From: Erysipelotrichales bacterium
GTDB taxonomy: Bacteria > Bacillota_I > Bacilli_A > RF39 > UBA660
Direction: 5' to 3'
Length of the DNA: 64,000 nucleotides
NCBI GenBank assembly: GCA_022508565.1
Contig: JAFLUY010000008.1
Location: 9,325-73,324 of the forward strand
Shown: one piece after another, positions 1-64,000 of the stretch
How positions within the stretch are numbered: position 1 is the first letter of the stretch
Layout of the letters: every line of letters begins with the position of its first letter
Position numbers and translations under genes: made by a program
Notes under the pieces: generated by a model
Databases searched by the model: none
What the model saw: the letters and a program-made list of their open reading frames with translations, nothing else
What the model was told of the DNA's origin: nothing

Positions 1-342
1 ATTGGTACTTCTCTTGGAGGTTTTATGACTTTGAAAATCAACAATCCTAAAGTTTCGAAAATTGTTATCAATCCAGTTTTTGATCCTTTCGAAGATCTTG
101 CTGAAATAGATGCACCTAAAGATATTTATGAATCATATAGAAATAAATCTATATATAATCAAAGCTTTAATGATTCAAATTTAATTGGAATTTTTGGAGA
201 TAAAGATATTCTTGTTAACTATAGAGAAGATTTCAAAACATTTTTTCCTGGAAGAGAAGTTGTTGAAGTTTCAGAAATGGAACATCAGATTAAATCTGAA
301 GAAATAGAAAAGATCTTGGTAAAAATTATCAATAAATTTTGA
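1..342 (+). CDS. YqiA-like alpha/beta-hydrolase esterase, C-terminal part (5' end outside window)
   Basis: Frame 1 is open from nt 1 and reads IGTSLGGFMTLKINNPKVSKIVINPVFDPFEDL. This has the GxSxG nucleophile elbow and resembles E. coli YqiA (GSSLGGYY...VVNPAVRPFELL, recalled from memory). A late His (EMEH) is present. Paralog at 18619..19263. Confidence 0.6.
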   Translation: MGTSLGGFMTLKINNPKVSKIVINPVFDPFEDLAEIDAPKDIYESYRNKSIYNQSFNDSNLIGIFGDKDILVNYREDFKTFFPGREVVEVSEMEHQIKSEEIEKILVKIINKF

Positions 343-403
343 AAATTTTCAGATTTTTTCTATTTTATGTATGTAAAAATAAACAATCAAAAATATCAAA
401 ATC

Positions 404-1285
404 ATGAAAAAGAATAGAATTTCAACAATCATCTCCGAATACCGCAAAAATAATCCCGAAAAGAATCAGTTCGCTATTCTTACGAATGCGCAAATTCACA
501 CAAAAATCTATGGAGAAGATTCATGCTTCCTCGTTTCAAAATGCTATAAAAGCCACGCTTACGATGACTATTGCGATTTCACATACTACTCAAATGTGAC
601 TGGAGAATATTTTACAGACAATTGGAGCACCGCTTATGGCTGCCCAAATTACGACAAATATATCACTTCTAAAAGCTTTTCCGAAGCAGTTGAACTTGGT
701 CTTATTGATATCGACATCTATAATTCTCAATTCAATATCGATATTGATTTCATTAAGACACGGAAATTCAATTATCAATATGTCAAAGGTACTCACCCAA
801 GAGTAAAAGTTATCAAAGGTAGAAAAGTTAAAAAAGGTACCACTGGAATGTTCCTCGGAATTATTCACGAACCTAATTATCTTGCTTGGAAAGGTAACAA
901 TGATGTAGCTATCATTTATACCAATGAAAATAAAATCGAAAAGGTCAATCCATATTACCTCGAATACGATACAGAATTTTCAAATGATCTCTACGAATTC
1001 ACTAAAAATATACTTGATGAAGAGATGAAAGTTACGAATAGACTTCGTAAATTTGACTTCAACAAAATTGTTAAAGAATATTTCGAACTTTCTGAAAATA
1101 TCGAAGCTTACAAAAAAGCTAAAGAAGCTCTCGAAGAATGGAACAAAAACGAAGAAATCCGTAAATATTACCCTTCAGAAAAACTTATCGCATGGGTAAA
1201 AGAAAAATTTCCCGAACTTAATGATGACGAAGTTATCGAAAAAGGCATTTATATCAATAAGAAGAACGGAAACATTAATCGATAG
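404..1285 (+). CDS. hypothetical protein
   Basis: 293-aa ORF with protein-like composition and more C-ending codons than its neighbours. Composite TTCTATTTT-N5-TGTAAAAA motif lies upstream. Confidence 0.65.
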   Translation: MKKNRISTIISEYRKNNPEKNQFAILTNAQIHTKIYGEDSCFLVSKCYKSHAYDDYCDFTYYSNVTGEYFTDNWSTAYGCPNYDKYITSKSFSEAVELGLIDIDIYNSQFNIDIDFIKTRKFNYQYVKGTHPRVKVIKGRKVKKGTTGMFLGIIHEPNYLAWKGNNDVAIIYTNENKIEKVNPYYLEYDTEFSNDLYEFTKNILDEEMKVTNRLRKFDFNKIVKEYFELSENIEAYKKAKEALEEWNKNEEIRKYYPSEKLIAWVKEKFPELNDDEVIEKGIYINKKNGNINR

Positions 1286-1339
1286 TTTGAATTTTTATTT
1301 TAAATTTTAATTAATACAAAACAATAAAAATCAAAAATT

Positions 1340-1900
1340 ATGAGAACTATTAGCAAAACAACTCTTAATGTAACAAACATGAGCCAAGCTTGTCTTTTTG
1401 AAATGGAAGTTTCTGGACAAATATCAGACGGAAAATGGGAAAATGCTAGACCTTATAATCATTGGGAATGGGTATGCAATACTGAAATGGTTATTTCTGA
1501 TGAGAATTCATATTCAGGAGTTTTTCGTACTAAAAAATATAATATTAAAAATCTTTTTAATGAATTTATGAAACTTGTTGAAGATGATGAATTTCCTTGG
1601 CCTATGCGAATGTATCACTATGCTAAATTCGGTACCATTCTTGACAAGAAATATATTAATGATCTTAATAATATGAGAAGTTTCATTGAAGAAATTGGTT
1701 ATCATGAAGAAATAAATACTTTGGAAGACCTTAAAACAAATCTTCCTGAATATCTTAAAGGATATTGGAAAAATGAATATGATGAAATTTTCTCAACTGA
1801 AAATATTCAGAAATTTAGAAATTCAGAGTATTCTATTAAAGATATGAAGAAAGATCTAAAAGCGCTCCATCAATCTGTTAATGAATATATAGCTGCATAA
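1340..1900 (+). CDS. hypothetical protein
   Basis: 186-aa ORF, co-oriented and tightly spaced with its neighbours. Confidence 0.6.
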   Translation: MRTISKTTLNVTNMSQACLFEMEVSGQISDGKWENARPYNHWEWVCNTEMVISDENSYSGVFRTKKYNIKNLFNEFMKLVEDDEFPWPMRMYHYAKFGTILDKKYINDLNNMRSFIEEIGYHEEINTLEDLKTNLPEYLKGYWKNEYDEIFSTENIQKFRNSEYSIKDMKKDLKALHQSVNEYIAA

Positions 1901-1904
1901 AAAT

Positions 1905-2324
1905 ATGGAAACATATATCAAAACAATAATTGAATATCGGGAGATTAAAAATGAGCTTGAAAAGATAGTAAATCAATGGGCTAAAGTTGAAAACAAAGTA
2001 GGTTTAGATAATTGGAATGATCTAAAAGTCACAGATATATCTTATAATGATTGTGAATTTATTGCTACCGTACTTGAAACTAATAATGAATATGGTTATT
2101 TCACTTATTATGTTCCAAAAGATATATTGTATGATAATAAAGCAATAAAAAAATGGATTAAAGATAAAGTTTATCAAAAAATAATTGGAGATAATAGATT
2201 TAATATTGAACTAATTGATGATAAAGAAATCGAGATAGAAAATCTTAAGAAAGAAATTGAAGAGCTTAAAAAATCTCATATAGATATTGACAATGTAAAT
2301 TGGGAAGAAGTTTTTGATTTTTAA
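1905..2324 (+). CDS. hypothetical protein (C-terminal coiled-coil-like)
   Basis: 139-aa ORF starting 4 nt after the preceding stop and followed by a terminator. Confidence 0.6.
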   Translation: METYIKTIIEYREIKNELEKIVNQWAKVENKVGLDNWNDLKVTDISYNDCEFIATVLETNNEYGYFTYYVPKDILYDNKAIKKWIKDKVYQKIIGDNRFNIELIDDKEIEIENLKKEIEELKKSHIDIDNVNWEEVFDF

Positions 2325-2337
2325 TTGTTTTTGCTTG

Positions 2338-2372
2338 AAAAGATTCTCTAGAGATAGGGAATCTTTTTTGTT
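2338..2372 (+). terminator. rho-independent terminator
   Basis: 9-bp stem aaaagattc (2338-2346) / gaatctttt (2359-2367), 12-nt loop, then a T-run. Confidence 0.6.
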
Positions 2373-2441
2373 CAAAAAAAGTTGAAATATAAAATCTATT
2401 TTTATATATAAATAAAAACACGTTTAACAATCTTTAAAGAT

Positions 2442-2690
2442 ATGAAAACTTTAGCAGATTTTGTAAATGAAAAACAAAATGAGGTTGATGAAGAAATAGT
2501 AATCAATATAACAAACGAAATAACTGATATTATTGATGATATTGCTAAACGTCATTCACCTGAAACTATACAGCAAATAATTGAAGATGTTTTGGCGAGA
2601 TATATAACTGCTGATCCTGGTGTTTCTAATGATACATCTATTGCTGTAGGAGATGCAGTATTAAATATATATGATGAATATTTAAAATGA
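2442..2690 (+). CDS. small acidic protein with CTS-like N-terminus (MKTLADFVNE)
   Basis: 82-aa ORF. The N-terminal decapeptide fits M-K-[ST]-L-x-x-F-[IV]-x-E. Confidence 0.6.
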   Translation: MKTLADFVNEKQNEVDEEIVINITNEITDIIDDIAKRHSPETIQQIIEDVLARYITADPGVSNDTSIAVGDAVLNIYDEYLK

Positions 2691-3337
2691 AAACCTTAAT
2701 GGAATTTATTCATGAATCATTAGAACACCAGCAGTTCATTACTGAACATTTTGTAAATGTTTTCAAAAAAGAAGATATGAAGAAATATGGTGATGAAGTT
2801 TGGAAGATGCTTCAAGATGCATATAAATATTGCGGTGGTGTTGCTGGAGCAAAATCTATTGATGATATTATCGATGACACAGATATGTGGAAAATGGTTC
2901 GCCGCAATGGTAAATTAACAGCATTTAAAGCATATAAGCTAGTCAATGGCGGTCGAAAAGCTAATTGTGCTGCAACCGATAGAACAGATCAAGGCATTGC
3001 TGATATGAAGAAGATTTATCAAGAAGATGGACTTCTTAAAGATCGTAAAGCTTATGCAGAAGTTTCAGGTAAAGCTTTATCAACTTGTCTTAACCAAGGA
3101 AATATTCCCGTTCCTGCTATAGTTGCTAAAGAAATTCTTCAGAAAGATCTTACTCCATGTGAAGATGGCTGGTTCTATACTAGAAAACTTGGAGATGGAA
3201 ATATGCATCATAAGCTTCTTGTTGGCAATCCTCCCGGAGTAGATAAGCAAGAAGAACCTTCACCTGAACTTGTCAAGCAACTTAAAGATCTAGCAAGAAA
3301 ATATCATGAAGAAGATGAGAAAAATAAAAAGAAATAA
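2687..3337 (+). CDS. hypothetical protein with CTS-like N-terminus (MKTLMEFIHE)
   Basis: 216-aa ORF with an ATGA start/stop overlap with the upstream gene. The C-terminus is lysine-rich. Confidence 0.65.
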   Translation: MKTLMEFIHESLEHQQFITEHFVNVFKKEDMKKYGDEVWKMLQDAYKYCGGVAGAKSIDDIIDDTDMWKMVRRNGKLTAFKAYKLVNGGRKANCAATDRTDQGIADMKKIYQEDGLLKDRKAYAEVSGKALSTCLNQGNIPVPAIVAKEILQKDLTPCEDGWFYTRKLGDGNMHHKLLVGNPPGVDKQEEPSPELVKQLKDLARKYHEEDEKNKKK

Positions 3338-3352
3338 TTTTTATAATATATT

Positions 3353-3817
3353 ATGAAAAGTTTAGTTGAATATATAAAAGAATCAATGTCATGCCCGATT
3401 TGTGATTTTGTTAAAAAATACCAAAAGACAATTTATGCCAAACGCGATACTTGGGGCAGAGTTGTTTCTAAAAATGATTTTGATAATCTTTGGGAATTGA
3501 AAGACGATGGATCTTTCTGGAGAGAAGTTGGAGGCAAGAAAATAGATAAATCTGGAGCAAAACTTAATGGCCCATGGGTAAAATTCTATTTAGAAGATGA
3601 TGAAGATCCAACAATCGAAATCTATCTCGATTTAGAATTTGATGCCGAAGATTGGGATTCTAATGGCGTTCAAATTAGTTTTGTTGATGGTGATAAAAAC
3701 GGAACCGTTGGTCCTATCTTTGTAAAATCAAACGAAAAAGAATTATATGGATCTGAAATAGCATATGAAATTTCTAAAGATTATGCTCAAGAAATTTACG
3801 ACAATATTGTAAAATAA
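3353..3817 (+). CDS. hypothetical protein with CTS-like N-terminus (MKSLVEYIKE)
   Basis: 154-aa ORF. Confidence 0.65.
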   Translation: MKSLVEYIKESMSCPICDFVKKYQKTIYAKRDTWGRVVSKNDFDNLWELKDDGSFWREVGGKKIDKSGAKLNGPWVKFYLEDDEDPTIEIYLDLEFDAEDWDSNGVQISFVDGDKNGTVGPIFVKSNEKELYGSEIAYEISKDYAQEIYDNIVK

Positions 3818-3823
3818 ATTATT

Positions 3824-4213
3824 ATGGAACGTTATTCTCATAATACGATGTCGTATCTCAAACCTAGAAAGTGGTGGATGCGATTGATAAAAATTATGAG
3901 TAAATGTCAAAAGAATTCTATTGAAGAACAATATAAAAATGGAATAAGACAATTTGATCTTAGAATCGCATTTATTTTAAATAAAGATAAAATTCATGAG
4001 CCTATTTTTTGTCACGGAATAATAGAATTTAGAGATTCTAATATAGAAAATATATTAAAGTTTCTTAGCTCTAAAAATGATGCATATTGTAGAATTATTT
4101 TAGAAAAAGGAGATGATACTTCTAAATATTTTTTTGAACTATATGTCACTCAGTGGTTGAAAGAATTTCCTACTCTTAAAATTATTCAAATAATATCTAA
4201 AAAAGAAAAATAA
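3824..4213 (+). CDS. short PLC-like phosphodiesterase (PI-PLC X-domain-like) fragment or mini-protein
   Basis: SHNTMSY near the N-terminus and GIRQFDLRI...CHG resemble the catalytic-His and G[IV]RxxD[IL]R motifs of PI-PLC/GDPD TIM-barrel enzymes. At 129 aa it is too short for a full barrel. Confidence 0.35.
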   Translation: MERYSHNTMSYLKPRKWWMRLIKIMSKCQKNSIEEQYKNGIRQFDLRIAFILNKDKIHEPIFCHGIIEFRDSNIENILKFLSSKNDAYCRIILEKGDDTSKYFFELYVTQWLKEFPTLKIIQIISKKEK

Positions 4214-4228
4214 CTATAATATAATAAA

Positions 4229-4582
4229 ATGAAAAGTTTAATTGAATTTATTCGTGAGCATAATCTTAATGAATCTAAACGTACTGAAATACGTATAGAA
4301 GTTAATGATATAAAAGGCTCTGAAGATTTTTTAAGTAAATTGAAATCTTCTTTAGATTCAAAAGATATCTATAATGAAAAAATCGATAGTGGATTAAAAT
4401 TTGCTATCCAAGGAGACAATAAAGAAAAGTATCAAGATGCTTTAGATATTCTTAAAGGATGGGAAGAAGGTAAAGAAAAACTCGAAGGTCCTATTACTGA
4501 ACTTGAAGCCTGGATTACTGAGGAACCAGAAGAAAATGAAGAAGATTTAGGAGAAGATGAACCTGATGATGAAGATGAATAA
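4229..4582 (+). CDS. acidic protein with CTS-like N-terminus (MKSLIEFIRE)
   Basis: 117-aa ORF with a poly-acidic C-terminus (EEPEENEEDLGEDEPDDEDE). Confidence 0.65.
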   Translation: MKSLIEFIREHNLNESKRTEIRIEVNDIKGSEDFLSKLKSSLDSKDIYNEKIDSGLKFAIQGDNKEKYQDALDILKGWEEGKEKLEGPITELEAWITEEPEENEEDLGEDEPDDEDE

Positions 4583-4615
4583 TTTTTAATTTTATTATTT
4601 TATAATTCATGTGAT

Positions 4616-4652
4616 GGATAACTTAAAAAAATAAGTTGTCCATTTCTATTTT
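4616..4652 (+). terminator. rho-independent terminator (weak T-tract)
   Basis: Stem ggataactt (4616-4624) / aagttgtcc (4633-4641) with one G-U pair, followed by atttctatttt. Confidence 0.45.
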
Positions 4653-4670
4653 ATAAAAAATATAATAAAT

Positions 4671-5699
4671 ATGAATAATTCTTTTGGAAATATTTATAGG
4701 CTTACAACATTTGGAGAAAGTCATGGCCCTGCTATAGGAGGAATTATTGATGGGATTCCTTCTAATTTAGATATAAATATCGAAAAAATTCAATTAGCAT
4801 TAAATAAAAGAAAGCCAGGACAATCTTCACTATCAACTCCACGTAAAGAAAATGATATCGTAGAAATCCTTTCCGGTATTTACAAAAATAAAACATTAGG
4901 TTCCCCAATTGGATTTATCATTCGTAATCATGATATTAAGTCGAATGATTATGATGAAAACATATATCGTCCGTCTCATGGAGATTTTACTTATGAAGCA
5001 AAATATAAAATAAGAGATTATCGAGGAGGAGGTAGAGCGAGTGCCAGAGAAACCGCTTGTCGGATTGTTGCAGGAGAGATCGCAAAACAAATATTAAATC
5101 AAATAGCAAAAATAAATGTTTATACTTGTATTTCTCAAATCGGAAATATTAAAATAAATGAAAATTCTGATAATGAAATATTTAAAAAAGAAATAGAAGA
5201 CGAAATATTAAAGGTTAAAAAAACAGGAGATAGTATTGGAGGTAAAATTTCATGTATTATTGATTGTCCTGTTGGTCTTGGCGAACCAGTATATAATAAA
5301 TTACAAAGTGAATTATCTTCAGCAATGTTTTCTATTCCTGGAGTCAAAGGTTTTGAATATGGGTTAGGATTCGATTTTTGTAATAAAAAGGGATCTGAAG
5401 TAAATGATGAATTTTATTCAGATGGAATTAATATATTTACTAAATCAAATAATTCAGGAGGAATACAAGGAGGTATAAGTAATGGGCAACCGATATATTT
5501 TAATGTGGCATTTAAACCTACTCCTTCGATTTCTATAGAACAATCAACAATTGATAAAGATTTAAATAATATACATACTAAAATTAAAGGAAGACATGAT
5601 CCTTGTATCGTACCTAGAGCTCTTTATGTAGTAGAAGCAATGACCTATATAGTTATGCTCGACCAAATTATGATGAATCGATCAAAATCATTTTATTAA
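4671..5699 (+). CDS. aroC: chorismate synthase
   Basis: FGESHG, RPSHGD, GGGRASARETACR and GGISNG motifs. 342 aa is typical for AroC. Confidence 0.9.
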   Translation: MNNSFGNIYRLTTFGESHGPAIGGIIDGIPSNLDINIEKIQLALNKRKPGQSSLSTPRKENDIVEILSGIYKNKTLGSPIGFIIRNHDIKSNDYDENIYRPSHGDFTYEAKYKIRDYRGGGRASARETACRIVAGEIAKQILNQIAKINVYTCISQIGNIKINENSDNEIFKKEIEDEILKVKKTGDSIGGKISCIIDCPVGLGEPVYNKLQSELSSAMFSIPGVKGFEYGLGFDFCNKKGSEVNDEFYSDGINIFTKSNNSGGIQGGISNGQPIYFNVAFKPTPSISIEQSTIDKDLNNIHTKIKGRHDPCIVPRALYVVEAMTYIVMLDQIMMNRSKSFY

Positions 5700-5727
5700 A
5701 AAGAAATTAATTAAAATACAAAATAAT

Positions 5728-6138
5728 ATGAGAAAGAAAACATACTTAGACACTCGTTTGGTACATGTTTACCAAAATGATAAAATAACAGTTGCTAAAT
5801 GTCACTGCTATATTAATCTCGATCAACTACCTGTAGATAGAGTATCTCTACAAGGAGTTATTTTAAAATATTTTCCAATGATTGATTTTAATGGAGAATT
5901 TGATGTAGTAGGAAAATCACGGCGTAATGCCGAAGACGAATTTGATACTAATATTGGTTTATATCTAGCAGAATCTAAAGCTCAACAAAAAGCTTATGAT
6001 ATTGCAAATAAATTCTACGCTAAGATTAAAACAATTATTTTAGATAGTTTAAATGAAGTAGAACTTTTAGAACGAAATACAAAATCTTGTAAAGAACATT
6101 GTAGAGAACATATTGTTGAATTGGGAAAAATTAATTAA
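5728..6138 (+). CDS. hypothetical protein
   Basis: 136-aa ORF, last gene of the plus-strand block. Confidence 0.55.
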   Translation: MRKKTYLDTRLVHVYQNDKITVAKCHCYINLDQLPVDRVSLQGVILKYFPMIDFNGEFDVVGKSRRNAEDEFDTNIGLYLAESKAQQKAYDIANKFYAKIKTIILDSLNEVELLERNTKSCKEHCREHIVELGKIN

Positions 6139-6250
6139 AAATATCAAATACGTGACCCCTAAGAGCGATTATTTTTTGTGTAATATATTTTATTATTTTA
6201 ATAATTAATCTCTAATAGGGGCTATCTATGTAATTGTGGGAAGTACCTAA

Positions 6251-6290
6251 AATAAAAAGAGTAGATGATTATCATCTACTCTTTCAGTTA
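6251..6290. terminator. bidirectional terminator between convergent genes
   Basis: Perfect 13-bp stem aaagagtagatga (6256-6268) / tcatctactcttt (6272-6284) with a 3-nt loop. An A-run lies 5' and a T-run 3'. Confidence 0.7.
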
Positions 6291-6309
6291 TTATAAAAAT
6301 TATAAAATA

Positions 6310-7581
6310 TTAATCTTCTAATAAAGAAAGCTCTTTTGCAATACCATTGAGCATTGCGATTTTTACAGGATCATTTTTATATTCTTCTGCAAGCATAGCA
6401 ATTTTCTCACGACGAGAAGCTATTTTTGCTTTTTTAGAAACTTCTAATTGCTCTTTAATAGATTCGTAAGAATTAGGATCTACTCTTTTTGCGTCTTCGT
6501 TAATTCGATTTTCATAGATCGAAGAAAGATTAAGATTAGTAACTTTCTTGATATTTGCTAAAGCTTCATTCATATATTCAAAATTAGTTGAAGAAGTTCC
6601 ACATTGAGCAGATTTATACACAGTAACATTTACATTATCTTTTGCTTCAATAATAGAAAGAACATCACCAGTAGAAGTTTCGAGAACTTTAGCAGTATCG
6701 ATTTCACAAATATTTTCCATAGCTTCGTAAACTTCACCAATAGAATTTACAGTATTAAGGAAAATAGTTTTTTCATTACCAATAAGAGTTCTAGCAAAAA
6801 CATCTGCATATTCTTTGAATCCTGCTACTGATTCGAAAGTTTGTTTGAAATTACCTGTTTCAAAAGTAATAAGATTTTCAGAAATAGTAAAATGCATGGC
6901 TTTACCATATATTCCATGATTATAAGTATATTCAAGATTTTCTTCTACTTTCTTGAAATTAGGAAGAAGTGAATTGATTCGATTGAATTTCATATCATCA
7001 CAAACTGCTTCTTCTACAACATCATTAGCAAATTTAAAGGTCTTACCTAAGATTGAGAAATAAGTATTTCCTTCATCAATATGTAAATAAGTTACAGGAT
7101 TAGTAAGGGAATAATTTGGAGCATAAGTTTCTTCTACAACATTCGTACGATAAACTTCTTTACAGATTGATCTGAATTCAGGAATATATTGAAGATTTTT
7201 AAGGGCTCCAGCTTTAATATATTGAACAACTTCATTTTCTTTCATTTCTAAAAGTTTTTCAACTTGTCCAACTCCCATCTTAGCAATATAATTATATTGT
7301 GCATTGTTAGAATTAATAGATTCACAAGCACTAGAAAGTTTCCAAGAAATACGATTTTCATTTACATACGTCAATACAGATTCTAAAATAGACATAATAC
7401 CTGTATCGAAAGTGAATTTATTCGCTTCTCTTATGAAACCATTTACTAAACTATAAGATACATCATTTCCAAAAACGTATGCTTTATAGTTCTTTAAAAA
7501 ATTCTTACCTGATTCTGTTACGGCTTCTTGAGAGTTTAATTTTTCACCGAAATTCAGGTTACTAATCAACTTTAGGTTCAT
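6310..7581 (-). CDS. hypothetical protein (possibly abundant; function unrecognised)
   Basis: 423-aa ORF with a helical, charged C-terminus. It is preceded by a 2.4-copy tandem promoter/hairpin-like repeat. Confidence 0.7.
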   Translation of the reverse strand: MNLKLISNLNFGEKLNSQEAVTESGKNFLKNYKAYVFGNDVSYSLVNGFIREANKFTFDTGIMSILESVLTYVNENRISWKLSSACESINSNNAQYNYIAKMGVGQVEKLLEMKENEVVQYIKAGALKNLQYIPEFRSICKEVYRTNVVEETYAPNYSLTNPVTYLHIDEGNTYFSILGKTFKFANDVVEEAVCDDMKFNRINSLLPNFKKVEENLEYTYNHGIYGKAMHFTISENLITFETGNFKQTFESVAGFKEYADVFARTLIGNEKTIFLNTVNSIGEVYEAMENICEIDTAKVLETSTGDVLSIIEAKDNVNVTVYKSAQCGTSSTNFEYMNEALANIKKVTNLNLSSIYENRINEDAKRVDPNSYESIKEQLEVSKKAKIASRREKIAMLAEEYKNDPVKIAMLNGIAKELSLLED

Positions 7582-7583
7582 AA

Positions 7584-7730
7584 TATATTTGGTATGTATT
7601 TATTTATCTTTTTAAATATACCAAAACTCGAAATCTTTGATTTCTCTATATTTGGTATGTATTTATTTATTCTTTTTTAAGTATACCAAAATTTGAAAAC
7701 TCTGTTTTCATTTGGTATGTATTTATTCTT
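7584..7730 (-). repeat. tandem 60-63-bp intergenic repeat (about 2.4 copies) carrying two hairpins per unit
   Basis: Units start at 7584, 7647 and about 7707. Each has TTTGGTAT-N22-ATACCAAA plus a second hairpin, gaaatc/gatttc in unit 1 and gaaaac/gttttc in unit 2 (a compensatory change). Confidence 0.8.
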
Positions 7731-7770
7731 TTTATTTATTCTAATTAATAATAATATCTACTTTATATAA

Positions 7771-8073
7771 TTATTCTTTATCTATTAATGCTTTAGCTTC
7801 TTCTGTAGCCATTCTAGCAAATTCTGTCCAATTATCAAAAATATCATCTTCTGTTATACCGTCAGTTTCATCACCGACAATTACACTCATAAGAAAATCT
7901 AAAAGTTCCGCATCTTCTCCTTTCTTTATTAAATCATTAAAGGCTTTATCTCTTTCAGCGTCATTATCAAAACCATCATTATAAATAATTTCTAATTGTA
8001 CAGGAATTGATTGTGCTAAACGACTTCCTAAATCATTTTTGAATTCTTTAATAAATGTTATTAAACTTTTCAT
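7771..8073 (-). CDS. small acidic protein with CTS-like N-terminus (MKSLITFIKE)
   Basis: 100-aa ORF. Confidence 0.6.
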   Translation of the reverse strand: MKSLITFIKEFKNDLGSRLAQSIPVQLEIIYNDGFDNDAERDKAFNDLIKKGEDAELLDFLMSVIVGDETDGITEDDIFDNWTEFARMATEEAKALIDKE

Positions 8074-8083
8074 CTTTATAAAA

Positions 8084-8368
8084 TTAAATTTTATTTATAA
8101 TTCGATAAAAATCTTCAGTTATCTTTTCTGAAAATTCTTTTATATCTTCGGGAGTCAATCGATGAATATCAGACTTTATTTCAACAGATGTCAATTTTCC
8201 TCTTTGAAATGATAATCCATCTCCATAGATTTCCCCAATAATATTTATAATAATATCTCCTAAACAATTAGTATATTTAAATGGAGATTCTGTAATTAAT
8301 CCCATTTCAGCAGAATATACGCATTCTTCTAAAATTGAATTATATATATCTTTCAATATTGGATTCAT
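8084..8368 (-). CDS. hypothetical protein
   Basis: 94-aa ORF co-oriented with its neighbours. Confidence 0.55.
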   Translation of the reverse strand: MNPILKDIYNSILEECVYSAEMGLITESPFKYTNCLGDIIINIIGEIYGDGLSFQRGKLTSVEIKSDIHRLTPEDIKEFSEKITEDFYRIINKI

Positions 8369-8387
8369 ATCTTATAAATCGTATTTA

Positions 8388-8528
8388 TTATGATCTAATT
8401 AAATTATTTGTTTTCTTTTTCTTTTTTGAATCTTCCGTGATCATGCCTTCATCAACATAAATCCCATCCGCTTCCGCTATGTTATCTTCTATTTGATTTA
8501 TAAATATATTAGTATCTGTAATAATCAT
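8388..8528 (-). CDS. possible small ORF (46 aa), not in the ORF track
   Basis: Hand translation gives MIITDTNIFINQIEDNIAEADGIYVDEGMITEDSKKKKKTNNLIRS*. It fills an otherwise empty gap in a co-oriented gene run. Confidence 0.3.
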   Translation of the reverse strand: MIITDTNIFINQIEDNIAEADGIYVDEGMITEDSKKKKKTNNLIRS

Positions 8529-8540
8529 AAGATTGTTTTA

Positions 8541-8771
8541 TTATTTTATATTTGGATTATTATAATCTTCAGAGGGTGGATAATGCGGCCAAACCTCTGT
8601 ACTTGGAAATTGATAATCTTCTGGAATATTTTGATTCTGTACTCCATCGCTTCCAATAAAAGTACCGTCTTCAATAATTTCTCCGCAATTGATTTCATTT
8701 TGGTTTTCGGAACCATATTCTAAATATATTCCTAATCCTGTACCGTCACAAAAATCTTTATATTCTTCCAT
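8541..8771 (-). CDS. hypothetical acidic protein
   Basis: The 76-aa minus-strand ORF looks protein-like. The overlapping plus-strand ORF 8493..8723 is hydrophobic, low-complexity antisense. Confidence 0.5.
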   Translation of the reverse strand: MEEYKDFCDGTGLGIYLEYGSENQNEINCGEIIEDGTFIGSDGVQNQNIPEDYQFPSTEVWPHYPPSEDYNNPNIK

Positions 8772-8791
8772 AATTATTTATTCTTCCACAA

Positions 8792-9022
8792 TTATTTATT
8801 CTCTTCAATCCATTTACTGATTCCTTCTTTAAGATATTCATGATCTTGTTTAAAAGATTTCATATAAATCCAGTCAAGTAAATCGTATATAGATTTTGAG
8901 ACCACTTCACTATCATCAATGAATTTTAATTTATTAATAAACTTTTCGGCCATTTCTTCCCAAAAATCTTGACTAATCTCCTTATGTCGAGTTTCAGATA
9001 TAATTTGATTTAATGTTTTCAT
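8792..9022 (-). CDS. small protein with CTS-like N-terminus (MKTLNQIISE)
   Basis: 76-aa ORF. Confidence 0.55.
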   Translation of the reverse strand: MKTLNQIISETRHKEISQDFWEEMAEKFINKLKFIDDSEVVSKSIYDLLDWIYMKSFKQDHEYLKEGISKWIEENK

Positions 9023-9057
9023 TATAATAATTTATAATAATTTTTTAATAATTTTAA

Positions 9058-9345
9058 TCATTGTCTCCAACCAATTTCCGTAGCTAAAGCTCCAAGAACA
9101 AGACGAGAAGTCAATAAACTACCAAATGAACCTTTAGGATCCACTCCAAGTATTTTACATAGAGTTTTCATAATAGCAGGACCAAAAGTTACACCTGTAA
9201 TACCTCCGAGAATAGCTGAAAACAATCCTTCATCTATAGGAATATTATTTTCTTTAGCTTCTTGTAATTTTTGGATCATATCATCATACATTTGATCTTC
9301 TGTGATGATATTGTCTTCATTTATATAATCTTTAATTGCTTTCAT
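9058..9345 (-). CDS. small membrane protein with CTS-like N-terminus (MKAIKDYINE)
   Basis: 95 aa with two glycine-rich hydrophobic segments (GLFSAILGGITGVTFGPAIM and FGSLLTSRLVLGALATEIGW). Confidence 0.55.
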   Translation of the reverse strand: MKAIKDYINEDNIITEDQMYDDMIQKLQEAKENNIPIDEGLFSAILGGITGVTFGPAIMKTLCKILGVDPKGSFGSLLTSRLVLGALATEIGWRQ

Positions 9346-9354
9346 ATTTTCTAT

Positions 9355-11004
9355 TTAGAATTTTTTTCCACCCCTTCTACTTAAATTAGCCATCTGCTCG
9401 GATATCATAAATTTTACATCATCAACACTTAACTCATTTTCAGGATCTTCTCCTAATTGGAAGATTCTTGCACAAGTAGCAAAAGACCTAATGGAAATTT
9501 CCATATCTGCTCCTTTATCTGCTAATTCTGTGAGATATTCATAAGCCTGTATTTTTGATTTTGCTGATAACTTTCCAGGATCAATTGCAGGCATTATTTT
9601 TTTAATTCTATCTAATAGTTGTTGTGTTGTGAAATCCAACGATTGTGTAAATACGCGATTTCTTAAAGCTGTATCAAGTTGTCCAACTGAATAATTTGTA
9701 ATGACAATTACTGAACCAGCATAAGACATGGTTTTCGGTACAGGAACTCCTTCATCATCTTTAAGATCTCCCGTAACTCTATATGATACTAAACGTCCTC
9801 CTTCATCATCTGTACTAGAATCTAATGCTCCTTTAAGAATATTGATGACGTCTTCCGGTGCACGCGGACCAACTAAAGCATCAGCATCATCTATGACTAT
9901 CATTTCTCCTTTATCTTTATGAGTATACATAGATAAATATAATTGTCTAGGTGTACATTTACCTTTAATTATATCAAGATTTTGTCCATTAATATATCCT
10001 TTAGATTTCAATTGAGTCAATACTGTATATGTCTTACCAATTCCAGGAGCTCCGCACAATATTACACCGGGCTGCAGACCTTTAACAACAGAATTTACAT
10101 AAGCATACATATGTTTAAAAGCTGTTTCTGGATCCTGTGTTTCTTTTTTAAATTCTTTAGATATTTTTTCTAAAGACTCATCTTCATTACTTATTTTAAC
10201 ATTTTTCTTAATGGATATGTTTAAATCTTCTAAAGAAGTTGCTCCACCTTTAATAGCATTCAATATAGTTCTATATTCTTTATAAAATTTACTAGCAGCT
10301 TCACGATCTCCCGCATCATAAGCTTCACGATGTTTTCTATATACTTCTTTTTTACGATCTTCTAATTCTCCTTCAAAAATAAAATTATATCCATTTCTGC
10401 TAGCAATAGTAGATTTTACTTCAAATATTTCCGAGATCCTATCATTCGAAATATTTTCATAGATTTTATAATTTAAAGCGCCGATATAAAAATTATGATA
10501 ATGCTCTTTCATAGTTTTATCATAAACTTTACCAGCTAATTCTTTAATTTTAGTTTCCGATAAAGAATAGTCTTTTGAATTTATTACATGATATATTACA
10601 GGAAGATAATATACGATACTAGCTCCCATAAAATTTAAATCTAAATTTCCTTTAACTGGATTATCTTTATCTTCTGACCAAAGTAATTTTTCTAAATTTG
10701 CTTCTGAATAAAAAGTTACCGAATACGGATCAAAAGTTTTAGAATTATTTTTAAAGTTGATAGAAAGAGCTCTAACATCTTTTGTTCCAAAATATATAAA
10801 ATATGATTGACATTCGTCTCCATTTACATTTAAACTATATGGAGCATTGTCTATATATACTTTATCATTTATATTCTTTCTTAAAAGTTTTAAAATTAGA
10901 TCCATTACTTTTTTAAAATCTTCATTTTTAAAACCCTCAAAAAGTCTTTTCGTATTTTCGTAGTTTTCGTTCTTTTTATTTATAAAATCTAAAAAACTAG
11001 CCAT
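9355..11004 (-). CDS. AAA+ ATPase with a large N-terminal domain of unknown function
   Basis: Walker A CGAPGIGKTY, Walker B MIVIDDAD and a sensor-like VIVITN. The N-terminus MASFLDFINK is a degenerate CTS-like sequence. Confidence 0.75.
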   Translation of the reverse strand: MASFLDFINKKNENYENTKRLFEGFKNEDFKKVMDLILKLLRKNINDKVYIDNAPYSLNVNGDECQSYFIYFGTKDVRALSINFKNNSKTFDPYSVTFYSEANLEKLLWSEDKDNPVKGNLDLNFMGASIVYYLPVIYHVINSKDYSLSETKIKELAGKVYDKTMKEHYHNFYIGALNYKIYENISNDRISEIFEVKSTIASRNGYNFIFEGELEDRKKEVYRKHREAYDAGDREAASKFYKEYRTILNAIKGGATSLEDLNISIKKNVKISNEDESLEKISKEFKKETQDPETAFKHMYAYVNSVVKGLQPGVILCGAPGIGKTYTVLTQLKSKGYINGQNLDIIKGKCTPRQLYLSMYTHKDKGEMIVIDDADALVGPRAPEDVINILKGALDSSTDDEGGRLVSYRVTGDLKDDEGVPVPKTMSYAGSVIVITNYSVGQLDTALRNRVFTQSLDFTTQQLLDRIKKIMPAIDPGKLSAKSKIQAYEYLTELADKGADMEISIRSFATCARIFQLGEDPENELSVDDVKFMISEQMANLSRRGGKKF

Positions 11005-11069
11005 ATATTATGTTTCTTTTATTTTTCTTATATATAAAAATTGTCAATTTAATAATATCAGATGTATTA

Positions 11070-12767
11070 TTAAATCCATATTATTTGAATAGTTTCGGCA
11101 GTTAAATTATCATCAGTATTCATCTTTTGTTTATCTGGATTAAATCCTTTATTATAGTAATAAGTAATCGGCCCATGTAATACTGGAACTTTTAATTTAG
11201 ATGTTATTGAGATGTTCCCGAATAAATCTAATCCAACTGGTTTATCTAAATCATAAATCTTTTTTATTTCTTGATATTGATATGTGCCATTGACAAATTT
11301 TAATTCATAATCATAATAAATTCCATTTTTATATGCCTTTTCATTTTCTTCCGAAATTATTTCTAAATCGAATGATTGAATATCTGGTATTTCATCAATA
11401 ACTTTTTTAATCAAATCAGATTTAGCAATAAAATATACATTATAAGACAACTCCATAAAATAAGTTGCCAAGACATTACGGATTTGAGTAGAAATACTAT
11501 CTTTTTGATAATCCGAAGGAATTTTTACATAACAAATAATAGCATATTTAGAAATTATTGGATCTTGAAATTTCATACTCATTCCACCAAAAATCTTATT
11601 AGAATTATTTAAAGTATGAAGTACCATTTCTTTTTGATTGTCAGTAAGCAACAATTCTGAAGGTTCTAATTCTAAATATTCTTCAGGAGAAGTCAATTTC
11701 GATTTTTTATTAGATAGGGATGATACCGTAACGGCTAATGAATTTTTTTCAGTCCAAATATTTGTCTGGCCGATGAATGAGAATCTTTTTAGAAAAAGTT
11801 TAAAATTATCTTCAGTAGCTAATACTAAATTTCTAGATTGGTAACCTATCATAGTTTGAATTTCTTCCATTGTATCAGCGTCAGTACCTCCAGAAATATA
11901 GTTACTCATTTTTATACGTAAATATTTATTGCCATCAACTTTATTTCCGTAAGCATCAACAACACCACTTGCTATAAAAAATCCCGTAGCAGAAGATTTA
12001 TCGATGTTTCCTAAATCTCCATTGTGAGCGATATATCTTACAGAGATGTTTTGCCCATCTAATAATTGTTTTCCATGAACTCCATTACCAAACATCACAG
12101 AAAACCCTTTTTCAAATCCAATAGTAAGAACAAATTCCTTACTATTTTCGGTCATATCATATAAACAAGCAGCTTGAGTATATTTTTCTCCGTCTACAGT
12201 AACTTCGATATATTCTTTATCATATAAAGATGGGACAGCTATTTCGAATGATTCTAGAGGATTTCCTTTAGCAGTATATGAATGATTTTTCCATGTTCCT
12301 TGTACCACTTTTATTTCGTGAGTTACTAAAGGTTTAGCTAAATCGAATATATAAAAATCTAATGGTAATAAAGCGATATAATCTAATCCTGTAGTGGCAT
12401 TCTTAATGATGGCTCCATTTTTTAAATATATTTTAGAATTACTATGTTCTAACCCATTAGTAACAAAATTAGAAATTACGAATGTTCCAGATGCCGCTGA
12501 TCCATAAAAAGCTTCATATCCCGACAATCTAGCTAAACCAAATATTGATTTTTTACGAGTTGCTGTATAGACGTTTTGTTCTGTAAAAGCGTCTTCTATG
12601 TAGAACATCATATTTTGAAGGACTCCCTTTATTCCTTCAAAAACTAAACCAAAAATATTTGATTTAGAATATTGGTATCCGGCATCTGATAATGTTTTTG
12701 ATAGATAGGCTCGTATACTATTATCAAAATTGTGATAAGAAGTTTCAATTACTTTAAATAGTTTCAT
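11070..12767 (-). CDS. baseplate wedge protein (baseplate-J / T4 gp6-like), assigned mainly by position
   Basis: 565-aa ORF immediately downstream of the gp25-like gene, as in the myovirus W-J gene order. No diagnostic motif was recognised by eye. Confidence 0.4.
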   Translation of the reverse strand: MKLFKVIETSYHNFDNSIRAYLSKTLSDAGYQYSKSNIFGLVFEGIKGVLQNMMFYIEDAFTEQNVYTATRKKSIFGLARLSGYEAFYGSAASGTFVISNFVTNGLEHSNSKIYLKNGAIIKNATTGLDYIALLPLDFYIFDLAKPLVTHEIKVVQGTWKNHSYTAKGNPLESFEIAVPSLYDKEYIEVTVDGEKYTQAACLYDMTENSKEFVLTIGFEKGFSVMFGNGVHGKQLLDGQNISVRYIAHNGDLGNIDKSSATGFFIASGVVDAYGNKVDGNKYLRIKMSNYISGGTDADTMEEIQTMIGYQSRNLVLATEDNFKLFLKRFSFIGQTNIWTEKNSLAVTVSSLSNKKSKLTSPEEYLELEPSELLLTDNQKEMVLHTLNNSNKIFGGMSMKFQDPIISKYAIICYVKIPSDYQKDSISTQIRNVLATYFMELSYNVYFIAKSDLIKKVIDEIPDIQSFDLEIISEENEKAYKNGIYYDYELKFVNGTYQYQEIKKIYDLDKPVGLDLFGNISITSKLKVPVLHGPITYYYNKGFNPDKQKMNTDDNLTAETIQIIWI

Positions 12768-12770
12768 AAA

Positions 12771-13124
12771 TCATTTAAACATCCAATTTTTTAATGGCTT
12801 TAAGTTTCCATTGTTTCCCATAATAGAAATCTTCACAACATAGATATCACGTAAGGTTCCTTGCATAACTTCAGTATTTACATGAACATCTAAAAGATTA
12901 CAAAAATATGTTTGAGCATGGATTTTCATGAGGAGATATTGATCTACATCACTAGGAGAAGGGCTCATAGTCCATAAAAATTGTTCAAAATTTACTCCAT
13001 AGCTATAATCTCCTAAAAGTTCAGTTTCTTCAGTACCGAACATCACATCTAATTCTTGAATAGCCGCGTCTAGAATATCATCAACTATCAATCCTTGAAA
13101 AAGTTTGAAATCATATTGTGCCAT
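12771..13124 (-). CDS. baseplate wedge protein, GPW/gp25-like
   Basis: 117 aa. AIQELDVMFGTEETELLGDYSYGVNFEQFLW fits the gp25 pattern I..L...T..GE......FG..L..LLF. Size and position also fit. Confidence 0.55.
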   Translation of the reverse strand: MAQYDFKLFQGLIVDDILDAAIQELDVMFGTEETELLGDYSYGVNFEQFLWTMSPSPSDVDQYLLMKIHAQTYFCNLLDVHVNTEVMQGTLRDIYVVKISIMGNNGNLKPLKNWMFK

Positions 13125-13127
13125 AAA

Positions 13128-13517
13128 TTATATTCCTGTAATTTCATAATCTCCTGAAGAAATATATTCGCCAGTATTATCTAAAATATGATATTGTCCA
13201 CCTGCTGCTTTTAATAAAGTTGTATCTATTCTAAAGATCACATAAACTTCATTTCTAGCAAATTCAGAAATTTGATTTCCTTCTATTGACAATCTAAAAG
13301 ATTCAATCTTATTCATATAGTCTGCTAGATTTATTCCTACATTTTGTATCAATCCCTGCTTCATATAGATTTTTTGTAAATCATATGCACGATAAAATAT
13401 AGGTTTATATATAACCCTAGGACTTGATTTAGTATTTACTAAAGAATTGTCATTAGTGATCTTTTTTTCAACTATACAATTTATCTTATCAATATTATAA
13501 TATATTCCTTTTAACAT
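13128..13517 (-). CDS. hypothetical protein (baseplate-module neighbour)
   Basis: 129-aa ORF with a 3-nt gap to the gp25-like gene. Confidence 0.55.
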   Translation of the reverse strand: MLKGIYYNIDKINCIVEKKITNDNSLVNTKSSPRVIYKPIFYRAYDLQKIYMKQGLIQNVGINLADYMNKIESFRLSIEGNQISEFARNEVYVIFRIDTTLLKAAGGQYHILDNTGEYISSGDYEITGI

Positions 13518-13558
13518 TTAGATTACTTTTTTAAATCTGTTTCTTTAATTAAAAATTA

Positions 13559-16500
13559 TTATTTTCTTATATTTGTCTTAGCTTCTAAAACAGTTGAATT
13601 TGTTAATATAAATTCTCCTTGTCCATCTCCATCAAATACATAAGCTGTACCTATATTCGCTTTCCATTTAATATTAATGCCATAATCAAAATAAATTATT
13701 TGCGGAAAATCATAAACTTCTCCATTTATTTCATAATTTATTATTCCATTTCCGAAAACTAATTCTAATTTGATTTGTTTAAGTTTAGCAACCGGAGCAA
13801 TTTGATATGCCTGATTTATATTATCAATTTTTAAAGTACCGAAATTATTTTCGATATTATAATTAGGGAGAGGTAAAGCGGACCAATTTATCTTTTCATT
13901 ATAATATGAATCATATAATGAGTTTTCCGTGAAAGAAACATCATTTATAAATATAGATTCTACTCCTTCATTCAATATTATTTCTACAGATATGCCGATT
14001 TCTTCACTGCTGATATTTATAGATATTTCATTATTTATGCCAATCAATGATAATGCCTGATTTTTTAAACAAGTCAATTGATATCCTGACTTTTCGAAAA
14101 CTTCCCACGACAATACATCTCCGTATTTAAAAGTTAATGTTTGTGAGCTGTAATATTTATTGTTATTCAATATTACATAATCAATTCCTTCATCAAGATT
14201 TAATCTTATGATAAATGTTTGTCTTTCTGGAATAGGAGAAATTATTACTTCTTTCGGATTATCAACTAAAATAGTCTTTTCATAATTATCCATATAATAT
14301 CCTTCCATAGTAAAGATTCTATATCTTAAAGTTGTACCATAAATTACATTTTCCTTTAAATATCCAGTAAATACTATAGTTTCTAATAGTTCATCATTAT
14401 CATAAATAAGAATCTTATCAATTCCATTTTTAACAATAACTTTAATAGGTACTTCTATTTTATTAGTTTCTAAATATAAGTCTGTTACTGATTTCGTTAT
14501 TTTAAATTGGTAATTTTGATTTATATCAGATAATTCATATCCTTCTTCAAGAAATATTTGCATATTGACATAATCTCCATACTTAAATGAGAAAGTTGTT
14601 GCATTAGTATCGATTTTTTGTCCATTACATATAATATATTCTATTCCAGAATCCCAATGAATAAATAAAAGACAACTAATTACATCGGTTTCAGGAGAAA
14701 TATTAGTATCTTCTGTTAAAAGAAATTCTCCTGAAAGATCACTTATATTACGATATCCTTCAGATAGTTTTGCCGTCCATTTTATTGGAGTATCATAATC
14801 ATATTTTAAATATTTTGTAGTATAATAATTTTTAATTTCATTACCATCTTCTACACTTATTTCTGAAATACTTTTATCTATAATTATTCCTAAAGTTTTC
14901 TTTTTAATATTTATTATTGGTTTGATTTCAAAAGAATCTATATTGATAACTTCAATTATTCCAGATTTTTCTTTACATTCATATTTATCTTCATTTTCTA
15001 ATACAATTTCCCATAATATATTATTTCCATAAATACAAGTATCTTCATATATTGGTTGGTCTACTACGAAATTTCCAGAATTCATACTAATCTTTATAGA
15101 ATATATTCCTGGTTCTGTATAGACTTTATATGGAATCAATATTAATTCGGTCATTATTGATATCTCCGTTTTAGGTTCAATAAGTCTAACATATCCATCT
15201 AAAGCATTTGTATATCCATCACTTATATATAATCGATAGTTTTTAAGTAAAATTACTTTCCACGAAATAAAAGTACCATAATCATATTCTCTTTCGAAAT
15301 TATCTAATATTTGTATTTCTTCTCCATTAATGATTAATTTATCAAATCCATTTCGGTATTGTATTTTAAATAATACTTTTTTGATTTCTGGTATCGGAGA
15401 TATAATCAATTCTTCAACAATCTTCTCGATATATCCTTTATTGATTTCACATTTATAAGATTCTATACATTCGACTGTCCATGATATAGAGTCTCCATAA
15501 TCTACATAAATCAAATCATTTTTAAAATATTCTTTTTTATTGACTATAATTTTTGATATTCCATAATTGAATCTTATTCTTATAGGTATTTGAATTCTTT
15601 CTGTATCTATTTCAATATTCTTATTATCAGTAATTACGAAATCATCTGATTTTTTAGAATAATCAATAAATTTATATCCTTCATTAGGAATTCCTTTCCA
15701 AGATACATGATCTCCATAAGATATTTCAAAAGTTTCCGTTATTTTTTCTGAATCGGCTTCTAAAATAATGGGTTTTGTTTCGTTAATTGAAATTTCTACT
15801 TTACAATTTTGTAATCCAAAACTTAAAGTTCTTGGCTCTCCTTTAGCCATGGGACTTATTGTAAGATCTTCAGTTATTATATTTTCATACTCTTCATTTT
15901 CTTTGATTTCATCATTTATCAAATAGAATTTATCCGATAGTACTACTTTCCATTTTATAATTTCTCCATAATCAAAAGATAATACAGCATTTTCTTTATA
16001 TTTCAATCTATTCAATTCAATATAAGAAATTCCTTTATTGATTACGATATCTACAATAAATTTTGTTGGATAAGAAATTACATCGATAACATGTCCTTCT
16101 GGATTATTTAAAATAATTGTTCCGAAAGAATCCGATTCAAATTCAAAACCGTCTCGTAGGTTTGCTTTCCAAGAAATCTCAGATCCATAATCAAAATATA
16201 AAGATATTTCATTATTCTTTATAATATATTCTTCTTCATTTATATATAATGAATATATTCCTTTATCACAATTGAAAGTTACTTTTATTTTATCTGGAAC
16301 AATTGTTGGATTCAATTTAGTATTTTCTTTTATAATAAACTCTTTATTTTCATCAATACAAAGATATCCTTTTATTATTTCAACATCCCAGTTAACTTTA
16401 TCTCCATAATCAAATTCAATTTTTTCTTTTAATTCTTTTTGTTCGTATACACAAATCATTTCCATAGACTTTATTATTGGAGCAGGACCTGATGATGTTT

Positions 16501-17120
16501 TCGTTATAAGAAACCTTTTATTTCCTTCTGGTTTATTAGAAATCCATTTTTTATTTTTATAATTTCCTGTAGAAAATACAATATTATTGTCTTCTAAATT
16601 ATCTCCTTCAAATAAGATTTCTTTAATAGTATATCTTGTTTTAGCAGAAATTGTAATAGAGTTATCTTTATCAAAATAAAGTCCCCAACCATTATCTACA
16701 TCATCCTCTTCATAATATAATTTAGGATTATTGTCAGATTCATTAGATTCTCCTATTATAGTGATTAAAGAATTCTTTATAGGATTATCTGTTAAAATTA
16801 TCTCATTTGTATTATTTGTTTCAATTCCAAAATCTTCTAAATTATTAAAATCTATCTTTAAATTTGTTTCAATATATCTTTCATTAGAATTAAAATAATC
16901 TATATCATTTACTGTATATTTTATTATGTAATCATTATATATAAGTTTTAAAAATTTCTGAATCTTATTAGTATTTATAGAAATTATATAGTCATCTTCA
17001 AACAAATCTTGATCTCCTTGTAATATATCATCAGTCTCATAACCTTCTTTCAATATAGCTTTCCATTCTATATGAAATCCATAAGGACATTCTATCTCTT
17101 GTGAATCAAAATATAATTGG
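13559..17120 (-). repeat. protein-level tandem array of ~85-aa beta-rich modules (Listeria-Bacteroides/InlB B-repeat-like)
   Basis: The YGD.I.W....EGY signature recurs at least 14 times. The boundaries are approximate. Confidence 0.6.
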
Positions 17121-18532
17121 TTATTTATAATTATTTTTTCTACTCCTTCATCGATATCAATTTTATATTTTAACGGCTTAGATATAAGAAGTACTCTACT
17201 TTCTAGAGTATCATTAATCATATATTTGAAAATTTCTTTAGTTATCATCACCATATTGCTTTCAATAACGTTTCCAAGATATCGATCAATAAATCTAGCT
17301 CTACAAACTAATACTTCAGGATATTGTGTCCATCTTTCAAATATATTGTTTAATTGAAATGAAAAATCATCAAAATCTAAATCCCAATTGATTTTTTCGT
17401 ATACGACATTATTAAAATTAACATCTGTAGAAATCTCTATTTGATATCCACACATGTGCATTTCTTCGCCTGGCACGTCTCCATACATTTCTGCTTCATA
17501 TTCGTCATCATTCTCGTCAGGATCATATATGATTCCTCTGTATTCATTTATGCTAACATCATTATAATATTCATAAGCTTGTTTGAAATTATCATATAAT
17601 GAATTTTCTGGAAGTTCAAATCTACATGCTAATATAGGTAATTCACTTAATTCAAATTTAGCAGTAAGTTTAAAATCTACATTATTAGTAAATGTACAAG
17701 AATTAGGCAATAGATCTTCTTCTAACATATACTTTTTAGTATTAGGATCAATCCCAGAATAAGGAAATAAAGTAACTTTTATTAAATTTGTAAATAACGA
17801 ACTGTCCCCAGTTTTATAATCATCTCCAAGATATTCTTTCATAAAATCTCCTTTTAAACTACCAATCTTATATAAAGATTTAAATAATTTCATTGGGACA
17901 AAAGAAGTATCTTCATATCCATCTATAATATTTAAAGAATCATCATAAAAAGTATTTCTAAATAATTCTTCAATATTAGGTATGGCAAATTCTACATATT
18001 CACTATAATAATTGTTTGAATGAATAAATTCGTTTTCTGATTTAGTACGCAAATTTGAATTAGGAGAACAATACAAATGAAAATGGATAGAATTTATATA
18101 AGAATCAACATATATAAGATATTTTTGGTCTACTTTATTATGCGGATGATAAATTCTAATTAGATCACAATTAATTTTAGCCAATATTTTATTTCCTTCC
18201 TCATCAATATTTCTATAAATATACCCTAAATCATTTAAATTATATCTAAAAGAATCATTATAGTCTTGGATATTTTCAGAGAAATTTGTTGTTTGATCAT
18301 AATTAGCAAAAGAATAAGTATTTGGATATGCTAATTTCCATTTATTTTCTCTAGACATTTCCCAAATATCTTTATCGATGACATACACATCAGTATCAAA
18401 AGTTAAATTGTCAACAAATTCAAATTTTCTTAAAATAACAAATTCATTTGAAGTTTTTATAATCGAATCATTTGGTATATATCGATCAATTATATAAATA
18501 TTTTCTCCTAAAATTATCTTATCTCTTTGCAT
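13559..18532 (-). CDS. large repeat-domain tail fibre / receptor-binding-type structural protein
   Basis: 1657 aa. After roughly 470 N-terminal residues there are at least 14 tandem ~85-aa modules, each ending in [FY]xYG[DS]xIxW...EGY (for example FDYGDKVNWDVEIIKGY, FDYGSEISWKANLRDGF, VDYGDSISWTVECIESY). Confidence 0.7.
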   Translation of the reverse strand: MQRDKIILGENIYIIDRYIPNDSIIKTSNEFVILRKFEFVDNLTFDTDVYVIDKDIWEMSRENKWKLAYPNTYSFANYDQTTNFSENIQDYNDSFRYNLNDLGYIYRNIDEEGNKILAKINCDLIRIYHPHNKVDQKYLIYVDSYINSIHFHLYCSPNSNLRTKSENEFIHSNNYYSEYVEFAIPNIEELFRNTFYDDSLNIIDGYEDTSFVPMKLFKSLYKIGSLKGDFMKEYLGDDYKTGDSSLFTNLIKVTLFPYSGIDPNTKKYMLEEDLLPNSCTFTNNVDFKLTAKFELSELPILACRFELPENSLYDNFKQAYEYYNDVSINEYRGIIYDPDENDDEYEAEMYGDVPGEEMHMCGYQIEISTDVNFNNVVYEKINWDLDFDDFSFQLNNIFERWTQYPEVLVCRARFIDRYLGNVIESNMVMITKEIFKYMINDTLESRVLLISKPLKYKIDIDEGVEKIIINNQLYFDSQEIECPYGFHIEWKAILKEGYETDDILQGDQDLFEDDYIISINTNKIQKFLKLIYNDYIIKYTVNDIDYFNSNERYIETNLKIDFNNLEDFGIETNNTNEIILTDNPIKNSLITIIGESNESDNNPKLYYEEDDVDNGWGLYFDKDNSITISAKTRYTIKEILFEGDNLEDNNIVFSTGNYKNKKWISNKPEGNKRFLITKTSSGPAPIIKSMEMICVYEQKELKEKIEFDYGDKVNWDVEIIKGYLCIDENKEFIIKENTKLNPTIVPDKIKVTFNCDKGIYSLYINEEEYIIKNNEISLYFDYGSEISWKANLRDGFEFESDSFGTIILNNPEGHVIDVISYPTKFIVDIVINKGISYIELNRLKYKENAVLSFDYGEIIKWKVVLSDKFYLINDEIKENEEYENIITEDLTISPMAKGEPRTLSFGLQNCKVEISINETKPIILEADSEKITETFEISYGDHVSWKGIPNEGYKFIDYSKKSDDFVITDNKNIEIDTERIQIPIRIRFNYGISKIIVNKKEYFKNDLIYVDYGDSISWTVECIESYKCEINKGYIEKIVEELIISPIPEIKKVLFKIQYRNGFDKLIINGEEIQILDNFEREYDYGTFISWKVILLKNYRLYISDGYTNALDGYVRLIEPKTEISIMTELILIPYKVYTEPGIYSIKISMNSGNFVVDQPIYEDTCIYGNNILWEIVLENEDKYECKEKSGIIEVINIDSFEIKPIINIKKKTLGIIIDKSISEISVEDGNEIKNYYTTKYLKYDYDTPIKWTAKLSEGYRNISDLSGEFLLTEDTNISPETDVISCLLFIHWDSGIEYIICNGQKIDTNATTFSFKYGDYVNMQIFLEEGYELSDINQNYQFKITKSVTDLYLETNKIEVPIKVIVKNGIDKILIYDNDELLETIVFTGYLKENVIYGTTLRYRIFTMEGYYMDNYEKTILVDNPKEVIISPIPERQTFIIRLNLDEGIDYVILNNNKYYSSQTLTFKYGDVLSWEVFEKSGYQLTCLKNQALSLIGINNEISINISSEEIGISVEIILNEGVESIFINDVSFTENSLYDSYYNEKINWSALPLPNYNIENNFGTLKIDNINQAYQIAPVAKLKQIKLELVFGNGIINYEINGEVYDFPQIIYFDYGINIKWKANIGTAYVFDGDGQGEFILTNSTVLEAKTNIRK

Positions 18533-18618
18533 ATTAAAATATATAAAACTATTATATACAAAAATAAAATTTAAATTAAGAAAAAACTATTTTTGAATAA
18601 CTAAACTATTCTTTATTT

Positions 18619-19263
18619 ATGAGACCGATTCAAGTATTATATATCCACGATTTTAATGGATCAGCATATGAAGAGACTTATAAAAATATTGAAGAATCTT
18701 TAAAAAAATATCCTAAAATAATACTACATACAATATCATGGGATTTAAAAGATTCTAGTATTTCAGTAGAAAGACTAAATATAATAAATTATATAAACGA
18801 AAATAAAATTGATATATTAATCGGAAATTCTGTTGGAGGATATATTATATCGTCAATAAATAAGCCAAAAATATTAATGAATTCTCCTTTAGATAAGATG
18901 CAATTAGGAATAGTAGGGTTATATCCTGATTTTTATGAATCTTATAATAAAGAATTATGGGAAAATTATGGGCCAAACAATACTGAAGATATTTGGATTT
19001 GTTCCTCATCTAAAGATAATTTATTTGGGACAAAATCTTATTCTTTAGTTAAAAATCTTTTTACAAATTCAAATATAATCCGAAATATTTTTGAAGACGA
19101 ACATGTATTGAAATTTGAAAATATTGAAAAAGTTATTGATGGAATGTTCAATATGATAAAATCTAATGACAAATTATTAAATCGTTTAGAAAATATTACA
19201 GAAGAAGACGTGCACAAATATATGAAAAATGTGCAAAATGATTCTATTATTGATATATATTGA
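18619..19263 (+). CDS. YqiA-like alpha/beta-hydrolase esterase
   Basis: VLYIHDFNGS (compare YqiA LYLHGFNSS), GNSVGGY nucleophile elbow, MNSPLD, and a late His (EDEH). Confidence 0.65.
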   Translation: MRPIQVLYIHDFNGSAYEETYKNIEESLKKYPKIILHTISWDLKDSSISVERLNIINYINENKIDILIGNSVGGYIISSINKPKILMNSPLDKMQLGIVGLYPDFYESYNKELWENYGPNNTEDIWICSSSKDNLFGTKSYSLVKNLFTNSNIIRNIFEDEHVLKFENIEKVIDGMFNMIKSNDKLLNRLENITEEDVHKYMKNVQNDSIIDIY

Positions 19264-19278
19264 AAATTATATATTAAG

Positions 19279-19566
19279 ATGGAAAATCATATATTAGAAT
19301 ATAAAAATACTCTTCAAAGTATTTTAGAGAAATATAATCAAAGAACAGAAGTAAAAATAAATGTTTGTGAATATGAACAGACAGATGAAATAATGAAAGA
19401 TCGTTATTTAGAATTTGATTTTAATATTAAAGATTTTACAGATGAATTAGCAGATGAGATTTTAGATTTTACTTTTGATTGTTTGATAAATGATGGAATT
19501 GAGATAATTCCATCAGATAAAATGGTTGAGATATTAATTGAAAATCAATATGAAATAATTTTTTAA
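19279..19566 (+). CDS. hypothetical acidic protein
   Basis: 95-aa ORF followed by a terminator. Confidence 0.55.
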   Translation: MENHILEYKNTLQSILEKYNQRTEVKINVCEYEQTDEIMKDRYLEFDFNIKDFTDELADEILDFTFDCLINDGIEIIPSDKMVEILIENQYEIIF

Positions 19567-19591
19567 AAAATAATTAATATTTTTTAATTCT

Positions 19592-19620
19592 AAGAACTAA
19601 ATTAATTAGTTCTTTTTTAT
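19592..19620 (+). terminator. rho-independent terminator
   Basis: Perfect 9-bp stem aagaactaa (19592-19600) / ttagttctt (19606-19614), then ttttat. Confidence 0.65.
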
Positions 19621-19643
19621 TTTTAATAAAAAACTAAAAGATA

Positions 19644-20726
19644 ATGACAGATCAGGAACTAATAAAAAATATTCAAAAACATAAGAAAATACTTTGGGAA
19701 AAACATTTAACAAAAGAAGAATTAATCTATTTAGAAAATAGATTTGAAAAATTTAACTCATATGCAGAGTCTTATTATAGAATATTATATAAAATAGAAG
19801 AAATGCCAAAATGTCCAGTATGTAAAAAAACATTAAAATTTATTTCATTAGGCAGAGGCTATGTAAATTTCTGTTCTCATAAATGCGCAGCAAAACATAA
19901 TCAAGAGCATTATAGAGAAATTTGTTTAAAAAGATATGGAATTGATCATCCATTTAAAAGTAAAGAACTACAAGAAAAAATTCATTCGAAAGAAATGTCT
20001 GAATATCATAAAAAGAAGTCATTGGAAAAATGGGGTACTGAACATCCGATGCAATCTGAAAAATATAAAAAATATTTTAAAAAATGTATTGAGAAAAAAT
20101 ACGGAAATGGAGTAACTAATGTTTGGCAGGCTGAAGAAGTTAAAAAGAAATTAAAAAATACATGGTTAGAAAAATATGGGACATCCGTCCCTAGTAAATC
20201 AGAAGAAATAAAAGAAAAAATTAAACAAACAAATTTAGAAAGATACGGAGTAAGTTGCACATTGCAAATTCCTGAAATTAAAAGTCATACTAATACTCCA
20301 GAAGCTCAAAGAAAAATTCATGAATCTAAGAAAAGGAATGGTAGCTATGGATATTCTAAAAATGAGCTTGAAATTTTTAATAAATTAAAAGAAAAATTTC
20401 CAAAAATTATTTTTCAATATTTAGATATTAATAGATATCCATTTAAATGTGATTTTTATATTCCTGAATTAGATTTATTTATTGAATACCAAGGATATTG
20501 GACGCATGGACCTAAACCATATAATGATAATGATGAAGATTGCCTCAAATTTGTACAAAAATTAAATAATAAATATTTAGAAACTAATAAAAAATGTTAT
20601 TTAGATGCTGTTGAATCATATACTATAGGTGACGTAAATAAAAGAAAAGTAGCCCAAGAAAATAACTTGAACTACTTAGAATTTTTTAATATGAATGATT
20701 TTTATTATTGGTACAACAATCTTTAA
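19644..20726 (+). mobile_element. free-standing homing-endonuclease-like gene (Zn-finger + 5 x KYG repeats + Vsr/DUF559-like PD-(D/E)xK C-terminal domain)
   Basis: CPVCKK...FCSHKCA zinc-finger-like motif. Five tandem [KR][YW]G...QSxE...K repeats. The C-terminus SKNELEIFNKL...CDFYIPELDLFIEYQGYWTHG has a D...E-x-Q/K nuclease-like core. Its stop codon overlaps the stop of the convergent rimK-like gene. Confidence 0.45.
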
Positions 20727-22228
20727 AACATCTCTCCTTTAAGCATATCTTTTCTAGTAGGATTTATAATATATCCCATTTTAGACATCAAGTCACGATT
20801 TATAAGTACTGGAGTAGATTTCTTTCTGTTATCTACTAATGCAAATTCTGCATTTTTAAAACGTCTTGTACCAATTTTAATTTCATCAATCAATACAGTA
20901 TGGCGTTCTTCGCGTACTTGGCCAACCATTGGATTAGAAGATCCATGGCGTTTAAAAATATATTTTTCTCCATTAATTGTAGCCTCAATTTTATCTCCTT
21001 TTAATTCTACTTTATCACAACCAAGTGTACTTGATTTTGAGCCATTGCCGGTATCAAATTTAGCTTCTAAATCAAATTGTTTGTCTTCTATAAAGAATGT
21101 CATTTCTTCTCGGTATCCAATAGATTTAGGTTGCAATACTAATTCAGAAATATCATTAATCGCTTCTAAAAGAATTCCCATAAAATTTTCTCCGATGACT
21201 TCTGAAATACCATCTGTGCCAGGACTAGAATTCCATTCAAGCACTACATTGTCTCCTATTTCTGGATTTGAACCTTTTTTAAGAGGCATAATATCGACGG
21301 CACACCAAGGCATATTTGAAATTCTAGCAACTTTTAGTGCGATTTCTTCCTGTTCTTTTGTAAGTTCTACTTTTTCTGCGGAAGCTCCTAATGAAACATT
21401 TGATCTAAAATCTCCAGAAAGCTTCACCCTTTTCATACAAGCCAATATTTTTTGTTCGGTTCGATTAGTCAATACATGTACACGGATGTCTCCTCCATCT
21501 GCTTCTTCCTTCTTTTGCAAAAGTAATTCTAATTCCTCGTTGACTGCAAACATCGCTTGAAGCATCGCAAGAATGTTTTTATTGTTACACATAAATACTC
21601 CGGTACCTCCGTGTCCATCTAAAAGCTTTACAACATATTCTTGTTCTTTATTGTCTTCAGACCAATTATCATATATCATTTTTAATTTTTCTGATAAAGA
21701 TTCCATTCCTTTTTCAATATCGTCTTTTCCAAGAAGAGTAAATCTAGGTTGAGGAATTTCATATCGTTGCATCAATACAGCTGATTGATATTTGTTAGAA
21801 GCTCTTTTAGCAGATTGAATAGGATTAATCACAAATAATCCCCATTCTTGTAATTCTTTAATACATTCACAACACATTTCAGAATCTTGTGCTCCTAATC
21901 TAGCAATAACAATCGTATCTACATTAGATTCATCTTTAATCTTAATAGATTCTTTCTTATCCCAAATTTTAATCTCATTATTATTTGCTTCGTATGTAAC
22001 TTCTTCTGCCACAAATACTTTTAAAGCAACATGAGTATCTTTCAATATTTCTTTAAGATTTTCTAAAGTTTTATTTTTTTTGGGATCTCTTTCATTTGTA
22101 AAAAATAAGATTGTCGAAAAGAAATATTTATCATGAGAGTCTTTTGATCTATTTTTCATTTCTTGTTTTTCGAAAAGAACTTTAGACATCTCAGTTTGGT
22201 CTATTAAAAAATCACTAAAACGTTTCAT
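20723..22228 (-). CDS. rimK: RimK-type ATP-grasp (alpha-L-glutamate) ligase fused to a C-terminal RimB/PF05618-like retropepsin-type protease domain
   Basis: VVKLLDGHGGTGVF, GGDIRVHV, GDFRSNVSLGA and WNSSPG match E. coli RimK blocks (from memory). The C-terminal EAKFDTGNGSKSSTL...ALVDNRKKSTPVLINRDLM...IINP matches the AK-DTGA..SS...DR....L-GR pattern of the 'ATP-dependent zinc protease' domain. Confidence 0.75.
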   Translation of the reverse strand: MKRFSDFLIDQTEMSKVLFEKQEMKNRSKDSHDKYFFSTILFFTNERDPKKNKTLENLKEILKDTHVALKVFVAEEVTYEANNNEIKIWDKKESIKIKDESNVDTIVIARLGAQDSEMCCECIKELQEWGLFVINPIQSAKRASNKYQSAVLMQRYEIPQPRFTLLGKDDIEKGMESLSEKLKMIYDNWSEDNKEQEYVVKLLDGHGGTGVFMCNNKNILAMLQAMFAVNEELELLLQKKEEADGGDIRVHVLTNRTEQKILACMKRVKLSGDFRSNVSLGASAEKVELTKEQEEIALKVARISNMPWCAVDIMPLKKGSNPEIGDNVVLEWNSSPGTDGISEVIGENFMGILLEAINDISELVLQPKSIGYREEMTFFIEDKQFDLEAKFDTGNGSKSSTLGCDKVELKGDKIEATINGEKYIFKRHGSSNPMVGQVREERHTVLIDEIKIGTRRFKNAEFALVDNRKKSTPVLINRDLMSKMGYIINPTRKDMLKGEMF

Positions 22229-22324
22229 AAAAAATAATTAAAATTATATATAAAAATATGATTAGAACTTTGAAAAAATTTTAAAAAGTCCTATCATTAT
22301 AATGTAACACAAAATAAACGAATT

Positions 22325-22480
22325 ATGAAAGTTTTCAAAATCTCTACTCCATCTAATGAAATGATCTCTTATGGTTCTTTCTCTACTTCTCAAGCAAAGA
22401 AGAAAGCTAAAGAATTGTCTAAGATATTCGGAAAAGTTACATTATATAATGTAACTGAAAATAGAATTATGAATTATTAA
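22325..22480 (+). CDS. possible small ORF (51 aa), not in the ORF track
   Basis: Hand translation gives MKVFKISTPSNEMISYGSFSTSQAKKKAKELSKIFGKVTLYNVTENRIMNY*. It would be the first gene of a plus-strand block. Confidence 0.35.
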   Translation: MKVFKISTPSNEMISYGSFSTSQAKKKAKELSKIFGKVTLYNVTENRIMNY

Positions 22481-22574
22481 AAGTAAAATAAATAGTATTA
22501 TATTAAAAAGATAGTTAAAGGGATAATTAAATTTAGTTATCTCTTTTCTATTTTAATATTAAAGAAAATTTAAT

Positions 22575-23216
22575 ATGGATAAAGATAGAACATTTAAAAT
22601 TACCGAAATAGTAGACTTAGATAAAACTTCTTTTTATTCTTTAGTCAATTTGGATTTAAAAGAAGTTGGAGCAGTAATCATTAAAGATGGAGAAATCAAA
22701 ATGAATTTAAATAATGGAGAAAATACTTCCTTTAATGACGATTATGAATCTTTGTTAAGATATGTAAAACGAAATGGTTTATGTTTTGTAAAATTAGATG
22801 AAGAGTCTAGATGGGAAGAATTCAATCCAAATCCGCTTGGTAAAAAGGTTGATGATTGTTCAATTAGATCATATTGTGCTGCTAAAGGGATAGAATGGGA
22901 TACGGCTTTTGATTATGCTTGCGAAATAGCAGAAAAGGAAAAAGATATTATAAATTCAGGAACGGTTTGTCATAAAGTAGTTACAGAGAAACTTGGAATG
23001 AAACTTAATAAAGAGTCTAAAAAAGTAAAACCTAAAGACCGAATAACCGTTATGGAGTGGGCTTGTCTGCATAATTCAGGAACTTATATACTTGATTGTG
23101 GAAAACATTATTGTACAGTTTCTGAAGGCAAATATTATGATTCATGGAATTCAGGAAAACAAAAAGTAAAAGCTTTTTATGAATTTCCGGATGAATCTTA
23201 TGTACCGGAAGAATAA
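22575..23216 (+). CDS. hypothetical protein; the C-terminal half may be a papain-like Cys peptidase fold
   Basis: 213 aa. DDCSIRSYCAA (Cys95), GKHYCTV (His178) and YYDSWN (Asp189) are spaced like a Cys-His-Asp triad. Weak call. Confidence 0.55.
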   Translation: MDKDRTFKITEIVDLDKTSFYSLVNLDLKEVGAVIIKDGEIKMNLNNGENTSFNDDYESLLRYVKRNGLCFVKLDEESRWEEFNPNPLGKKVDDCSIRSYCAAKGIEWDTAFDYACEIAEKEKDIINSGTVCHKVVTEKLGMKLNKESKKVKPKDRITVMEWACLHNSGTYILDCGKHYCTVSEGKYYDSWNSGKQKVKAFYEFPDESYVPEE

Positions 23217-23229
23217 TTTTTAAAATCTT

Positions 23230-23553
23230 ATGTGGTGGATATTCAAAAAACTTAAAGAAATCAAAAATCTCGATTTTAAAGAATATCGAGAATTTAAAAT
23301 TACAAATGCTTCTAAAGAATATAAGAAGAAATATCGTAATAACAAAAATATCAAATATATAGCAAATGACATTGCTTTTGGATATGACGGTAGTGATGTA
23401 AGAAGAGAAGATAGAGTTTTATTGTATGATAAGAAAACTAATATGATGAGAATTGCAAAAGTAATGACAACTCCATTCGGAACATTACCTCCGGTATTTG
23501 ACGGAAATGAGACATTAGTAGACTACATTATAATAGCTAAAGAAATAAAATAA
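23230..23553 (+). CDS. hypothetical basic protein
   Basis: 107-aa ORF. Confidence 0.55.
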   Translation: MWWIFKKLKEIKNLDFKEYREFKITNASKEYKKKYRNNKNIKYIANDIAFGYDGSDVRREDRVLLYDKKTNMMRIAKVMTTPFGTLPPVFDGNETLVDYIIIAKEIK

Positions 23554-23601
23554 TTAATAAAGATTTCTATATTCAAACTATAAATTAATTTTATTATATA
23601 A

Positions 23602-24738
23602 ATGGAAAAAATAAATGTTTTTGATAAAACAAAAAATTTTTATAAAGTAGGTTGCAATTTTGATTTGGAATTAATTGATAAAATTGCGGAATTGAATGAA
23701 AAATACAAAGATAAAGCTAGGGTAGTTGAATTTTTTGGAAGTGATGCTACACATGAAGAGTTGACGGCAAGACCTGGTTGGAGACTTCCTGATATTTCAA
23801 AAGAGTATTTTGAAGAATATATTAAAAAAGCTAAAGAAAAGGGAATATTATTTAATTATACAATGAATTCTATTCAACCTTATGGTAGTAAGAATGAATT
23901 GTTGGCACATAAAAAAGAAGTACAAGAATTTGTTAAATGGCTAGAAAATATTGGAGTATACAGGATTACTATTGCTAATCCTATAATGGCTTTAATAATT
24001 AGAGAAGTATCAAATATCGAATTAGAAATGTCGTGTATTGGACATGTCGATACTGTTACCCAACTTAGATTCTATCATGAAGAATTAGGAATAAATAAAT
24101 TTTGTGTTTCGATTCTTAAAAATAGAAATAAGAAATGGCTAAAGAATGCCGCAAAATATGCTAATGAAAATAATATTATATTAGAACTTTTAGCAAATGA
24201 ATTTTGTTCAGTTGCCGGAATAGGTAAAAATGGCAGTCCATACGCAACCCATTGTGCTTTTAGAGATTCTTGTTATCTTTGTCATGCGATGAATCGTACA
24301 AAAGAAGATTCGATGTCATATAATAATTATCCGATGAATTATTGTATGTCAGCTAGAAATTCAACTCCTGAAGCTTGGCTTAGAACTCGTTGGATTCGTC
24401 CAGAAGATTTACATTATTATAATGAAATTGGAATAAATTATTTTAAAGTTAGTGGTAGAACCGGCACAACAGAATATCTAATAAGAATTATTGAAGCTTA
24501 TATGTCTGAAAATTTTGATGCTAATCTACTTGAACTTTGGAAACCTCTTGAAACTATATATAACGGAGTAAAAGAATCTTCTCATAAACATACAGTGAAT
24601 ATTCCAAATAAAAAACTCGATAAATTTTTGGATAAATGGTTTATAGGAGAAGGATGGGAATGTGCTGATGAACTTTGCGGAACTACTTGTACATATTGTG
24701 AAGAATTTGCAAAGTCTCATAATCTCTACGAGAATTGA
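23602..24738 (+). CDS. peptidase-U32-family-like protein (family of the O2-independent, prephenate-dependent hydroxylases RlhA/TrhP/UbiU-UbiV)
   Basis: The block order resembles a U32 TIM barrel: ARPGWRLPDISKEYFEEYIKKAKEKGILFNYTMNS, ENIGVYRITIANPIMALIIRE, IELEMSCIGHV, ELGINKFCVSILKNR, ILELLANEFCS...THCAFRDSCYLCH (4 Cys). A second Cys cluster, CADELCGTTCTYC, lies at the C-terminus. The PROSITE U32 signature is only partly matched. Confidence 0.5.
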   Translation: MEKINVFDKTKNFYKVGCNFDLELIDKIAELNEKYKDKARVVEFFGSDATHEELTARPGWRLPDISKEYFEEYIKKAKEKGILFNYTMNSIQPYGSKNELLAHKKEVQEFVKWLENIGVYRITIANPIMALIIREVSNIELEMSCIGHVDTVTQLRFYHEELGINKFCVSILKNRNKKWLKNAAKYANENNIILELLANEFCSVAGIGKNGSPYATHCAFRDSCYLCHAMNRTKEDSMSYNNYPMNYCMSARNSTPEAWLRTRWIRPEDLHYYNEIGINYFKVSGRTGTTEYLIRIIEAYMSENFDANLLELWKPLETIYNGVKESSHKHTVNIPNKKLDKFLDKWFIGEGWECADELCGTTCTYCEEFAKSHNLYEN

Positions 24739-24740
24739 TA

Positions 24741-24782
24741 TATTGCGAAGAATTTGCTAAAACCAATTTATTATATGAATGA
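24741..24782 (+). pseudogene. orphan duplicate of the 3' end of the U32-like gene (ghost C-terminus)
   Basis: tat tgc gaa gaa ttt gct aaa acc aat tta tta tat gaa tga encodes YCEEFAKTNLLYE*. The real gene ends YCEEFAKSHNLYEN*. Differences are mostly synonymous, and the copy is out of frame 2 nt after the real stop. Confidence 0.6.
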
Positions 24783-24802
24783 AAAATAAAAAATATTTTT
24801 AA

Positions 24803-24982
24803 ATGAAAGTAAAAGAAATTATTGAAAAATTATCTGAATTTGACGAAAATCAAGAAGTAAGAGTATTCGCTCAATGTAAGAATAAATCTTTGGGAATAAA
24901 TTATGTCTTACAATATAATACTGATGTAATGATATATTTAGATAAAGAAGACGAAAAAAATTTATTTAATATTAATCCTTAA
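24803..24982 (+). CDS. possible small ORF (59 aa), just under the ORF-track cutoff
   Basis: [59 protein letters not shown]. It ends 2 nt before infA. Confidence 0.45.
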
Positions 24983-24984
24983 TT

Positions 24985-25206
24985 ATGGCAAAACAAGAAG
25001 CGATTACAGTTGATGGTGAGGTAATTGAAGCTCTTTCGAATTCAATGTTTAGAGTCGAAATTGATAATGGACATGAATTATTGTGCCATATATCTGGGAA
25101 AATCCGAATGAATAATATTCGTATCATGCCAGGAGATAGAGTTAAAGTAGAAATGAGTCCTTATGATTTATCAAAAGGAAGAATATCATATCGATATAAA
25201 CAATGA
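24985..25206 (+). CDS. infA: translation initiation factor IF-1
   Basis: Alignable over its full length with E. coli IF-1 (MFRVE..NGH....HISGK.R.N.IRI..GD.V.VE..PYDL.KGRI..R). 73 aa. Confidence 0.92.
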
Positions 25207-25227
25207 AATTAAATTTAATTATATAAA

Positions 25228-25794
25228 ATGGAAATTATACAAAATGATTTTTTCGAAGGAGTAATTGTTTTAGAGCCCGAAATACATGAAGATGAGAGAG
25301 GATATTTTTATGAAACTTGGCACAATTACCAATACAATACATATTTAGATCATCTTTATGGTAATTTTATACAAGATAATGAATCTTGCTCTAAAAAAGG
25401 AGTTTTTAGAGGTTTGCATTGGCAATTGCCTCCATTTGATCAAGCAAAATTAGTAAGGTGTGTTAAAGGGCATATTATTTCTTTTGTCGTTGATATGAGA
25501 TTGAATTCTGAAAGATGCGGACAGTATAAATATTTTGATTTAAGCGAAAAAAATAAACGTCAACTTTTTATACCAAGAGGTTTTGCTCATGGTTATTTAT
25601 CATTAGAAGATGATACCATAGTAAATTGTAAAGTTGATAATTATTATAATGATTATTGTGAAAGGTCTTTTAATGTAGCCGATTTACATTTAGAAAATCT
25701 TTTAAATAAATTTAATTTTAATATGGTTTTATCAGAAAAAGATGCCGAGGCTCCGATGATTAAAGATTTAGAAGAAACAGACTTTTTCTATTAA
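25228..25794 (+). CDS. rfbC: dTDP-4-dehydrorhamnose 3,5-epimerase-like cupin
   Basis: HEDERGYFYE, FRGLHWQ..P..QAKLVRCVKG.I...VVDMR and LFIPRGFAHGY motifs. Confidence 0.85.
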   Translation: MEIIQNDFFEGVIVLEPEIHEDERGYFYETWHNYQYNTYLDHLYGNFIQDNESCSKKGVFRGLHWQLPPFDQAKLVRCVKGHIISFVVDMRLNSERCGQYKYFDLSEKNKRQLFIPRGFAHGYLSLEDDTIVNCKVDNYYNDYCERSFNVADLHLENLLNKFNFNMVLSEKDAEAPMIKDLEETDFFY

Positions 25795-25920
25795 ATGAAA
25801 AATCTTGTAAAAATTATTATAGGAAATATTTTAACAATTTTTAGTTTATTCTTATTTATATCATTTTTAGTATCTTATGAAATTTATTATCAAATTTCTA
25901 AATTTTTAAAAAAGTTTTGA
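25795..25920 (+). CDS. possible 41-aa single-pass membrane peptide
   Basis: MKNLVKIIIGNILTIFSLFLFISFLVSYEIYYQISKFLKKF*. The ATG directly abuts the rfbC stop. Confidence 0.35.
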   Translation: MKNLVKIIIGNILTIFSLFLFISFLVSYEIYYQISKFLKKF

Positions 25921-25959
25921 AAAATAATATGAAAAGTTGATAATATTTCCATTTATCAA

Positions 25960-26706
25960 ATGAAAAAATTAATTATATTTCCTGACATCCATGGAAGAAA
26001 GTTCTGGAAAGAACCTTTTGAAACTTTTAAGAATAATGAAGATTATGGGTTCATTTTCTTAGGAGATTATATAGATGCGTACAAATTTGAAAATATTTCT
26101 GAAAATGATGCAATAGATAATTTTAAAGAAATATTAGATAATTGTATAAATCATCCAAGAACTACAATGTTAGTCGGTAATCATGATATTCATTATCTGC
26201 CACCATTGGATGAAGAATATGGATGTCGAAGATATGATAAATATAAAAAAGAAATTCAGAAGCTTTTCTTAAATAATATAGATAAATTTCGGGTTTGTCA
26301 TATTGAAAAGATTGGCGATACTAGATATGTTTTTTCTCATGCCGGATTTCTAAAATCTTGGATAGAACAAGCTAGTTACGGATTAAAGAATCTATCTATA
26401 ACATTAGATAATGTAAACGATTTATTGTATTCAGAAGATGGCCTGTTCGCGTTGTCGATGTATGGATATGAAAGAGGCGCAAGATCAAGATTCGCAGTTG
26501 GATCTTGTGTTTGGGCAGACATACAAGAGCACCTCGGAATATATGATAGATTCGAAAAAAATATTTATCAAATTTTTGCGCATAATCAAGCGTTTCCGTA
26601 CTTTGATGATTTCACACAATATTATATTTGTGAAGATTTCGCAATGTTAGATGCACAAAAACCATTTGTATTAGATTTAGAAAATGGAAAACTTAGTGAA
26701 TTATGA
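25960..26706 (+). CDS. calcineurin-like metallophosphoesterase
   Basis: The ordered motifs DIHG, GDYID, GNHD and SHAG are present. Confidence 0.8.
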   Translation: MKKLIIFPDIHGRKFWKEPFETFKNNEDYGFIFLGDYIDAYKFENISENDAIDNFKEILDNCINHPRTTMLVGNHDIHYLPPLDEEYGCRRYDKYKKEIQKLFLNNIDKFRVCHIEKIGDTRYVFSHAGFLKSWIEQASYGLKNLSITLDNVNDLLYSEDGLFALSMYGYERGARSRFAVGSCVWADIQEHLGIYDRFEKNIYQIFAHNQAFPYFDDFTQYYICEDFAMLDAQKPFVLDLENGKLSEL

Positions 26707-26737
26707 AATCTCACTAATTTAATACTATTATAATATC

Positions 26738-26908
26738 ATGAAAACTAATATTAAAATTGGAGTTTATTCTTATTCCGAAAGAGAATTGGCTCAAATAATT
26801 AGGAGAAAGATGGTTTCTAAAGACCATGGAAATAAACGTAAATATAATAGAAATTCAGAAAAGAGGAATTTTAAAAGAGATTCCTCTTATTTTTTATATG
26901 TAGCATAA
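26738..26908 (+). CDS. possible small basic ORF (56 aa)
   Basis: MKTNIKIGVYSYSERELAQIIRRKMVSKDHGNKRKYNRNSEKRNFKRDSSYFLYVA*. Confidence 0.3.
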   Translation: MKTNIKIGVYSYSERELAQIIRRKMVSKDHGNKRKYNRNSEKRNFKRDSSYFLYVA

Positions 26909-26921
26909 ATATTTTATATCA

Positions 26922-27206
26922 ATGGAAGAAATTAATATTTTAAGGAATAAGATCGATATATGTGATAAAAAAATTGTTGACTTAATATTCGACCGTCTAG
27001 AATTGTGTAAACAAATCGGGAAAATTAAAAAAGAAAACAATTTAAATGTTATTGATAATAATCGTTGGCAAAATATTATTGATAAAATAATAAAATTAGC
27101 AAAAAATAAAAGTAATAAAGAAACAGAGGAAGATTATGTCTATCTTATAATTAATATTTATAATTTGATACACGAAACAAGCTGTAATCTACAAAAGAAT
27201 GAATAA
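26922..27206 (+). CDS. chorismate mutase (AroQ class, CM_2-type)
   Basis: LRNKIDICDKKIVDLIFDRLELCKQIGKIKKEN...VIDNNRW matches the LR..ID..D..I..L...R......IG..K......D..R pattern. 94 aa, stand-alone. Confidence 0.8.
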   Translation: MEEINILRNKIDICDKKIVDLIFDRLELCKQIGKIKKENNLNVIDNNRWQNIIDKIIKLAKNKSNKETEEDYVYLIINIYNLIHETSCNLQKNE

Positions 27207-27777
27207 TAAATTAATTGTTATTGATGGTCAAGATCGGACAGGTAAAGACACTTTATTGAATGATATTATTAAGAATCATCCAGAAAATTATATAATATAT
27301 TATCAAACTACCTGTGATGATGCAAAAGTTGATTATCGAGATAAAGTAGCATTTACAAAACATCAGAAAAAACTTATTGAAAAAGTTTTTAACGATATTA
27401 AAAAATTAAAAGAAGAAAATCCAAATAAAAATATTGTGTGTATGAGACTTTGGATTTCTGATGAAGTTTATAGTGATATGTTTGATAGAGAGCATGTCAC
27501 CATTCAATATAAAGAGGAATTTGAAAAAATTTTTGGAAAAGAAAATATTTTATATTTTGTATTTCTTTGGAAATCTTTTAATGATTTTGTTTCCCGAATG
27601 CAAAATATAAAGGATAATCATGGACTAAATGAATATTCTGAAGAGGAATTCCAAAAAGTAAAAAAATTATTTGTGAAATATTCTGAAAAATATAGTACTA
27701 AAATTTACTATATTGAAAATGAAACTAGTCAAAGACAATTGTTTAATTATATAAATACTTATTTACATGATGAATAA
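27199..27777 (+). CDS. P-loop (d)NMP kinase-like protein (T4 gp1 / thymidylate-kinase-like)
   Basis: The P-loop IVIDGQDRTGKDTLLNDI resembles T4 gp1 FLSGVKRSGKDTTADFI (from memory) and Tmk EG.DG.GK.T. It overlaps the chorismate mutase gene by 8 nt. Confidence 0.5.
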   Translation: MNNKLIVIDGQDRTGKDTLLNDIIKNHPENYIIYYQTTCDDAKVDYRDKVAFTKHQKKLIEKVFNDIKKLKEENPNKNIVCMRLWISDEVYSDMFDREHVTIQYKEEFEKIFGKENILYFVFLWKSFNDFVSRMQNIKDNHGLNEYSEEEFQKVKKLFVKYSEKYSTKIYYIENETSQRQLFNYINTYLHDE

Positions 27778-28930
27778 TAAAATTAAATATGGTAGTGAAG
27801 AAGATTTTTATAATATGATTAAGAATAAAAAGATTCTTTATATACCTATTGTTTCTTCAATAAATAGAGAAACAGGAGAATATAATCTCGATAGTGATGG
27901 AAATATCAATCGATTGGTTACAGCATTTAGTATAAATGATTCTTTTGAATGTTTGGATCTTGTATTGCCTAAAAAACATAGTAAAGAAACTAAAATCTTA
28001 GATGCATTTAAAGAAAATAATGAAAATATTAATTTCATATTTTCAGATTTTTTTGGAATACATGCAGGAGAGCAACGTTCAAATATGTTTATCATTACAA
28101 ATTTAGTTAATGAATTAGAAAGAAATAAGAGTTTTGATTCGTACGATTATGTGATTTTAGATTCTCAATATCTTTTGATTTATTTAAATAAATACAATTA
28201 TGTTGATCGAAATAAATTGATATTTTGGAATTATCTTTGTTCAACAAAAAAATATCAAAGATCTTTTACTGCTCCATTTGTAGATATTACTAAAGATGCA
28301 ATCAATATTGCAAAATATGTAATTGTGACATCTCCAGATATTTTAGAATTCACTGCCGATGAAAAGATGGATAGGGCAGATGATTCTTTATTTTATATTC
28401 CTAAATTTGTAGATCGAAAATTAGACATATTTTCTAAATACGAGGAAGATCAGGAAGTCTATGATATATTAGATTCATATATAGAAAGCAAGACTATCCC
28501 TTTTTATCTTCCTTTCAGATTAACTGATGAAGCTTATAAAATGGATTTAGTTATTTCTGATTTTATTTTGCCATATCAAAGCATAGCGGAAATTAACGGA
28601 TATGATATTTCGTTAATTTATTCAGATCCAAATAATTCAGGTGAAATGGAAAATTTTATTGAAAAATATCCCGAATTAGATAAAGATAATATTATTTTGC
28701 AAAAAGTATCACCAGCAAGAGATACTTTCTATACAATTATTGATCATCCTATTGGAGTAAATATCCCTTATTTTGAAGACATCGATTTTGCTAACCATGC
28801 CGCTATATGGGAATTTAAAGATTCTAATGCAAATATTTGGGTATTACCTAAATATGATGGAATGTTGATGCCGTATTATGAAAAAACAGACACATCTATA
28901 TTTAAATCTTATGAAATTTTAAAAAACTAA
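27767..28930 (+). CDS. hypothetical protein (two Rossmann-like halves; a GT-B-type glycosyltransferase is possible but unproven)
   Basis: 387 aa, overlapping the kinase-like gene by 11 nt. Alternating beta-strand-like hydrophobic runs (ILYIPIV, YVILDS, YVIVTSPD, ISLIYSDP) are visible, but no diagnostic motif. Confidence 0.6.
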   Translation: MMNNKIKYGSEEDFYNMIKNKKILYIPIVSSINRETGEYNLDSDGNINRLVTAFSINDSFECLDLVLPKKHSKETKILDAFKENNENINFIFSDFFGIHAGEQRSNMFIITNLVNELERNKSFDSYDYVILDSQYLLIYLNKYNYVDRNKLIFWNYLCSTKKYQRSFTAPFVDITKDAINIAKYVIVTSPDILEFTADEKMDRADDSLFYIPKFVDRKLDIFSKYEEDQEVYDILDSYIESKTIPFYLPFRLTDEAYKMDLVISDFILPYQSIAEINGYDISLIYSDPNNSGEMENFIEKYPELDKDNIILQKVSPARDTFYTIIDHPIGVNIPYFEDIDFANHAAIWEFKDSNANIWVLPKYDGMLMPYYEKTDTSIFKSYEILKN

Positions 28931-29020
28931 TATCTATATTATAAAAATATAAATTTTAACTTATGTTTTTAATTTTATTTTTTAATTTATAAATTTAATT
29001 TAATTTTTTAAACAAGACAC

Positions 29021-30178
29021 ATGAAAAAGTTTTTTACACTTGTAGTTGCCATGATTATGGCAGTAGGTGCAACATTTGCACAGACAACTCATGATTGCGA
29101 ACAGTCAAATTATGCAGGTCATGCAAGATTTTTTGACAATTGGACAATTGGTCTTGAAGGTGGTGTACAGACAAATCTTTATGATTGGAACACTCCTGAA
29201 GGTGCAGTCATTGGACTTAATTTGAACAAGTATATTGTTCCTCAGTTTAGAGTAAGTCTTCAGGGCTATATGGGATTCAATAATACTGGTATGTGGAATA
29301 CTCCCGCAGGACATGTTCATAATGGTACTGGAGTAGATAATGTTCAGGTTTATTTGACCGGCGGTTGGAATCTTATGAATACTTTTAGTAAATATACTGG
29401 AAAACCTAAAGTATTTGAAATTGAGACAGAAATTGGTGTTGGTTATGGACATTTCTTTTATAATCCTTCAACATGGAATTATGGAGTAGTACTCGGTAAG
29501 ACTGGGCTTGATTTCCGTTTCAATCTTGGCAAGGCTAGAGCATGGGCAATCGATATTCGTCCAACATTTATTTGGGATTTCACAAACGCGCTTGCTTATG
29601 AGCAAATAGCATCTAATCGTACAGCAGTATTCCAGGTTACCGCTGGTGTAGAATATCGATTCAATACTTCCAATGGTACTCATAATATGAAGCCTGCAGA
29701 TCTTTATGACTGTGTTGAAGTAAATGCTCTTAATATGCGTATTAATGAACTTCTCGCATGTAATGATGAACTTAAGAAAGCTCTCGAAGAATGTCTGAAT
29801 CGTCCTAAGGAAGTAGAAGTTGTTGAAGAAACAACAGTTGTTACAAATACTAATGTAGTAACTAAGCCGGTATTCGCAACAATTGGTTTTGAACGCAATT
29901 CATCAAAGATTCTCGGAGTTTATGATCTTAATGTTCGTACAATTGCTGATTTCATGAAAGCTTCTGATCAGCATTTCACAGTAGTTGGTTTTGCATCTGA
30001 AGAAGGTAATGTAGATTATAATGAAGCTCTTTCACTTCGTAGAGCTCAGGCTGTAGCAGATGCGCTTGAAGCTTATGGTGTAGATCCGGCTAAGATTCAT
30101 GTAGAAGGTAAAGGCGCTACTACAGAATTTGGTAATGCTCTTGATTTGAATCGTACTGTGCAGATTGTAGCAGAATAA
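29021..30178 (+). CDS. OmpA-family outer-membrane protein (N-terminal beta-barrel-like region, coiled-coil linker, C-terminal OmpA peptidoglycan-binding domain)
   Basis: Signal peptide MKKFFTLVVAMIMAVGATFAQ. The C-terminus reads FERNSSKI...VVGFASEEGNVDYNEALSLRRAQAVADAL...VEGKG. G+C and codon usage are visibly richer than in neighbouring genes. Confidence 0.85.
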   Translation: MKKFFTLVVAMIMAVGATFAQTTHDCEQSNYAGHARFFDNWTIGLEGGVQTNLYDWNTPEGAVIGLNLNKYIVPQFRVSLQGYMGFNNTGMWNTPAGHVHNGTGVDNVQVYLTGGWNLMNTFSKYTGKPKVFEIETEIGVGYGHFFYNPSTWNYGVVLGKTGLDFRFNLGKARAWAIDIRPTFIWDFTNALAYEQIASNRTAVFQVTAGVEYRFNTSNGTHNMKPADLYDCVEVNALNMRINELLACNDELKKALEECLNRPKEVEVVEETTVVTNTNVVTKPVFATIGFERNSSKILGVYDLNVRTIADFMKASDQHFTVVGFASEEGNVDYNEALSLRRAQAVADALEAYGVDPAKIHVEGKGATTEFGNALDLNRTVQIVAE

Positions 30179-30204
30179 TTTTTTAATCCAATTTAATTTT
30201 TTAT

Positions 30205-30250
30205 AAGGGCCGATGGAGATAAGAACTATCGGTCCTTGACTATTTTTATT
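30205..30250 (+). terminator. rho-independent terminator
   Basis: Stem aagggccgat (30205-30214) / atcggtcctt (30228-30237) with one G-U pair. A T-rich tract follows. Confidence 0.6.
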
Positions 30251-30320
30251 TCAGAACATTTGAAATATTTCAGAAAGTTTCTATTTATAAATTGTAAAAC
30301 AATTAAAATATAAAAAGATC

Positions 30321-30791
30321 ATGGGAACAAATTTTTATCTTCGTAGAAAGATTTCAGAAAAAGATAAACAAAATGTTATTGAACAGATTTACAAAGATAA
30401 TTGGATTGAAGCAAGAGATTTAGTTTACAAACTAACTGAAAGAGTTCATATTGGAAAACGTTCTAGCGGCTGGCAATTTCTTTGGAATGCTAATAGATTT
30501 GAATATTTTTCGCCAAACATAGAATCTCTTCAAAATTGGCTTAAGTCAGGAATTATCGAAGATGAATATGGAAGAGAATTCACATTTGAAGAATTCTGGA
30601 ATGATGAGATAAAAGATTTCCTATATGAAGGATGGAATCTCGAAAAATATTATTCCGAGTCAGGAAATACATGGTTCGGCAGAGATATTCCATATTATTT
30701 CCAAGATAAATTGGATAAATTTGATATCGATAAATATGGAGAGTTTGTTATTGATGGACTTAGATTTACTATTACGGAAGAATTTAGTTAA
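30321..30791 (+). CDS. hypothetical protein
   Basis: 156-aa ORF with the TTCTATTTA-N5-TGTAAAAC motif 21 nt upstream. Confidence 0.6.
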   Translation: MGTNFYLRRKISEKDKQNVIEQIYKDNWIEARDLVYKLTERVHIGKRSSGWQFLWNANRFEYFSPNIESLQNWLKSGIIEDEYGREFTFEEFWNDEIKDFLYEGWNLEKYYSESGNTWFGRDIPYYFQDKLDKFDIDKYGEFVIDGLRFTITEEFS

Positions 30792-30797
30792 AAACTT

Positions 30798-31121
30798 ATG
30801 AAGACTTCAACAAATACAGAGCAGATAAAAAATTTATATGAATTAGGGTTTAGTGATTCTAATTGTAAATATATTAAGAATGATATATTTGGTCCTGCTG
30901 CATTTACTATATCTGATTTTTTAGAAATATTACCTAAAGAGATAAAAATTGACGATAAAATATATCAACAAATTATTCTATGGAGTGGCCAATCATATTT
31001 TAGCGGATATAGAATCCATGATACTGATGAATGGCTTTACCAATCTACAATGAAAGATGAAATGTTAGATAGCTTATATGAGGTTGTCATTTGGTACTAT
31101 GGAAAATTTTTGAAGAAATAA
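30798..31121 (+). CDS. hypothetical protein
   Basis: 107-aa ORF. Confidence 0.55.
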   Translation: MKTSTNTEQIKNLYELGFSDSNCKYIKNDIFGPAAFTISDFLEILPKEIKIDDKIYQQIILWSGQSYFSGYRIHDTDEWLYQSTMKDEMLDSLYEVVIWYYGKFLKK

Positions 31122-31150
31122 CTATTTTGGAATTATAAAATAAAATTATT

Positions 31151-31924
31151 ATGAATTTAAAGAAATACACATTAACTAAAGGTTTTTATAGTGAGAAAAA
31201 AGATGTTGATTTTTATCTCCCTGAAGGGCTAGCATTTGCAAGAACTTATCCGAGTAGTATGCATTACGATGACCAGATAGATATGTTATCTATTTTGGAA
31301 TGCTCAGAGGAAGATGAAGAACTTATTTATGATAAAAATCATCACATATCTACATATCGTTTGGGAAAATACATTATTATAACTATAAATTCAGTTAATG
31401 ATTCTAAAGACATTCCGGAATGCTCTCTTGAAGAACTTAATAATAAATATGATTTGACAGAATATTTTATTCTTGAGTTTGATAATGAATATAATTTATT
31501 GTATATTGCTAAGGTTAAAGGCCTTATAAATTCTAAAAATATTTTTGTAGATAATATCGATGTAAAAGCGATATTCTTTAATGAATATTTGCGAAATATC
31601 AATATCAATACAAGTATGTCTATTGATAGATTATACTCAAATACATTTTCAGACCATCGAAAAATGAAAATTCTAAATTCTAATAAAGCAAAAATAATAT
31701 TCTACACACTTATTTCAAGATATCTTAAAGAAACGGGAATAGAATGGAGAAATGAATTTGTTGATGATAATTTAGATATAGATTATATTAAGAAAACTTA
31801 TGATAAATTTGAAACCATAAAAATCGGTGAACTCATTGATAAAGATGATATTAATAATATTGTTGAAGTAATTGAAAAGGATATACGAGTTTTCGATGAT
31901 ATAAATAAATGGTTGAATGAGTGA
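31151..31924 (+). CDS. hypothetical protein
   Basis: 257-aa ORF. Confidence 0.6.
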   Translation: MNLKKYTLTKGFYSEKKDVDFYLPEGLAFARTYPSSMHYDDQIDMLSILECSEEDEELIYDKNHHISTYRLGKYIIITINSVNDSKDIPECSLEELNNKYDLTEYFILEFDNEYNLLYIAKVKGLINSKNIFVDNIDVKAIFFNEYLRNININTSMSIDRLYSNTFSDHRKMKILNSNKAKIIFYTLISRYLKETGIEWRNEFVDDNLDIDYIKKTYDKFETIKIGELIDKDDINNIVEVIEKDIRVFDDINKWLNE

Positions 31925-31948
31925 AAAGTTTACAAAAAGTTTTAGAAT

Positions 31949-32311
31949 ATGAAAAAGAAAGTAATTAGTTTAATTTTGGCAAGTTTTTGCTTTTTCTGCG
32001 CAAATGCAGATATATCTTATATCGAGCAAACTCCTTCTTGGATTAAGGTATATAGTGAAAATGGAAGTGTACAGAATTTAGTATCTACTTCAAACGGAAG
32101 ATTGGTAGGATATAGCTCTAAAATATTTATTTTAGAAAGTAATTCTTGGTATTATGTATATAATGATAGAGGAAATAAGATTTCTATACTTAGTAAATCT
32201 TCAGTTGGTAAAATAGTAAATGTCGTTGGAGATACTTTTATTTCAGAAAGTAATTCATGGGTATATGTTTATAATAGTAAAGGACGAAGAATTTCAACAA
32301 GATCAAAGTAA
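31949..32311 (+). CDS. secreted small protein with three W-x-[YK]-VY-x(2,3)-G repeats
   Basis: Signal peptide MKKKVISLILASFCFFCANA. Repeats: SWIKVYSENGS, SNSWYYVYNDRGNKIS, SNSWVYVYNSKGRRIS. Confidence 0.6.
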   Translation: MKKKVISLILASFCFFCANADISYIEQTPSWIKVYSENGSVQNLVSTSNGRLVGYSSKIFILESNSWYYVYNDRGNKISILSKSSVGKIVNVVGDTFISESNSWVYVYNSKGRRISTRSK

Positions 32312-32433
32312 AGTTTTGAATATTTAGTAAAAGTTTCTATGAAAAATTTTAATGAAATTTTTAACTGAGATTTGAAATAAAATTTCAAATTTATATATTA
32401 TATTTGTAAAACATAATTAAAATATTTATAATT

Positions 32434-32688
32434 ATGGAAATCTCAATAAGCAAACTAACAAAAACATTTCCTGGATATATTTGGTGGGAAAATGGGGCGG
32501 AATTATGCGGAATAAACTTCGATACAAAGCAACAAATCACCATAGAAGATGGAATGTGCATTTCTGAAGATGGTACTTGGGTAGTTTTTGGATATAATCT
32601 TAAGGAGATTCCAGAATATTGGAGAAAACTAAAATATGAATCTTCTGATGATAAATTTATGGAAGATAGAATTAAATTAGTTTGGTGA
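32434..32688 (+). CDS. hypothetical protein
   Basis: 84-aa ORF with TGTAAAAC 22 nt upstream. Preferred over the antisense ORF 32391..32786. Confidence 0.5.
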   Translation: MEISISKLTKTFPGYIWWENGAELCGINFDTKQQITIEDGMCISEDGTWVVFGYNLKEIPEYWRKLKYESSDDKFMEDRIKLVW

Positions 32689-32921
32689 AAATGAAAAGAG
32701 AAGATTATAAACCATTTGTCTGGTACGAAATTACAGATGAAAATTATTGGGTAGAAGATTATCCTGAAGAATTTCCTAATTGTCATACCGTAGTATTTAA
32801 GAAAGAAGCAGGATTCTTTTTTAGAAATACTGAATATTTATCTTGGGGAACGATGGCAAAATATAATTATCGATTTAATGATGGATGGAAATTTATGATC
32901 ATTGAAGAACCGAATGAGTGA
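32682..32921 (+). CDS. hypothetical protein
   Basis: 79-aa ORF overlapping the upstream gene by 7 nt. Confidence 0.5.
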   Translation: MVKMKREDYKPFVWYEITDENYWVEDYPEEFPNCHTVVFKKEAGFFFRNTEYLSWGTMAKYNYRFNDGWKFMIIEEPNE

Positions 32922-33096
32922 GCAATTTATATTAAATCAAGAAGAAATTGTTGCTGTTAAAGACGCTATAATTGAATATATCTTTAAACATCAATGGTTT
33001 GGGAATCCTGAAACAACTAACATTCAGGGTAATTTAGAAATTTTGGATAAATTAGACAAACGAATAGATGAATTTTTATGCGAAAATATGGATTAA
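32902..33096 (+). CDS. hypothetical protein
   Basis: 64-aa ORF that overlaps both neighbours. Confidence 0.45.
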   Translation: MKNRMSEQFILNQEEIVAVKDAIIEYIFKHQWFGNPETTNIQGNLEILDKLDKRIDEFLCENMD

Positions 33097-33800
33097 TTGG
33101 ATATCCTCTTAGACATTCATGGTCGAGAGGATATTTCACAAATAAATTTAAAGAAAATAATATTGATGCTTTCTATGATAATTTAGAAATTGAAAATTTA
33201 GAAGGAATAAAAGATTTATTAGTTTCAAATAATTATAAAGGTTTTAATGTGACAATTCCATATAAAGAAAAAATTTTGGGATATGTAGATGGAATAGATG
33301 ATAAAGTAAATACAATTAAAGCATGTAATTGTATAAAAATTATAGATGGAATCTTTATAGGTACTAATACAGACATTATTGGATTTAAAGAATCATATAA
33401 AGATATATTAAATCCAAATAAAAAGGCATTAATATTAGGTACCGGAGGAGCAAGCAAATCTGTTGCTTTTGTTTTAGACGAATTAGGAATTAAATATAAA
33501 TACGTCTCTCGTTCATATAAGGACAGGGCATTAGAGTATAAAGATTTAAATAAAGAAATCATTAACTCTCATAAAATAATTATTAATACGACTCCTTTAG
33601 GAACTTTTCCAAATATCAATCAGTTTCCGGATATTCCTTATGATTTCATAACACCTGAGCATGTTTGTATAGATCTGATTTATAATCCTGAGAAAACATT
33701 ATTTTTGCAAAAATGCGAAAAACAAGGAGCTACTATAAGAAATGGATATGATATGCTAATTAAGCAAGCTGAAGCTTCTTGGGATTTTTGGAATTCTTAA
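33078..33800 (+). CDS. aroE: shikimate 5-dehydrogenase
   Basis: YGLIGYPLRHSWS, GFNVTIPYKE, NTDIIGF and GTGGASKSV (Rossmann) motifs. 240 aa. Confidence 0.88.
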   Translation: MRKYGLIGYPLRHSWSRGYFTNKFKENNIDAFYDNLEIENLEGIKDLLVSNNYKGFNVTIPYKEKILGYVDGIDDKVNTIKACNCIKIIDGIFIGTNTDIIGFKESYKDILNPNKKALILGTGGASKSVAFVLDELGIKYKYVSRSYKDRALEYKDLNKEIINSHKIIINTTPLGTFPNINQFPDIPYDFITPEHVCIDLIYNPEKTLFLQKCEKQGATIRNGYDMLIKQAEASWDFWNS

Positions 33801-33855
33801 TATTTATTATTTTTAATAAACCGTAAAATATATTATAAATTTATTTTTTTTTAAT

Positions 33856-34239
33856 ATGAAAAGTTTAGTAGAATTTATTGCAGAATCTTTTAAAGGAGAT
33901 TTTGAGAAAAAAATGGAATTTCAAGAATTTTTCAATTTTTGGGCATCTAAAAAAGGATATAAAATGTGGACTGATAAAAAGAATCCTGATGATATTCAAA
34001 TCGATGATGATAAGTTTTGGAAAGATTTTGAAAAATGCGAGCCAAAGACTATTAATGATGATGAATTAAGCGCTAAAGATTTAGAAAACTTATATTTGAA
34101 TATTTATCCCGATAGAGAAATGATTATTCATGTTACTGAATTAAATAAAAATGATTGGGATTATCGAATTGAAGATACTAAAAAACCTAAAAGCGATTAT
34201 AATTTGCAATTCACATATAAAGAAAATATTTTTAAATAA
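33856..34239 (+). CDS. hypothetical protein with CTS-like N-terminus (MKSLVEFIAE)
   Basis: 127-aa ORF. Confidence 0.6.
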   Translation: MKSLVEFIAESFKGDFEKKMEFQEFFNFWASKKGYKMWTDKKNPDDIQIDDDKFWKDFEKCEPKTINDDELSAKDLENLYLNIYPDREMIIHVTELNKNDWDYRIEDTKKPKSDYNLQFTYKENIFK

Positions 34240-34254
34240 GATATTTAAATATCA

Positions 34255-34296
34255 AAAAAAACTTCCCAGAATTTTTGAAATTCTGGGAAGTTTTTC
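34255..34296 (+). terminator. rho-independent terminator
   Basis: Perfect 13-bp stem acttcccagaatt (34261-34273) / aattctgggaagt (34279-34291), followed by ttttt. Confidence 0.8.
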
Positions 34297-34333
34297 TATA
34301 TTAGTTTTATAACAATCAAAAAATCATTTAGTT

Positions 34334-35083
34334 ATGAAATCAGCAACTCAGAAAATTGGATTCACTAACAAATACTACACACTTTGGTTTCTCATGGAGA
34401 AGACAGAGTTCGGAGAAAAATGGGGTTACCGAAAAAATGTATCGATGGATATTGATAAAGTTAAAGAACTCTATCCAGATCTCGAAATCGATACCGAACT
34501 CAAAGGTCATAAACCGATTTTCTTCGATACTTCCGAAAAGATTAATGATTACAATAAGTTTAGATTCGGACAGTACAAAGGTCAGCTGATTTCAGAATGC
34601 GCCAACTATAGTTATTTGAAATGGTACTATCATGAATGTGCTTGGGAATCCCGTCCTTATATTCAGGAAGTTCTTGAAGAAGCTGGTTATCAAATTCTCA
34701 GTTCATTCTATTACCTTGATGAAGATGGAGAAAAAGAGTGTAGAAGACTCACAGACAATATTTATTCTCCAGAAGAATGGGAAAATTATCTCAAAAAAGA
34801 TCGAGAAGAACTCGAAACAATTAAATCTCTCCGAAAAGCATCATCTTTTGAATTTATCCCCGAAAGTAATCTTGATGACGCCGGCGGTTATTATGACGAA
34901 GAATCTGGCACAACTTATTTCTTTCCTGAAGTTAAAGAATGTTATTATTCCGGATATCGTTATTATATCCCCGTGATAAATGGTAAAGGCAAAAGAATCA
35001 AAAATAAGAAAATAGTGGTCACCGAATTTGAAACTAATCCCATAAATAGAACAGTGAAAATCAAGTCATTTAAAGTGGCCTGA
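34334..35083 (+). CDS. hypothetical protein with a DUF3820-like FGxYKG...YLxW motif
   Basis: FRFGQYKGQLISECANYSYLKWYY resembles the 'FGKYKG..L.....YL.W' motif. 249 aa. Confidence 0.55.
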   Translation: MKSATQKIGFTNKYYTLWFLMEKTEFGEKWGYRKNVSMDIDKVKELYPDLEIDTELKGHKPIFFDTSEKINDYNKFRFGQYKGQLISECANYSYLKWYYHECAWESRPYIQEVLEEAGYQILSSFYYLDEDGEKECRRLTDNIYSPEEWENYLKKDREELETIKSLRKASSFEFIPESNLDDAGGYYDEESGTTYFFPEVKECYYSGYRYYIPVINGKGKRIKNKKIVVTEFETNPINRTVKIKSFKVA

Positions 35084-35136
35084 TTTTCACTTAAAATTCA
35101 ATTTTTATATACATTAAAAATATCTTTTTCTTGCCT

Positions 35137-35523
35137 ATGAAAGTAGCCGTAGTTGGTAGTCGTACAATAAATGACAAAGAATTAGTATGGAGATTTATGG
35201 AAGAATGCCATACATTTAATTCTGAAGAAGATAAAATTATTTCAGGAGGCGCAAGAGGTGTAGATTCTTTTGCAGAAGAATATGCAAAAAAACATAAAAT
35301 TAGAACTTGTATTTTAGAACCTAATTGGGAAAAATATGGTAAAAGGGCCGGTTTTATACGTAATGCTGATATTATTGGTAAATGTGACGAATGCATTTGT
35401 ATTTGGGACGGAGAATCCAAAGGTACATTACATGATATTGAATTATGTGAAGAAATGGGAAAACCATGTTATATTTATAATTTAAAAGAAAATACTAAAG
35501 AAATTCTAAATGATAATGATTGA
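35137..35523 (+). CDS. SLOG-superfamily protein (DUF2493-like)
   Basis: MKVAVVGSR...IISGGARGVDSFAEEYA...PNWEKYGKRAGFIRNADII...CIWDGESKGT. The ATG at 35137 is preferred over the ORF-track TTG at 35131. Confidence 0.6.
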   Translation: MKVAVVGSRTINDKELVWRFMEECHTFNSEEDKIISGGARGVDSFAEEYAKKHKIRTCILEPNWEKYGKRAGFIRNADIIGKCDECICIWDGESKGTLHDIELCEEMGKPCYIYNLKENTKEILNDND

Positions 35524-35544
35524 TTTTTGATTGTTTTAAAGTGA

Positions 35545-35577
35545 AAATGGCAGAGTATATACTCTGCCATTTTTATT
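35545..35577. terminator. bidirectional terminator between convergent genes
   Basis: 24-nt perfect palindrome atggcagagtat/atactctgccat (35547-35570), flanked by an A-run and a T-run. Confidence 0.75.
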
Positions 35578-35851
35578 ATCTTTTTGGTCCAAATGGTTTT
35601 CGTCCATTAGAATTATTCGGTCTTGGAGGAGATGGAGTAGGCTTAGGACGTGCCGGAACAGGTTTATAGATATGTTTTGGAGGAGGCGGAACTGGGTGAT
35701 AACAAGGATGTCCTGAAGGATAATAAAATCTACTTGAACCAACTACATATACATGACTTGACGATGTATAATATGGTTGCTCATCGTATATAATTGGACC
35801 ACATCCAGTAAATACTATTAAAATTATAAAAAGGAATAATAGTTTTTTCAT
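35576..35851 (-). CDS. proline-rich lipoprotein (o-spanin-like features)
   Basis: Signal peptide plus lipobox: MKKLLFLFIILIVFTGC. The mature part is rich in Pro (HPVPPPPKHIYKPVPARPKPTPSPPRP). Confidence 0.6.
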   Translation of the reverse strand: MKKLLFLFIILIVFTGCGPIIYDEQPYYTSSSHVYVVGSSRFYYPSGHPCYHPVPPPPKHIYKPVPARPKPTPSPPRPNNSNGRKPFGPKR

Positions 35852-35854
35852 AAA

Positions 35855-36604
35855 TTAAAAATCCATTTTTAAAACTGTTATAGTTTTTTTATTTTTATCT
35901 TTATCAACTTCTTCGTCTGATTTATCTTTATCTTTTTGTTCTTCGTCTGGATCGTTTTTTATTTCTGTTGTTTCGAATCTTTTACCTTGGAATTGATATA
36001 TACTATATTTACCTGGAGTCTTCGTATAAATTGTTAATCCTTTTGCTGAAGATGCTACACTCTTTTTTAAATCTGTAACAAAAGCTTCAAAAATTTTATT
36101 TATTATTTCTTTATTTTCAATCATTGTTGATGTTTCAAAAGATTGAATATTAAAATATCCTTCAATTAAATCTAATCTTTTTTGTGGATAAATAGCTACT
36201 CCACAAGGATAATTTTCTCCACTATAATTTATTTCAGGAGTATATACATACATTTGGACAACAACTTTTTCCCAATCACTTTTATCAATAGTTTCTGGTC
36301 TAAATGTTCCTAATATATTATTGATAAAATTTGATGTTGCAGGATAACATTTTTTATATAATTTTGCTGGAGACCATATCTTCTTAAGTTCGTTAATATC
36401 TAATTTAATATCATTTTTATTAGATTGGATTACTCCCTTTGAAGTATCAACTTTATATTTAGTTCCTCCCTTTTTCATCCATACATCTAAAAAATTAGAT
36501 GTCTTATTAATAAAATTAGTAAACCATTCGACAACATTAGCTTCTGTAATTCTACCAAAATATTCAAAAATTTTATTATTGACTATTTGTCCAAAAGTTC
36601 TCAT
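35855..36604 (-). CDS. hypothetical protein (acidic/lysine-rich C-terminus)
   Basis: 249-aa ORF. The N-terminus MRTFGQIVNN is only loosely CTS-like. Confidence 0.6.
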   Translation of the reverse strand: MRTFGQIVNNKIFEYFGRITEANVVEWFTNFINKTSNFLDVWMKKGGTKYKVDTSKGVIQSNKNDIKLDINELKKIWSPAKLYKKCYPATSNFINNILGTFRPETIDKSDWEKVVVQMYVYTPEINYSGENYPCGVAIYPQKRLDLIEGYFNIQSFETSTMIENKEIINKIFEAFVTDLKKSVASSAKGLTIYTKTPGKYSIYQFQGKRFETTEIKNDPDEEQKDKDKSDEEVDKDKNKKTITVLKMDF

Positions 36605-36623
36605 TCTAATATTTTAATTTATA

Positions 36624-36790
36624 TATGTAAAAATAGAAATCATTTTTTACAAAGATGTTAAAAACAGATATGTAAAAATAGAAATCTCTTTTTACAGAGA
36701 CGTTAAAAACGGATATGTAAAAAATATAAAAAAAATAATATTTAATTTTGAAATTTTTTTAAAGAATTCTATTTTGAATATGTAAAAAAC
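36624..36790. promoter_or_regulatory. divergent-promoter region with 3 tandem 44-45-bp units plus a 4th half-site, each containing ATATGTAAAAA
   Basis: Units start at about 36624, 36668 and 36713, with a further copy at 36778. The first two contain the inverted repeat TGTAAAAA-N10/11-TTTTTACA. Confidence 0.6.
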
Positions 36791-36808
36791 AACAAAAATC
36801 ATTTAGTT

Positions 36809-37687
36809 ATGAAAACATCAGAAATTATCAACGATATTAACCGAGTTTATGAATCATATGATAACTCAGTTAAGAAAGAAGTCGCTTTAAAATACGATAT
36901 CGATTCAAAGAAGAAAGACGAGATAATCAATACTCTTTATAAGAAGGTTATTGAAATTCGTCGCCAAGAAAATCGCAAAGAATTTACTCAAGATGATATT
37001 AGAGCATTCAATAGAGTTTATTCATACGGAACATTCAAAAAAGCAACAGAAGCTTTTGAAGGAGAATCTATTGAATTTATGAATTTCATAAGAGCTTATT
37101 ACGAAAATCTTTGGAAAAAATACGGAAATAGTTATGCCGGAAAATCCTATTTTAGAACTATGGAAGTAATCGAAAAAGTTATTTACAATAAGAAAAACGA
37201 AGATTCGATAAAGAAATCTGAAGAAAATATCGATGGAATTTTCAATGTTTTGGTTATGCTTACTCAAGCTTATCGAAATTATCAAAATAAATCACTTCTC
37301 GAAACTGAAGAGAAAAACTTCAATATCATAAAAAAGGAAGATCCAAAAGAACTCAGAGAAAACAAAGATTTCAATAAGCTTAAATTTTATAACTTTGTCT
37401 CATCTCATTCAGATAAATTCGAGAATCTTCAGAAATATCTCGATTTTATCAACGAAGATTTTCAGAAAACTTTCGATCATAATTTGAAAGCGGTTTCTGA
37501 AAGATTAAATAAGCATGGATTAAAATCTGGAGAAAACATGACGATACAAGTAATTGGTGAAGATCCAAAATTTCTCGAACTTATTCTCAATACACATATC
37601 GGAACATTCAATTGCAGATCAATTATTGCAGCTCTTAATTCATATTATATGAGAGCCCATCATAGATTCATAATCACTAAAAGATAA
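36809..37687 (+). CDS. hypothetical protein
   Basis: 292-aa ORF. Confidence 0.65.
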   Translation: MKTSEIINDINRVYESYDNSVKKEVALKYDIDSKKKDEIINTLYKKVIEIRRQENRKEFTQDDIRAFNRVYSYGTFKKATEAFEGESIEFMNFIRAYYENLWKKYGNSYAGKSYFRTMEVIEKVIYNKKNEDSIKKSEENIDGIFNVLVMLTQAYRNYQNKSLLETEEKNFNIIKKEDPKELRENKDFNKLKFYNFVSSHSDKFENLQKYLDFINEDFQKTFDHNLKAVSERLNKHGLKSGENMTIQVIGEDPKFLELILNTHIGTFNCRSIIAALNSYYMRAHHRFIITKR

Positions 37688-37691
37688 ATAT

Positions 37692-38006
37692 ATGAAATTA
37701 GAAATTAAAAGCTACGGAAGAATGGGAGATGCAGTATTCAATATCGAATACAAAGCAGAAACCGTTGGAGAATTGATTGAAGAAATAGTCAATGATATTA
37801 AAGATACCCATGGAGAAGTTTTTGTTAAGCATTGGGATGATAAATTCTTTTATTGGACAAATCAGAAGCTAATTTCTTATGGGAGCCAAAGTTGGACCGA
37901 GACTAATTTCTTAACAGAAAATATTAAGAAAGAGAAAATCAAGAAAGTACAGATCTTACGAGGATCTATATATGATGATCAGAGAGATTTTGTGATTGAA
38001 ATTTAA
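37692..38006 (+). CDS. hypothetical protein
   Basis: 104-aa ORF. Confidence 0.55.
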   Translation: MKLEIKSYGRMGDAVFNIEYKAETVGELIEEIVNDIKDTHGEVFVKHWDDKFFYWTNQKLISYGSQSWTETNFLTENIKKEKIKKVQILRGSIYDDQRDFVIEI

Positions 38007-38313
38007 CTTAAAAAATATAAGTATGAAAATAAGCTTTAATGATTTTAAAGAAAAAATCAAGAATTGTAATCGAATTCAACTTCCTAATGAAGAGAATCGA
38101 AATACATTAAATTATTCATTGTCTCCATACTCTGATTTTAGAAAAGATTTTTATTATTTGTCGGCGAATGAATATGGGATTGTTCCTAAAGAAATTGTAA
38201 AGCATAATTGTGTATTCAAACAAGTTAGAATCACTGGTACTAATGAGACCAAAACTTTTTATCTTATAAATAGATGGATAGTTAAACCATATCTTTCAAA
38301 AAGATGTGTATGA
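37996..38313 (+). CDS. hypothetical protein
   Basis: 105-aa ORF with an 11-nt overlap with the upstream gene. Confidence 0.5.
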   Translation: MKFNLKNISMKISFNDFKEKIKNCNRIQLPNEENRNTLNYSLSPYSDFRKDFYYLSANEYGIVPKEIVKHNCVFKQVRITGTNETKTFYLINRWIVKPYLSKRCV

Positions 38314-38346
38314 TTTTCTAAATATAGTTTTTGATTGTTTTATTTT

Positions 38347-38376
38347 AGTCTTATGAATTTTTCATAGGACTTTTTC
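38347..38376 (+). terminator. rho-independent terminator
   Basis: Stem agtcttatgaa (38347-38357) / ttcataggact (38361-38371) with one G-U pair, then ttttc. Confidence 0.6.
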
Positions 38377-38421
38377 TATTTTAATATATAGAGAAAAATT
38401 TACATTCTTTACATTCATGTT

Positions 38422-38784
38422 ATGGAAAATTTAAAAAATAAAAATTGGTTTAAGAAAAATTGGAAATTAATCTTGATAATATTTTTAGCGATTTTTAGTT
38501 TATCTAAATGTACACAATCTTGTAATAGACAGTCGAAAATAAATAAACAAATTAAAGAAATTTCCCATTTAGATTCGGTAGTAAAAATACAAGAAAATAA
38601 TATACAATTATTAAGTAAAGATACCGCTGATTATTTAAATCAAATCAGGATGTATAAAGGGTTTGATAAGACACGTTCGTATACAGATTCTCTTAATGCA
38701 GAAAATCTTAAAAAACAACGCGAACAAACCCAAGCCATCATAAATCAAAATAATAGATTAATTAAAGAGTCTAAAAAGAAATAA
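38422..38784 (+). CDS. N-terminally membrane-anchored coiled-coil protein (i-spanin-like architecture)
   Basis: The TM segment LILIIFLAIFSLS is followed by about 85 aa of heptad-like, charged sequence. Confidence 0.55.
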   Translation: MENLKNKNWFKKNWKLILIIFLAIFSLSKCTQSCNRQSKINKQIKEISHLDSVVKIQENNIQLLSKDTADYLNQIRMYKGFDKTRSYTDSLNAENLKKQREQTQAIINQNNRLIKESKKK

Positions 38785-38804
38785 CTAAATAAATTATAAA
38801 TTAT

Positions 38805-39398
38805 ATGAATATGAAATTAGAAGATTTATACAAAACATTTTTAGATGCTTTTGAAAACATTGAAACAAGAGAAAGTGAAGAAGAAAGAGAAGAAATTGAT
38901 TTATCTACAAAAGAAGGTTTTGATAAGATCAATAAAATGATGGATGAGCTTGAAGATAATCCGATTGCTACAGCATTTTTATCGATGACAGATTTAGATT
39001 TAAATCATTTACGTGAAGCGGTCAAAAAGTATTATGAAAATACTAAAGACGTAAAATGTGAATGTAATGACTATTGCAAATGTGATGACTATTGCAAATG
39101 TGATGACTATTGCAAATGTGATGACTATTGCGATTGTAATAAATGTTGTGAATATGATGACTCTTGTCATTGTGAATTTGTTAATGATGAAGATGACGAG
39201 GAATCTATTGAATTTACAGATTGTCCCTTGAGATACATTCATCAAATTGATCAAAAGCACTATAATAATATTGATACTTTAGTCGATGAATTTATGGGTG
39301 AAATGGAAGTTGAGTATGAAGAAGAATTATCTGAATCTAATTATCATAAATTAGAAAACATCCTTAAGAATTTTGCTGCTTTTATACTTTTAAAATAA
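38805..39398 (+). CDS. acidic protein with a central Cys-rich (CxCDDY)n repeat
   Basis: CECNDYCKCDDYCKCDDYCKCDDYCDCNKCCEYDDSCHCEF sits within an acidic 197-aa ORF. Confidence 0.6.
   Translation: MNMKLEDLYKTFLDAFENIETRESEEEREEIDLSTKEGFDKINKMMDELEDNPIATAFLSMTDLDLNHLREAVKKYYENTKDVKCECNDYCKCDDYCKCDDYCKCDDYCDCNKCCEYDDSCHCEFVNDEDDEESIEFTDCPLRYIHQIDQKHYNNIDTLVDEFMGEMEVEYEEELSESNYHKLENILKNFAAFILLK
39057..39146 (+). repeat. 18-bp in-frame tandem repeat: three perfect copies flanked by two degenerate ones
   Basis: tgcaaatgtgatgactat at 39075-39092, 39093-39110 and 39111-39128. Degenerate copies at 39057-39074 and 39129-39146. Confidence 0.9.
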
Positions 39399-39420
39399 TT
39401 TTTATAAAATAAATTTTATT

Positions 39421-39753
39421 ATGTTAAATAAACAACTTTTAACTGATAAGATTCGAGAGAGTTTAGAGGAAATTTTATGTCCGACTTTTGAAACTGCTTT
39501 ATTAGAATTTATTCCTACTAAATCAAAAGATGGAGATGAAAAATGCGCTAAATTTAAAGAATGTTTAAAAGAAAATCTTTGTGGGCCATTAGCAACAGCA
39601 TTAGCTAGTGCTATAGACATGTACATTAAACAAATAAGTATACATGGCATAATTCTTACTCAAGGTAGCCCATTTACACAAACCGCAGTGATAAATAGCG
39701 GAAATATTCCTATGATAAATGGAATTATGCCGAATACTTTAGGGATAAGATAA
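39421..39753 (+). CDS. hypothetical protein
   Basis: 110-aa ORF. The overlapping antisense ORF 39402..39650 is rejected. Confidence 0.5.
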   Translation: MLNKQLLTDKIRESLEEILCPTFETALLEFIPTKSKDGDEKCAKFKECLKENLCGPLATALASAIDMYIKQISIHGIILTQGSPFTQTAVINSGNIPMINGIMPNTLGIR

Positions 39754-39857
39754 ATGATTTTACAAAATACTTTGAAAAGTAATAAGATTTTTTACTATAT
39801 TATAATTACAATAAACAAATAAATAACAAATAAATTAACAAATTAAATTTTAACATT

Positions 39858-40916
39858 ATGATGGAAGATGTATTGGGATTTGATCCCTCACAATTGTCAG
39901 TTTTTAACGAAGAACAGCCCAAATCACAAGGCAATCCTTTGATTTATCGTACACGTCCGGCAGATTCTAAATCTGAAGATGGGGTATACAGATCTACTAT
40001 TAAAGTAATCCTTAATCCTCACAACCTTAAAGAGTCTGTTCTTGAACAAACTTCTTATGGACTCCAGGATGAAAATGGTTGGTTTACTATTGTGTCATCA
40101 TTGACAAATAACGATACCAATTGTCCTGTATTTAAAGCATGGAAAACTTGTCGTTATAGCAAAGATCCTAATTTGAATGCTCAGTCAACTACTAAGGATA
40201 AAGGAGGTCGCGGCCTTTTTGATAAGAGATTTGCACGCTATGTCACAGTACAGGTAATCGAAGATAATAATCAGCCGGATCTCGTTGGTAAATATATGTT
40301 CATGAAGCTTCCTAAAGCTATTTGGGAAATGATTACAAATAAGATGAATCCTTCTCCTGAATCTAAGAAAGCAGCTATTCCGGTTATGGATTTCTTGTTT
40401 GGTCGCGCGATTGAACTTGAAGTTAAACCCGGTCCCGATGATCCTAATGCTCCTGAACGTAAGACTCGCGAAACTTCATATGCAGGTTCTGAACTTAGTG
40501 AAGATATTGTTTCATGTATCAATCCTGATGGAACTGCTATTCTTGACGATTCACAGCAAGCAATTCTTGATGAGTATGTCAATCAAATGACTAAGCTTGT
40601 ATGGAAAGAAAAAGATCCTGAAAAACGTACCGCAAATCTTGCAACAATTAATGCTTCAGAAAATACTGTAAAGCTTCGCGAAATTTATAAGGAAGTTATG
40701 GAACAAATCAAGTCGGTATGTCCGAATCTTACAGAAGAACTTGGATATAAGCCTTGGACTCCTGAAGTGACTGAAAGAGTTAATCGTTGGATCGCTACAG
40801 TAGTAGCCGGAGGTGATCCTGCTTCTATGGGAGCTCCTGCAGTAGTTAAAGAAGTTGCTGAACAAGTAGTTGAAGAAGTAACAGATAGTTCAGAAGACGA
40901 AGAACTACCTTTCTAA
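39858..40916 (+). CDS. T4 gp32-like single-stranded DNA-binding protein
   Basis: Blocks are colinear with T4 gp32 (from memory): YVTVQVIEDNNQPDLVGKYMFMKLPKAIWEMI versus [33 protein letters not shown], and FLFGRAIELEVKPG versus PWEGANFVLKVK. The acidic C-terminal tail ends EDEELPF. Confidence 0.7.
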   Translation: MMEDVLGFDPSQLSVFNEEQPKSQGNPLIYRTRPADSKSEDGVYRSTIKVILNPHNLKESVLEQTSYGLQDENGWFTIVSSLTNNDTNCPVFKAWKTCRYSKDPNLNAQSTTKDKGGRGLFDKRFARYVTVQVIEDNNQPDLVGKYMFMKLPKAIWEMITNKMNPSPESKKAAIPVMDFLFGRAIELEVKPGPDDPNAPERKTRETSYAGSELSEDIVSCINPDGTAILDDSQQAILDEYVNQMTKLVWKEKDPEKRTANLATINASENTVKLREIYKEVMEQIKSVCPNLTEELGYKPWTPEVTERVNRWIATVVAGGDPASMGAPAVVKEVAEQVVEEVTDSSEDEELPF

Positions 40917-40943
40917 AAAATATAATAAATAACATTATATATG

Positions 40944-40980
40944 AAAGTGGCAATTTTTTATAATTGTCACTTTATTTTTT
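40944..40980 (+). terminator. rho-independent terminator
   Basis: 12-bp stem aaagtggcaatt (40944-40955) / aattgtcacttt (40962-40973) with one G-U pair, then atttttt. Confidence 0.7.
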
Positions 40981-41035
40981 ATGAAAATTTCTGAAAGAAA
41001 TACTATATTATGATTGAACTTAAAAAGATAAAATT

Positions 41036-41206
41036 ATGGCATTTCTTGGTCTTCTCTTAATTATTATTATAATTATTGGCTTTAAAACTTTTGCATCACT
41101 CTCAGTCGGTTTACTTGGTTGCATAATCAAAGGAATAGGTATTCTTGCTGGTATCGCGTTTTTCTTTTGGTTAATTGGATATTTGATTTTTAATGTAATT
41201 TTTTAA
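41036..41206 (+). CDS. possible 56-aa two-TM membrane protein, not in the ORF track
   Basis: MAFLGLLLIIIIIIGFKTFASLSVGLLGCIIKGIGILAGIAFFFWLIGYLIFNVIF*. Confidence 0.4.
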   Translation: MAFLGLLLIIIIIIGFKTFASLSVGLLGCIIKGIGILAGIAFFFWLIGYLIFNVIF

Positions 41207-41211
41207 TTTTT

Positions 41212-41595
41212 ATGATTGACAATTCTAAAGAATATTCATCTAACGATGAAATGGAATATTCATCTAGCGATGAAATAAATAATTCATCTAACGATGAACT
41301 TTCTTTTTTACGAAATAAAAAAGAATATATTTTGTGTGCTGCTTTAAGACGCAAAGAACCTAAAAAAGAAGTTTTAGGACTTCCAAATGATCTACCGTAT
41401 ATTGAAATCGGTCTTCGTCATTTCGATATTCGTGATAGATTTCCTGGAGAAGTTTCTATGAAGATAGATGATCAGGGGTTTCTAACTTCACATGGTAGAT
41501 TTGTCTCTAGGAAAGAAGCAGAAAAAATTGCAAAAGAATGTGGCCAAGTCACAGATATGATTGGAGGAATTTTAACATCTGAAGATTTATATTGA
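41212..41595 (+). CDS. hypothetical protein
   Basis: 127-aa ORF with a short N-terminal S[ND]DE-containing repeat (EYSSNDEMEYSSSDEINNSSNDE). Confidence 0.55.
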   Translation: MIDNSKEYSSNDEMEYSSSDEINNSSNDELSFLRNKKEYILCAALRRKEPKKEVLGLPNDLPYIEIGLRHFDIRDRFPGEVSMKIDDQGFLTSHGRFVSRKEAEKIAKECGQVTDMIGGILTSEDLY

Positions 41596-41662
41596 TTGTT
41601 AAAATCTATTTTTAATTAATTCGAAAAATCTTATTTTAATTAAGAAATATTTCTTAAATAAT

Positions 41663-42571
41663 ATGAAATCTTTAGTACAATTTATTGAACATAGTTCAAA
41701 TTCTTTATCTTTAAATGAATGTATTAAACGGTCGATGTCGATAAATGAAGGAGGACATTCTGTTAAAGACGCAGGTCCTATACCAGGGGATATCGCAGGA
41801 AAAGTAGGTAAAGATATTCTTAAAGATATTAAAAATAAATTTGCTTATGATGGTATACTATTAGGTTCGACTGGTAAAAAAGGTAAAGATCAAATGTCAG
41901 GAGATATTGATGTCGCTATTCAAGCTCCATGGGAAGATTATGAAAAAATAAAAAAATATGTAGAATCATTAGATAAGTTTACTGATTTTGGTAATATAAA
42001 TAAACAACTCCATGTCATAAATTTCGGATACGAATGGGAAACCGATAAAGTTGTACAAATAGATATAATGTTTGTTGAAGATTTAGATTTTGCTGATTTT
42101 GTATATCATTCTCCTGACTTTACAAAAAACGAATCAAAATATAAAGGTATGTATGCTTCAGCATTATTTATGGCAGTAGCTTCGTGTATACCAGTAAATA
42201 ATATAAATAAAGAAAAAGATGGTGAATGGGAAGAATATTTCTTTAGTCAAGCCGAAGGTTTAAAAATTGTAACAAAAACAAATATTGGTAAAAATACTAA
42301 ATTAAAAAATCCTAAAAAAGTATCTTCAAAAACAATTTCCAAAAATATTAATGATATTGTCAAAACAATTTTAGGAAATAAAGCAACTAAAGAAGATTGT
42401 TATTCATTTGAAAAACTTACTGAATATCTATCATCTAATAACTTTAAATATAAAGATAAATTACCTGATATACTCGAAAAATTTTCTAACGATTGGCAAA
42501 TTAAAATGAAGACATCTTCTGAACTTATGGAAGAACTTAAAAAATATTTAGAAGAAAAATTTAATCTATGA
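41663..42571 (+). CDS. Pol-beta-superfamily nucleotidyltransferase-like protein, paralog 1, with CTS-like N-terminus (MKSLVQFIEH)
   Basis: LGSTGKKGKDQMSGDIDVAI fits the G[SG]-x(9-13)-D-x-D minimal NTase motif. 302 aa. Confidence 0.55.
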   Translation: MKSLVQFIEHSSNSLSLNECIKRSMSINEGGHSVKDAGPIPGDIAGKVGKDILKDIKNKFAYDGILLGSTGKKGKDQMSGDIDVAIQAPWEDYEKIKKYVESLDKFTDFGNINKQLHVINFGYEWETDKVVQIDIMFVEDLDFADFVYHSPDFTKNESKYKGMYASALFMAVASCIPVNNINKEKDGEWEEYFFSQAEGLKIVTKTNIGKNTKLKNPKKVSSKTISKNINDIVKTILGNKATKEDCYSFEKLTEYLSSNNFKYKDKLPDILEKFSNDWQIKMKTSSELMEELKKYLEEKFNL

Positions 42572-43494
42572 GATCTCTAATAGAATTTTGTAAAGGTTCA
42601 TCTTTATCAATAAAAGAATATATAAATGAACAATTAAATATATATGAAGGAGGTAATGCAGTTACCGCTAATCCGATTCCTGCATTTATAACTCCATTAA
42701 TATATCAAGATATAGAAGAATCAATAAAAAAATATAATAATAAAATTAAAATTGTTCCTTTAGGTTCTATCGGTAAGAAAAAAGATGATGATTTTAATGG
42801 TGATTTAGATGTCGCTATAGATATAACAGATAGAGATCAACTTGTTTCGATGTTAGAAGAGATCTGGCCCGATAATGAAATAAATAAGTTTGTTACTCCA
42901 TCGATAGTTTCGATGTCATATCCTTATAATAAAGAAGGTAAGTCTGGTAATGCTCAAGTTGATTTTATGATGACTAAAAATATCGATTGGGCAAAATTTA
43001 GATATTCATCACCTGACCTTAAAAATGGAGAATCTAAATATAAAGCTGCTGCAAAAGTATTATTAATGAGATGTATAATTGCGGCTATACCTGTTAAAGA
43101 TGCTAAAGATGAATATTTTGAAGATGGAACAACAGTTAAAAAGAAATGGAAATATACATTCAATACCGAAGGAGTCTTTAAACAATTATTAGATTATACT
43201 GGTAAAAAGGGCCCATTAAAAAATCCAAAACGTCCTAAAGAATTCCAAGAATTAGTCACAAACGACCCAGAAAATGTTATGAAGTTTGCATTCGGAGATA
43301 AAGCCGATATTAAAGATTTCAATTCGGTAGAAGCATTATGGAAAGCGTTACATACAAAATGGCAATATAGTAAAGAAGCTTTAGGTAATGCCGAAAAATC
43401 TTTCTATGAAGATTATATATTTGATAAGAATCCTGAAGTAAAAATGGATCCTAAAGATTTTCCTTGTGAAATATATAAACCTGAAGAAATTTAA
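42568..43494 (+). CDS. Pol-beta-superfamily nucleotidyltransferase-like protein, paralog 2, with CTS-like N-terminus (MRSLIEFCKG)
   Basis: LGSIGKKKDDDFNGDLDVAID. It shares further blocks with paralog 1 (NEGG..V....IP, SPD..K.ESKYK, LKNPK). ATGA overlap with paralog 1. Confidence 0.55.
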   Translation: MRSLIEFCKGSSLSIKEYINEQLNIYEGGNAVTANPIPAFITPLIYQDIEESIKKYNNKIKIVPLGSIGKKKDDDFNGDLDVAIDITDRDQLVSMLEEIWPDNEINKFVTPSIVSMSYPYNKEGKSGNAQVDFMMTKNIDWAKFRYSSPDLKNGESKYKAAAKVLLMRCIIAAIPVKDAKDEYFEDGTTVKKKWKYTFNTEGVFKQLLDYTGKKGPLKNPKRPKEFQELVTNDPENVMKFAFGDKADIKDFNSVEALWKALHTKWQYSKEALGNAEKSFYEDYIFDKNPEVKMDPKDFPCEIYKPEEI

Positions 43495-43499
43495 AAATT

Positions 43500-45989
43500 A
43501 TGGAACATATTCAAGATATATATCAGAAAAAACCAGAATATATTAAAGACTTATTATTGCTTGATGATATTAAAATAAATCTTAAAGTAGATGGTAAACC
43601 GTTTCAAGTAGTATATAATGATACTACTGACGAAATTGAATTTCATGGGCGTTCTGGAAATGAAACAAAAGTGGGACCTCTTATAACTGATTATGATAGA
43701 TATTTTTCTAAAGCAATAAATGATGCAATAAAACATATCGAATCCAGAATTGATATTTTCAAAAAATATAAATTTCTAACTTTTGAAGTAATTGATAATA
43801 CTCTTCTATTAACGGCTGTAATTAAAAAGAATGGAGATTTTGTTAATTCGGCATCAGAAATCAAAAAGATATCCAACGAATTAGAAACTGATGTAATGCC
43901 TACTCTTTGGGAAGGTAAACTTAATCAAAAACAAAAATATTCATTATTGAATATAATAGAAGAAAATGTTCCAACTAAAAAAGATTTTATCGATTTTATA
44001 AAGAAATTATTCGATTCTTATGAAAATTTCCCTAAAAAACTTATATCAGCCTCTGATGAGTTTATTGAAGGAATCGTATTTTTCTTTAATGTAGACGGTA
44101 AAATCGTTGAATATAAATTAGTAGATCCTTCTTATCGACAATCGATGAAAGATAGAGATAACAACAATAAATTAGAAAGAGAAAAAAATGCAGATAAATA
44201 CGAAGAGATTTATAATATATTCTTAGATTATGTTGAAAATAATGCAGAAAAATTATCTGATAATAGAATTCATTCAATTGAATTAAATTACTTGAATATG
44301 ATGAAAGATTCTAAGATATATAATAAACTTATAAACCTTGGAGCTAATATTAAAATAAATAATAATGAACGATATACAGTTCAACTTGATCGAACTACTC
44401 CAGAATTAGCTAAAGCGATCAATAAGCACGGCAAAGTTTATACAACTCTTTATGAATTATTCTACAAATTGTTTAGTAAACCAAAGAAAAGAGGTTTTGT
44501 GATATCTAAAGAATTTCAAAATAAAGTAAATGATGCTACTGAATTGTTTGAAGGTTTTATACGTTATGAAAACGATTTAATATTTGAAAATAATGATGAA
44601 ATATTAAAACTTAAACAATTAATTAGATCACAAATAAAGAAAGTAAATTTAGATAAAAATTTAGAATTCGTATTATCTGCTACTAATTCACACAAATTAG
44701 AATTATTTAGATTTGATTTTGAAACATCTGATATCGATGAATTAAAAACTAAAATTAAAAAATATCTAAATTTAAATGACAAAAATGAATTCATTGTCGG
44801 TAATAAAAAATATATAGTAGATATTGAAAGTGGAGAATACGGAATTCATGGAGAAGCTTCAAAACAATATAATTCATTACCAATATATTTTAATGATATA
44901 GAATTTTTTATAACTAATAAACGAGGAAATAAATCAAATTATACTAGAGGAGCATTTGAACCTAATAAATTTGATATTTGTGATGATCATAAAAATTGGA
45001 ATTTAGATAAATTATATAATTATCTTATAAAATTCTTAGAAGGAGAAGAAGGAATAAAACGCTTCGGAGCTATTACAAATATATTAATAGCTTTAATTAA
45101 TAAAATATATAATTCTCCTATTATTAAAACTAATGACCAAAAATTTGTATTAGATTTTGAAATAGGGGAATATAATGATAGTACTTTAAATCAAATTTCT
45201 GCAGAATTTGGGGAAGTGCTTACGGCTATATATTATATGAAAAAATATCCAGGTTCTTTAGTTAGATTTCCTAAAGATGTAAATAATCCATTTTGTGATT
45301 TTTATTCAATCGAAGGTAAAAATGAATACCCAATATCTATAAAATCTGGAAGTACTATTGGGCATTCAATGGAGATATCGAATATATTAATGGGATATAG
45401 CATAGATGATCCAATAATAAAATCGGATAAAAATTTAACTGAATTTTATAAAGCCTCAATAAAATCTCCTAATAAATTATATAAACGTGAAGAAATATTA
45501 TGGAATGCGGCCAAAATATTTTTACCATTGGCGGTTGGCAAAAATGAAAAATATAAAGAAATTTGGGATTTTTTAACAAAAAATTTAGATGAATTAAATT
45601 TTAATGGAGTTATAAAATTATATAAAAAATATTTATCTAAAAATCCTCCTGAAGATTTGCCAATTTTTGTATATAATAAACCTGAAAAAAGTCCATTAAC
45701 TAATAAAGTAGACGATAAAAATTTATATTCTTATGTAATGCATGTTTTACAATTAGGAGTAATCGCTGTTTTAAATCAATTTAAAGATACACAAGATAAT
45801 TTTACAAAACTGGTTCAAAGATTATTTTTAGATGGTAAACAATCATACTGTAAAATAACAAAAAAATATATTAATATAACCACAAAAAGTTTAGACAAAT
45901 TAGATAAATCTGTTGAATTTACCGCGATTGGTTCAACATTTAATCAATATAAAGAACATGGTTTATTAATGTTTAAAATTAAAAAATAA
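43500..45989 (+). CDS. ATP-dependent (RNA/DNA) ligase-like N-terminal domain fused to a large C-terminal region with a possible PD-(D/E)xK-like nuclease motif
   Basis: Motif I NLKVDGKPF (KxDG). FLTFEV is motif III-like, EGIVFFF motif IV-like and EYKLVD motif V-like. The C-terminal region has CDFYSIEGKNEYPISIKSG (D...[ES]xK-like). 829 aa. Confidence 0.5.
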   Translation: MEHIQDIYQKKPEYIKDLLLLDDIKINLKVDGKPFQVVYNDTTDEIEFHGRSGNETKVGPLITDYDRYFSKAINDAIKHIESRIDIFKKYKFLTFEVIDNTLLLTAVIKKNGDFVNSASEIKKISNELETDVMPTLWEGKLNQKQKYSLLNIIEENVPTKKDFIDFIKKLFDSYENFPKKLISASDEFIEGIVFFFNVDGKIVEYKLVDPSYRQSMKDRDNNNKLEREKNADKYEEIYNIFLDYVENNAEKLSDNRIHSIELNYLNMMKDSKIYNKLINLGANIKINNNERYTVQLDRTTPELAKAINKHGKVYTTLYELFYKLFSKPKKRGFVISKEFQNKVNDATELFEGFIRYENDLIFENNDEILKLKQLIRSQIKKVNLDKNLEFVLSATNSHKLELFRFDFETSDIDELKTKIKKYLNLNDKNEFIVGNKKYIVDIESGEYGIHGEASKQYNSLPIYFNDIEFFITNKRGNKSNYTRGAFEPNKFDICDDHKNWNLDKLYNYLIKFLEGEEGIKRFGAITNILIALINKIYNSPIIKTNDQKFVLDFEIGEYNDSTLNQISAEFGEVLTAIYYMKKYPGSLVRFPKDVNNPFCDFYSIEGKNEYPISIKSGSTIGHSMEISNILMGYSIDDPIIKSDKNLTEFYKASIKSPNKLYKREEILWNAAKIFLPLAVGKNEKYKEIWDFLTKNLDELNFNGVIKLYKKYLSKNPPEDLPIFVYNKPEKSPLTNKVDDKNLYSYVMHVLQLGVIAVLNQFKDTQDNFTKLVQRLFLDGKQSYCKITKKYINITTKSLDKLDKSVEFTAIGSTFNQYKEHGLLMFKIKK

Positions 45990-45997
45990 TTAAAATT

Positions 45998-46570
45998 ATG
46001 CAAGACGTAACGATTTTTCCTGGTCGCTTTCAACCATTTCATTCAGGACATTTAAAGTGTTGTGAAGATATATATAAAAAGAATGGCAATCCTGTAGTTA
46101 TTTTATATATAACAAATAAAAAGTTCGATAAGAAAAAACCTTTTGATGATGAACTAACTAAAGAAGAATTAGAGATCGTCAAAAAGAATAATGATTTCAT
46201 TGCTGATATTTTTTGGATCCGTAATCCTCTAGCTGGTCCAATGATTGCTTTATGTAATGAACATGGATATAATCCTACTGTATGGATTGCTGGAGAAGAC
46301 CGATTAGAAAGTTATCAAAAAATGTTAGATGGATTAAGAAATCCCGATATCCATAAACCAGAACTCATTGAGACAAATAGATATTGTTCGGCAACAGAAG
46401 TTAGAGACGCTATATTAAAAGGAGATAAGAAAACTTTCGAAAAGCTTATGCCAAAAGGAACAGTAAAACTCTGGGAAAAATATAAAAAACAAATTGATAA
46501 AGTTTATAATACTAATGAAACTTATATTGGATTAGCTGATTATATCGCTGAGCAATTAAGAAGTAATTGA
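45998..46570 (+). CDS. nicotinamide/nicotinate-mononucleotide adenylyltransferase-like cytidylyltransferase-family protein
   Basis: The N-terminal FPGRFQPFHSGHL matches the archaeal/NadR-type NMNAT signature GRFQPFHxGH. ISATEVR lies near the C-terminus. Confidence 0.7.
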   Translation: MQDVTIFPGRFQPFHSGHLKCCEDIYKKNGNPVVILYITNKKFDKKKPFDDELTKEELEIVKKNNDFIADIFWIRNPLAGPMIALCNEHGYNPTVWIAGEDRLESYQKMLDGLRNPDIHKPELIETNRYCSATEVRDAILKGDKKTFEKLMPKGTVKLWEKYKKQIDKVYNTNETYIGLADYIAEQLRSN

Positions 46571-46612
46571 TTTTAATTATTTTTATTTAAATTAATTTTT
46601 ATAAAATCTAAA

Positions 46613-46888
46613 ATGAAAAGTTTAGTTGAATTCATTACAGAATCAAGGATAAATCCTAAAGATGTTATTGAAGCAATTGTTGGTGCTTATCAACAATGGG
46701 AATCAGATCTTGAAGATGAACCTGCACAATGGTCAGATATAGAAGATATGTATACTGCAGATGAACCAAGCGACGATGTTATTAAAGATATATGTGTTAG
46801 TCTTGGAGTAAAGGAAGAAGAACTTAAAAAATTCTTCTCTACTCCTCAAGGTAAAACAGCATGGAAAAATGCACAAAAAGAATTCTAA
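46613..46888 (+). CDS. small acidic protein with CTS-like N-terminus (MKSLVEFITE)
   Basis: 91-aa ORF. Confidence 0.6.
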   Translation: MKSLVEFITESRINPKDVIEAIVGAYQQWESDLEDEPAQWSDIEDMYTADEPSDDVIKDICVSLGVKEEELKKFFSTPQGKTAWKNAQKEF

Positions 46889-46921
46889 AAAGTAGTTTCA
46901 TAATTTTATATTAAATAATTA

Positions 46922-46953
46922 AAGCCGGCTAGAAATAGTCGGCTTCATTTTTC
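46922..46953 (+). terminator. rho-independent terminator
   Basis: Stem aagccggct (46922-46930) / agtcggctt (46937-46945) with one G-U pair, then cattttt. Confidence 0.65.
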
Positions 46954-47022
46954 CTATTTTATAATAAATATATAATATTTTAAATCAGAAAATATAAAAT
47001 AAAAATATATAATAGAAATCCT

Positions 47023-48498
47023 ATGAAAGTGATCAAACGAGATGGTACTATCCAGGAATTTGACATCAAGAAACCTATTGAGGCTTTCAAGAAGCCTTTT
47101 ATAAATGGTTTGCAGAGAGAAGTTCCGGAAGGCTTACTTGAAAAATTTGAAATTGAACTCGAGAAGTTCATAAACAAACAAAAAGAAGAAGTTAATATTG
47201 AAGAAATTCAAGACTTCATTAGAGATTTCTTAATTAAGAAAAATCAATATGAAGCCGCTGAAAACTTTATTCTTTATCGTGAAAAACGAAATGAATATCG
47301 CGAAAAGAATACCAAGCTTCATAAGAATATTATTACAAAACTTTATGCAAAGAATATTGAAAATTCTAATGCAAATATGGATGAAGCCTCATTTGGCGGT
47401 AGAGTAGGTTCAGCAGCTTCAGAAGTTTGTAAAGATGAAGCATTAAAATTAATGTCAAGAAAGTTTAGAAAAAATCACGAAAATAATGAAATCTATGTTC
47501 ATGATTTAGATGCATTTTGCGACGGGCGCCATAACTGTTTGTCATATCCGATAGATAAATCCCTTAATGAAGGATTTTCTACTAGACAAACTGATGTTCG
47601 TGAAGCTAACTCTATATTGACTGCTTTGCAATTAGTTGCCGTACAATTTCAGTGTCAATCACTAGAGCAATTCGGCGGGGTTGCGGCAACACATATAGAT
47701 TGGTCAATGGTTCCATTTGTCAGAAAAAGCTTTATGAAACATTTTAAAGATGGGTTAGAATGGATTGGCTTATTCAATTGGAAAAAAGAAAAAATAGATA
47801 AATATATTAATGAAATTATTCCAGGAATAGAAAATAAGGATTCGGAAAATCCAATTCGTAGAACTTTAGCTATAGAAAAGAGTAAATATATTTTAAAGCA
47901 ACCCTGGTATAAATTATTTAAGAAATATAGATTACATAGAGCATATAAATATGCATTAAAGAAAACTAAAAGAGATACTTATCAAGGAGTAGAAGGACTT
48001 TACCATAATTTAAATACACTTCAATCAAGATCAGGATCGATGCTCCCGTTTAGTTCGATAAATTATGGTACATGTACTTTACCGGAAGGCCAAATGGTTA
48101 CTGATGCTATTCTTGATGTGACTATAAAAGGTCTTGGAGAACATGGTGTAACATCAATATTCCCTTGTGGAATTTTTCAATATAAAAAGGGCGTTAATGA
48201 TAAACCTAGAACACCTAATTATCATCTTTTTAGAAAAGCTCTTAAATCAACAGCTAAGAGGATTTATCCAAATTATGCAAACTGTGACTGGAGTAATCAG
48301 AAATCTTGGAAAGAATATGATTTGAAAATTCGTACAGAAGTTCTTAATGAATTGAATGAAGATGATACCGAAAAACTTATTAGTAAAGTCAAGCAAGATC
48401 CAGAATTTGCATTAGATCATTTTAGATTAATATATGATTATTATGGATTACATGTTATTGAAGAAGAACTCCCGATCGAGTTATTTTCAACCATGGGT
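47023..48498 (+). CDS. nrdD: anaerobic ribonucleoside-triphosphate reductase, exon 1 (ATP-cone + N-terminal catalytic part)
   Basis: ATP-cone start MKVIKRDGTIQEFDIKK. The class III RNR body follows. The exon ends ...ELFSTMG at a U (48498). Confidence 0.8.
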
Positions 48499-48768
48499 AA
48501 GCGAAATACTACAGCCCATGTAAAATTCCGTGAACCAAGCTTATTGGGTGTGGCTTAATAAAGCTGCTAACGGTTAGGTCCTAATAGGTGATGCTAAGGA
48601 TGAGACCGTGCTAAGATTTAAAGATTCATTCTTGAATAAAGTGTATCGACTATCCCTGATGAATGTAAGGGAGTAGGATTGGAGATAAGCACCAATTCCA
48701 AGCGCGGAACATTTATTTAATATAAATGAAGATATAGTCAGTACAAATAGTAATATTTGATTAATATG
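48499..48768 (+). ncRNA. group I self-splicing intron, ORF-less (about 270 nt)
   Basis: The 5' splice site follows U48498 and the intron ends with G48768. P1 pairs exon CAUGGGU (48492-48498) with internal guide GCCCAUG (48514-48520), placing a U-G wobble at the splice site. A long-range 7-bp helix joins 48526-48532 and 48703-48709. Hairpins occur at 48653-48672 and 48710-48728. The segment is visibly G+C-richer than its flanks. Splicing restores TMG|CRTANGG. Confidence 0.7.
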
Positions 48769-49827
48769 TGTAGAACAGCGAATGGTGGAGATATTTGGTT
48801 TAAAAATTCATTTGAAAAGAATTTAAAAGCTTGGATAAATGATGAGACTCTTTATGACGATATTATATCAGGTTGTCAAAAGGATGGTCGTGGAAATATT
48901 TGTCCAGTAACAATCATTCTTCCGACATTAGCAATGGAAGCTAAAGAATATATTGAGAAGAAAACCGAAAACCCAACTAAAGAAGAATATAAGAAAGCTT
49001 TTATTGATTTATTGACAAAGAAAATTCATGAAGCTAAAGATATGCTTATCGAAAGATTCGAACATATAGCTTCCCAATCTGCCGCATCGGCTAAATTTAT
49101 GTATGGAAATAAAACAATGTCAGGTTATGTTCCAGAAGAAGGAATACAATCAGCACTTCGTCATGGTACTATAGTTATCGGTAAAATCGGATTAGCGGAA
49201 GCATTAATTATTCTTATTGGAAAGGACCATTCAATTAAAGAAGGGATGGAATTTGCTAAAGAAATTGAAACTCTTTATAGAGATCTCTGTGCAAAATTTA
49301 AAGAAGAATACAAATTTAATTTTGGAAATTATAATACTCCAGCAGAATCACTTTGTCATACTTCATTAAAGAAATTTAGAGATAAATATGGTATCATTCC
49401 AAATGTTTCCGATAAAGAATATTTCACTAATTCTATTCATATTCCTGTACATAATAATAATATAAATATCTTTGAAAAAATCAATAAAGAAGCAGAACTT
49501 ACCGGATATTCTAGTGCTGGTTGCATAACTTATGTCGAGATGGATAGTTCAGCGGTAAATAATATTGATGCTATGGAAAAAATAGTTACATACGCAATGG
49601 ATAAAGATATCCCATATTTTGCTTTAAATTTCGATTTAAACAGATGTGCAAAATGTAATTATCAAGGAGGAGACATTAATGATGTTTGTCCTAAATGTGG
49701 AAGTCAGGATATTTTAGAACTCAAACGAGTAACAGGCTATTTGAGTACAACTAAAAAACATTTTAATCCTGGTAAAATTGATGAAGTAGATCATCGCTGT
49801 AAACATGAATCTAAAACAATTTTATAA
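48769..49827 (+). CDS. nrdD: anaerobic ribonucleoside-triphosphate reductase, exon 2 (C-terminal Zn-ribbon and glycyl-radical domain)
   Basis: CAKCNY...CPKCGS Zn ribbon and the glycyl radical motif KRVTGYLST. The ORF-track TTG start at 48757 is an artefact of the intron. Confidence 0.8.
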   Translation, partial: CRTANGGDIWFKNSFEKNLKAWINDETLYDDIISGCQKDGRGNICPVTIILPTLAMEAKEYIEKKTENPTKEEYKKAFIDLLTKKIHEAKDMLIERFEHIASQSAASAKFMYGNKTMSGYVPEEGIQSALRHGTIVIGKIGLAEALIILIGKDHSIKEGMEFAKEIETLYRDLCAKFKEEYKFNFGNYNTPAESLCHTSLKKFRDKYGIIPNVSDKEYFTNSIHIPVHNNNINIFEKINKEAELTGYSSAGCITYVEMDSSAVNNIDAMEKIVTYAMDKDIPYFALNFDLNRCAKCNYQGGDINDVCPKCGSQDILELKRVTGYLSTTKKHFNPGKIDEVDHRCKHESKTIL

Positions 49828-49863
49828 ATATTTATTTTTAATTACAAATATATTTTCAATAAT

Positions 49864-50364
49864 ATGAAGAGTTTAATCGATATAATAAATGAAGCTAAAT
49901 TTAAAACAATTTCCTCAATAAAAGCCGGAGATACAATTTATGCTATTGTGAGTGATTATGATAATAAATATTCTTATAATCGTTTAAAAAGAGATATGAA
50001 GCCATATAAATTTACTATTACTGAAGTAAGAAAAGCAAGAGATGGTAAAGGTTTATATGCGAAAGTAGAGCAAAATAAATTTAATATTGATAGAATTTAT
50101 TTTACTGATGATGAAATAAGAGATTTTGCATGTAATGGCACAGGTATAATGGATATGGAATATGATGAAGTTTATACGATGTTCTGTGCAAAATCAATAG
50201 ATGAATTACAAGAACTTATGGATAGTGAAGTTGGCGAAGAAATTGGTAATAAATTAAATAAAATATCTAAACTTGAAAATGATAAACAACAAATAGATAA
50301 GAAAATTGAACAAATAAAAGCAGAAATTGATGAACTTAAATCTTCAGCACAATTAGAAAAATAG
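49864..50364 (+). CDS. hypothetical protein with CTS-like N-terminus (MKSLIDIINE) and C-terminal coiled coil
   Basis: 166-aa ORF. Confidence 0.6.
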   Translation: MKSLIDIINEAKFKTISSIKAGDTIYAIVSDYDNKYSYNRLKRDMKPYKFTITEVRKARDGKGLYAKVEQNKFNIDRIYFTDDEIRDFACNGTGIMDMEYDEVYTMFCAKSIDELQELMDSEVGEEIGNKLNKISKLENDKQQIDKKIEQIKAEIDELKSSAQLEK

Positions 50365-50391
50365 AAATATTATTTATATATATTTTACTGA

Positions 50392-50423
50392 AATGCTAGA
50401 TAAAATATATCTAGCATTTTTGT
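50392..50423 (+). terminator. rho-independent terminator
   Basis: Perfect 11-bp stem aatgctagata (50392-50402) / tatctagcatt (50408-50418), then tttg. Confidence 0.7.
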
Positions 50424-50476
50424 TATTTTTAGATATGAAACACGTTATAAAATATTCTATATTTTAATTAGTTTTA

Positions 50477-51019
50477 ATGTTAGAAAATATGAAAATTGCT
50501 AGTATAACTACTTGTGATATAAATAATGGTCCAGGGATTCGAATGACTATTTGGATTTCTGGATGTTCTCATAATTGTCCTGGATGTCATAATCCAGAAC
50601 TCCAAGATTATGACTTCGGTAAATATAAACTATTGTCTCCTGAAGTTTTTGAAAAAATTGAAAATGAATTAAATAAATCTTATATAGACGGAATAACATT
50701 TTCCGGAGGAGATCCTTTAGACCAAAATAATCGTTCATTAAGAGAATTAAAAACTTTTTTATATTATCTTAAAAAACATTGGCCGAATAAAAAAATATGG
50801 GTTTATACTGGCGGAACTTATGAAATTTTAAATAAAATTGCAATTATAAATCAAGTTTTAGATTATGTTGATGTTTTAGTAGATGGATTATTTATACCAG
50901 AAAAAAGAGACATAACATTACCATTTCGTGGTAGCACCAATCAAAGGATTATTGATATCCAAGAAAGTAAAAAACAAAACAAAACAATTATATTAGAAGA
51001 TAAACTTTTTAGAACTTAA
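50477..51019 (+). CDS. nrdG: anaerobic ribonucleotide reductase activating protein (radical SAM)
   Basis: DINNGPGIR...ISGCSHNCPGCHN matches NrdG's C-x3-C-x2-C cluster context. GGDPL motif. 180 aa. Confidence 0.85.
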   Translation: MLENMKIASITTCDINNGPGIRMTIWISGCSHNCPGCHNPELQDYDFGKYKLLSPEVFEKIENELNKSYIDGITFSGGDPLDQNNRSLRELKTFLYYLKKHWPNKKIWVYTGGTYEILNKIAIINQVLDYVDVLVDGLFIPEKRDITLPFRGSTNQRIIDIQESKKQNKTIILEDKLFRT

Positions 51020-51040
51020 TAAATAAATTTTATATATAAA

Positions 51041-51319
51041 ATGACTACAGAACAAGCATTAGATTTCGCGTACGAAAATCCATATACTTGTATAACCACT
51101 GAAGATATATATGAATATGGAGAACAATATTTTTATTATGATAATAAAGGAAATCTTAAAAATGAAAATAGTGAGATAATTGATGAAGAATATATTTACA
51201 ACAATGTAGAAAATTCTTCTAAAGAAGATTTTAATGATTGGATTGAAATAGATAAAGAAGTCTCCGAAGCTGATGAAAATTCAAATTATGATTATGGAGA
51301 CTATGATTATGATGAATAA
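51041..51319 (+). CDS. small acidic protein
   Basis: 92-aa ORF rich in D, E and Y. Confidence 0.5.
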   Translation: MTTEQALDFAYENPYTCITTEDIYEYGEQYFYYDNKGNLKNENSEIIDEEYIYNNVENSSKEDFNDWIEIDKEVSEADENSNYDYGDYDYDE

Positions 51320-51539
51320 TAAAATCTATCAAATACAATGTAGATATGAATATTGGAGTATCGAACATGGGAAGATCTGGACTAAATGGTTTAATGTATA
51401 TGGCGAAGTATATCATAACAAAGATCTTATTGAATCTAGATTGGAAGATATAAAAAATAAAGTAACTTCAATAGATAAAATTACTAAACTTAAACACGAA
51501 TATCAAATAGTAGAAAATATAAAAGAAAATGAAAATTGA
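51312..51539 (+). CDS. hypothetical protein (start moved to the internal ATG)
   Basis: [15 protein letters not shown].... The ATG at 51312 overlaps the upstream stop (ATGAATAA). The ORF-track start at 51273 would overlap by 47 nt. Confidence 0.45.
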
Positions 51540-52599
51540 TAATTCAAAAGATTATTATAAAATTTTAGGGATATCAGAAGATGCTTCTGAACAAGAAATT
51601 AAAAAGGCTTACAGAAAACTATCATTAAAATATCATCCAGATAAACAAATCGACAAATCTGAAGAAGAGAAAAAAGAAGCTCATGAAAAATTTACAGAAA
51701 TAAATGAAGCTAATGATATTTTAGGAGATACAAATAAAAGATATCAATATGATCAATTAAGAAAGTTCGGAGGATTCGGTGGATTTGGAGGATTTGGAGG
51801 ATTCAATCCTTTTGGAGATTTCTTTACAAACGTCAATAAAAAAAGAAAACCAACATATCCCATAGGACAACAAATTAATCTTAGAATTAGATTAACTATT
51901 GAAGATTTATATAATTATGATAAACCAAAAATTGTAACTTATAATCGTCCTGTAAGATGTACTGAGTGTAATGGAGTTGGAGGAACTGGGCAGGAAACTT
52001 GTGGTCATTGTCATGGTACTGGAATGATTACAGAAATCCGTCAACAAGGTATAATGACTATACAAAATTCTCGTCCATGCCAATATTGTAATGGTACTGG
52101 ATTTATAATAAAAGAATCTTGTAAAAGTTGTTCCGGAAATGGTTTAAAAAATGAGGTTGCCGAATTTGATGTAAATACAGCTGTACCTAGACAATATCTT
52201 TTCCAAAATGATTCTGTAATAAATATTTCCGAACTAGGAGGAGAATCGAGAAGTCCAGAGGTACCTAATGGAGATATCTTATTATATATTTCTCATGATT
52301 TCGATACTGATGAATATGAAATAGATGAATTCGGAAATATTTATCAAAAACTTTCGGTTCCATATTATGAATGCATATTAGGAAATGATAATTATACATT
52401 TGTTGCATGTGATAGAGGATATCATATAATTAAATTACCAAAGTACTCAAGAACGGGATATAAAATTGAATGCCAAGAAATGCATGGTGCTATAGAAGGA
52501 TCTAAATATTATATCTATATAAATGTTGATATGCCAAAAGAAATTAATAAGGATGAAGAAAAATATTTAGAAGAGATTAAAAAATTGCATCAAAAATAA
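51529..52599 (+). CDS. dnaJ: DnaJ (Hsp40) co-chaperone, type I
   Basis: J domain DYYKILG...[14 protein letters not shown] region (GGF)x5. Four CxxCxGxG zinc motifs ([32 protein letters not shown]). Confidence 0.9.
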
Positions 52600-52607
52600 T
52601 TCTTAAG

Positions 52608-52636
52608 TGCTTGGTAAAAATACCAAGCATTTTTTA
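52608..52636 (+). terminator. rho-independent terminator
   Basis: Stem tgcttggta (52608-52616) / taccaagca (52621-52629), then ttttttat. Confidence 0.7.
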
Positions 52637-52699
52637 TACTCGAATTTTGAAATTTCATCTCAAATTTCTATGTTATTTATATAATTTAATCAACTTAAA

Positions 52700-53488
52700 A
52701 TGAAGGATATACAACCAATATTTGATCCTACAAAAGGATATCCGTTTATTATTGCTGGTCCTTGTTCAGCCGAAACAGAAATGCAAGTTATGCAAACGGC
52801 TGAACAATTAAAAGAAAATGGATTCGAATATTTTCGGGCAGGAGTTTGGAAACCTCGAACTAGGCCAGGAGGATTTGAAGGAAACGGTAAAAAGGCTTTA
52901 GAATGGCTTAAAAAAGCGAAAAAAGAATTAGACATAAAAATTTGTACAGAAGTGGCAAATCAAGACCAAACAAAAATGGTACTTGATTATGGAATCGATA
53001 TCATTTGGATTGGTGCTAGGACGACTACTTCACCTTTTGCTGTACAAGAAATTGCCGATACTTTATATAAAGAAGAAAGCAGAATTCCGGTACTTGTGAA
53101 AAATCCTCCTTGTCCAGATTTAGAATTGTGGATAGGAGCAATAGAAAGATTTTACAATGCCGGAATAAGAAAATTGGGAGCTATTCACCGAGGTTTTTTA
53201 GAATGGCCGAAAAGTGTATATCGGAATTCTCCTATTTGGGCAATTCCGACAGAATTTTCAAAGAGAATTCCAGAAATAACTATGATTCATGATCCTTCGC
53301 ATATTAGTGGAGATAAAGAGTTGATTGAATATCTTTCTAAAAAAGCGATTAATGGAAATGTATTTGATGGACTTATGATAGAATCTCATTATAAACCTGA
53401 ATTAGCAATTACAGATGCTAGACAACAAATTACTCCAGAAGAATTATATAAAATAATATCAAATATTAAAGAAAATTATATTTTATAA
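52700..53488 (+). CDS. 3-deoxy-7-phosphoheptulonate (DAHP) synthase, type I-beta-like
   Basis: PFIIAGPCSAE, FRAGVWKPRTRPGGFEG.G..AL.WL and IHDPSHISG motifs. 262 aa. Confidence 0.8.
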   Translation: MKDIQPIFDPTKGYPFIIAGPCSAETEMQVMQTAEQLKENGFEYFRAGVWKPRTRPGGFEGNGKKALEWLKKAKKELDIKICTEVANQDQTKMVLDYGIDIIWIGARTTTSPFAVQEIADTLYKEESRIPVLVKNPPCPDLELWIGAIERFYNAGIRKLGAIHRGFLEWPKSVYRNSPIWAIPTEFSKRIPEITMIHDPSHISGDKELIEYLSKKAINGNVFDGLMIESHYKPELAITDARQQITPEELYKIISNIKENYIL

Positions 53489-53490
53489 AA

Positions 53491-53745
53491 ATGACAACAG
53501 AAAATGGAATGATAAAAGATTCTTTACTAAATAAATCAATTCCTGTATGGATCGCTATTGCAAAGAATGAAGCCATACAGATTTTTACAAAAGAACCAAA
53601 ACGAGGCAAATCCTCATGGAGAGGAGAATATTATATTAACTCAATAATATATGAAAGTATTAAAGAAATGGTTAATAATTCTAGTTTGACTTGGGCTTCC
53701 GAACCGGAATTTTTAGAACTTTCATTCGTTAAAAAAGAAATATAA
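53491..53745 (+). CDS. hypothetical protein
   Basis: 84-aa ORF starting 2 nt after the DAHP synthase stop. Confidence 0.5.
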   Translation: MTTENGMIKDSLLNKSIPVWIAIAKNEAIQIFTKEPKRGKSSWRGEYYINSIIYESIKEMVNNSSLTWASEPEFLELSFVKKEI

Positions 53746-53885
53746 AGAAAATGATAAAAATATTGATTCTGGGACACTTTTACATCTACATAATATAATT
53801 ATATATTTTAGATGATTAAAGTGCCCTGGGAGTCTTCAGAATGATTGAGAAATAATTTAAAATAATATTTTATAAGAGTAAAATA

Positions 53886-54254
53886 ATGATACAAAAACGA
53901 GTTATAGATAATAGTGAAATCAATATGGAAATTAAAAAAATTTATGTTAGTCTTCCAATGAAAGATAAAGAAGATACTATTGAAGATAGAGTGAATTTGG
54001 CAATTGATTATTGTGAAAGATTTCTTCCTGATTATGATTTAGTATTTCCTTGTAATATCGAACAATTTTTTGGAGAAAATAAAACATTCGAAAGAGATCA
54101 TCCTTATGGATGGTATATTGGAGAAGATATAAAAGTTGAATTCGAATGCGATGCAATTTTGATGACTCCTGGATGGGAAGATTCTTTAGGATGTAGAATT
54201 GAATATGCTATAGCTAAAGAAAGAGGAATGGAAATTTTTCATCAAATTTTTTAA
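53886..54254 (+). CDS. DUF4406 / nucleoside 2-deoxyribosyltransferase-like protein
   Basis: KIYVSLPMKDKED...ECDAILMTPGWEDSLGCRIEYAIAKERGMEIF fits the IY.SGPM...CDA..ML.GWE.S.G...E...A pattern. The true start may be the ATG at 53925 (MEIKKIYVS). Confidence 0.55.
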   Translation: MIQKRVIDNSEINMEIKKIYVSLPMKDKEDTIEDRVNLAIDYCERFLPDYDLVFPCNIEQFFGENKTFERDHPYGWYIGEDIKVEFECDAILMTPGWEDSLGCRIEYAIAKERGMEIFHQIF

Positions 54255-54256
54255 AC

Positions 54257-54994
54257 ATGAATAATTTGAATAAATTTAGCGCGATCACTAAAGAAGTTCT
54301 AAAATATTATGTTTATGTTTTAATAGATCCTAGAGACAATTATATCTTTTATGTGGGAGAAGGATATGGAGACAGAGTATTCGATCATGAAAAAGAAGTA
54401 GAAAATAATTATTGTCCAGAAAAAGAAAAACATAGAAGGATTAAAGAAATTCAAGATGCTGGATTAAAAATTATAAAAATGATTGGCCCTTCTAATTTAA
54501 GAGATCAAAAAGAAGCACAAAATGTAGAAACCGGAATCTTATGGATTTTAAAATTACAAGGACATAAATTGACGAATATTCAATCAGGACATCATGAAAA
54601 TTATTTTAAATTTAAGACAGTTGAAGAAATCGAATATCAGTTAGCGACAAATTTCATGGAACAAGATAAAAATGATAAAATTATTTATGTAAATGTATCT
54701 CGTTCATTAGATTTAAATAAAACCTACACAGAAGACGAATATAAAGAGTTATTTTTAGGAGATTGGATAATTGACAAATATAATTTAGAAAAGGCAAATA
54801 AACTATGCGTTTGCTATAATGGAATTATTAGAAAAGTATATTCAATAGATTCATATATTCCAGTTAGCAAAACAGGCGCAGGAGCTACTAAATGGAAAAT
54901 AAAAGGAGAACCTATTGATGATTCTCCTTATTTATATAAACGACATAATTTTAGTTTTCGGTATTGTAGTACTGGAGTCAGATTTTTTGAATGA
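54257..54994 (+). mobile_element. free-standing GIY-YIG homing-endonuclease-like gene
   Basis: YVYVLIDPRDNYIFYVGEGYGDRVFDH is a GIY-x10-YIG core with the downstream Arg. The stop lies 2 nt from the stop of the convergent structural gene. Confidence 0.65.
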
Positions 54995-54996
54995 TT

Positions 54997-57900
54997 TCAT
55001 TCAATGCAAAATCTGGCTTTTGCAAATTGTTGATGCTGTACATCTCCATCAAAACTATATCTAACATCAATATCATAATATCCTCTAACATATTTTTGGT
55101 TATCTGATCCAATCGAGAATATACAAGTATTTGCTGTTGATGTAGATTGGCACTTTTCTTTATTTATTCCAAGTGACATAGGAGTGATATTCCATTTTGC
55201 TCCTTGATCAATAATGAAGGGGTATTTGACATTATTTACGGTAGCTACCGCTAAACTATTATTCGGAAATATATTTCTACCATTAGAACTTTCAAAATAC
55301 ATTCGATTTATTAAAAAATTATTTCCAGAACGGTAATGTTTAAATGTAAATTCGTATCCTTCAGGAGAAATATATTCTAATTCTTTTACCGGATCTAAAT
55401 CTGAATTGTTACCTAAAGAAATAGGCATTTTAGAAATAAAGACAACATACCACCTTTCTTCATCATGCATCAAATAAAAATCATAATCGAAATATGATTC
55501 AGTAGGCCATTTAAAATATTGCTCTCCTTCCTCGTTGAAGAATATTTTATATAAATTATATAGATATTCTTTATATCCATTTTCTTTATTGTAATTTATA
55601 TCCCAATCATCTACTGATAAATGATAATTACCATATTTATCTTTATTATATTTTAATGGTAAATCATAATTATCATTATCAAAAAGATTTTCAATATTAT
55701 CTCCATCTTTTATATTATAAAAAATATCATAAATATGAATACGATTCAAAAATTCATTTTCATTATTAATATTTATTTTTGAAATTCCTTTATTTATCAA
55801 ATTGTTAATTGAAGATTCGATTAAGTCTTTTTGGATAGTATCTAAATCTAAAGGTTTATAATATATATGATCTTCTTCATTATAATCTTTTTTGACTTCT
55901 GGATTATTCTTAATAATAGTTTTGAAACAACATAGATCTTCTCTTCCTGCTTTTACTAACCAACAATCTGTATGAGTACAAGCGTTCCCTCTAGCTAATT
56001 TAAGATATATATTATTAGCAGATTTTTTATATATATTTTTATCATCTACAAACTTAAGTTCCCAAGAAATATTTAAATTTAATGCCGAAATTCCTGTTCT
56101 TAATATACACTTATTGATTATAAATGGAAGTTCTTCATCGATATTATCTGTCTGATATTCTTGTTTTAATGTTTTGTAAGTACCCTTTTCTGTAAATGCA
56201 CTATTCCAATCAGATAATTTAAATTTAATTCCTTCGACGACTCCATAAGGTAAACCTTCATGTTTTAATAATTCATCATTATATATTTTATCTTTTACTA
56301 AATCAATTGTTTTAGAAACGAAAGGTATATCAGATACATAACCTATTTCTATATTTAATTTTAAATTTTCGATTTGGTAATTAGTATCTATAAGTTTTTG
56401 ATTATTGTCTCTACTAAAATCATTAAAATAAAATGTTGGAATAATAGAATCTTTTTCATCATAAAATTTTTCTGGATCGAATTCAATTCCATTATTTGTT
56501 ATATCAGTTATTTTGATATTAGAAACATACTTATTTATAATATCTTTTTTCGTAAGAATTCCAACTTGTTTATTTGAGGGTATATCTGTACTTTGTCCAA
56601 ATTTAGTACCAGTAATATCATAAATTAAATTAGTTACTTTATCATAAAAATTAATATCATTTACTTCAACTAATGAAGGCACATACATAAATGCATTAAA
56701 ATCTACTTCTCCATCTTTTATAGTATTTACTTGTTTATGTAGACAAACTTCTCCAGAAATTTTATATCGATTATCTATTTTTGGGATATCTTCACCGTAT
56801 TGTTCATGATCAAATTCATATCCCCATTTTTCTCGATATTCATCGTTTTTGTCATCTTTTAAATCATATAAAGTAGCCTTATCAGATACATAATATTTAT
56901 AAACTAATCTGCCCAATTCTAATTGTAATTCCGGCACTTTAATATTGAATTTATGATAATGCCATTTATTATTTATACATAAAGCTAAAGTATAGTTGCT
57001 ATCTAACCAATATATTTCTTTACCGTCATTTAATTCCTTATTTATAAATTTAGGAATAACAATTAAAGAATCGTATCTTATTTTATCTGTTTGGAATATT
57101 TGGAAATTACTTTCAAAAACTTTATTATCATCTTTTAATAAAATAAAATTACAATTATAAAAACCATTACCATGTATATTTATAGGAATCCTAACACAAG
57201 GTTCGTTAATATATAATATAATATCATCTATAGTATCTGATATAGATTCATAATATGAAATTATATTATCAGTTCCTTCATTATTAACGATTTTAATAAT
57301 ATTATTGAAGTTAGTATCTGTATGAAATTTTTGATTATAAATATAATAATTTTTTAAGCCATAGAAATCAACATTACCAGATCCTACATCAATTAACGGA
57401 TCTTGTTCATGAATTGAAGGGACATTCAAAAATTTAATATCATTAGCCCAAACTCTATGCGCTATACTAGTACTATGAATATGTAGATGAATAGGTAAAA
57501 AATATTTTTTAAAATAGTAATCTAACATTGCTAATTTAAGGCCTAATTCATCAAAACAATAATCATAATATGATCGATAAAAATCTATATCTCCTTCATT
57601 ATATCTTTTTATAATTGTTTTTGCAAATAAATTTTCAAATTTAGGTTTTCCTTCACCCCAAAAAGTAGCATCTAAATGATAATTTTGTTTATTGATCTCT
57701 TCAATTTCAGAATTTTCCCAAAGTCTTAAATTAATATATGTTGAAGACCTAAAACTCTTATAAGCATGTAATAAATCTGTATTTATAGTAAAATCATCTA
57801 AAAAGAATTGTTCTTGGAATTGGTTATCTGTTTGTAATAATTTTTGTATTTCTATACGATCTCCATATCCAAACCATTTTAATGAATCTAATACTGAATT

Positions 57901-58572
57901 GAAATTACCAATTTGTCCTTTTAAATGCATATAAGATACTAGATATTCTCTAATCTTATTGGCATATAAAGCCTCATCAGGAATTTCATTATAATAAGAG
58001 CTTTGATATATTGCTCCTAAAATTTCTTTAGGAAGAGAAACTCCCATATTTTGTCCATTAATTATTAAAATTTCATTTTCTTCGTAAAAAACTCCTCCGA
58101 CAGATATAGGACAATATCTAACATCTTCAGACTCATATTCGACTCTTATCAATATATTTGTGATTACTGAGCCTTCTATAGGAGATGAAACAATAACATA
58201 AAATGGAATCAAGACTTTATTTTCTAATGGTACTGCTATTAAATCTTGTTCTGTAAGTTCTTGATCGAATGAATTTTCGTTAATTCTAATATAATCATTT
58301 AAACTATCTAATTCATTAACTAATTGGTGGATTTCTTTAGGAGATAATAAGTAATAAAAATCAGAATTTTCAATTGAAATCGTAATACTTTTAATATCTT
58401 TATCAGCTATAAAACGTATTGGACGAATATAATAATTATTTATTGATAATCTATTTGTATATTCATCTTCTAACCAAAATATATAAGGATTTATTTCATA
58501 ATCATATCCAATAGGATTTTCAATATAAGATTTTATTGAAAAAATATGTCCTGTACTATCTATAAATTCCAT
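54997..58572 (-). CDS. large virion structural protein (function unrecognised); start corrected
   Basis: 1191 aa counted from MEFIDSTGHIF. The ORF-track start at 58638 lies inside the upstream gene's terminator hairpin. Confidence 0.65.
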   Translation of the reverse strand: MEFIDSTGHIFSIKSYIENPIGYDYEINPYIFWLEDEYTNRLSINNYYIRPIRFIADKDIKSITISIENSDFYYLLSPKEIHQLVNELDSLNDYIRINENSFDQELTEQDLIAVPLENKVLIPFYVIVSSPIEGSVITNILIRVEYESEDVRYCPISVGGVFYEENEILIINGQNMGVSLPKEILGAIYQSSYYNEIPDEALYANKIREYLVSYMHLKGQIGNFNSVLDSLKWFGYGDRIEIQKLLQTDNQFQEQFFLDDFTINTDLLHAYKSFRSSTYINLRLWENSEIEEINKQNYHLDATFWGEGKPKFENLFAKTIIKRYNEGDIDFYRSYYDYCFDELGLKLAMLDYYFKKYFLPIHLHIHSTSIAHRVWANDIKFLNVPSIHEQDPLIDVGSGNVDFYGLKNYYIYNQKFHTDTNFNNIIKIVNNEGTDNIISYYESISDTIDDIILYINEPCVRIPINIHGNGFYNCNFILLKDDNKVFESNFQIFQTDKIRYDSLIVIPKFINKELNDGKEIYWLDSNYTLALCINNKWHYHKFNIKVPELQLELGRLVYKYYVSDKATLYDLKDDKNDEYREKWGYEFDHEQYGEDIPKIDNRYKISGEVCLHKQVNTIKDGEVDFNAFMYVPSLVEVNDINFYDKVTNLIYDITGTKFGQSTDIPSNKQVGILTKKDIINKYVSNIKITDITNNGIEFDPEKFYDEKDSIIPTFYFNDFSRDNNQKLIDTNYQIENLKLNIEIGYVSDIPFVSKTIDLVKDKIYNDELLKHEGLPYGVVEGIKFKLSDWNSAFTEKGTYKTLKQEYQTDNIDEELPFIINKCILRTGISALNLNISWELKFVDDKNIYKKSANNIYLKLARGNACTHTDCWLVKAGREDLCCFKTIIKNNPEVKKDYNEEDHIYYKPLDLDTIQKDLIESSINNLINKGISKININNENEFLNRIHIYDIFYNIKDGDNIENLFDNDNYDLPLKYNKDKYGNYHLSVDDWDINYNKENGYKEYLYNLYKIFFNEEGEQYFKWPTESYFDYDFYLMHDEERWYVVFISKMPISLGNNSDLDPVKELEYISPEGYEFTFKHYRSGNNFLINRMYFESSNGRNIFPNNSLAVATVNNVKYPFIIDQGAKWNITPMSLGINKEKCQSTSTANTCIFSIGSDNQKYVRGYYDIDVRYSFDGDVQHQQFAKARFCIE

Positions 58573-58597
58573 TAAATTTATATCCGAAATTTTTATA

Positions 58598-58638
58598 TAT
58601 AAAAATAAAAATGGGTACCTTAATATTAAAGCACCCAT
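58598..58638 (-). terminator. rho-independent terminator (minus strand)
   Basis: Minus-strand RNA reads AUGGGUGC-N12-GUACCCAU (58611-58618 / 58631-58638). There is one G-U pair, and it forms only in this orientation. UUUUAUUUUUAU follows. Confidence 0.65.
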
Positions 58639-58660
58639 TAATATTGGTTAGATAAAATAT

Positions 58661-61600
58661 TTATGACGCCGATATATATTTTACATAAGACATATCACTA
58701 TATGTGGTTTTATACCAATCAAGATTTTGTGGATCTACTAGAATTTTGACATTCTCATTAAGTCCTTTAAATCCTGCAAGTGAAGTGCCTGATTTATAAA
58801 GGGAGATTTTTAAACCATTTTTTAAATTTATTATTGTACATTTCGGAAGATTTTCAAAAGAGCTCCATGAAATATCTATTAAAGAAGTACATTTTGATAA
58901 ATCTATTTCTTGTATATTAGGAAGATTACTCATAAAATATTGAGATATTTTAGTTATAGAAGTAAAACGACTAAAATCAAAAGATTCAACTCCTGCATTA
59001 TTTAAGAAATATGCTGGTATTGATAAAATATTAATTTCATTTGGTAATATTATTTTTGTCATATTAGAAGAAGCACAGAAATAAGTACCAATTGATTTTA
59101 TAGATTTAAATACTGATAAATCTATTTCATTAACTTTTGATCCATATAAGAAATAATCTCCAAGATTTATATCTTTATTTTTCGGGTTATCAAAAATTAT
59201 TTTATTAAGTTGATAATTATTAGATGAGTTTGAAGCAAAACAATTATAGGCATATTTTCTTTTCGGTTTTAAATTTATAAAATTATCATCATATTGATCT
59301 TCTGCTTTACCTTCTGATTCGGAAGATATTTTATCATATATCTCTATTGCATCCATATTTCCTAAAATCGATAAAGATAGATTTTTTAAATTTAAACACC
59401 CATTAAAATCTTCGGTGCCGATACCATATCTAGATGTTTTTATTTCACTATTTAAACTTGTACCTATAATATTAATCGATTCAATTTTTTCACAATTCAT
59501 ACATATACCAGTACCTAAAACAATACTGTTTGCTCCTGAAGTAGAAGTATCTAATGATTGTAAGTTATTACATTCACTTAAAAAATAATCTCCAATAATA
59601 ATATTTAAACCTTCCCAATTATCGAAATCAACACTTTCTAAATTTTGCCACCCACTCAAAAATCCTGTACCATAATTAGTAATATTATTTCCAAATTTAC
59701 TAATTGAAATATCTGATATTCCTGAAGTATAAGCCATAAAATAATCTGGAAGAGTATCATTTATAGCATTAGATAAATTAGTAATTATATTTAATATTTC
59801 ATCACTATTTTTAGATAATCCAATATTTTGTATATTGTTTTTAGCCATAAAATATTCTCCAATTTTTCCAATATTTTGTAGACTCTCTATAGAAGAAATT
59901 GATTTTACATCAATTAAGAATTGATTTCCTACGTTAATATTATTTCCTTTTAAAATTTCTGATAAATCTACATCATATTTTACACATTGAGATAAGAATT
60001 GATTTCCTATTTTAGTTATATTATTGAATTCGTCCCATCCAGAAATATTTGTCAACAATCGACAACTACTTAAGAAAGAATCTGGTATTTGTTTTAAATA
60101 AGATATAGGAGCAATATTCAATGATGATATAGAAGTACTAGATAAGAAATTCTTTCCTATAGAAGGTTGAATCTGACCAATTCTATTTAAGAAATCTGTA
60201 TTAATTTCACTTAAATCACATCCAAATAAAAATCCATTTCCTATTTTATTAAGATTTTCTCCTAGTGGAGTCAAATCTATATTTTTAAGTTTTGAAGAAT
60301 TATATAAGAAGAAGTTTGGTATCTCGACCAAATAGTTTAGATGTTCTAAATTTAAATTATCTATTAAAGAATTTCCTAAGAAGTAGTCTCCAAAAATTAC
60401 ATTATTTTTCTCGAATCCTTTAAATAATTCATTAAGATTAATTTCTCCTTTTATTGGACAATTATACATGAAATGAGAACCTATAGTTTTCAATTTTGAT
60501 TCATTTCCTAAATAAGACATCGATTCTAATAATGGATTAGTTAAAATATATGACATTTTAATTTCTCCAATACCATATAAATTAGTTCTTCCTCCTAAGA
60601 AATATTTACCAATAGATTCTACATTATATAATGACGATAAATCAAAATTCTCGCTATTAATTAATTTTTTACAACAATGTAAGAAATAATCTTTAATTAA
60701 AGACAATTTACTAAATCCATTTTCAGGAGTTGATACTTTATTTAAATCAAAATTATATGATAAAAAATAATTTCCAATACTATTTAATTGATTACAAACC
60801 GATAAATCAATAGAATTTATTGAAGTATAAGAAATGAAATAATCTCCTACTGATATTAAAGTTGATGATAATTTAATATCGATATTAGATAAATCATTTT
60901 GCATCGTTATTGTAGTTGGACTATAACCGTTACTTATTATTTCTTTATATGAATCTGTATCATCAGAGCTTATCTTCTTATATCCTGATAAGAAATGATC
61001 TCCGATATATTGTACATTATTGATAAAATTATTAAAGTGTTCGATCGAATTTAAATTTTCACAACGATGTAAGAAATAATTCGGGATATTTGTTATTGAA
61101 CTATTTTCATTAAATATTATAGATTTTATTGAACTATAAGATAAGAACCAATCTCCTACATCATTTAAATTTGTTTCAGAGAAATCGATTGATTGGATTG
61201 AAGTATTAGCAAAACAGAATCCTTTACCGATTGATGATAATTTATTGCATCCTGTTAAATTTATATTTGTTAGATATATACAATTCATACCGAATAAATT
61301 ACCAATACTCTCTAAAGCGCTACATCCTGATAAATTTATTGATCTAATTCTACTTGACGAAGTTGCTCCATTATAACTACTAATAAATACACTTTCTTTA
61401 GATTCTGTACGGTCTATTTTATCTTTAGTTGTACAATTTATCGAGGTTAAATTACGACAATTTGAAAAATTTAGATTAACTCCCTGTCCATTACTATAAG
61501 AGGTTGATTTTCCAATATAGATAAACATTGTAGGAGTGATTTCTCTTAATGCTTGATTATTTGATAAATCGATGCTATTTAATTTTGAACAAGAATTAAT

Positions 61601-64000
61601 AAAATTAGTAGTTGAAATATTTCCGGACTGGATATTAGATAAAGTTAAATTAGTTAAATCATCACAATTATTTATAAAATTATCTCCAATAGATAAATTA
61701 ATAGAATTAGTAATAGATATTGTTGTTATTTTAGTAGAATTTACAAAATCAGAACCTATTGATGTCAGATTTCCTGAATTAATTTCGATTGTACCATTTA
61801 ATTTTTCACATTTATATAAGAAATTATTTCCTATATTTTTAAGTTTTGTATTATTACAAGTGATTGTTCCAGATAATTGACTACAATTATTTAAGAAATT
61901 ATTTCCGATACTTTCACTATTCTTTAAAAGATTATTAATCCATCCATATCCTGGACTAGTAACTTCTGAACAATTATTTAAAATATTATTAGGTATACTA
62001 TTATTCGATCCTAAATTTAAAGAATTTAAAATAAGATCAGCTGTTTTTAATTTTGTACATCCATTAAATAAATTATTTTTTAATACTAAATGGCTATTAA
62101 GGCCTTCTGATGATTCAACATCTTGATTAACCGATGTTAAATTAGTACATCCGCTACAGAAATCATTTGGTAATTCTGAAAACTGTTTTCCTATATGATT
62201 AATTTTTAAAAGCGTTTGATCATCTTTAAATGAAGGTAATATATTAATATTATCATTAAATTCGGCAATACAATATTTGGCATTATTATTGTATGAATTT
62301 TGTTTAGTTCCTTCAATAGATATAGGAGTATTTGAATCAGTAGTATACCAAATTTCATTGGCTTTAGGAGTTCTTATTGTTTCTTCAGTTTCAACATTTG
62401 ATCCTATTGTTATATCTCCTATGATTTTACTTATTGATCCATAAGAAGAACCGTTCGTTATCATATAACCAGGATTAGGATTAACTATCCATTCAAGAGA
62501 ATCAAAATGATAAATATCTATTTGAGTATCTCCTTTAGCATTGACTGTACCTTTATTATTTCCTTTCGCTCCTGATATATTATAACTAATTGAATAAGTT
62601 TCGTTATTGTCTATTACAACAGTTAAAATATATTTATTTAAATCTGATTCAAAATTGACTACTTGATCTTCTATAAAAGAATTAAAAGAAATCAATTTAG
62701 TTGCTGAAGAATCTGTTCCATCAATATGATAACCCGTTTTGCAATATCCTTCAATTGTTATTTTAGATCCGTATGTAATAGAGATCTTTTCAGTTTTTTC
62801 TGATTTAAAATTGTTAACTGAATCATATCTTCTTGTAGAAGTTCCGGATGTAACATTAACATAATCTATTCCTTCATCAATAGTAATTGTTAAAGAGAGC
62901 TCATTTAAATCAGCTGTGAAATCAATTATTTCATTTTTAGTGATCTTTTCAATTACAATTGTATTATTTCCATTTACTGTATATCCTACTTTCTCTATAG
63001 CAGAAATCTCAATTGAAGCTCCATAAGGAATATCTTCTTTAATATATTGATTATTTGTGAAATCTTTAGCTAATATTCTAACATTTTCTTTTTTGTTTAT
63101 TTGATCAGAATTTATTTTAATATTGACTTCGTCGATTCCTTCATTAATATTTATAGTTAATTGATATTTATTTAATATTGCCTCAATATAAATTTCTTCA
63201 TCTTTTGTAATATTCACAAATTTAAATTCATTATTCTCAAGATGATATCCTTCCTTTAATTTTGGGATTATTGTTACATCAGATCCGTATAAAATACTTT
63301 CAATCTCGATAAAGCCTCTATTAAAATTATCTCGATAAATAAGTGAAGAATCATTAGAATTATTTACTGTGATATACTCTATTCCTTCATTTATATTTAC
63401 TTTTATTTTATATAGAGATAATTCAGGCCGTAAATTAATAGTATATTCTCTATCATCAGGAGAAATTTCTACATTATTTAATCCTGTAATATTCCCATCA
63501 ATACAATAACCTTCTTTAGTTTCCCAATTATATATAAGATTCCAAGGCTTTCCTTCAAGTTCATTATATTTTACTTTAATTTTTTCTGAATTATTAAAAT
63601 TTTGAAGGTTTTCATTTTTATAAATGGTATTATCTTTTGGATCCTTGGCCTCAATAATTAATTTCTTAATTCCTTCGGTAATATCAAAATTTAAAGTAAA
63701 ATATTGATTTGCTGTTATGTAGATAACTTGGTTATCGGATGTGATATATCTTGGAAGGTATTCATCTTCATCTATATAATAACCTTCTTTACAATATACT
63801 TTAAATTTTAATAATTTATTATGTTTTATATTAATCTCAAAATTTTCATAATAAGATATTCCATTTACATCGATATGATCAATATCATTTACATTATTAT
63901 TAAATTGGAATTCTACAGTATATTCCCTAATTAATAAATTAATTTTTATATCTTTATCCTTATCAACTATAAAAGATAAGATACTTTGTAAATTTTGTGT
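58661..64000 (-). CDS. giant receptor-binding-type protein: N-terminal B-repeat-like modules + long BspA-type leucine-rich-repeat (LRR_5-like) region; 5' end outside window
   Basis: Hand translation shows the frame stays open from 63218 to 64000 with no stop, and the same module type continues there (EGIEYITVN..., YGSDVTIIPKLKEGYH). The ORF-track GTG start at 63217 is therefore an edge artefact. The LRR region shows many IGNNFLNNCSQL / IPNYFLHRCENLNSI / IGDYFLSEC units. Confidence 0.75.
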   Translation of the reverse strand, partial: TQNLQSILSFIVDKDKDIKINLLIREYTVEFQFNNNVNDIDHIDVNGISYYENFEINIKHNKLLKFKVYCKEGYYIDEDEYLPRYITSDNQVIYITANQYFTLNFDITEGIKKLIIEAKDPKDNTIYKNENLQNFNNSEKIKVKYNELEGKPWNLIYNWETKEGYCIDGNITGLNNVEISPDDREYTINLRPELSLYKIKVNINEGIEYITVNNSNDSSLIYRDNFNRGFIEIESILYGSDVTIIPKLKEGYHLENNEFKFVNITKDEEIYIEAILNKYQLTININEGIDEVNIKINSDQINKKENVRILAKDFTNNQYIKEDIPYGASIEISAIEKVGYTVNGNNTIVIEKITKNEIIDFTADLNELSLTITIDEGIDYVNVTSGTSTRRYDSVNNFKSEKTEKISITYGSKITIEGYCKTGYHIDGTDSSATKLISFNSFIEDQVVNFESDLNKYILTVVIDNNETYSISYNISGAKGNNKGTVNAKGDTQIDIYHFDSLEWIVNPNPGYMITNGSSYGSISKIIGDITIGSNVETEETIRTPKANEIWYTTDSNTPISIEGTKQNSYNNNAKYCIAEFNDNINILPSFKDDQTLLKINHIGKQFSELPNDFCSGCTNLTSVNQDVESSEGLNSHLVLKNNLFNGCTKLKTADLILNSLNLGSNNSIPNNILNNCSEVTSPGYGWINNLLKNSESIGNNFLNNCSQLSGTITCNNTKLKNIGNNFLYKCEKLNGTIEINSGNLTSIGSDFVNSTKITTISITNSINLSIGDNFINNCDDLTNLTLSNIQSGNISTTNFINSCSKLNSIDLSNNQALREITPTMFIYIGKSTSYSNGQGVNLNFSNCRNLTSINCTTKDKIDRTESKESVFISSYNGATSSSRIRSINLSGCSALESIGNLFGMNCIYLTNINLTGCNKLSSIGKGFCFANTSIQSIDFSETNLNDVGDWFLSYSSIKSIIFNENSSITNIPNYFLHRCENLNSIEHFNNFINNVQYIGDHFLSGYKKISSDDTDSYKEIISNGYSPTTITMQNDLSNIDIKLSSTLISVGDYFISYTSINSIDLSVCNQLNSIGNYFLSYNFDLNKVSTPENGFSKLSLIKDYFLHCCKKLINSENFDLSSLYNVESIGKYFLGGRTNLYGIGEIKMSYILTNPLLESMSYLGNESKLKTIGSHFMYNCPIKGEINLNELFKGFEKNNVIFGDYFLGNSLIDNLNLEHLNYLVEIPNFFLYNSSKLKNIDLTPLGENLNKIGNGFLFGCDLSEINTDFLNRIGQIQPSIGKNFLSSTSISSLNIAPISYLKQIPDSFLSSCRLLTNISGWDEFNNITKIGNQFLSQCVKYDVDLSEILKGNNINVGNQFLIDVKSISSIESLQNIGKIGEYFMAKNNIQNIGLSKNSDEILNIITNLSNAINDTLPDYFMAYTSGISDISISKFGNNITNYGTGFLSGWQNLESVDFDNWEGLNIIIGDYFLSECNNLQSLDTSTSGANSIVLGTGICMNCEKIESINIIGTSLNSEIKTSRYGIGTEDFNGCLNLKNLSLSILGNMDAIEIYDKISSESEGKAEDQYDDNFINLKPKRKYAYNCFASNSSNNYQLNKIIFDNPKNKDINLGDYFLYGSKVNEIDLSVFKSIKSIGTYFCASSNMTKIILPNEINILSIPAYFLNNAGVESFDFSRFTSITKISQYFMSNLPNIQEIDLSKCTSLIDISWSSFENLPKCTIINLKNGLKISLYKSGTSLAGFKGLNENVKILVDPQNLDWYKTTYSDMSYVKYISAS

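What the first reader, a model, noticed from the sequence alone, without database searches (positions are those of the whole stretch)
23602..28930. Candidate O2-independent, prephenate-dependent hydroxylation / hypermodification module (U32-like + chorismate mutase + dNMP-kinase-like + RfbC + unknown 387-aa protein)
One co-directional, tightly packed block holds, in order: a peptidase-U32-like protein with two Cys clusters (23602..24738), IF-1, an RfbC-type sugar-nucleotide epimerase, a metallophosphoesterase, and chorismate mutase. The mutase is translationally coupled (8-nt overlap) to a kinase-like gene whose P-loop GQDRTGKDT recalls T4 gp1 dNMP kinase (GVKRSGKDT). That gene in turn overlaps, by 11 nt, a 387-aa protein with two Rossmann-like halves. 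Established knowledge: U32-family proteins RlhA (23S rRNA ho5C2501), TrhP (tRNA ho5U34) and UbiU/UbiV carry Fe-S clusters and perform O2-independent hydroxylations that depend on prephenate. Inference: in an anaerobic host (nrdD/nrdG are present), the phage supplies prephenate to its own U32 hydroxylase. The target could be RNA (consistent with IF-1 next door). It could instead be pyrimidine nucleotides destined for phage DNA, in a sequence of hydroxylation, then the gp1-like kinase, then a possible sugar decoration. I know of no described phage pathway of this kind.
Basis: inference. Interest (0 to 1): 0.85.

Follow-up and report, generated by a model that had tools for sequence, protein, structure and literature searches.

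The report
Oxygen-free phage DNA hydroxylation-glycosylation module
A giant phage from an oxygen-poor habitat carries genes that most likely add a hydroxyl group and then a sugar to a DNA base without using oxygen, with an iron-sulfur 'U32' enzyme fed by phage-made prephenate standing in for the oxygen-dependent enzyme of the related systems described in 2025-26.

Summary
All genes, coordinates and overlaps in the finding are confirmed. The conserved core is four genes: a U32-family protein (23602-24738), chorismate mutase (26922-27206), a dTMP-kinase-like kinase (27199-27777) and the 387-aa protein (27767-28930). The 387-aa protein is a GT-B glycosyltransferase homologous to RB69 gp46:47, the first DNA arabinosyltransferase of the glycosyl-5-hydroxycytosine (5hoC) systems.

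In about 30 related non-Straboviridae loci, U32 sits beside this glycosyltransferase and kinase. It often overlaps chorismate mutase or a DAHP-synthase/chorismate-mutase fusion, and in one phage lineage a complete shikimate operon lies next to it. None of these loci has the O2/flavin-dependent ThyA-like 5hodCMP synthase. All 20 T4-like loci have both enzymes.

IF-1, RfbC and the phosphoesterase are recent insertions, so the RNA reading loses its support.

Best reading (about 0.6): an O2-independent, prephenate-consuming route to a 5-hydroxypyrimidine, probably 5hoC, in phage DNA, followed by glycosylation. This is a new variant of a known hypermodification. It also assigns a function to RB69 gp50.

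Not shown: enzyme activity, the substrate, and whether a ThyA homologue lies in the unread ~313 kb of the genome.

The parts
23602..24738 (+). U32-family protein, the candidate prephenate-dependent, O2-independent pyrimidine C5-hydroxylase. It is the orthologue (52% identity) of RB69 gp50-type proteins.
   Evidence: Pfam PF01136 34.6 bits, above the 22.4 cutoff. PHROG 5757 E 1e-132. AlphaFold2 pLDDT 89, top PDB hit 5d88 U32 Mk0906 at E 1e-8. Three of the four RlhA/TrhP Fe-S cysteine positions align (C202, C224, C248). C218 and a C-terminal CX4CX3CX2C group are also invariant. 222 T4-like phage records carry a 52%-identical orthologue inside the 5hoC cluster.
26922..27206 (+). AroQ-class chorismate mutase, the prephenate supplier. 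It is translationally coupled to the kinase.
   Evidence: Pfam CM_2 68 bits. Catalytic R11, R28, K39, R51, S84 and Q88 (E. coli PheA numbering) are kept, and E52 is replaced by W. In relatives it overlaps the U32 stop codon or is fused to DAHP synthase.
27199..27777 (+). dTMP-kinase-like P-loop nucleotide kinase, the counterpart of RB69 gp45 / DLP3 gp78. Its exact substrate is unknown.
   Evidence: NCBIfam DTMP_kinase E 1e-6 over the full length but below cutoff; PHROG 761 thymidylate kinase E 1e-7. A profile of the jumbo-phage kinases picks out the five Straboviridae cluster kinases at 12-18 bits. It is conserved with the glycosyltransferase in relatives and fused to it in L020 and L054.
27767..28930 (+). 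GT-B glycosyltransferase of the family of RB69 gp46:47 (5hoC-DNA arabinosyltransferase 1). It probably glycosylates the hydroxylated base in DNA.
   Evidence: AlphaFold2 pLDDT 91.7. PDB hits: glycogen synthase 3fro, sucrose-phosphate synthase 6kih, MshA 3c4q and BshA 3mbo. Top BFVD hits: Acinetobacter phage KARL-1 (TM 0.71, E 1.5e-11) and RB69ORF047c (TM 0.73). The family HMM hits the Straboviridae glycosyltransferases at 33-46 bits with shared motifs.
25228..25794 (+). dTDP-4-dehydrorhamnose 3,5-epimerase (RmlC). A lineage-specific insertion that may shape the sugar donor. The assignment to the module is weak.
   Evidence: TIGR01221 160.5 bits, above cutoff. Absent from the cluster in L048, L005, L006, L008 and all IMG/VR loci. 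Shared only with the 91%-identity relative.
25960..26706 (+). Metallophosphoesterase. A lineage-specific insertion with an unclear role.
   Evidence: Pfam Metallophos 38 bits. Not found in relatives' clusters.
4671..5699 (+). Chorismate synthase (AroC), part of the phage-encoded prephenate supply.
   Evidence: Pfam 420 bits; NCBIfam equivalog 415 bits, above cutoff. In L049/L050 the orthologue lies in a full aro operon beside U32.
33078..33800 (+). Shikimate dehydrogenase (AroE), part of the prephenate supply.
   Evidence: Pfam Shikimate_dh_N 73 bits; TIGR00507 173 bits, below its 200 cutoff.
52700..53488 (+). Class I-beta DAHP synthase, the first shikimate step. It is fused to chorismate mutase and adjacent to U32 in relatives.
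   Evidence: Pfam DAHP_synth_1 125 bits. NCBIfam DAHP synthase models 153-164 bits against KDO8P synthase 56 bits. 49-51% identical to the DAHPS half of the fusions in L006, L008 and L048.

Best explanation
The block is the core of a phage DNA hypermodification pathway of the glycosyl-5-hydroxypyrimidine type, adapted to life without oxygen.

Proposed steps:
1. The phage makes prephenate. It uses its own DAHP synthase, AroE, AroC and chorismate mutase here, and a complete shikimate operon in a relative.
2. The U32 Fe-S protein uses prephenate as oxygen donor to hydroxylate C5 of a pyrimidine. The most likely substrate is deoxycytidylate, giving 5hodCMP.
3. The dTMP-kinase-like kinase acts on the modified nucleotide, or otherwise assists the glycosyltransferase.
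4. The phage polymerase incorporates the modified nucleotide into DNA.
5. The GT-B glycosyltransferase attaches a sugar to the 5-hydroxyl in DNA. This shields the genome from host nucleases.

U32 plus prephenate takes the place of the flavin/O2-dependent ThyA-like 5hodCMP synthase of RB69, DLP3 and RL38J1. In RB69-like coliphages, which carry both enzymes, U32 would be the anaerobic alternative, by analogy with TrhO/TrhP and UbiIHF/UbiUV.

Shown here: gene identities, homologies and co-occurrence.
Inferred: the enzymatic activity of U32, the base and the level (nucleotide or DNA) it acts on, the identity of the sugar, and the role of the kinase.
For: 1. U32 membership: Pfam above cutoff. The top PDB fold hit is the only solved U32 structure, 5d88. 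Conserved cysteines align with three of the four Fe-S ligand positions of RlhA/TrhP/UbiU, and the FKxSGR motif aligns with their FKIEGR.

2. Prephenate link: U32 overlaps chorismate mutase or a DAHPS-CM fusion in L005, L006 and L008, and abuts one in L048-L050, L022-L025, L043 and L052-L054. L049/L050 carry AroB, AroK, AroQ-AroA, AroC and AroE 3 kb from U32. No prephenate-consuming Phe or Tyr enzyme appears among the Pfam families listed for the called genes of those loci. The window itself encodes DAHPS, AroE, AroC and chorismate mutase. Prephenate is the oxygen donor for the U32 enzymes UbiU/V and is required by TrhP and RlhA (PMC10990095, PMC6599085, PMC5727448).

3. DNA-modification link: the 387-aa protein belongs to the RB69 gp46:47 DNA glycosyltransferase family. 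The kinase matches the RB69 gp45-type kinases. 20 of 22 non-Straboviridae loci, plus L048-L050 and L052-L055, have this glycosyltransferase within a few kb of U32. Kinase-glycosyltransferase fusions occur in L020 and L054.

4. Displacement: all 20 Straboviridae loci have a ThyA homologue. None of about 30 non-Straboviridae loci (some duplicated) has one within 10 kb, and there is none in the 64-kb window. The compact kinase-GT-U32 operons in L027, L045 and L046 mirror kinase-GT-ThyA in RB69, DLP3 and RL38J1 (PMC13326640).

5. U32 tracks the base side of the pathway, not the sugar side. It persists where the arabinose genes (API, AfhE-like, HAD) are absent: the window, L048, L027 and L044-46.

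6. Oxygen logic: the ThyA-type synthase needs O2 (18O2 labelling, PMC13326640). The window encodes the anaerobic reductase NrdD/NrdG. Among isolates, U32 is found in 222 phages of Enterobacterales and Shewanella. Acinetobacter is not among the ten most frequent organism names nor among the rows listed, although 57 Acinetobacter (strict aerobe) phage records have the glycosyltransferase.
Against: - No biochemical data exist for any phage U32. Direct hydroxylase activity has not been reconstituted in vitro even for cellular U32 proteins (PMC10990095).
- The fourth canonical Fe-S cysteine is missing and the cysteine spacing differs. There is no NCBIfam match to TrhP, RlhA or UbiU/V, so this is a divergent subfamily.
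- About 313 kb of the 377-kb parent contig could not be read, so a ThyA homologue may exist elsewhere in the genome.
- About 70 isolated phages with the glycosyltransferase, about 40 of them named Escherichia, lack U32. It is therefore dispensable for some phages of facultative anaerobes.
- A 46%-identical homologue with the same cysteine pattern lies in an ordinary bacterial context without glycosyltransferase, kinase or chorismate mutase (L056). The subfamily therefore has some other, cellular substrate as well.
- All jumbo-clade chorismate mutases carry Glu52 to Trp.
- The kinase homology to RB69 gp45 is weak (12-18 bits).
- The two papers most likely to have addressed gp50 (He et al. 2026, Mahler et al. 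2025) could not be read.
Confidence: 0.6

Rival explanations
1. The U32 protein belongs to the hypermodification pathway but is not the base hydroxylase. It would act on the sugar donor or remodel the modified base afterwards, as in the 'sugar or heterocycle reductase' label given to RB69 gp50. The 5-hydroxyl would come from an unseen enzyme elsewhere in the genome.
For: PMC13326640 Table 1 gives that label. In T4-like phages U32 lies between the sugar-activation genes and the ThyA homologue. Most of the parent genome is unread.
Against: The label in the paper rests on fold hits only. U32 is retained where the arabinose-pathway genes are missing (window, L048, L027, L044-46), so it is not tied to one sugar. 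Its constant partner besides the glycosyltransferase and kinase is prephenate synthesis, which is the oxygen-donor signature of U32 hydroxylases. No alternative hydroxylase appears in any of about 30 loci.
Confidence: 0.15
2. The U32 protein hydroxylates RNA (tRNA U34 or 23S rRNA C2501, like TrhP and RlhA) to tune translation during infection. Its closeness to the DNA-modification genes is coincidental or regulatory.
For: All characterised nucleic-acid U32 enzymes act on RNA (PMC5727448, PMC6599085). IF-1 lies next door in the window. A cellular homologue (L056) sits near a tRNA synthetase gene.
Against: IF-1 adjacency is confined to the window's immediate lineage. There are no tRNA genes in the window. 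U32 is linked to the glycosyltransferase and kinase across 48-91% identity, including overlapping kinase-GT-U32 operons. A whole shikimate pathway is a large investment for the few hydroxylations RNA would need.
Confidence: 0.07
3. The chorismate mutase and aro genes serve another purpose, and U32 is unrelated to them or is a peptidase as annotated. Possible purposes are aromatic amino-acid supply as an auxiliary metabolic function, or prephenate for carboxy-SAM as in the CmoA/CmoX 5-carboxymethylcytosine system.
For: Phage CmoA uses prephenate for a DNA modification (PMC12783734). The databases annotate the gene as 'peptidase'.
Against: Pfam found no CmoA or methyltransferase-like ORF among window ORFs of 150 aa or more. 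The Pfam families listed for the called genes of L049/L050 include no prephenate dehydratase or dehydrogenase. The U32 stop codon overlaps the chorismate mutase or DAHPS-CM start codon in several lineages, which argues for coupled function. The conserved cysteine clusters fit an Fe-S enzyme, not a protease.
Confidence: 0.05
4. The pathway is as in the best explanation, but the modified base is 5-hydroxyuracil replacing thymine, or the hydroxylation is done on DNA after replication rather than on the mononucleotide.
For: TrhP makes ho5U, and known U32 nucleic-acid substrates are polymers. The genome is only 22-32% G+C in 2-kb bins, so modifying T would cover more sites. No dCTPase or T4 gp1-type kinase was seen in the window.
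Against: The glycosyltransferase and kinase are homologous to those of cytosine systems. In Straboviridae U32 co-occurs with a dCMP-specific synthase and with dCTP-depleting enzymes (PMC13326640), which calls for a nucleotide-level product. A nucleotide kinase in the operon suggests a mononucleotide intermediate.
Confidence: 0.13

Closest known systems
Glycosylated 5-hydroxycytosine DNA systems of RB69, HY126, Acinetobacter phage DLP3 and Rhizobium phage RL38J1 (PMC13326640; He et al. 2026 and Mahler et al. 2025, cited there)
   Same: Homologous GT-B 'glycosyltransferase 1' and a dTMP-kinase-like kinase, adjacent to each other. Relatives of the window phage also carry the arabinose-5-P isomerase, AfhE-like nucleotidyltransferase/kinase and HAD phosphatase. 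The window U32 is 52% identical to RB69 gp50, which lies inside that cluster.
   Different: No ThyA-like flavin/O2 5hodCMP synthase in the window or within 10 kb of U32 in any non-Straboviridae relative. Chorismate mutase and shikimate genes are attached instead. The window has RmlC instead of arabinose genes. The published work assigns no hydroxylase role to U32.
Prephenate-dependent U32 hydroxylases: RlhA (23S rRNA ho5C2501), TrhP (tRNA ho5U34) and UbiU/UbiV (anaerobic ubiquinone)
   Same: Pfam U32 family and TIM-barrel fold. Conserved cysteines at three of the four Fe-S ligand positions. The FKxxGR motif. A genomic coupling to prephenate synthesis. C5 hydroxylation of a pyrimidine is exactly the RlhA/TrhP chemistry.
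   Different: A separate, divergent subfamily with no NCBIfam match. It has an insertion carrying an extra invariant cysteine and a C-terminal CX4CX3CX2C group. It is a single protein of about 370 aa. The inferred substrate is a DNA precursor or DNA rather than RNA or a quinone.
T4 hydroxymethylcytosine glucosylation
   Same: The same overall logic: a modified dCMP is made before replication, a kinase acts on it, the polymerase incorporates it, and a sugar is transferred to it in DNA.
   Different: A different base chemistry (hydroxyl rather than hydroxymethyl), different enzymes, and no folate-dependent ThyA homologue here.
CmoA/CmoX 5-carboxymethylcytosine pathway of Synechococcus phage S-B43 (PMC12783734)
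   Same: A phage DNA cytosine modification borrowed from RNA-modification chemistry that consumes prephenate.
   Different: There prephenate feeds carboxy-SAM synthesis, and the modifying enzyme is a methyltransferase homologue. No CmoA/CmoX homologue was found here.

Membership tests
Peptidase U32 / prephenate-dependent hydroxylase family | Match to Pfam PF01136 above the gathering score | tested here: met
   34.6 bits against 22.4, E 1.5e-8. Only the N-terminal part of the profile is covered well. Most homologues carry a precomputed PF01136 hit.
Peptidase U32 / prephenate-dependent hydroxylase family | U32 TIM-barrel fold | tested here: met
   AlphaFold2 model pLDDT 89. The best PDB match is 5d88 (U32 Mk0906), E 1.1e-8, TM 0.59 on the target. 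The remaining hits are generic TIM barrels.
Peptidase U32 / prephenate-dependent hydroxylase family | Four conserved cysteines (CX6CX15CX3-4C) that bind a 4Fe-4S cluster | tested here: inconclusive
   C202, C224 and C248 align with RlhA C169, C176 and C192. The fourth position is absent, but invariant C218 lies in an insertion between the first two. The spacing differs. A further C354/C359/C363/C366 group is conserved. Metal binding is not testable here.
Peptidase U32 / prephenate-dependent hydroxylase family | Membership of a characterised subfamily (TrhP, RlhA, UbiU, UbiV) | tested here: not met
   No NCBIfam family at E 0.01 or better. phmmer against PDB sequences found nothing. hhalign to the four E. 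coli proteins is weak.
Peptidase U32 / prephenate-dependent hydroxylase family | Prephenate-dependent, O2-independent hydroxylation activity | not testable with these tools
   Only genomic coupling to chorismate mutase, DAHPS and the aro genes is shown.
Glycosyl-5-hydroxycytosine DNA hypermodification system (RB69/DLP3/RL38J1 type) | ThyA-homologue 5hodCMP synthase (D169N signature) | tested here: not met
   No match to a Straboviridae ThyA-homologue HMM or by BLASTP in the 64-kb window, nor within 10 kb of U32 in any non-Straboviridae locus. The rest of the 377-kb genome was not read.
Glycosyl-5-hydroxycytosine DNA hypermodification system (RB69/DLP3/RL38J1 type) | Glycosyltransferase 1 of the RB69 gp46:47 / DLP3 gp79 family | tested here: met
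   The family HMM hits five Straboviridae glycosyltransferases at 33-46 bits. BFVD top hits are KARL-1 and RB69ORF047c. The PDB neighbours 3c4q and 6kih are those the paper lists for RB69 gp46:47, and 3mbo is listed there for DLP3 gp76/gp77.
Glycosyl-5-hydroxycytosine DNA hypermodification system (RB69/DLP3/RL38J1 type) | Adjacent dTMP-kinase-like nucleotide kinase (RB69 gp45 type) | tested here: met
   The homology is weak but specific: BLASTP E 3e-4 to 1e-3 and profile scores of 12-18 bits to all five Straboviridae kinases. NCBIfam DTMP_kinase aligns over the full length at E 1e-6, below cutoff.
Glycosyl-5-hydroxycytosine DNA hypermodification system (RB69/DLP3/RL38J1 type) | NDP-arabinose supply genes (API, AfhE-like, HAD phosphatase) | tested here: not met
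   Absent from the window. Present in relatives L006, L017/18, L020, L022, L024-26, L049/50 and L053-55. The window has RmlC instead.
Glycosyl-5-hydroxycytosine DNA hypermodification system (RB69/DLP3/RL38J1 type) | 5hoC with an O-linked sugar in virion DNA | not testable with these tools
   Needs nucleoside LC-MS/MS of virion DNA.
GT-B fold glycosyltransferases | Two Rossmann-like domains with structural similarity to GT4-type enzymes | tested here: met
   pLDDT 91.7. 75 PDB matches at E 1e-3 or better; the 50 best listed are GT-B-fold enzymes (glycosyltransferases and UDP-GlcNAc 2-epimerases). Three family members hit Pfam Glyco_transf_4.
AroQ chorismate mutase | CM_2 domain with the catalytic residues of E. 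coli chorismate mutase | tested here: met
   68 bits. R11, R28, K39, D48, R51, S84 and Q88 are kept. E52 is Trp in the whole jumbo clade, so activity is likely but not certain.
   The best PHROG, Pfam and NCBIfam matches are thymidylate or guanylate kinase families. No dNMP-kinase family appears.

The most novel reading that the evidence does not exclude
The phage U32 protein is a prephenate-consuming, oxygen-independent cytosine (or uracil) C5-hydroxylase for DNA precursors. That would make it the first organic-O-donor hydroxylation feeding a genome-wide DNA modification. Phages of anaerobes would encode part or all of the shikimate pathway to pay the stoichiometric cost, roughly 1e5 prephenate per 377-kb genome copy if every C is replaced. 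In RB69-like coliphages the same enzyme (gp50) would be the anaerobic twin of the flavin/O2 5hodCMP synthase.
Probability: 0.5. Interest if true: 0.9.

Novelty: new variant of a known kind. Interest (0 to 1): 0.8.

Why it matters
If correct, five things follow.

1. It extends prephenate-dependent U32 hydroxylation from RNA and quinones to DNA. It also offers a system where in vitro reconstitution, still missing for the whole family, might be easier, because the substrate would be a small nucleotide.

2. It explains how glycosyl-5-hydroxycytosine genomes can be made in the anoxic gut, where the published O2-dependent synthase cannot work.

3. It assigns a testable function to a gene conserved at 80-100% identity in 222 sequenced T4-like phages, including the model phage RB69 and several therapy candidates.

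4. It gives a reason for phage-encoded shikimate pathways. One hydroxylation consumes one prephenate, so a phage that modifies every cytosine needs a large supply.

5. It gives a genomic signature for finding hypermodified genomes among uncultured giant phages: U32 with a C-terminal Cys4 group, the gp46:47-type glycosyltransferase, a dTMP-kinase-like kinase, and chorismate mutase.

The hypothesis can be tested at once in E. coli and RB69 with existing mutants and anaerobic culture.

Tried and rejected
- Megablast of 20000-32000 against GenBank phages found no match.
- phmmer of the U32 protein, kinase and 387-aa protein against PDB sequences found nothing useful.
- hhalign of the U32 profile against single E. 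coli RlhA, TrhP, UbiU and UbiV sequences gave only weak local alignments. I relied on Pfam, the fold search and a MAFFT alignment instead.
- PHROG scans of ten unannotated window ORFs gave no functional assignment.
- The sigma-70 promoter scan was at chance level, 59 sites against 57.6 expected.
- Rfam at gathering thresholds and the tRNA scan of the window found nothing.
- The DOI of He et al. 2026 is not held in the library, and Mahler et al. 2025 did not appear in the search. Literature searches for U32 with chorismate mutase and phage, or with 5hoC, found nothing relevant.
- The wide U32 alignment (A4) was too divergent for a locus scan.
- Host inference failed. The nearest named RmlC homologues are Campylobacterota at about 50% identity. 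The MAG bins holding related contigs disagree (Romboutsia, Gastranaerophilaceae, Oscillospiraceae).
- KDO8P synthase was considered for 52700-53488 and rejected: DAHP synthase models score 153-164 bits against 56.
- T4 gp1-like identity for the kinase was rejected.
- IF-1 as evidence for an RNA target was rejected, because the adjacency is not conserved.

Full report
OBSERVATION.
- 23602-24738 matches Pfam Peptidase_U32 (34.6 bits, cutoff 22.4) and PHROG 5757 (E 1e-132).
- 24985-25206 is IF-1.
- 25228-25794 is RmlC (TIGR01221, above cutoff).
- 25960-26706 is a metallophosphoesterase.
- 26922-27206 is an AroQ chorismate mutase (CM).
- The 8-nt and 11-nt overlaps linking chorismate mutase, kinase and the 387-aa ORF are exact.

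The window is 22-32% G+C in 2-kb bins. It comes from a 377,382-bp metagenomic contig, ENA ERZ27293317 k141_1147735, so this is a jumbo phage. It has no nucleotide match among sequenced phages.

WHAT THE FOUR CORE PROTEINS ARE.

(a) The U32 protein. Its AlphaFold2 model (pLDDT 89) has as best PDB neighbour 5d88, the only solved U32 structure (E 1e-8). In an alignment with E. coli RlhA, TrhP, UbiU and UbiV, taken from MG1655, C202, C224 and C248 fall on three of the four Fe-S cysteine positions. FKVSGR falls on the family's FKIEGR motif. The fourth canonical cysteine is absent, but C218, in an insertion, is invariant. A C-terminal CX4CX3CX2C group is conserved even among representatives at 25-50% identity. 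There is no NCBIfam match to a characterised subfamily. This is a divergent U32 subfamily.

(b) The 387-aa protein. It models with pLDDT 91.7 as a GT-B glycosyltransferase. Its PDB neighbours are glycogen synthase, sucrose-phosphate synthase 6kih, MshA 3c4q and BshA 3mbo. 3c4q and 6kih are the neighbours published for RB69 gp46:47, and 3mbo is listed for DLP3 gp76/gp77 (PMC13326640). Against viral models the best hits are the Acinetobacter phage KARL-1 protein (TM 0.71) and RB69ORF047c (TM 0.73). A profile of its family finds the glycosyltransferases that sit beside the ThyA homologue in five T4-like phages, at 33-46 bits. The shared motifs are PIxSxRxxTGxYxLxxDGN, P(Y/F)R(L/I)(T/S)D, DPNxS and YFE(D/N)...H...EF.

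(c) The kinase. It is dTMP-kinase-like. It weakly but specifically matches the 'thymidylate kinase' of the same T4-like clusters, the RB69 gp45 type. It is not like T4 gp1.

(d) The chorismate mutase. It keeps R11, R28, K39, D48, R51, S84 and Q88 of the E. coli enzyme. Glu52 is replaced by Trp throughout the jumbo-phage clade.

THE KEY PRECEDENT. The window U32 protein is about 52% identical to a protein encoded by 222 sequenced T4-like phages. In those phages the gene lies inside the cytosine-arabinosylation cluster. The cluster comprises arabinose-5-P isomerase, a bifunctional nucleotidyltransferase/kinase, a HAD phosphatase, the dTMP-kinase-like kinase, U32, the ThyA homologue and the glycosyltransferase.

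Lee et al. (NAR 2026, PMC13326640) showed three things. RB69 and DLP3 DNA carries arabosylated 5-hydroxycytosine. The ThyA homologue makes 5hodCMP. The oxygen comes from O2 through a flavin. They list RB69 gp50, the U32 protein, only as 'sugar or heterocycle reductase'. They mention the RlhA and TrhP-type hydroxylations in the Discussion without connecting them to gp50.

I found no paper in the searchable library that makes that connection. He et al. 2026 and Mahler et al. 2025 could not be read.

CO-OCCURRENCE. I collected related loci from four sources: three assemblies carrying close homologues, two more, 33 IMG/VR loci and five GTDB MAG contigs. I scored all ORFs with local HMMs.

Result 1. 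All 20 Straboviridae-type loci carry U32, a ThyA homologue, the glycosyltransferase, the kinase and the AfhE-like gene. Fourteen also carry a chorismate mutase between U32 and the ThyA homologue. One of these is an unannotated chorismate mutase in Serratia phage 92A1.

Result 2. None of about 30 non-Straboviridae loci (a few are duplicates) has a ThyA homologue within 10 kb. Neither does the 64-kb window. Nearly all have the glycosyltransferase and kinase beside U32.

Result 3. In these non-Straboviridae loci the neighbour of U32 is chorismate mutase or a DAHP-synthase/chorismate-mutase fusion. In several (for example L005, L006, L008) its start codon overlaps the U32 stop codon.

Result 4. 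L049/L050 add AroB, AroK, an AroQ-AroA fusion, AroC and AroE 3 kb downstream. That is a complete phage-encoded route from PEP and erythrose-4-P to prephenate. No Phe or Tyr terminal enzyme appears among the Pfam families listed for the called genes of those loci.

Result 5. The window has the same theme in scattered form: DAHP synthase 52700-53488, AroE 33078-33800, AroC 4671-5699 and chorismate mutase.

Result 6. A third group (L027, L045, L046) has compact overlapping kinase-GT-U32 operons (L044 has GT-U32 preceded by a 174-aa ORF that the kinase profiles did not match). This is the same order as kinase-GT-ThyA in RB69 (gp45, gp46:47, gp48), DLP3 (gp78-80) and RL38J1 (214-216). It looks like an in-place displacement of one hydroxylase by another.

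Result 7. Kinase-glycosyltransferase fusions occur in L020 and L054.

Result 8. The closest distinct relative, L048 (U32 82% identical), has U32, then the DAHPS-CM fusion, then kinase, then glycosyltransferase, contiguous. IF-1, RmlC and the phosphoesterase are therefore a recent insertion in the window's lineage. They are shared only with a 91%-identical relative.

INFERENCE. Three points lead to the proposed function.
- U32 tracks the base side of the pathway (glycosyltransferase and kinase), not the sugar side. It is retained where the arabinose genes are absent.
- Its other constant partner is prephenate synthesis. Prephenate is the oxygen donor of UbiU/V and is required by TrhP and RlhA (PMC10990095, PMC6599085, PMC5727448).
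- RlhA makes 5-hydroxycytidine, which is the same base chemistry.

The published 5hodCMP synthase needs O2. This phage encodes the anaerobic ribonucleotide reductase NrdD/NrdG.

Among isolates, the glycosyltransferase occurs in 349 phage records, including 57 Acinetobacter phages. U32 occurs in 222 records of Enterobacterales and Shewanella phages; Acinetobacter is not among the ten most frequent organism names nor among the rows listed. This fits an enzyme that is useful only when the host can grow without oxygen. The sample is phylogenetically clustered, however, and about 70 other glycosyltransferase-bearing phages also lack U32.

Within Straboviridae, U32 is 80-100% identical while the glycosyltransferase falls to 44%. 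U32 is therefore under strong constraint.

I conclude, at a confidence of about 0.6, that U32 with prephenate is an O2-independent C5-hydroxylase for the DNA hypermodification. Its most likely action is dCMP to 5hodCMP. It would be the only route in phages of anaerobes and a second route in RB69-like phages.

The cost argument is my own inference. With about 27% G+C, a 377-kb genome has roughly 1e5 cytosines, so full replacement would consume about that many prephenate molecules per genome copy. This would explain why phages carry shikimate genes.

CAVEATS.
- No activity is shown.
- The cysteine pattern departs from the canonical motif.
- The kinase homology is weak and the kinase's role is unknown, even in RB69, where gp1 phosphorylates 5hodCMP.
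- About 313 kb of the genome is unread.
- A 46%-identical homologue with the same cysteines lies in a 54% G+C contig with a bacterial-type context: a MoaA-like radical SAM gene, tyrosyl-tRNA synthetase and a TPR/NHL protein. It has no glycosyltransferase, kinase or chorismate mutase. The subfamily, with 1,175 representatives at 50% clustering, therefore also has a cellular role of unknown nature.
- The base (C or U) and the level (nucleotide or DNA) are not determined.
- The sugar is unknown. RmlC hints at a dTDP-6-deoxyhexose, but it is a recent insertion.
- The host is undetermined.

VERDICT.

The system is a new variant of the recently described glycosyl-5-hydroxycytosine hypermodification, with a different hydroxylase that does not need oxygen and is fed by phage-made prephenate. 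It is directly testable in RB69. Interest 0.8.

Noticed in passing
window 4671-5699, 33078-33800, 52700-53488, 26922-27206; L049 14314-19311: The phage encodes shikimate-pathway enzymes scattered over the window (AroC, AroE, DAHP synthase, chorismate mutase). A relative carries a complete contiguous aro operon (AroB, AroK, AroQ-AroA fusion, AroC, AroE) plus a DAHPS-CM fusion. I know of no description of a full phage-encoded shikimate pathway.
   Followed up: partly
window 48473-48760 (between ORFs 47023-48558 and 48757-49827): nrdD is split into two in-frame ORFs by about 200-290 nt that match the group I intron model RF00028 over its full length (30.8 bits, below the gathering score of 50, E 4e-6 in a 501-nt search). 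The folding z-score is -2.3. The split matches what an intron inside the gene would produce (to my knowledge phage T4 nrdD also carries a group I intron).
   Followed up: partly
window 20723-22228 (-); L005 4920-7737, L006 6313-9110, L008 5982-8725: A RimK-like ATP-grasp ligase lies just upstream of the U32 cluster on the opposite strand. In relatives there are two paralogues, one fused to an NlpC/P60 domain. The conserved neighbourhood hints at a peptide- or glutamate-ligating function, possibly unrelated to the DNA modification.
   Followed up: no
window 24985-25206: A phage-encoded translation initiation factor IF-1 (97 bits). It is part of a lineage-specific insertion together with RmlC and a metallophosphoesterase.
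   Followed up: partly
window 26861-26888, inside the 56-aa ORF 26738-26908: A 12-bp hairpin followed by a T-run lies 34 nt upstream of the chorismate mutase start codon. It may terminate the inserted IF-1/RmlC/phosphoesterase unit, and it makes the 56-aa ORF doubtful. The number of terminator-like sites in the region is not above chance.
   Followed up: no
L009 8385-8642 (Serratia phage 92A1, annotated hypothetical): An 85-aa ORF between U32 and the ThyA homologue is an unannotated chorismate mutase (41 bits, with R11, R28, K39, S84 and Q88 kept). 14 of the 20 Straboviridae loci scored (some from the same phages) carry a chorismate mutase there, including loci where it is not annotated.
   Followed up: yes
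L020 2594-4411; L054 ORF starting at 9136: Gene fusions of the dTMP-kinase-like kinase with the glycosyltransferase. The two proteins may therefore work together physically, which is not obviously expected for a simple nucleotide kinase.
   Followed up: partly
L026 8692-9954: A TnpB / IS605 OrfB (Cas12f-like) gene is inserted immediately upstream of U32 in one metagenomic phage contig.
   Followed up: no
L056 7995-9089: A 46%-identical, full-length homologue of the phage-type U32, with the same cysteine pattern, in a 54% G+C contig binned as Planctomycetota. Its neighbours are a MoaA-like radical SAM gene and tyrosyl-tRNA synthetase. It is a cellular member of the subfamily with an unknown substrate.
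   Followed up: partly
window 51529-52599, 45998-46570, 58661-63217 (-), 13559-18532 (-): Other unusual cargo: a full-length DnaJ, an NMN-adenylyltransferase-like protein, a 1,518-aa BspA-type leucine-rich-repeat protein, and ORFs of 1,657 aa (13559-18532) and 1,213 aa (54997-58638) with no family match.
   Followed up: no
window 26922-27206 and chorismate mutase domains in L005, L006, L008, L048: All jumbo-clade chorismate mutases replace the catalytic Glu52 of the E. coli enzyme with Trp (an 'RW' motif). The T4-like phage chorismate mutases keep Glu.
   Followed up: partly

Follow-up and report, generated by a model that had tools for sequence, protein, structure and literature searches.

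What do two nucleotidyltransferases (NTases), a ligase-like protein and an NMN adenylyltransferase (NMNAT)-like enzyme do together in one gene cluster of a large phage? The source is a T4-like jumbo phage (377 kb, 27% GC), and the window is the 64-kb stretch that was analysed. The cluster consists of four genes on the + strand: NT1 (41663-42571, 302 aa), NT2 (42568-43494, 308 aa), a gene for a ligase-like/nuclease-like fusion protein (43500-45989, 829 aa), and a gene for an NMNAT-like protein, here called the HIGH enzyme (45998-46570, 190 aa). The NT1 and NT2 genes share an ATGA overlap; gaps of 5 nt and 8 nt precede the 829 aa and HIGH enzyme genes, respectively. An earlier note, made from the sequence alone, described this cluster, and the open reading frames, the overlap and every motif that it quoted (LGSTGKKGKDQMSGDIDVAI, LGSIGKKKDDDFNGDLDVAI, KVDG, FLTFEV, EGIVFF, YKLV, D...SIK, and GRFQPFHSGH) were confirmed at checked coordinates. 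Residues of the motifs do not vary among 24 homologs of the NTases, 17 of the ligase, 23 of the C-terminal module, and 8 of the HIGH enzyme.

The cluster is more than a chance arrangement, as seen from the paralogy of the NTases, the invariance of the motifs, the synteny, and the positions of a short peptide tag. The module is syntenic in 22 related loci, which bears out the grouping of the genes, and its usual order is HIGH-NT1-NT2-ligase on one strand. The ligase gene has NT2 upstream wherever upstream sequence was available, and directly so except in loci L004 and L021. In some relatives, the HIGH enzyme and NT1 form true HIGH::NT1 fusion proteins.

NT1 and NT2 are paralogs (32% identity, E 1e-26 by blastp). 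Their shared alignment of 24 sequences has invariant L67-G68-S69, D81, D83, and D134, which make up a GS...DxD...D triad. The catalytic G68-S69, K72-K73, and D81/D83 of NT1 are encoded at nt 41861-41920 (+) and Q132/D134 at nt 42056-42073 (+); NT2 shares these catalytic columns in its GS...DxD motif (nt 42760-42819, +) and its QVD (nt 42955-42972, +). A Pol-beta palm is visible in the AF2 model of NT1 (pLDDT 89). Foldseek gave 48 PDB matches at E<=0.001, each of them to Pol beta or Pol lambda, both of family X, over 180-260 aligned columns that cover the palm and the next subdomain (TM only 0.33-0.41), and giant-virus family X polymerases are among the matches in the viral library. Pfam NTP_transf_2 has sub-threshold matches in 12 of the 24 family members. 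Judged by the model, the pair are Pol-beta-superfamily NTases with a family-X-like fold, and the earlier assignment to this superfamily holds, with conserved catalytic carboxylates. Only a single helix (residues 42-60) and a low-confidence propeptide of ~29 aa precede the GS motif in the NT1 model. The 8-kDa lyase and helix-hairpin-helix domains of canonical family X polymerases are absent from this model and have no Pfam matches.

The earlier note also offered CCA repair and second messengers as functions. The NTases could be a CC-adding and A-adding pair that rebuilds the 3'-CCA of tRNAs, or they could make or intercept second messengers (CD-NTase-like, anti-CBASS). Superfamily membership and the presence of two conserved paralogs would fit such roles, but CCA-adding enzymes, poly(A) polymerases, cGAS/CD-NTases, and MNT are not among the 48 PDB matches, Pfam tRNA-NTase or CD-NTase has no match in the 24 family members, PADLOC gives no matches, and tRNA genes were looked for within the window and none were found. 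We consider these roles very improbable, and the suggestion gained no support.

The NT family comprises phage-only, uncharacterised proteins and occurs in Atu_ph07-like jumbo phages and Lak megaphages. It resembles minimal family X polymerases (ASFV Pol X and a 174-aa giant-virus Pol X) in the palm pattern GSxx(K/R)(K/R)...GD(I/V)D(V/I), with the third Asp on a 'Q/R-h-D-h' strand, and in the subdomain after the palm, which also matches in Foldseek; as in ASFV Pol X, there is no 8-kDa or fingers domain. It differs from these polymerases in the low TM values, in an extra C-terminal helical domain, and in its restriction to phages. A close parallel is with the RlaP (PF10127) modules, of which T4 NrdC.11 and the RtcB-RlaP-RtcA operon of Pseudomonas are examples. 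These also place a Pol-beta NTase beside an RNA ligase in jumbo or T4-like phages; RlaP is proposed to extend a damaged 3'-OH by 1-2 nucleotides before ligation, and in its layout the NTase domain precedes a helical domain. Unlike RlaP, the cluster has two conserved paralogs, a tag with a propeptide, and a HIGH adenylyltransferase in fusion or association, and the fold of its NTases is nearest to family X polymerases. Membership in RlaP was checked and rejected, with none of the 24 family members matching PF10127 at E<=0.1, and hmmsearch and hhalign profile comparison found no kinship with T4 NrdC.11.

The N-terminal part of the 829 aa protein (aa 1-350, 43500-44549, +) is predicted to be an Rnl2-like RNA ligase module that joins an adenylyltransferase domain to an all-helical one. 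From their order and spacing, we equate four stretches on the + strand with Rnl2 motifs: motif I with K29 in KVDG (nt 43584-43595), motif III with E96 in FLTFEV (nt 43773-43790), motif IV with E190-G191 in EGIVFF (nt 44067-44084), and motif V with K206 (nt 44109-44129). K29-V-D31-G32, E96, E190-G191, and K206 are invariant in the 17 ligase homologs. The four best Foldseek matches of the one AF2 model (pLDDT 77.7, moderate) are to T4 RNA ligase 2 (1s68, 2hvq, and 2hvr; E 1.4e-5 to 3.1e-5), with TM 0.3-0.45 and full-length Rnl2 aligned over 347-406 columns; they are followed by Trl1, Rnl3, Rnl5, REL1, and capping enzyme. In the model, residues 210 to 350 form helices only and the OB domain typical of DNA ligases is absent, as in T4 Rnl2 (gp24.1), where an all-helical C-domain replaces the OB fold. 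The module thus appears to fold like T4 RNA ligase 2. Unlike the fold, the sequence has no detectable similarity to Rnl2, either in Pfam, NCBIfam, and PDB sequence searches or by hhalign against T4 Rnl2 (probability 0.1%), and it seems to lack two lysines of Rnl2, the one in motif IV and the second one in motif V. The fold and the invariant KxDG lysine uphold the earlier proposal of a covalent nucleotidyltransferase of the ligase type; RNA ligases match the module and DNA ligases do not.

The C-terminal module of the same protein (aa 381-829, 44640-45989, +) is lineage-specific. This half of the ligase protein differs between close relatives, and the type found in the window is absent from all other ligase homologs. 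It has 26 weak relatives, of which 22 were aligned, mostly standalone proteins of ~430 aa. G571-E572, P591, D600, S613, and K615 are invariant in the 23 sequences of this alignment, giving a PD-(D/E)xK-type motif, E572...D600...S613-x-K615 (nt 45207-45350, +). Metal-dependent nucleases of the E...D...SxK type leave 3'-OH/5'-P ends. Nothing consistent came for the module from Pfam scans of its 23 members, from PADLOC, or from a profile search of the PDB. We predict that it is probably a metal-dependent nuclease; the earlier nuclease-like label is supported at the level of the conserved motif. Fusions of Rnl2 with an HNH nuclease are known (PMC7824862). The jumbo-phage HNH-Rnl2 proteins give precedent for an Rnl2-type ligase fused to a nuclease; the partner domain here differs in being C-terminal, swapped between close relatives, and not HNH.

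The HIGH enzyme carries GRFQPFHSGH (nt 46022-46051, +) and the SxTxxR motif SATEVR (nt 46388-46405, +), and R10, H15, H18, S131, T133, and R136 do not vary among 8 homologs. Pfam CTP_transf_like (PF01467) matches above its cut-off (E 7e-9), and 12 of 12 PDB profile matches are NMN/NaMN adenylyltransferases (E 1e-6 to 1e-2). Like archaeal NMNATs (MJ0541, Mth) and the NadM domain, the enzyme combines GRFQPFHxGH and S-x-T-x-x-R motifs in a protein of ~170-190 aa, and all of its solved sequence relatives are NMN/NaMN adenylyltransferases. Unlike them, it has a C-terminal tag or a fusion to a Pol-beta NTase and no Nudix or kinase domain, and its scores are far under curated NCBIfam cut-offs (39.5 bits vs 127 for NF002243; 32.5 bits vs 181 for TIGR01527). 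Its sequence places it nearest to archaeal-type NMNAT, so the earlier identification survives as a relationship and falls short of a curated family assignment.

The NMNAT likeness raises the question of whether the four genes serve a single pathway. They may be merely co-located, with the HIGH enzyme providing the NMNAT step of NAD+ salvage against NAD-depleting defences and the NTases and the ligase-nuclease serving host takeover or phage competition separately. The phage NMNATs NadM and NadR are known counter-defence enzymes (PMC9503650), a precedent that favours this explanation. The gene positions also lend it some weight: most loci have HIGH upstream of the ligase, and the window, L004, and L005 have it downstream; L004 and L005 show no NT1 near the ligase; and Lak phages have an NT gene alone. 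However, the four genes have remained linked on one strand in loci that share only 45-65% identity, several relatives carry HIGH as a translational fusion with NT1, and HIGH, NT1, and NT2 gain and lose the tag described below together. The HIGH enzyme also lacks a Nudix or kinase domain, and no NadV/Nampt gene was seen within the window. We regard separate functions as quite unlikely.

By analogy, the best reading is that the module is a variant of the known Pol-beta NTase and RNA ligase repair modules and is possibly virion-delivered. In jumbo phages, Pol-beta NTases of the RlaP family occur in association with RNA ligases, and they have a predicted role in restoring lost nucleotides prior to ligation (PMC7824862), and RlaP appends 1-2 NMP to RNA 3'-OH ends (PMC12776372). 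Because of this precedent, repair of RNA or other nucleic-acid breaks is the favoured one of the functions proposed in the earlier note. We propose that the four genes are one conserved module of a T4-like jumbo phage clade for polynucleotide extend-and-seal repair, a proposal whose chances we put at about even. NT1 and NT2 would add missing nucleotides to the 3'-OH of a broken strand, which is most likely RNA (a cleaved tRNA, for example). The Rnl2-like ligase would form ligase-AMP at K29 and then seal the 3'-OH/5'-phosphate nick. The HIGH enzyme may act together with the NTases, given the HIGH::NT1 fusions of some relatives, and most plausibly would convert NMN and ATP to NAD+. The variable C-terminal module would be an accessory, and the 3'-OH/5'-P ends left by such a nuclease would be directly usable by the other enzymes of the module. 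Folds, conservation of catalytic residues, synteny, fusions, and tag co-variation are observed; substrates, reaction order, NAD+ synthesis, nuclease activity, and packaging are inferred.

Kinase, phosphatase, 2H, and RtcB end-healing enzymes were looked for in and near the cluster and none were found, which, together with the lack of tRNA genes, speaks against the extend-and-seal reading. The mismatch between the NT family and RlaP, the single moderate-confidence model behind the ligase assignment, the two apparently missing Rnl2 lysines, the low NMNAT scores, and the lack of a NadV/Nampt gene within the window also weigh against it, as do the untagged ligase-nuclease protein and the high frequency and mostly acidic carriers of the tag. 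A DNA substrate would be fitted equally by the family-X-like fold, by the flanking genes, which encode a gp32-like SSB and NrdD, and by the neighbours of the Lak phage NT homolog, which are DHFR-TS, dNMP-kinase-like, and gp32-like genes with no ligase nearby.

The module might therefore repair DNA in place of RNA. The NTases would fill short gaps or attach ribonucleotides to the 3' ends of DNA, nicks with a 3'-ribonucleotide would be sealed by the Rnl2-like ligase, as in the logic of bacterial LigD, and the PD-(D/E)xK-like domain would process ends; packaged polymerases would mend the injected genome. A model for this is ASFV, in which virion Pol X, ligase, and AP endonuclease repair the injected genome. 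Rnl2-family ligases seal duplex nicks in which the 3'-OH strand is ribo, and the significant PDB matches of NT1, the giant-virus family X matches, both sets of gene neighbours, and the missing end-healing enzymes all count in its favour. Set against this, the ligase matches RNA ligases only and its model has no OB domain, the NTases have one helix before the palm where 8-kDa and helix-hairpin-helix DNA-binding domains would be expected of canonical enzymes, and the published precedent for a Pol-beta NTase with an Rnl is RNA repair. We consider repair of DNA unlikely.

Where and when the enzymes act may depend on the tag. The T4 capsid-targeting sequence (CTS) is MKTYQEFIAE (PMC8442874), and T4-type prohead proteases cut after Glu (PMC5694885). 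The predicted propeptide of NT1 (aa 1-29, 41663-41749, +) has the tag MKSLVQFIEH, a second tag-like segment, and a putative cleavage site, INE|GG; that of NT2 (aa 1-27, 42568-42648, +) has MRSLIEFCKG, a tag-like SIKEYINEQL, and the putative site IYE|GG. These tags are more diverged from the T4 CTS (their orthologs read MKSLIQYIQES), and an ORF at 33856 (MKSLVEFIAE) has 7/10 identity to it. A search of the window in six frames found 8 tag-pattern matches, all exactly at ORF starts and none internal. From these sequences, the tag that the earlier note saw on both NTases is real and resembles the T4 CTS. The HIGH enzyme ends in a tag-like peptide, LADYIAEQLRSN (46532-46567, +), that aligns with the tag forming the joint of HIGH::NT1 fusions and with the C-termini of standalone homologs (L003, L004, and L005). 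The ligase-nuclease protein itself has no tag.

In the NT1 model, low pLDDT (46-59) is confined to the propeptide stretch. Untagged NT1 orthologs and the Lak phage homolog begin at the predicted propeptide boundary, and untagged NT2 orthologs begin with 'MSGHAV', exactly at the E|[GS]G boundary. The presence or absence of the tag co-varies across NT1, NT2, and the HIGH enzyme; five loci lack it on all three while neighbouring ORFs are still tagged. The T4-CTS-like peptide and the Glu-X boundary after it suggest that NT1, NT2, and HIGH probably enter the prohead, undergo trimming by a gp21-type protease, and are injected along with the DNA. No gp21-type prohead protease was seen within the window; the relative L003 has one (Peptidase_S77, PF03420, 42 bits vs a cut-off of 27) and an adjacent Gp23 gene 1.5-3 kb downstream of the module.

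The tag could instead serve as an N-terminal helix of a general kind, for example in contacts with a phage factor, in timed turnover, or in initiation on AT-rich mRNAs without an SD sequence, in which case the enzymes would act only after synthesis in the infected cell. We hold this to be a substantial possibility, somewhat short of even. It would account for the high frequency of the tag (8 ORFs in the window, as many as roughly a quarter of the ORFs in some loci, and up to 10 of 34 in L008), for the mostly acidic character of its carriers, and for its places at the internal joint in fusions and at the C-terminus of HIGH, where the T4 CTS is N-terminal. The 7/10 identity to the T4 CTS in one ORF, the protease and Gp23 in the lineage, and the Glu-X boundary at which untagged orthologs start argue for capsid targeting, and codon usage differs between tag copies, which points to selection on the peptide. 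IPI, IPII, and IPIII, which are internal proteins of T4, likewise carry a short conserved N-terminal peptide ending at Glu on otherwise unrelated proteins. They are basic, unlike the mostly acidic tagged proteins here, and the putative cargo of this phage differs from them in consisting of enzymes of nucleic-acid and nucleotide metabolism and in having a tag that is doubled in NT1 and NT2, C-terminal or internal on HIGH, and present on far more genes.

If capsid targeting applies, tagged NT1, NT2, and HIGH may be injected with the phage DNA, by analogy with T4. A further proposal, to which we assign a low probability, is a virion-delivered cut-extend-seal kit in which the tagged NTases and HIGH act before phage gene expression and, with the ligase and an exchangeable nuclease, repair or remodel RNA or DNA ends. 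Kinetoplastid RNA editing has the same enzyme logic (nuclease, Pol-beta NTase, and Rnl2-type ligase). In a sub-variant of this proposal, HIGH would pre-adenylylate 5'-phosphate ends for a ligase that lacks the two Rnl2 lysines.

Pol-beta NTase and RNA ligase modules are a recognised and barely characterised phage counter-defence. On the extend-and-seal reading, the RNA ligase partnership would here have recruited another NTase family, unrelated to the first and polymerase-X-like in fold, and the NT family of Lak megaphages and Atu_ph07-like jumbo phages may gain a testable function from this cluster. The module has three unusual couplings: the fusion or association with an NMNAT-like enzyme, the exchanged C-terminal module of the ligase, and a T4-type tag gained or lost together by three enzymes. 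The roles of T4 internal proteins so far include anti-restriction. If the tag works as in T4, repair or nucleotide-metabolism enzymes would be injected with the phage genome, which would widen these roles.

Terminator-like hairpins flank the cluster at 40944-40973 and 46922-46945 (2 found against 1.1 expected, a weak excess). The final gene before the downstream hairpin is an ORF of 91 aa (46613-46888, +) with the N-terminal tag MKSLVEFITES, which may share a transcription unit with the four genes.

The cluster consists of four consecutive genes on the plus strand. They encode NT1 (41663-42571, 302 aa) and NT2 (42568-43494, 308 aa), which are paralogous Pol-beta-superfamily nucleotidyltransferases (NTases), an 829-aa protein with an N-terminal ligase module and a plausibly nuclease-like C-terminus (43500-45989), and a 190-aa NMNAT-like adenylyltransferase with a HIGH motif, the HIGH enzyme (45998-46570). 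The cluster is real and its first reading is largely correct: strand and coordinates match exactly, NT1 and NT2 overlap by ATGA, the following gaps are 5 and 8 nt, and all motifs quoted in the earlier note are present at verified coordinates. Terminator-like hairpins at 40944-40973 and 46922-46945 enclose the cluster and three small ORFs, on weak evidence (2 found, 1.1 expected). Neither a tRNA nor another RNA gene was detected in the cluster with Rfam and ARAGORN.

The window is part of a 377,382-bp contig with a GC content of about 27%. The source is a T4-like jumbo phage, based on a gp32-like SSB gene a short way upstream of the cluster, a T4 gp6-like baseplate wedge protein, an intron-split nrdD, and genes for Gp23 and a gp21-type Peptidase_S77 protease that adjoin the module in L003, a relative carrying the same module. 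An ORF-less intervening sequence of ~270 nt (48473-48760) divides the nrdD gene into two ORFs (47023-48558 and 48757-49827). This sequence matches the group I intron model RF00028 end to end, with a score under the gathering threshold (30.8 bits; threshold 50; E 5e-6), and the exon junction reads ...FSTMG|CRTANGG. A group I intron is also present in T4 nrdD. The related contigs include a goat-ileum MAG, and among deposited phages the Prevotella Lak megaphages are the closest that show any similarity. The sequence ahead of gene starts (e.g., 41603-41662 and 46553-46612) is AT-rich and lacks a recognisable Shine-Dalgarno motif, which fits a Bacteroidota-type host, Prevotella for instance, as a candidate only.

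We compared 22 related loci, about 15 of them distinct, and the genes are syntenic, with the common order HIGH-NT1-NT2-ligase on one strand. Wherever the upstream sequence is present, the ligase is preceded by NT2, immediately so except in L004 and L021. The HIGH gene has moved to directly after the ligase in the window, L004 and L005, and NT1 is not near the ligase in the latter two. In several relatives HIGH::NT1 is a single protein, with neither a Met nor a stop at the joint. A 127-aa ORF directly upstream of NT1 (41212-41595) has a repeated SSNDE-type acidic segment at its N-terminus and a C-terminal domain belonging to phrog_839 (function unknown). An ORF elsewhere in L005 shares 85% identity with this domain, which places the 127-aa ORF outside the conserved module.

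NT1 and NT2 share 32% identity (E 1e-26). Both look catalytically competent, since the key residues are invariant in a 24-member family alignment that includes NT2: L67-G68-S69, K72-K73, the catalytic carboxylates D81, D83 and D134 (in Q132-D134), S150-P151, S158 and K161. Pfam matches for the 24 members are sub-threshold and consistent (NTP_transf_2 in 12, DNA_pol_B_palm in 4, Polbeta in 3). The AF2 model of NT1 is confident except at residues 1-30 (pLDDT 89, pTM 0.81), and every one of its 48 PDB matches at E<=0.001 is a family X polymerase (Pol beta, Pol lambda, Leishmania Pol beta; TM 0.33-0.41 over 180-260 columns). A viral structure library gave uncharacterised phage proteins as the best matches (Agrobacterium phage Atu_ph07, E 2e-11, TM 0.62-0.67), with giant-virus family X polymerases ranking lower. 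The motif GSxGKK...SGDIDIAI ... QVDFMF resembles the Pol X signature, GSxRRG...GDxDxLI ... RxDI. As the 8-kDa and HhH domains are missing, NT1 and NT2 are Pol-X-like rather than canonical family X members. Searches of PDB sequences with NT1 and the family profile gave no meaningful matches.

The earlier note had also offered CCA repair and second-messenger synthesis as functions, and neither found support in profile searches, structure searches or PADLOC, which had no match to the NTases. The PDB structure matches of NT1 at E<=0.001 include no CCA-adding enzyme, poly(A) polymerase, cGAS/CD-NTase or MNT, and in the absence of any structural or profile match we rejected the readings as CD-NTase, CCA-adding enzyme and MNT. 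Identity with RlaP, the PF10127 Pol-beta NTase family, was rejected as well: hhalign of the family profile against T4 NrdC.11 (RlaP) was negative, as was hmmsearch against other T4 nrdC-region proteins. A search of 185,579 bacterial and archaeal species genomes (GTDB) gave no relative of the NT family. An untagged homolog (33-35% identity, E 1e-33 to 1e-36) is present in each of the 15 Lak megaphage genomes; in Prevotella phage Lak-B6 it lies at 7998-8975. The Lak-B6 gene adjoins DHFR-TS, dNMP-kinase-like and gp32-like genes, with a second, unrelated Pol-beta NTase nearby (9756-10943, minus strand); neither a ligase nor a HIGH enzyme was seen near it.

Residues 1-350 of the 829-aa protein are common to seventeen homologs at 50-65% identity, and the C-terminal halves of these homologs are mutually unrelated or distantly related; some relatives consist of the N-terminal module alone. 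Invariant residues include K29-V-D31-G32, with the ligase lysine K29, and R51, E96, E190-G191 and K206. In the AF2 model (pLDDT 77.7) a beta-rich domain precedes an all-helical one at residues 210-350. T4 RNA ligase 2 accounts for the top four PDB structure matches of the model (E 1.4e-5 to 3.1e-5), followed by the Trl1 adenylyltransferase domain, archaeal Rnl3, Naegleria Rnl5, trypanosome REL1 and a capping enzyme, with no OB-fold DNA ligase among the matches. The ligase call was right, and the structural matches are to RNA ligases, not DNA ligases. Sequence profiles miss this relation (hhalign of the family profile against T4 Rnl2 was negative), so the model points to a very distant Rnl2-like ligase. 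The ligase has no match in Pfam, NCBIfam, PHROGs or PADLOC and no DNA or protein BLAST match among 50,697 phage records, the full protein has no meaningful match in PDB sequences, and among GTDB species genomes the ligase turned up on just one contig, from a goat-ileum MAG.

The C-terminal module (residues 381-829) is missing from all the other ligase homologs and from the related loci. Exhaustive searching with HMMER turned up 26 weak relatives (E 3e-9 to 5e-4), most of them separate proteins of ~430 aa; across the 22 that were aligned, G571-E572, P591, D600, S613 and K615 are invariant. This E...D...SxK pattern is compatible with a PD-(D/E)xK nuclease. The nuclease-like label given earlier is thus plausible by motif, while Pfam, PDB and PADLOC offer no backing for the fold. 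BLAST against the 50,697 phage records gave one 68-aa match, a large homology search with the family profile returned only 2 proteins, and the profile had no meaningful matches in PDB sequences. Another family of C-terminal modules carries NP[AS]D[IV]I[LI]...PISLKK; hhalign between the two families is not significant, despite a PIS[LIV]K motif in both. The alternative modules have no matches in Pfam, NCBIfam, PHROGs or PADLOC.

The HIGH enzyme exceeds the Pfam threshold for CTP_transf_like, and R10, H15, H18, S131, T133 and R136 are invariant. All 12 of its PDB profile matches are NMN/NaMN adenylyltransferases, which agrees with the earlier NMNAT call; scores against NCBIfam NMNAT models are, however, far under the cut-offs (32-40 bits against 127-181). 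Neither a Nudix nor a kinase domain accompanies it. We annotate it as NMNAT-like.

The distribution of RlaP among jumbo phages mirrors that of RNA ligases, Rnl2-HNH nuclease fusions have been noted, and RlaP is predicted to put back nucleotides lost from cleaved RNA before ligation (PMC7824862). RlaP adds 1-2 NMP at RNA 3'-OH ends (PMC12776372). NT1 and NT2 are not RlaP, yet they occupy the same genomic partnership, and for this reason we favour an extend-and-seal repair system. NT1 and NT2 would extend a 3'-OH end and the Rnl2-like module would seal it, with the NMNAT-like enzyme physically coupled to the NTases and ligase and the nuclease-like module as an exchangeable accessory. A serious rival is that the substrate is DNA or a ribo-patch, as suggested by the Pol-X-like fold of the NTases, the DNA-metabolism genes nearby and the lack of RNA end-healing enzymes; the ligase type and the RlaP precedent point instead to RNA, which we consider the likelier substrate of the extend-and-seal system. 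We infer these functions from sequence, predicted structure and gene context, and several features of the module merit experimental follow-up.

Several proteins share an N-terminal tag resembling the T4 capsid-targeting sequence (CTS). When the window is translated in six frames, a seven-residue pattern for this tag is matched 8 times, always right after an initiator Met and never internally, with varying codon choice. The T4 CTS is MKTYQEFIAE, with a single cleavage after Glu (PMC8442874), and Glu is also the residue after which T4-type prohead proteases cut (PMC5694885). At 33856 an ORF begins MKSLVEFIAE, 7/10 identical to the T4 CTS. NT1 and NT2 orthologs begin MKSLIQYIQESL..I-x-E-G-G, and this phage has an extra tag-like segment before INE|GG in NT1 (E29) and before IYE|GG in NT2 (E27). 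A separable propeptide is supported by the low confidence of the NT1 model at residues 1-30 only, by the tagless Lak homolog, which begins MSGMAIKGSQPIKG exactly at the tag boundary, and by NT2 in L017, L018, L020, L021 and L022, which begins MSGHAV at the same boundary. In these five loci NT1 and HIGH are also untagged (4/4 each where present; L021 contributes NT2 only), and other ORFs keep the tag. All other loci have it on NT1, NT2 and HIGH alike. The tag is therefore modular, and the three cluster members gain or lose it in step. On the HIGH enzyme it is C-terminal (...LADYIAEQLRSN in the window, 46532-46567) or, in some relatives, forms the in-frame joint of real fusions to NT1 or to unrelated downstream domains; cases of one or the other arrangement are L003 (6856-6897), the HIGH genes of L004 and L005, L009 and L024. 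To our knowledge, no C-terminal or internal CTS has been described for T4.

Six further tagged ORFs (MK[ST]L..F[IV].E; starts 2442, 2687, 4229, 33856, 46613 and 49864) encode proteins of 82-216 aa of unknown function, most of them acidic (pI 4.1-5.0); as many as 10 tagged ORFs per 17 kb occur in related loci. Unlike in the simple T4 picture, the tag occurs very often, its carriers are mostly acidic proteins (so that a test for the basic pI of internal proteins was negative), and the ligase protein is tagless, with an N-terminus confidently folded within its domain. We give roughly even odds to the packaging and injection of NT1, NT2 and HIGH. In L003 a 566-aa protein encoded directly upstream of Gp23 (13050-14750) has the Peptidase_S77 (gp21-type) domain at its N-terminus, which suggests a protease-scaffold fusion.

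Elsewhere in the window, the ORF at 38805-39398 encodes a cysteine-rich tandem repeat (DDYCKC x4 within ...KCECNDYCKCDDYCKCDDYCKCDDYCDCNKCCEYDDSCHCEF...) with very acidic flanking segments, and its product may bind metal. On the minus strand, a homing-endonuclease-like ORF (19644-20726) adjoins a 501-aa ORF (20723-22228) with weak similarity to the PHROG family "ribosomal protein S6 glutaminyl transferase" (phrog_2599).

Follow-up and report, generated by a model that had tools for sequence, protein, structure and literature searches.

A predicted group I intron without an endonuclease gene in nrdD of a gut phage, between the Gly492 and Cys493 codons

The nrdD gene of this gut phage is present as two reading frames in the window (the whole 64-kb stretch of DNA analysed), and an intact nrdG, the context in which it lies, is located downstream (Table 1). 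The two nrdD frames are separated by an insert that an earlier note on this DNA had described as a G+C-richer segment, and its G+C content is 35.9%, compared to 31.4% and 30.2% in the two exons and 26.9% in the window. The limits proposed there (48499 to 48768), which put a U at the 5′ splice site and a G at the end, all match the sequence; exon 1 ends with the codons ACC ATG GGT and exon 2 begins with TGT AGA ACA. The ORF list includes no reading frame of 40 or more residues within the insert, and the exon 1 frame enters it for 19 sense codons before a TAA stop (48556-48558). Phage genes for replication and nucleotide metabolism include known cases of inteins and of a 50-nt translational bypass, and the insert could in principle be a recoding device of either kind. 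However, an intein is impossible given the in-frame stop, 270 nt far exceeds the known 50-nt bypass, and the evidence for an RNA fold indicates a ribozyme; the stop codon and the ribozyme covariation described below effectively refute this reading, and we regard its probability as negligible.

When joined, the exons encode an NrdD of 844 residues, and the junction (ELFSTMG/CRTANGG) aligns without a gap with 14 contiguous NrdD homologs including T4 NrdD (PMGCRS), an alignment that the earlier note had put forward as a check. Its MGCR motif, described there as conserved, is M491, G492, C493, and R494 in the joined protein and is invariant in 14/14 uninterrupted homologs. Restoration of MGCR at the predicted junction is far beyond chance, and the same alignment shows no frameshift in either exon and all of the invariant NrdD residues in place. 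The residue of T4 NrdD aligned with Cys493 is Cys290, taken from the T4 structure to be the thiyl-radical cysteine; the intron sits just 5′ of this catalytic cysteine codon, between the codons for Gly492 and Cys493.

Working split ribonucleotide reductase (RNR) genes have been described (PMC3653736), and the two frames might encode two NrdD polypeptides that assemble without splicing, as with the split NrdA of Aeromonas phage Aeh1. The products would be a protein of 511 residues, the last 19 of them encoded by the intron, and a C-terminal piece starting at either ATG 48766 or TTG 48757; both frames are open, and the terminal G of the insert does form an ATG immediately 5′ of the Cys codon. However, there is no Shine-Dalgarno-like sequence upstream of 48766, and the ATG is not conserved, as the intron ends in ACG in 29 of the 74 family copies. 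The break would also cut the invariant MGCR loop, and a mere spacer would not be expected to keep a fully covarying ribozyme fold. We therefore reject the two-subunit reading on the MGCR break, the unconserved ATG, and the covarying fold, and give it very little credence.

The insert is instead very probably a group I intron that lacks an endonuclease gene and would be removed by splicing, as judged from sequence and predicted fold. The core comprises the P3-P8 and P4-P6 domains with a P3/P7 pseudoknot and has no P2, and in the window copy each of the 15 helices pairs without a mismatch, the 5′ splice site has its U.G, and the last base is G. The 7-bp P1 and the long-range helix proposed in the earlier note are both confirmed, the latter as a perfect 7-bp P3, and P1 is closed by a U48498.G48514 wobble at the cleavage site that is U.G in 42/42 aligned family members.

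Table 1. Coordinates of nrdD, its predicted intron and intron helices, and nrdG in the window
Feature	Coordinates	Strand	Details
nrdD exon 1	47023..48498	+	492 codons; ATP-cone and N-terminal half of NrdD, ending ...ELFSTMG; basis: ORF list, Pfam ATP-cone and NRDD profile (positions 2-249), homolog alignment
P1 5′ strand	48492..48498	+	Exon CAUGGGU; 7/7 pairs with 48514-48520 (GCCCAUG); U48498 is the 5′ splice-site U
Predicted group I intron	48499..48768	+	270 nt, no ORF of its own; RF00028, family model, all helices form
Internal guide, CUACA-GCCCAUG	48509..48520	+	P10 strand 48509-48513 (5/5 pairs with exon 2 UGUAG, 48769-48773), then P1 3′ strand 48514-48520
P3 5′ strand, UUCCGUG	48526..48532	+	7/7 pairs with 48703-48709 (CGCGGAA); 5/7 compensatory in family
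P3.1 and P3.2 (provisional names)	48535..48565	+	48535-38/48544-47 and 48552-56/48561-65; hairpins between P3 and J3/4-P4
P4-P6 domain	48570..48642	+	P4 48570-74/48605-09; P5 48578-82/48597-601; P5a 48585-87/48594-96
P6 and P6a	48610-12/48640-42; 48624-28/48633-37	+	P6a is a hairpin; both in P4-P6 domain
P7 5′ strand, P7.1, P7.2	48648..48698	+	P7 5′ strand 48648-52; P7.1 48653-57/48668-72; P7.2 48676-82/48692-98
P3 3′ strand, P8, J8/7, P7 3′ strand	48703..48739	+	P3 3′ strand 48703-09; P8 48710-16/48722-28; P7 3′ strand 48735-39
P9 and 3′ end	48744..48768	+	P9 48744-49/48754-59 with GUAA tetraloop; 9-nt tail; terminal G 48768
nrdD exon 2	48769..49827	+	352 codons and stop; Cys493 codon first, CRTANGG... 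to glycyl-radical C-terminus; basis: Pfam NRDD profile (positions 272-562), Gly_radical, homolog alignment, PDB matches 8P23 and 1H78
nrdG	50477..51019	+	Radical-SAM activase, NrdD partner; outside intron; Pfam Fer4_12, Radical_SAM

An alignment of 42 distinct family copies supports this fold, with 97.9% of pair cells paired as compared to 83.1% after shuffling and about 40% after sliding, and with compensatory double changes in 32 of 67 pairs. Covariation is seen in P1 (including its outermost pair), P10, P3, P3.1 (3/4 pairs), P3.2 (3/3), P4, P5, P6, P7.2 (4/7), P8, and P9 (4/6), and the P9 loop is a GNRA in all aligned copies. In the relatives, where the Cys codon is TGT or TGC, the P10 strand of the guide varies in step with it. 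No covariation signal comes from P7 and P7.1, which do not vary in the alignment, in part because of how the loci were selected; the P7 3′ strand lies within GAAGAUAUAGUC, which is also in the Rfam alignment.

A covariance search using the 5′ halves of 41 other copies, with the window left out and with the 5′ half unused in fetching the loci, matches the window over the full length of the model at 48492-48615 (94.4 bits, E 7.5e-19), and there is no second match in the 64-kb window. The Rfam group I intron model RF00028, the check suggested in the earlier note, performs less well: a local search of 551 nt gives a match to model positions 1-253 at 30.8 bits (E 4.8e-6), below the gathering threshold of 50 bits, and Rfam searches of the whole window at gathering, and of the window and three related contigs (L004, L005, and L006) at an E-value threshold, return nothing. 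The match is most likely lost in wide scans through stricter filters on longer input, and this silence is not evidence against the intron; as yardsticks, the T4 sunY intron scores 105.3 bits with RF00028 and the nrdD intron of phage JSE 27.5 bits. Reliance on the curated threshold alone would thus have led to wrongly dismissing the intron, whereas covariation and the purpose-built model both support the earlier proposal of an ORF-less group I intron at MG/CR.

The low RF00028 score could alternatively point to a decayed intron that splices poorly, leaving nrdD as a pseudogene or with a product at trace levels. The lack of an endonuclease gene is compatible with this, as is a sequencing-run search that found no RNA run with the locus and one DNA run, carrying relatives. 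The in-frame stop is moreover 19 sense codons into the intron as compared to 11 or fewer in most relatives, such that ribosomes could traverse the P1 3′ strand, P3, and P3.1 and so gain entry to the core. However, every helix is intact with zero mismatches, the guide fits both exons, the exons are undamaged, nrdG is intact downstream, and the family model score is high, and we consider decay to be very improbable.

Splicing of an intact group I intron would proceed as follows. Folding of the pre-mRNA would form the ribozyme core, in which the guide CUACAGCCCAUG would hold both exons, pairing through P1 with the end of exon 1, where cleavage would occur at the U.G, and through P10 with the first bases of exon 2. 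Free guanosine would attack after U48498, and the freed 3′-OH of exon 1 would then attack after the terminal G48768, ligating the exons to give an mRNA for the intact 844-residue NrdD and releasing the 270-nt intron. The predicted junction of the ligated exons is ...ACCAUGGGU/UGUAGAACA...

The sequence places the intron in subgroup IA as a T4 sunY-like intron. It has the P7.1 and P7.2 characteristic of IA2 between the P7 5′ strand and the P3 3′ strand; the other IA2 trait, a J3/4 running directly from P3 to P4 as in sunY, is not present. P3 and GCUAA-P4 are instead separated by P3.1 and P3.2, two hairpins that covary and that both form in the window copy, and we therefore file the intron as IA2-like and not as canonical IA2. 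Both hairpins are absent from the T4 sunY and JSE introns, and the literature was searched for an IA intron element called ‘P3.1’, which yielded a single paper on an unrelated subject. The combination of no P2, the presence of P3.1 and P3.2, and an end only a few bases past P9 might represent a formally undescribed IA sub-architecture, although we think this somewhat unlikely; if true, it would explain why the whole family is missed at the Rfam gathering score. In the closely related contig L004, another nrdD site (YVH/DLD) is occupied by a core that also has both hairpins, which suggests that this ribozyme lineage relocates within nrdD by altering only its guide sequence.

The P7/P7.1 motif is present at no fewer than 106 IMG/VR loci, and in 73 of these a script places an intron at MG/CR (74 of 107 sequences with the window), although a few of the script-assigned splice sites in other loci are misplaced (e.g. 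the L013 type and L078). Among the 74 same-site introns, 14 are ORF-less and 60 contain inserts, such that about four fifths of the uncultured family have an insert. This is usually a GIY-YIG gene (MWIYKITNIQNNKVYIGQ...), which lies in the P6 loop or, in some copies, in the P3.2 loop; the window copy has only the 5-bp P6a in P6. The ORF-less members span 242-304 nt, and the 270-nt intron is of ordinary size and not minimal as the earlier note had it. The MG/CR intron is real and ordinary, and belongs to an intron family that is very common in phages.

The same site is empty in the nearest NrdD relatives (L004, L005, and L006; 67-83% amino acid identity), whose introns are at other sites in the gene, and in one gut metagenome DNA run (X1) an intron-less joint is present together with an intron-bearing contig. 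Close relatives are thus polymorphic for presence or absence of an intron at MG/CR. Comparison of the nrdD region with 50,697 phage records by megablast gave no match, nor did a blastn search of phage records with a typical family 5′ half, and the sole tblastn match to the junction region is a Thomasclavelia phage NrdD.

The window copy encodes no homing endonuclease, and is therefore most likely maintained by vertical inheritance, although it could instead spread by recombination or via an endonuclease supplied in trans. Two free-standing endonuclease-like genes in the window (19644-20726, and 54257-54994, which is GIY-YIG-like) were considered as sources of a trans-acting enzyme and rejected as unlike the intron ORFs of the family, with no BLASTP similarity at E<1e-3. 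ORF-less copies are scattered in the tree among same-site relatives bearing GIY-YIG genes, a pattern consistent with an endonuclease gene that has been gained and lost repeatedly.

Gene callers give two truncated nrdD genes here, as in the GenBank entry for phage JSE, and the default Rfam threshold overlooks the intron, so that class III RNR genes of gut phages are expected to be systematically mis-annotated as broken. The intron adds to the cases in which a mobile intron of a nucleotide-metabolism gene sits at the codon that is most conserved and essential for catalysis. The site occurs empty, with an ORF-less intron, and with an intron bearing an endonuclease gene, and sister phages have this intron type elsewhere in nrdD; together these make a clean natural series that could serve studies of the cycle by which homing endonucleases are gained and lost. 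The value of the nrdD intron itself is mainly for annotation, and it raises no new question.

Among phage RNR genes nrdD is reported to be split most often, and Lactococcus phage 949 is described as having a non-coding nrdD intron (Dwivedi et al. 2013, PMC3653736); nrdD is absent from the first 50 kb of the phage 949 record HM029250. In the ‘Jug’ huge gut phages, which are T4-like with 27-30% G+C, 95 of 104 genomes have a fragmented nrdD, and splicing of the split gene is seen in metatranscriptomes (PMC12880540). The likeness to the window is in the group I introns and the split nrdD.

The experimentally established T4 nrdD intron (sunY, IA2, encoding I-TevII) is in the same host gene, has P7.1 and P7.2, and lacks P2. 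A 31-nt segment (window 48647-48677, P7/P7.1) is identical in the two introns and also matches relatives of T4, J8/7-P7′ is GAAGAUAUAGUC in both, and the P1 heptamers are near-identical (UAUGAGU in T4, CAUGGGU here); the family 5′-half model detects sunY at 21.3 bits. The earlier note had set the T4 intron apart as much larger and ORF-bearing, and this is correct in that it is 1033 nt, with I-TevII and further sequence downstream of P9 and no hairpins between P3 and P4. Its site is also different (AYE/YEVNT, about 110 codons upstream of the window's site), yet it is a true relative.

The insertion point is identical in the cultured Escherichia phage JSE (Krischvirus, EU863408; ...VSPMG/CRSFLG...), whose GenBank record has two nrdD CDS and a ‘Homing endonuclease’ with no intron feature. 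The JSE intron (L113, 1393-2152) has an IA core with P7.1 and P7.2 like that of the window, but its length is 760 nt, its P6 loop contains an endonuclease ORF, its 5′ half is sunY-like and lacks P3.1 and P3.2, and its 3′ region is extended after P9. The site, the guide logic, and the P3.1/P3.2 architecture of the window intron are all shared by the uncultured IMG/VR family (e.g. L021, L110, L027, and L112), whose same-site cores share 65-79% identity with the window copy.

The nrdD gene is called as two open reading frames in the window ORF list (47023-48558 and 48757-49827), of which the first matches the ATP-cone and NRDD profile positions 2-249 and the second matches NRDD positions 272-562 and the glycyl-radical domain; nrdG lies downstream (start at 50477). 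Exon 1 ends with ...ACC ATG GGT, its last base at 48498, and exon 2 begins with TGT AGA ACA at 48769. The 270-nt insert between them is 35.9% G+C, higher than the exons (30-31%) and the window (26.9%). Joining 48498 to 48769 yields an 844-residue protein that aligns along its full length with class III reductases of known structure (8P23, E 2.7e-102; T4 NrdD 1H78, E 5.7e-60). The earlier note placed the splice junction here, at MG/CR (the slash marks the boundary between the Gly492 and Cys493 codons), and proposed alignment with uninterrupted NrdD homologs, which number in the thousands. Aligned with 13 of these and T4 NrdD, the junction ...FSTMG/CRT... is gapless, as that placement predicted, and M491, G492, C493, and R494 are invariant. 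The corresponding T4 NrdD stretch is PMGCRS, and its cysteine at the aligned position (Cys290) is the thiyl-radical residue.

The insert folds as a group I intron, with elements positioned by homology and every listed helix perfectly paired in the window copy. The minimum-free-energy fold already gives P1, P3, P4/P5, P7.1, P7.2, P8, and P9 (z = -2.55). The exon-intron helix described in the earlier note is P1 of this fold, and its unnamed long-range helix is P3.

Elements of the nrdD intron (window coordinates)
Element	5′ strand	3′ strand
P1	48492-98	48514-20
P10	48509-13	48769-73
P3	48526-32	48703-09
P3.1 (extra hairpin)	48535-38	48544-47
P3.2 (extra hairpin)	48552-56	48561-65
P4	48570-74	48605-09
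P5	48578-82	48597-601
P5a	48585-87	48594-96
P6	48610-12	48640-42
P6a	48624-28	48633-37
P7	48648-52	48735-39
P7.1	48653-57	48668-72
P7.2	48676-82	48692-98
P8	48710-16	48722-28
P9 (GUAA loop)	48744-49	48754-59
Terminal G	48768	

The Rfam group I model (RF00028), also proposed as a check, matches 48473-48760 end to end in a 551-nt search (30.8 bits, E 4.8e-6), but this is below the 50-bit gathering score, and whole-window scans with the model give no match. This blind spot may arise from the P3.1/P3.2 hairpin pair; the pair and the blind spot are the only features for which a limited literature search found no description. Splicing would follow the standard group I pathway, in which guanosine would attack just 3′ of U48498, P1 and P10 would keep the exons in position, and their ligation after G48768 would restore the MGCR loop. 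A search of sequencing runs found the locus in no RNA run.

A P7/P7.1 pattern retrieves at least 106 IMG/VR loci, and among the matches listed both splice sites were assigned by script to ...[ST]MG/CR[TAS]... in 74 of 107 sequences including the window, with a few sites mis-assigned (e.g. the L013 type and L078). Fourteen of these 74 are ORF-less (242-304 nt, with the mis-assigned 3′ splice site of L078, which gave a length of 212 nt, corrected), and the other 60 carry inserts of 520-1135 nt, usually with a GIY-YIG gene in the P6 loop and sometimes in the P3.2 loop, with frequent decay. ORF-bearing and ORF-less cores are intermingled in a quick FastTree (topology only), where the window clusters with the ORF-less L021 and with L110, which encodes a 256-residue GIY-YIG protein. 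Two free-standing endonuclease-like genes in the window (19644-20726 and 54257-54994) have no BLASTP similarity to the family GIY-YIG/HNH ORFs (E<1e-3), and neither is likely to be the lost endonuclease of the nrdD intron.

The covariation analysis used an alignment of 42 different cores of the window type in which the P6 loop was masked. Standard pairs occupy 97.9% of 2802 pair cells, compared with 83.1% for shuffles and 37-43% for slid partners, and both-sided changes occur at 32 of 67 pairs; the covariation score is 0.430 versus 0.142 in shuffles, and none of 500 shuffles reaches any observed value. Compensatory pairs are present in each of P1, P10, P3, P3.1, P3.2, P4, P5, P6, P7.2, P8, and P9, and the synonymous cysteine codon (TGT or TGC) covaries with P10. 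P7 and P7.1 are invariant, for their 5′ strands partly because the loci were fetched by that pattern. A covariance model of the 5′ half, a region not used for fetching, was built on the 41 copies other than the window; it matches the window at 48492-48615 (94.4 bits, E 7.5e-19) with no second match anywhere in the 64 kb, and also detects remote relatives in phage JSE (28.5 bits), T4 (21.3 bits), and intron A of the NrdD relative L004 (17.4 bits).

Nearest in NrdD sequence are L004 and L005 (81-83% amino acid identity, L004 83%; ENA sample ERZ27293317 for both), together with L006 (67%). None of the three is interrupted at MG/CR (L004, ACGATGGGT/TGTCGC; L005, ACGATGGGT/TGCAGA; L006, ACAATGGGT/TGTCGC), and nrdD of the nearest relatives is split at other sites. 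L004 has a 1141-nt intron at YVH/DLD (1456-2596) containing a 279-residue NUMOD3 endonuclease ORF (1670-2509), whose core shares the P3.1/P3.2 layout and has a very similar 3′ half, suggesting that one ribozyme lineage occupies two nrdD sites in sister phages. It also has a second, different group I intron, ORF-less and 313 nt long (3091-3403; RF00028, 30.8 bits) at HNLNTL/QSRSG, where L005 likewise has an ORF-less intron (4840-5099) and the window gene is contiguous. In the variable region of L005 nrdD (3203-4858) a 484-residue DUF7487 gene (3258-4712) lies between 301-residue N-terminal and 46-residue pieces; no intron boundaries were recognised around it, and it could be either a free-standing insertion that splits nrdD into pieces or part of an intron whose core escaped recognition. 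In DNA from a gut metagenome (run X1), one contig bears the intron and spans its 3′ half plus exon 2 (185 nt, 8 differences), and another, from a relative, is intron-free and reads ATGGGGTGCCGC across the site (window 48497/48775), with synonymous differences exactly at the P1/P10 contact bases (GGG TGC CGC vs GGT TGT AGA). A single gut sample is thus polymorphic at this site.

From exon 1 the reading frame extends 19 sense codons (KRNTTAHVKFREPSLLGVA) into the insert (48499-48558) and meets a stop at 48556-48558, which excludes an intein. Most same-site relatives stop 0-11 codons into the intron, often at the UAA of J1/3, and the closest relative, L021, also stops late (20 codons). On the way to a stop at this position, ribosomes could unwind P3, P3.1, and the P1 3′ strand, and the late stop may matter for how translation and splicing interact.

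Group I introns are textbook features of phage ribonucleotide reductase genes, nrdD especially, and T4 sunY is the classic case. Among these genes nrdD is the most often split, and a non-coding intron is mentioned in phage 949 (Dwivedi et al. 2013, PMC3653736); of 104 Jug phage genomes, 95 have a fragmented nrdD, and published metatranscriptomes show the split nrdD of T4-like huge gut phages to be spliced (PMC12880540). Related cores also occur elsewhere. The annotation of Vibrio phage vB_CoeS_P1 (L003) splits the tail tape-measure gene in two (389-1516 and 2695-3633), and the gap (about 1516-2695) probably holds a related intron, as it contains a core that shares 77% identity over 110 nt with the P7-P7′ region of the nrdD intron family. 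In Clostridium phage CS266P1 (L002) a related core spans 1797-2572, where the family 5′-half model scores 23.4 bits at 1797-1892 and blastn aligns 72 nt at 2501-2572. It encloses an I-HmuI-like endonuclease gene (2029-2517) and lies between two CDSs labelled 'hypothetical protein', which are probably one split gene.

By blastn among deposited phages, the T4 nrdD intron and its T-even relatives share with the window intron a 31-nt exact match at 48647-48677 (P7/P7.1). However, the T4 intron (L001 2407-3439) is 1033 nt, carries I-TevII, and is located at AYE/YEVNT rather than MG/CR, only about 5 codons from the HNLNTL/QSRSG site of L004 and L005. The cultured Escherichia phage JSE has a 760-nt group I intron (L113 1393-2152) at the same site as the window (...VSPMG/CRSFLG...), and belongs to a second lineage occupying that site, which is sunY-like and lacks P3.1 and P3.2. 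Its GenBank record (EU863408; L113 523-3145) lists nrdD as two CDSs and a 'Homing endonuclease', the second CDS beginning at an ATG formed by the terminal G of the intron. The window intron is real and well supported, and it is an ordinary one: phage nrdD was already known to carry group I introns, and the same codon boundary is occupied in the deposited JSE genome.
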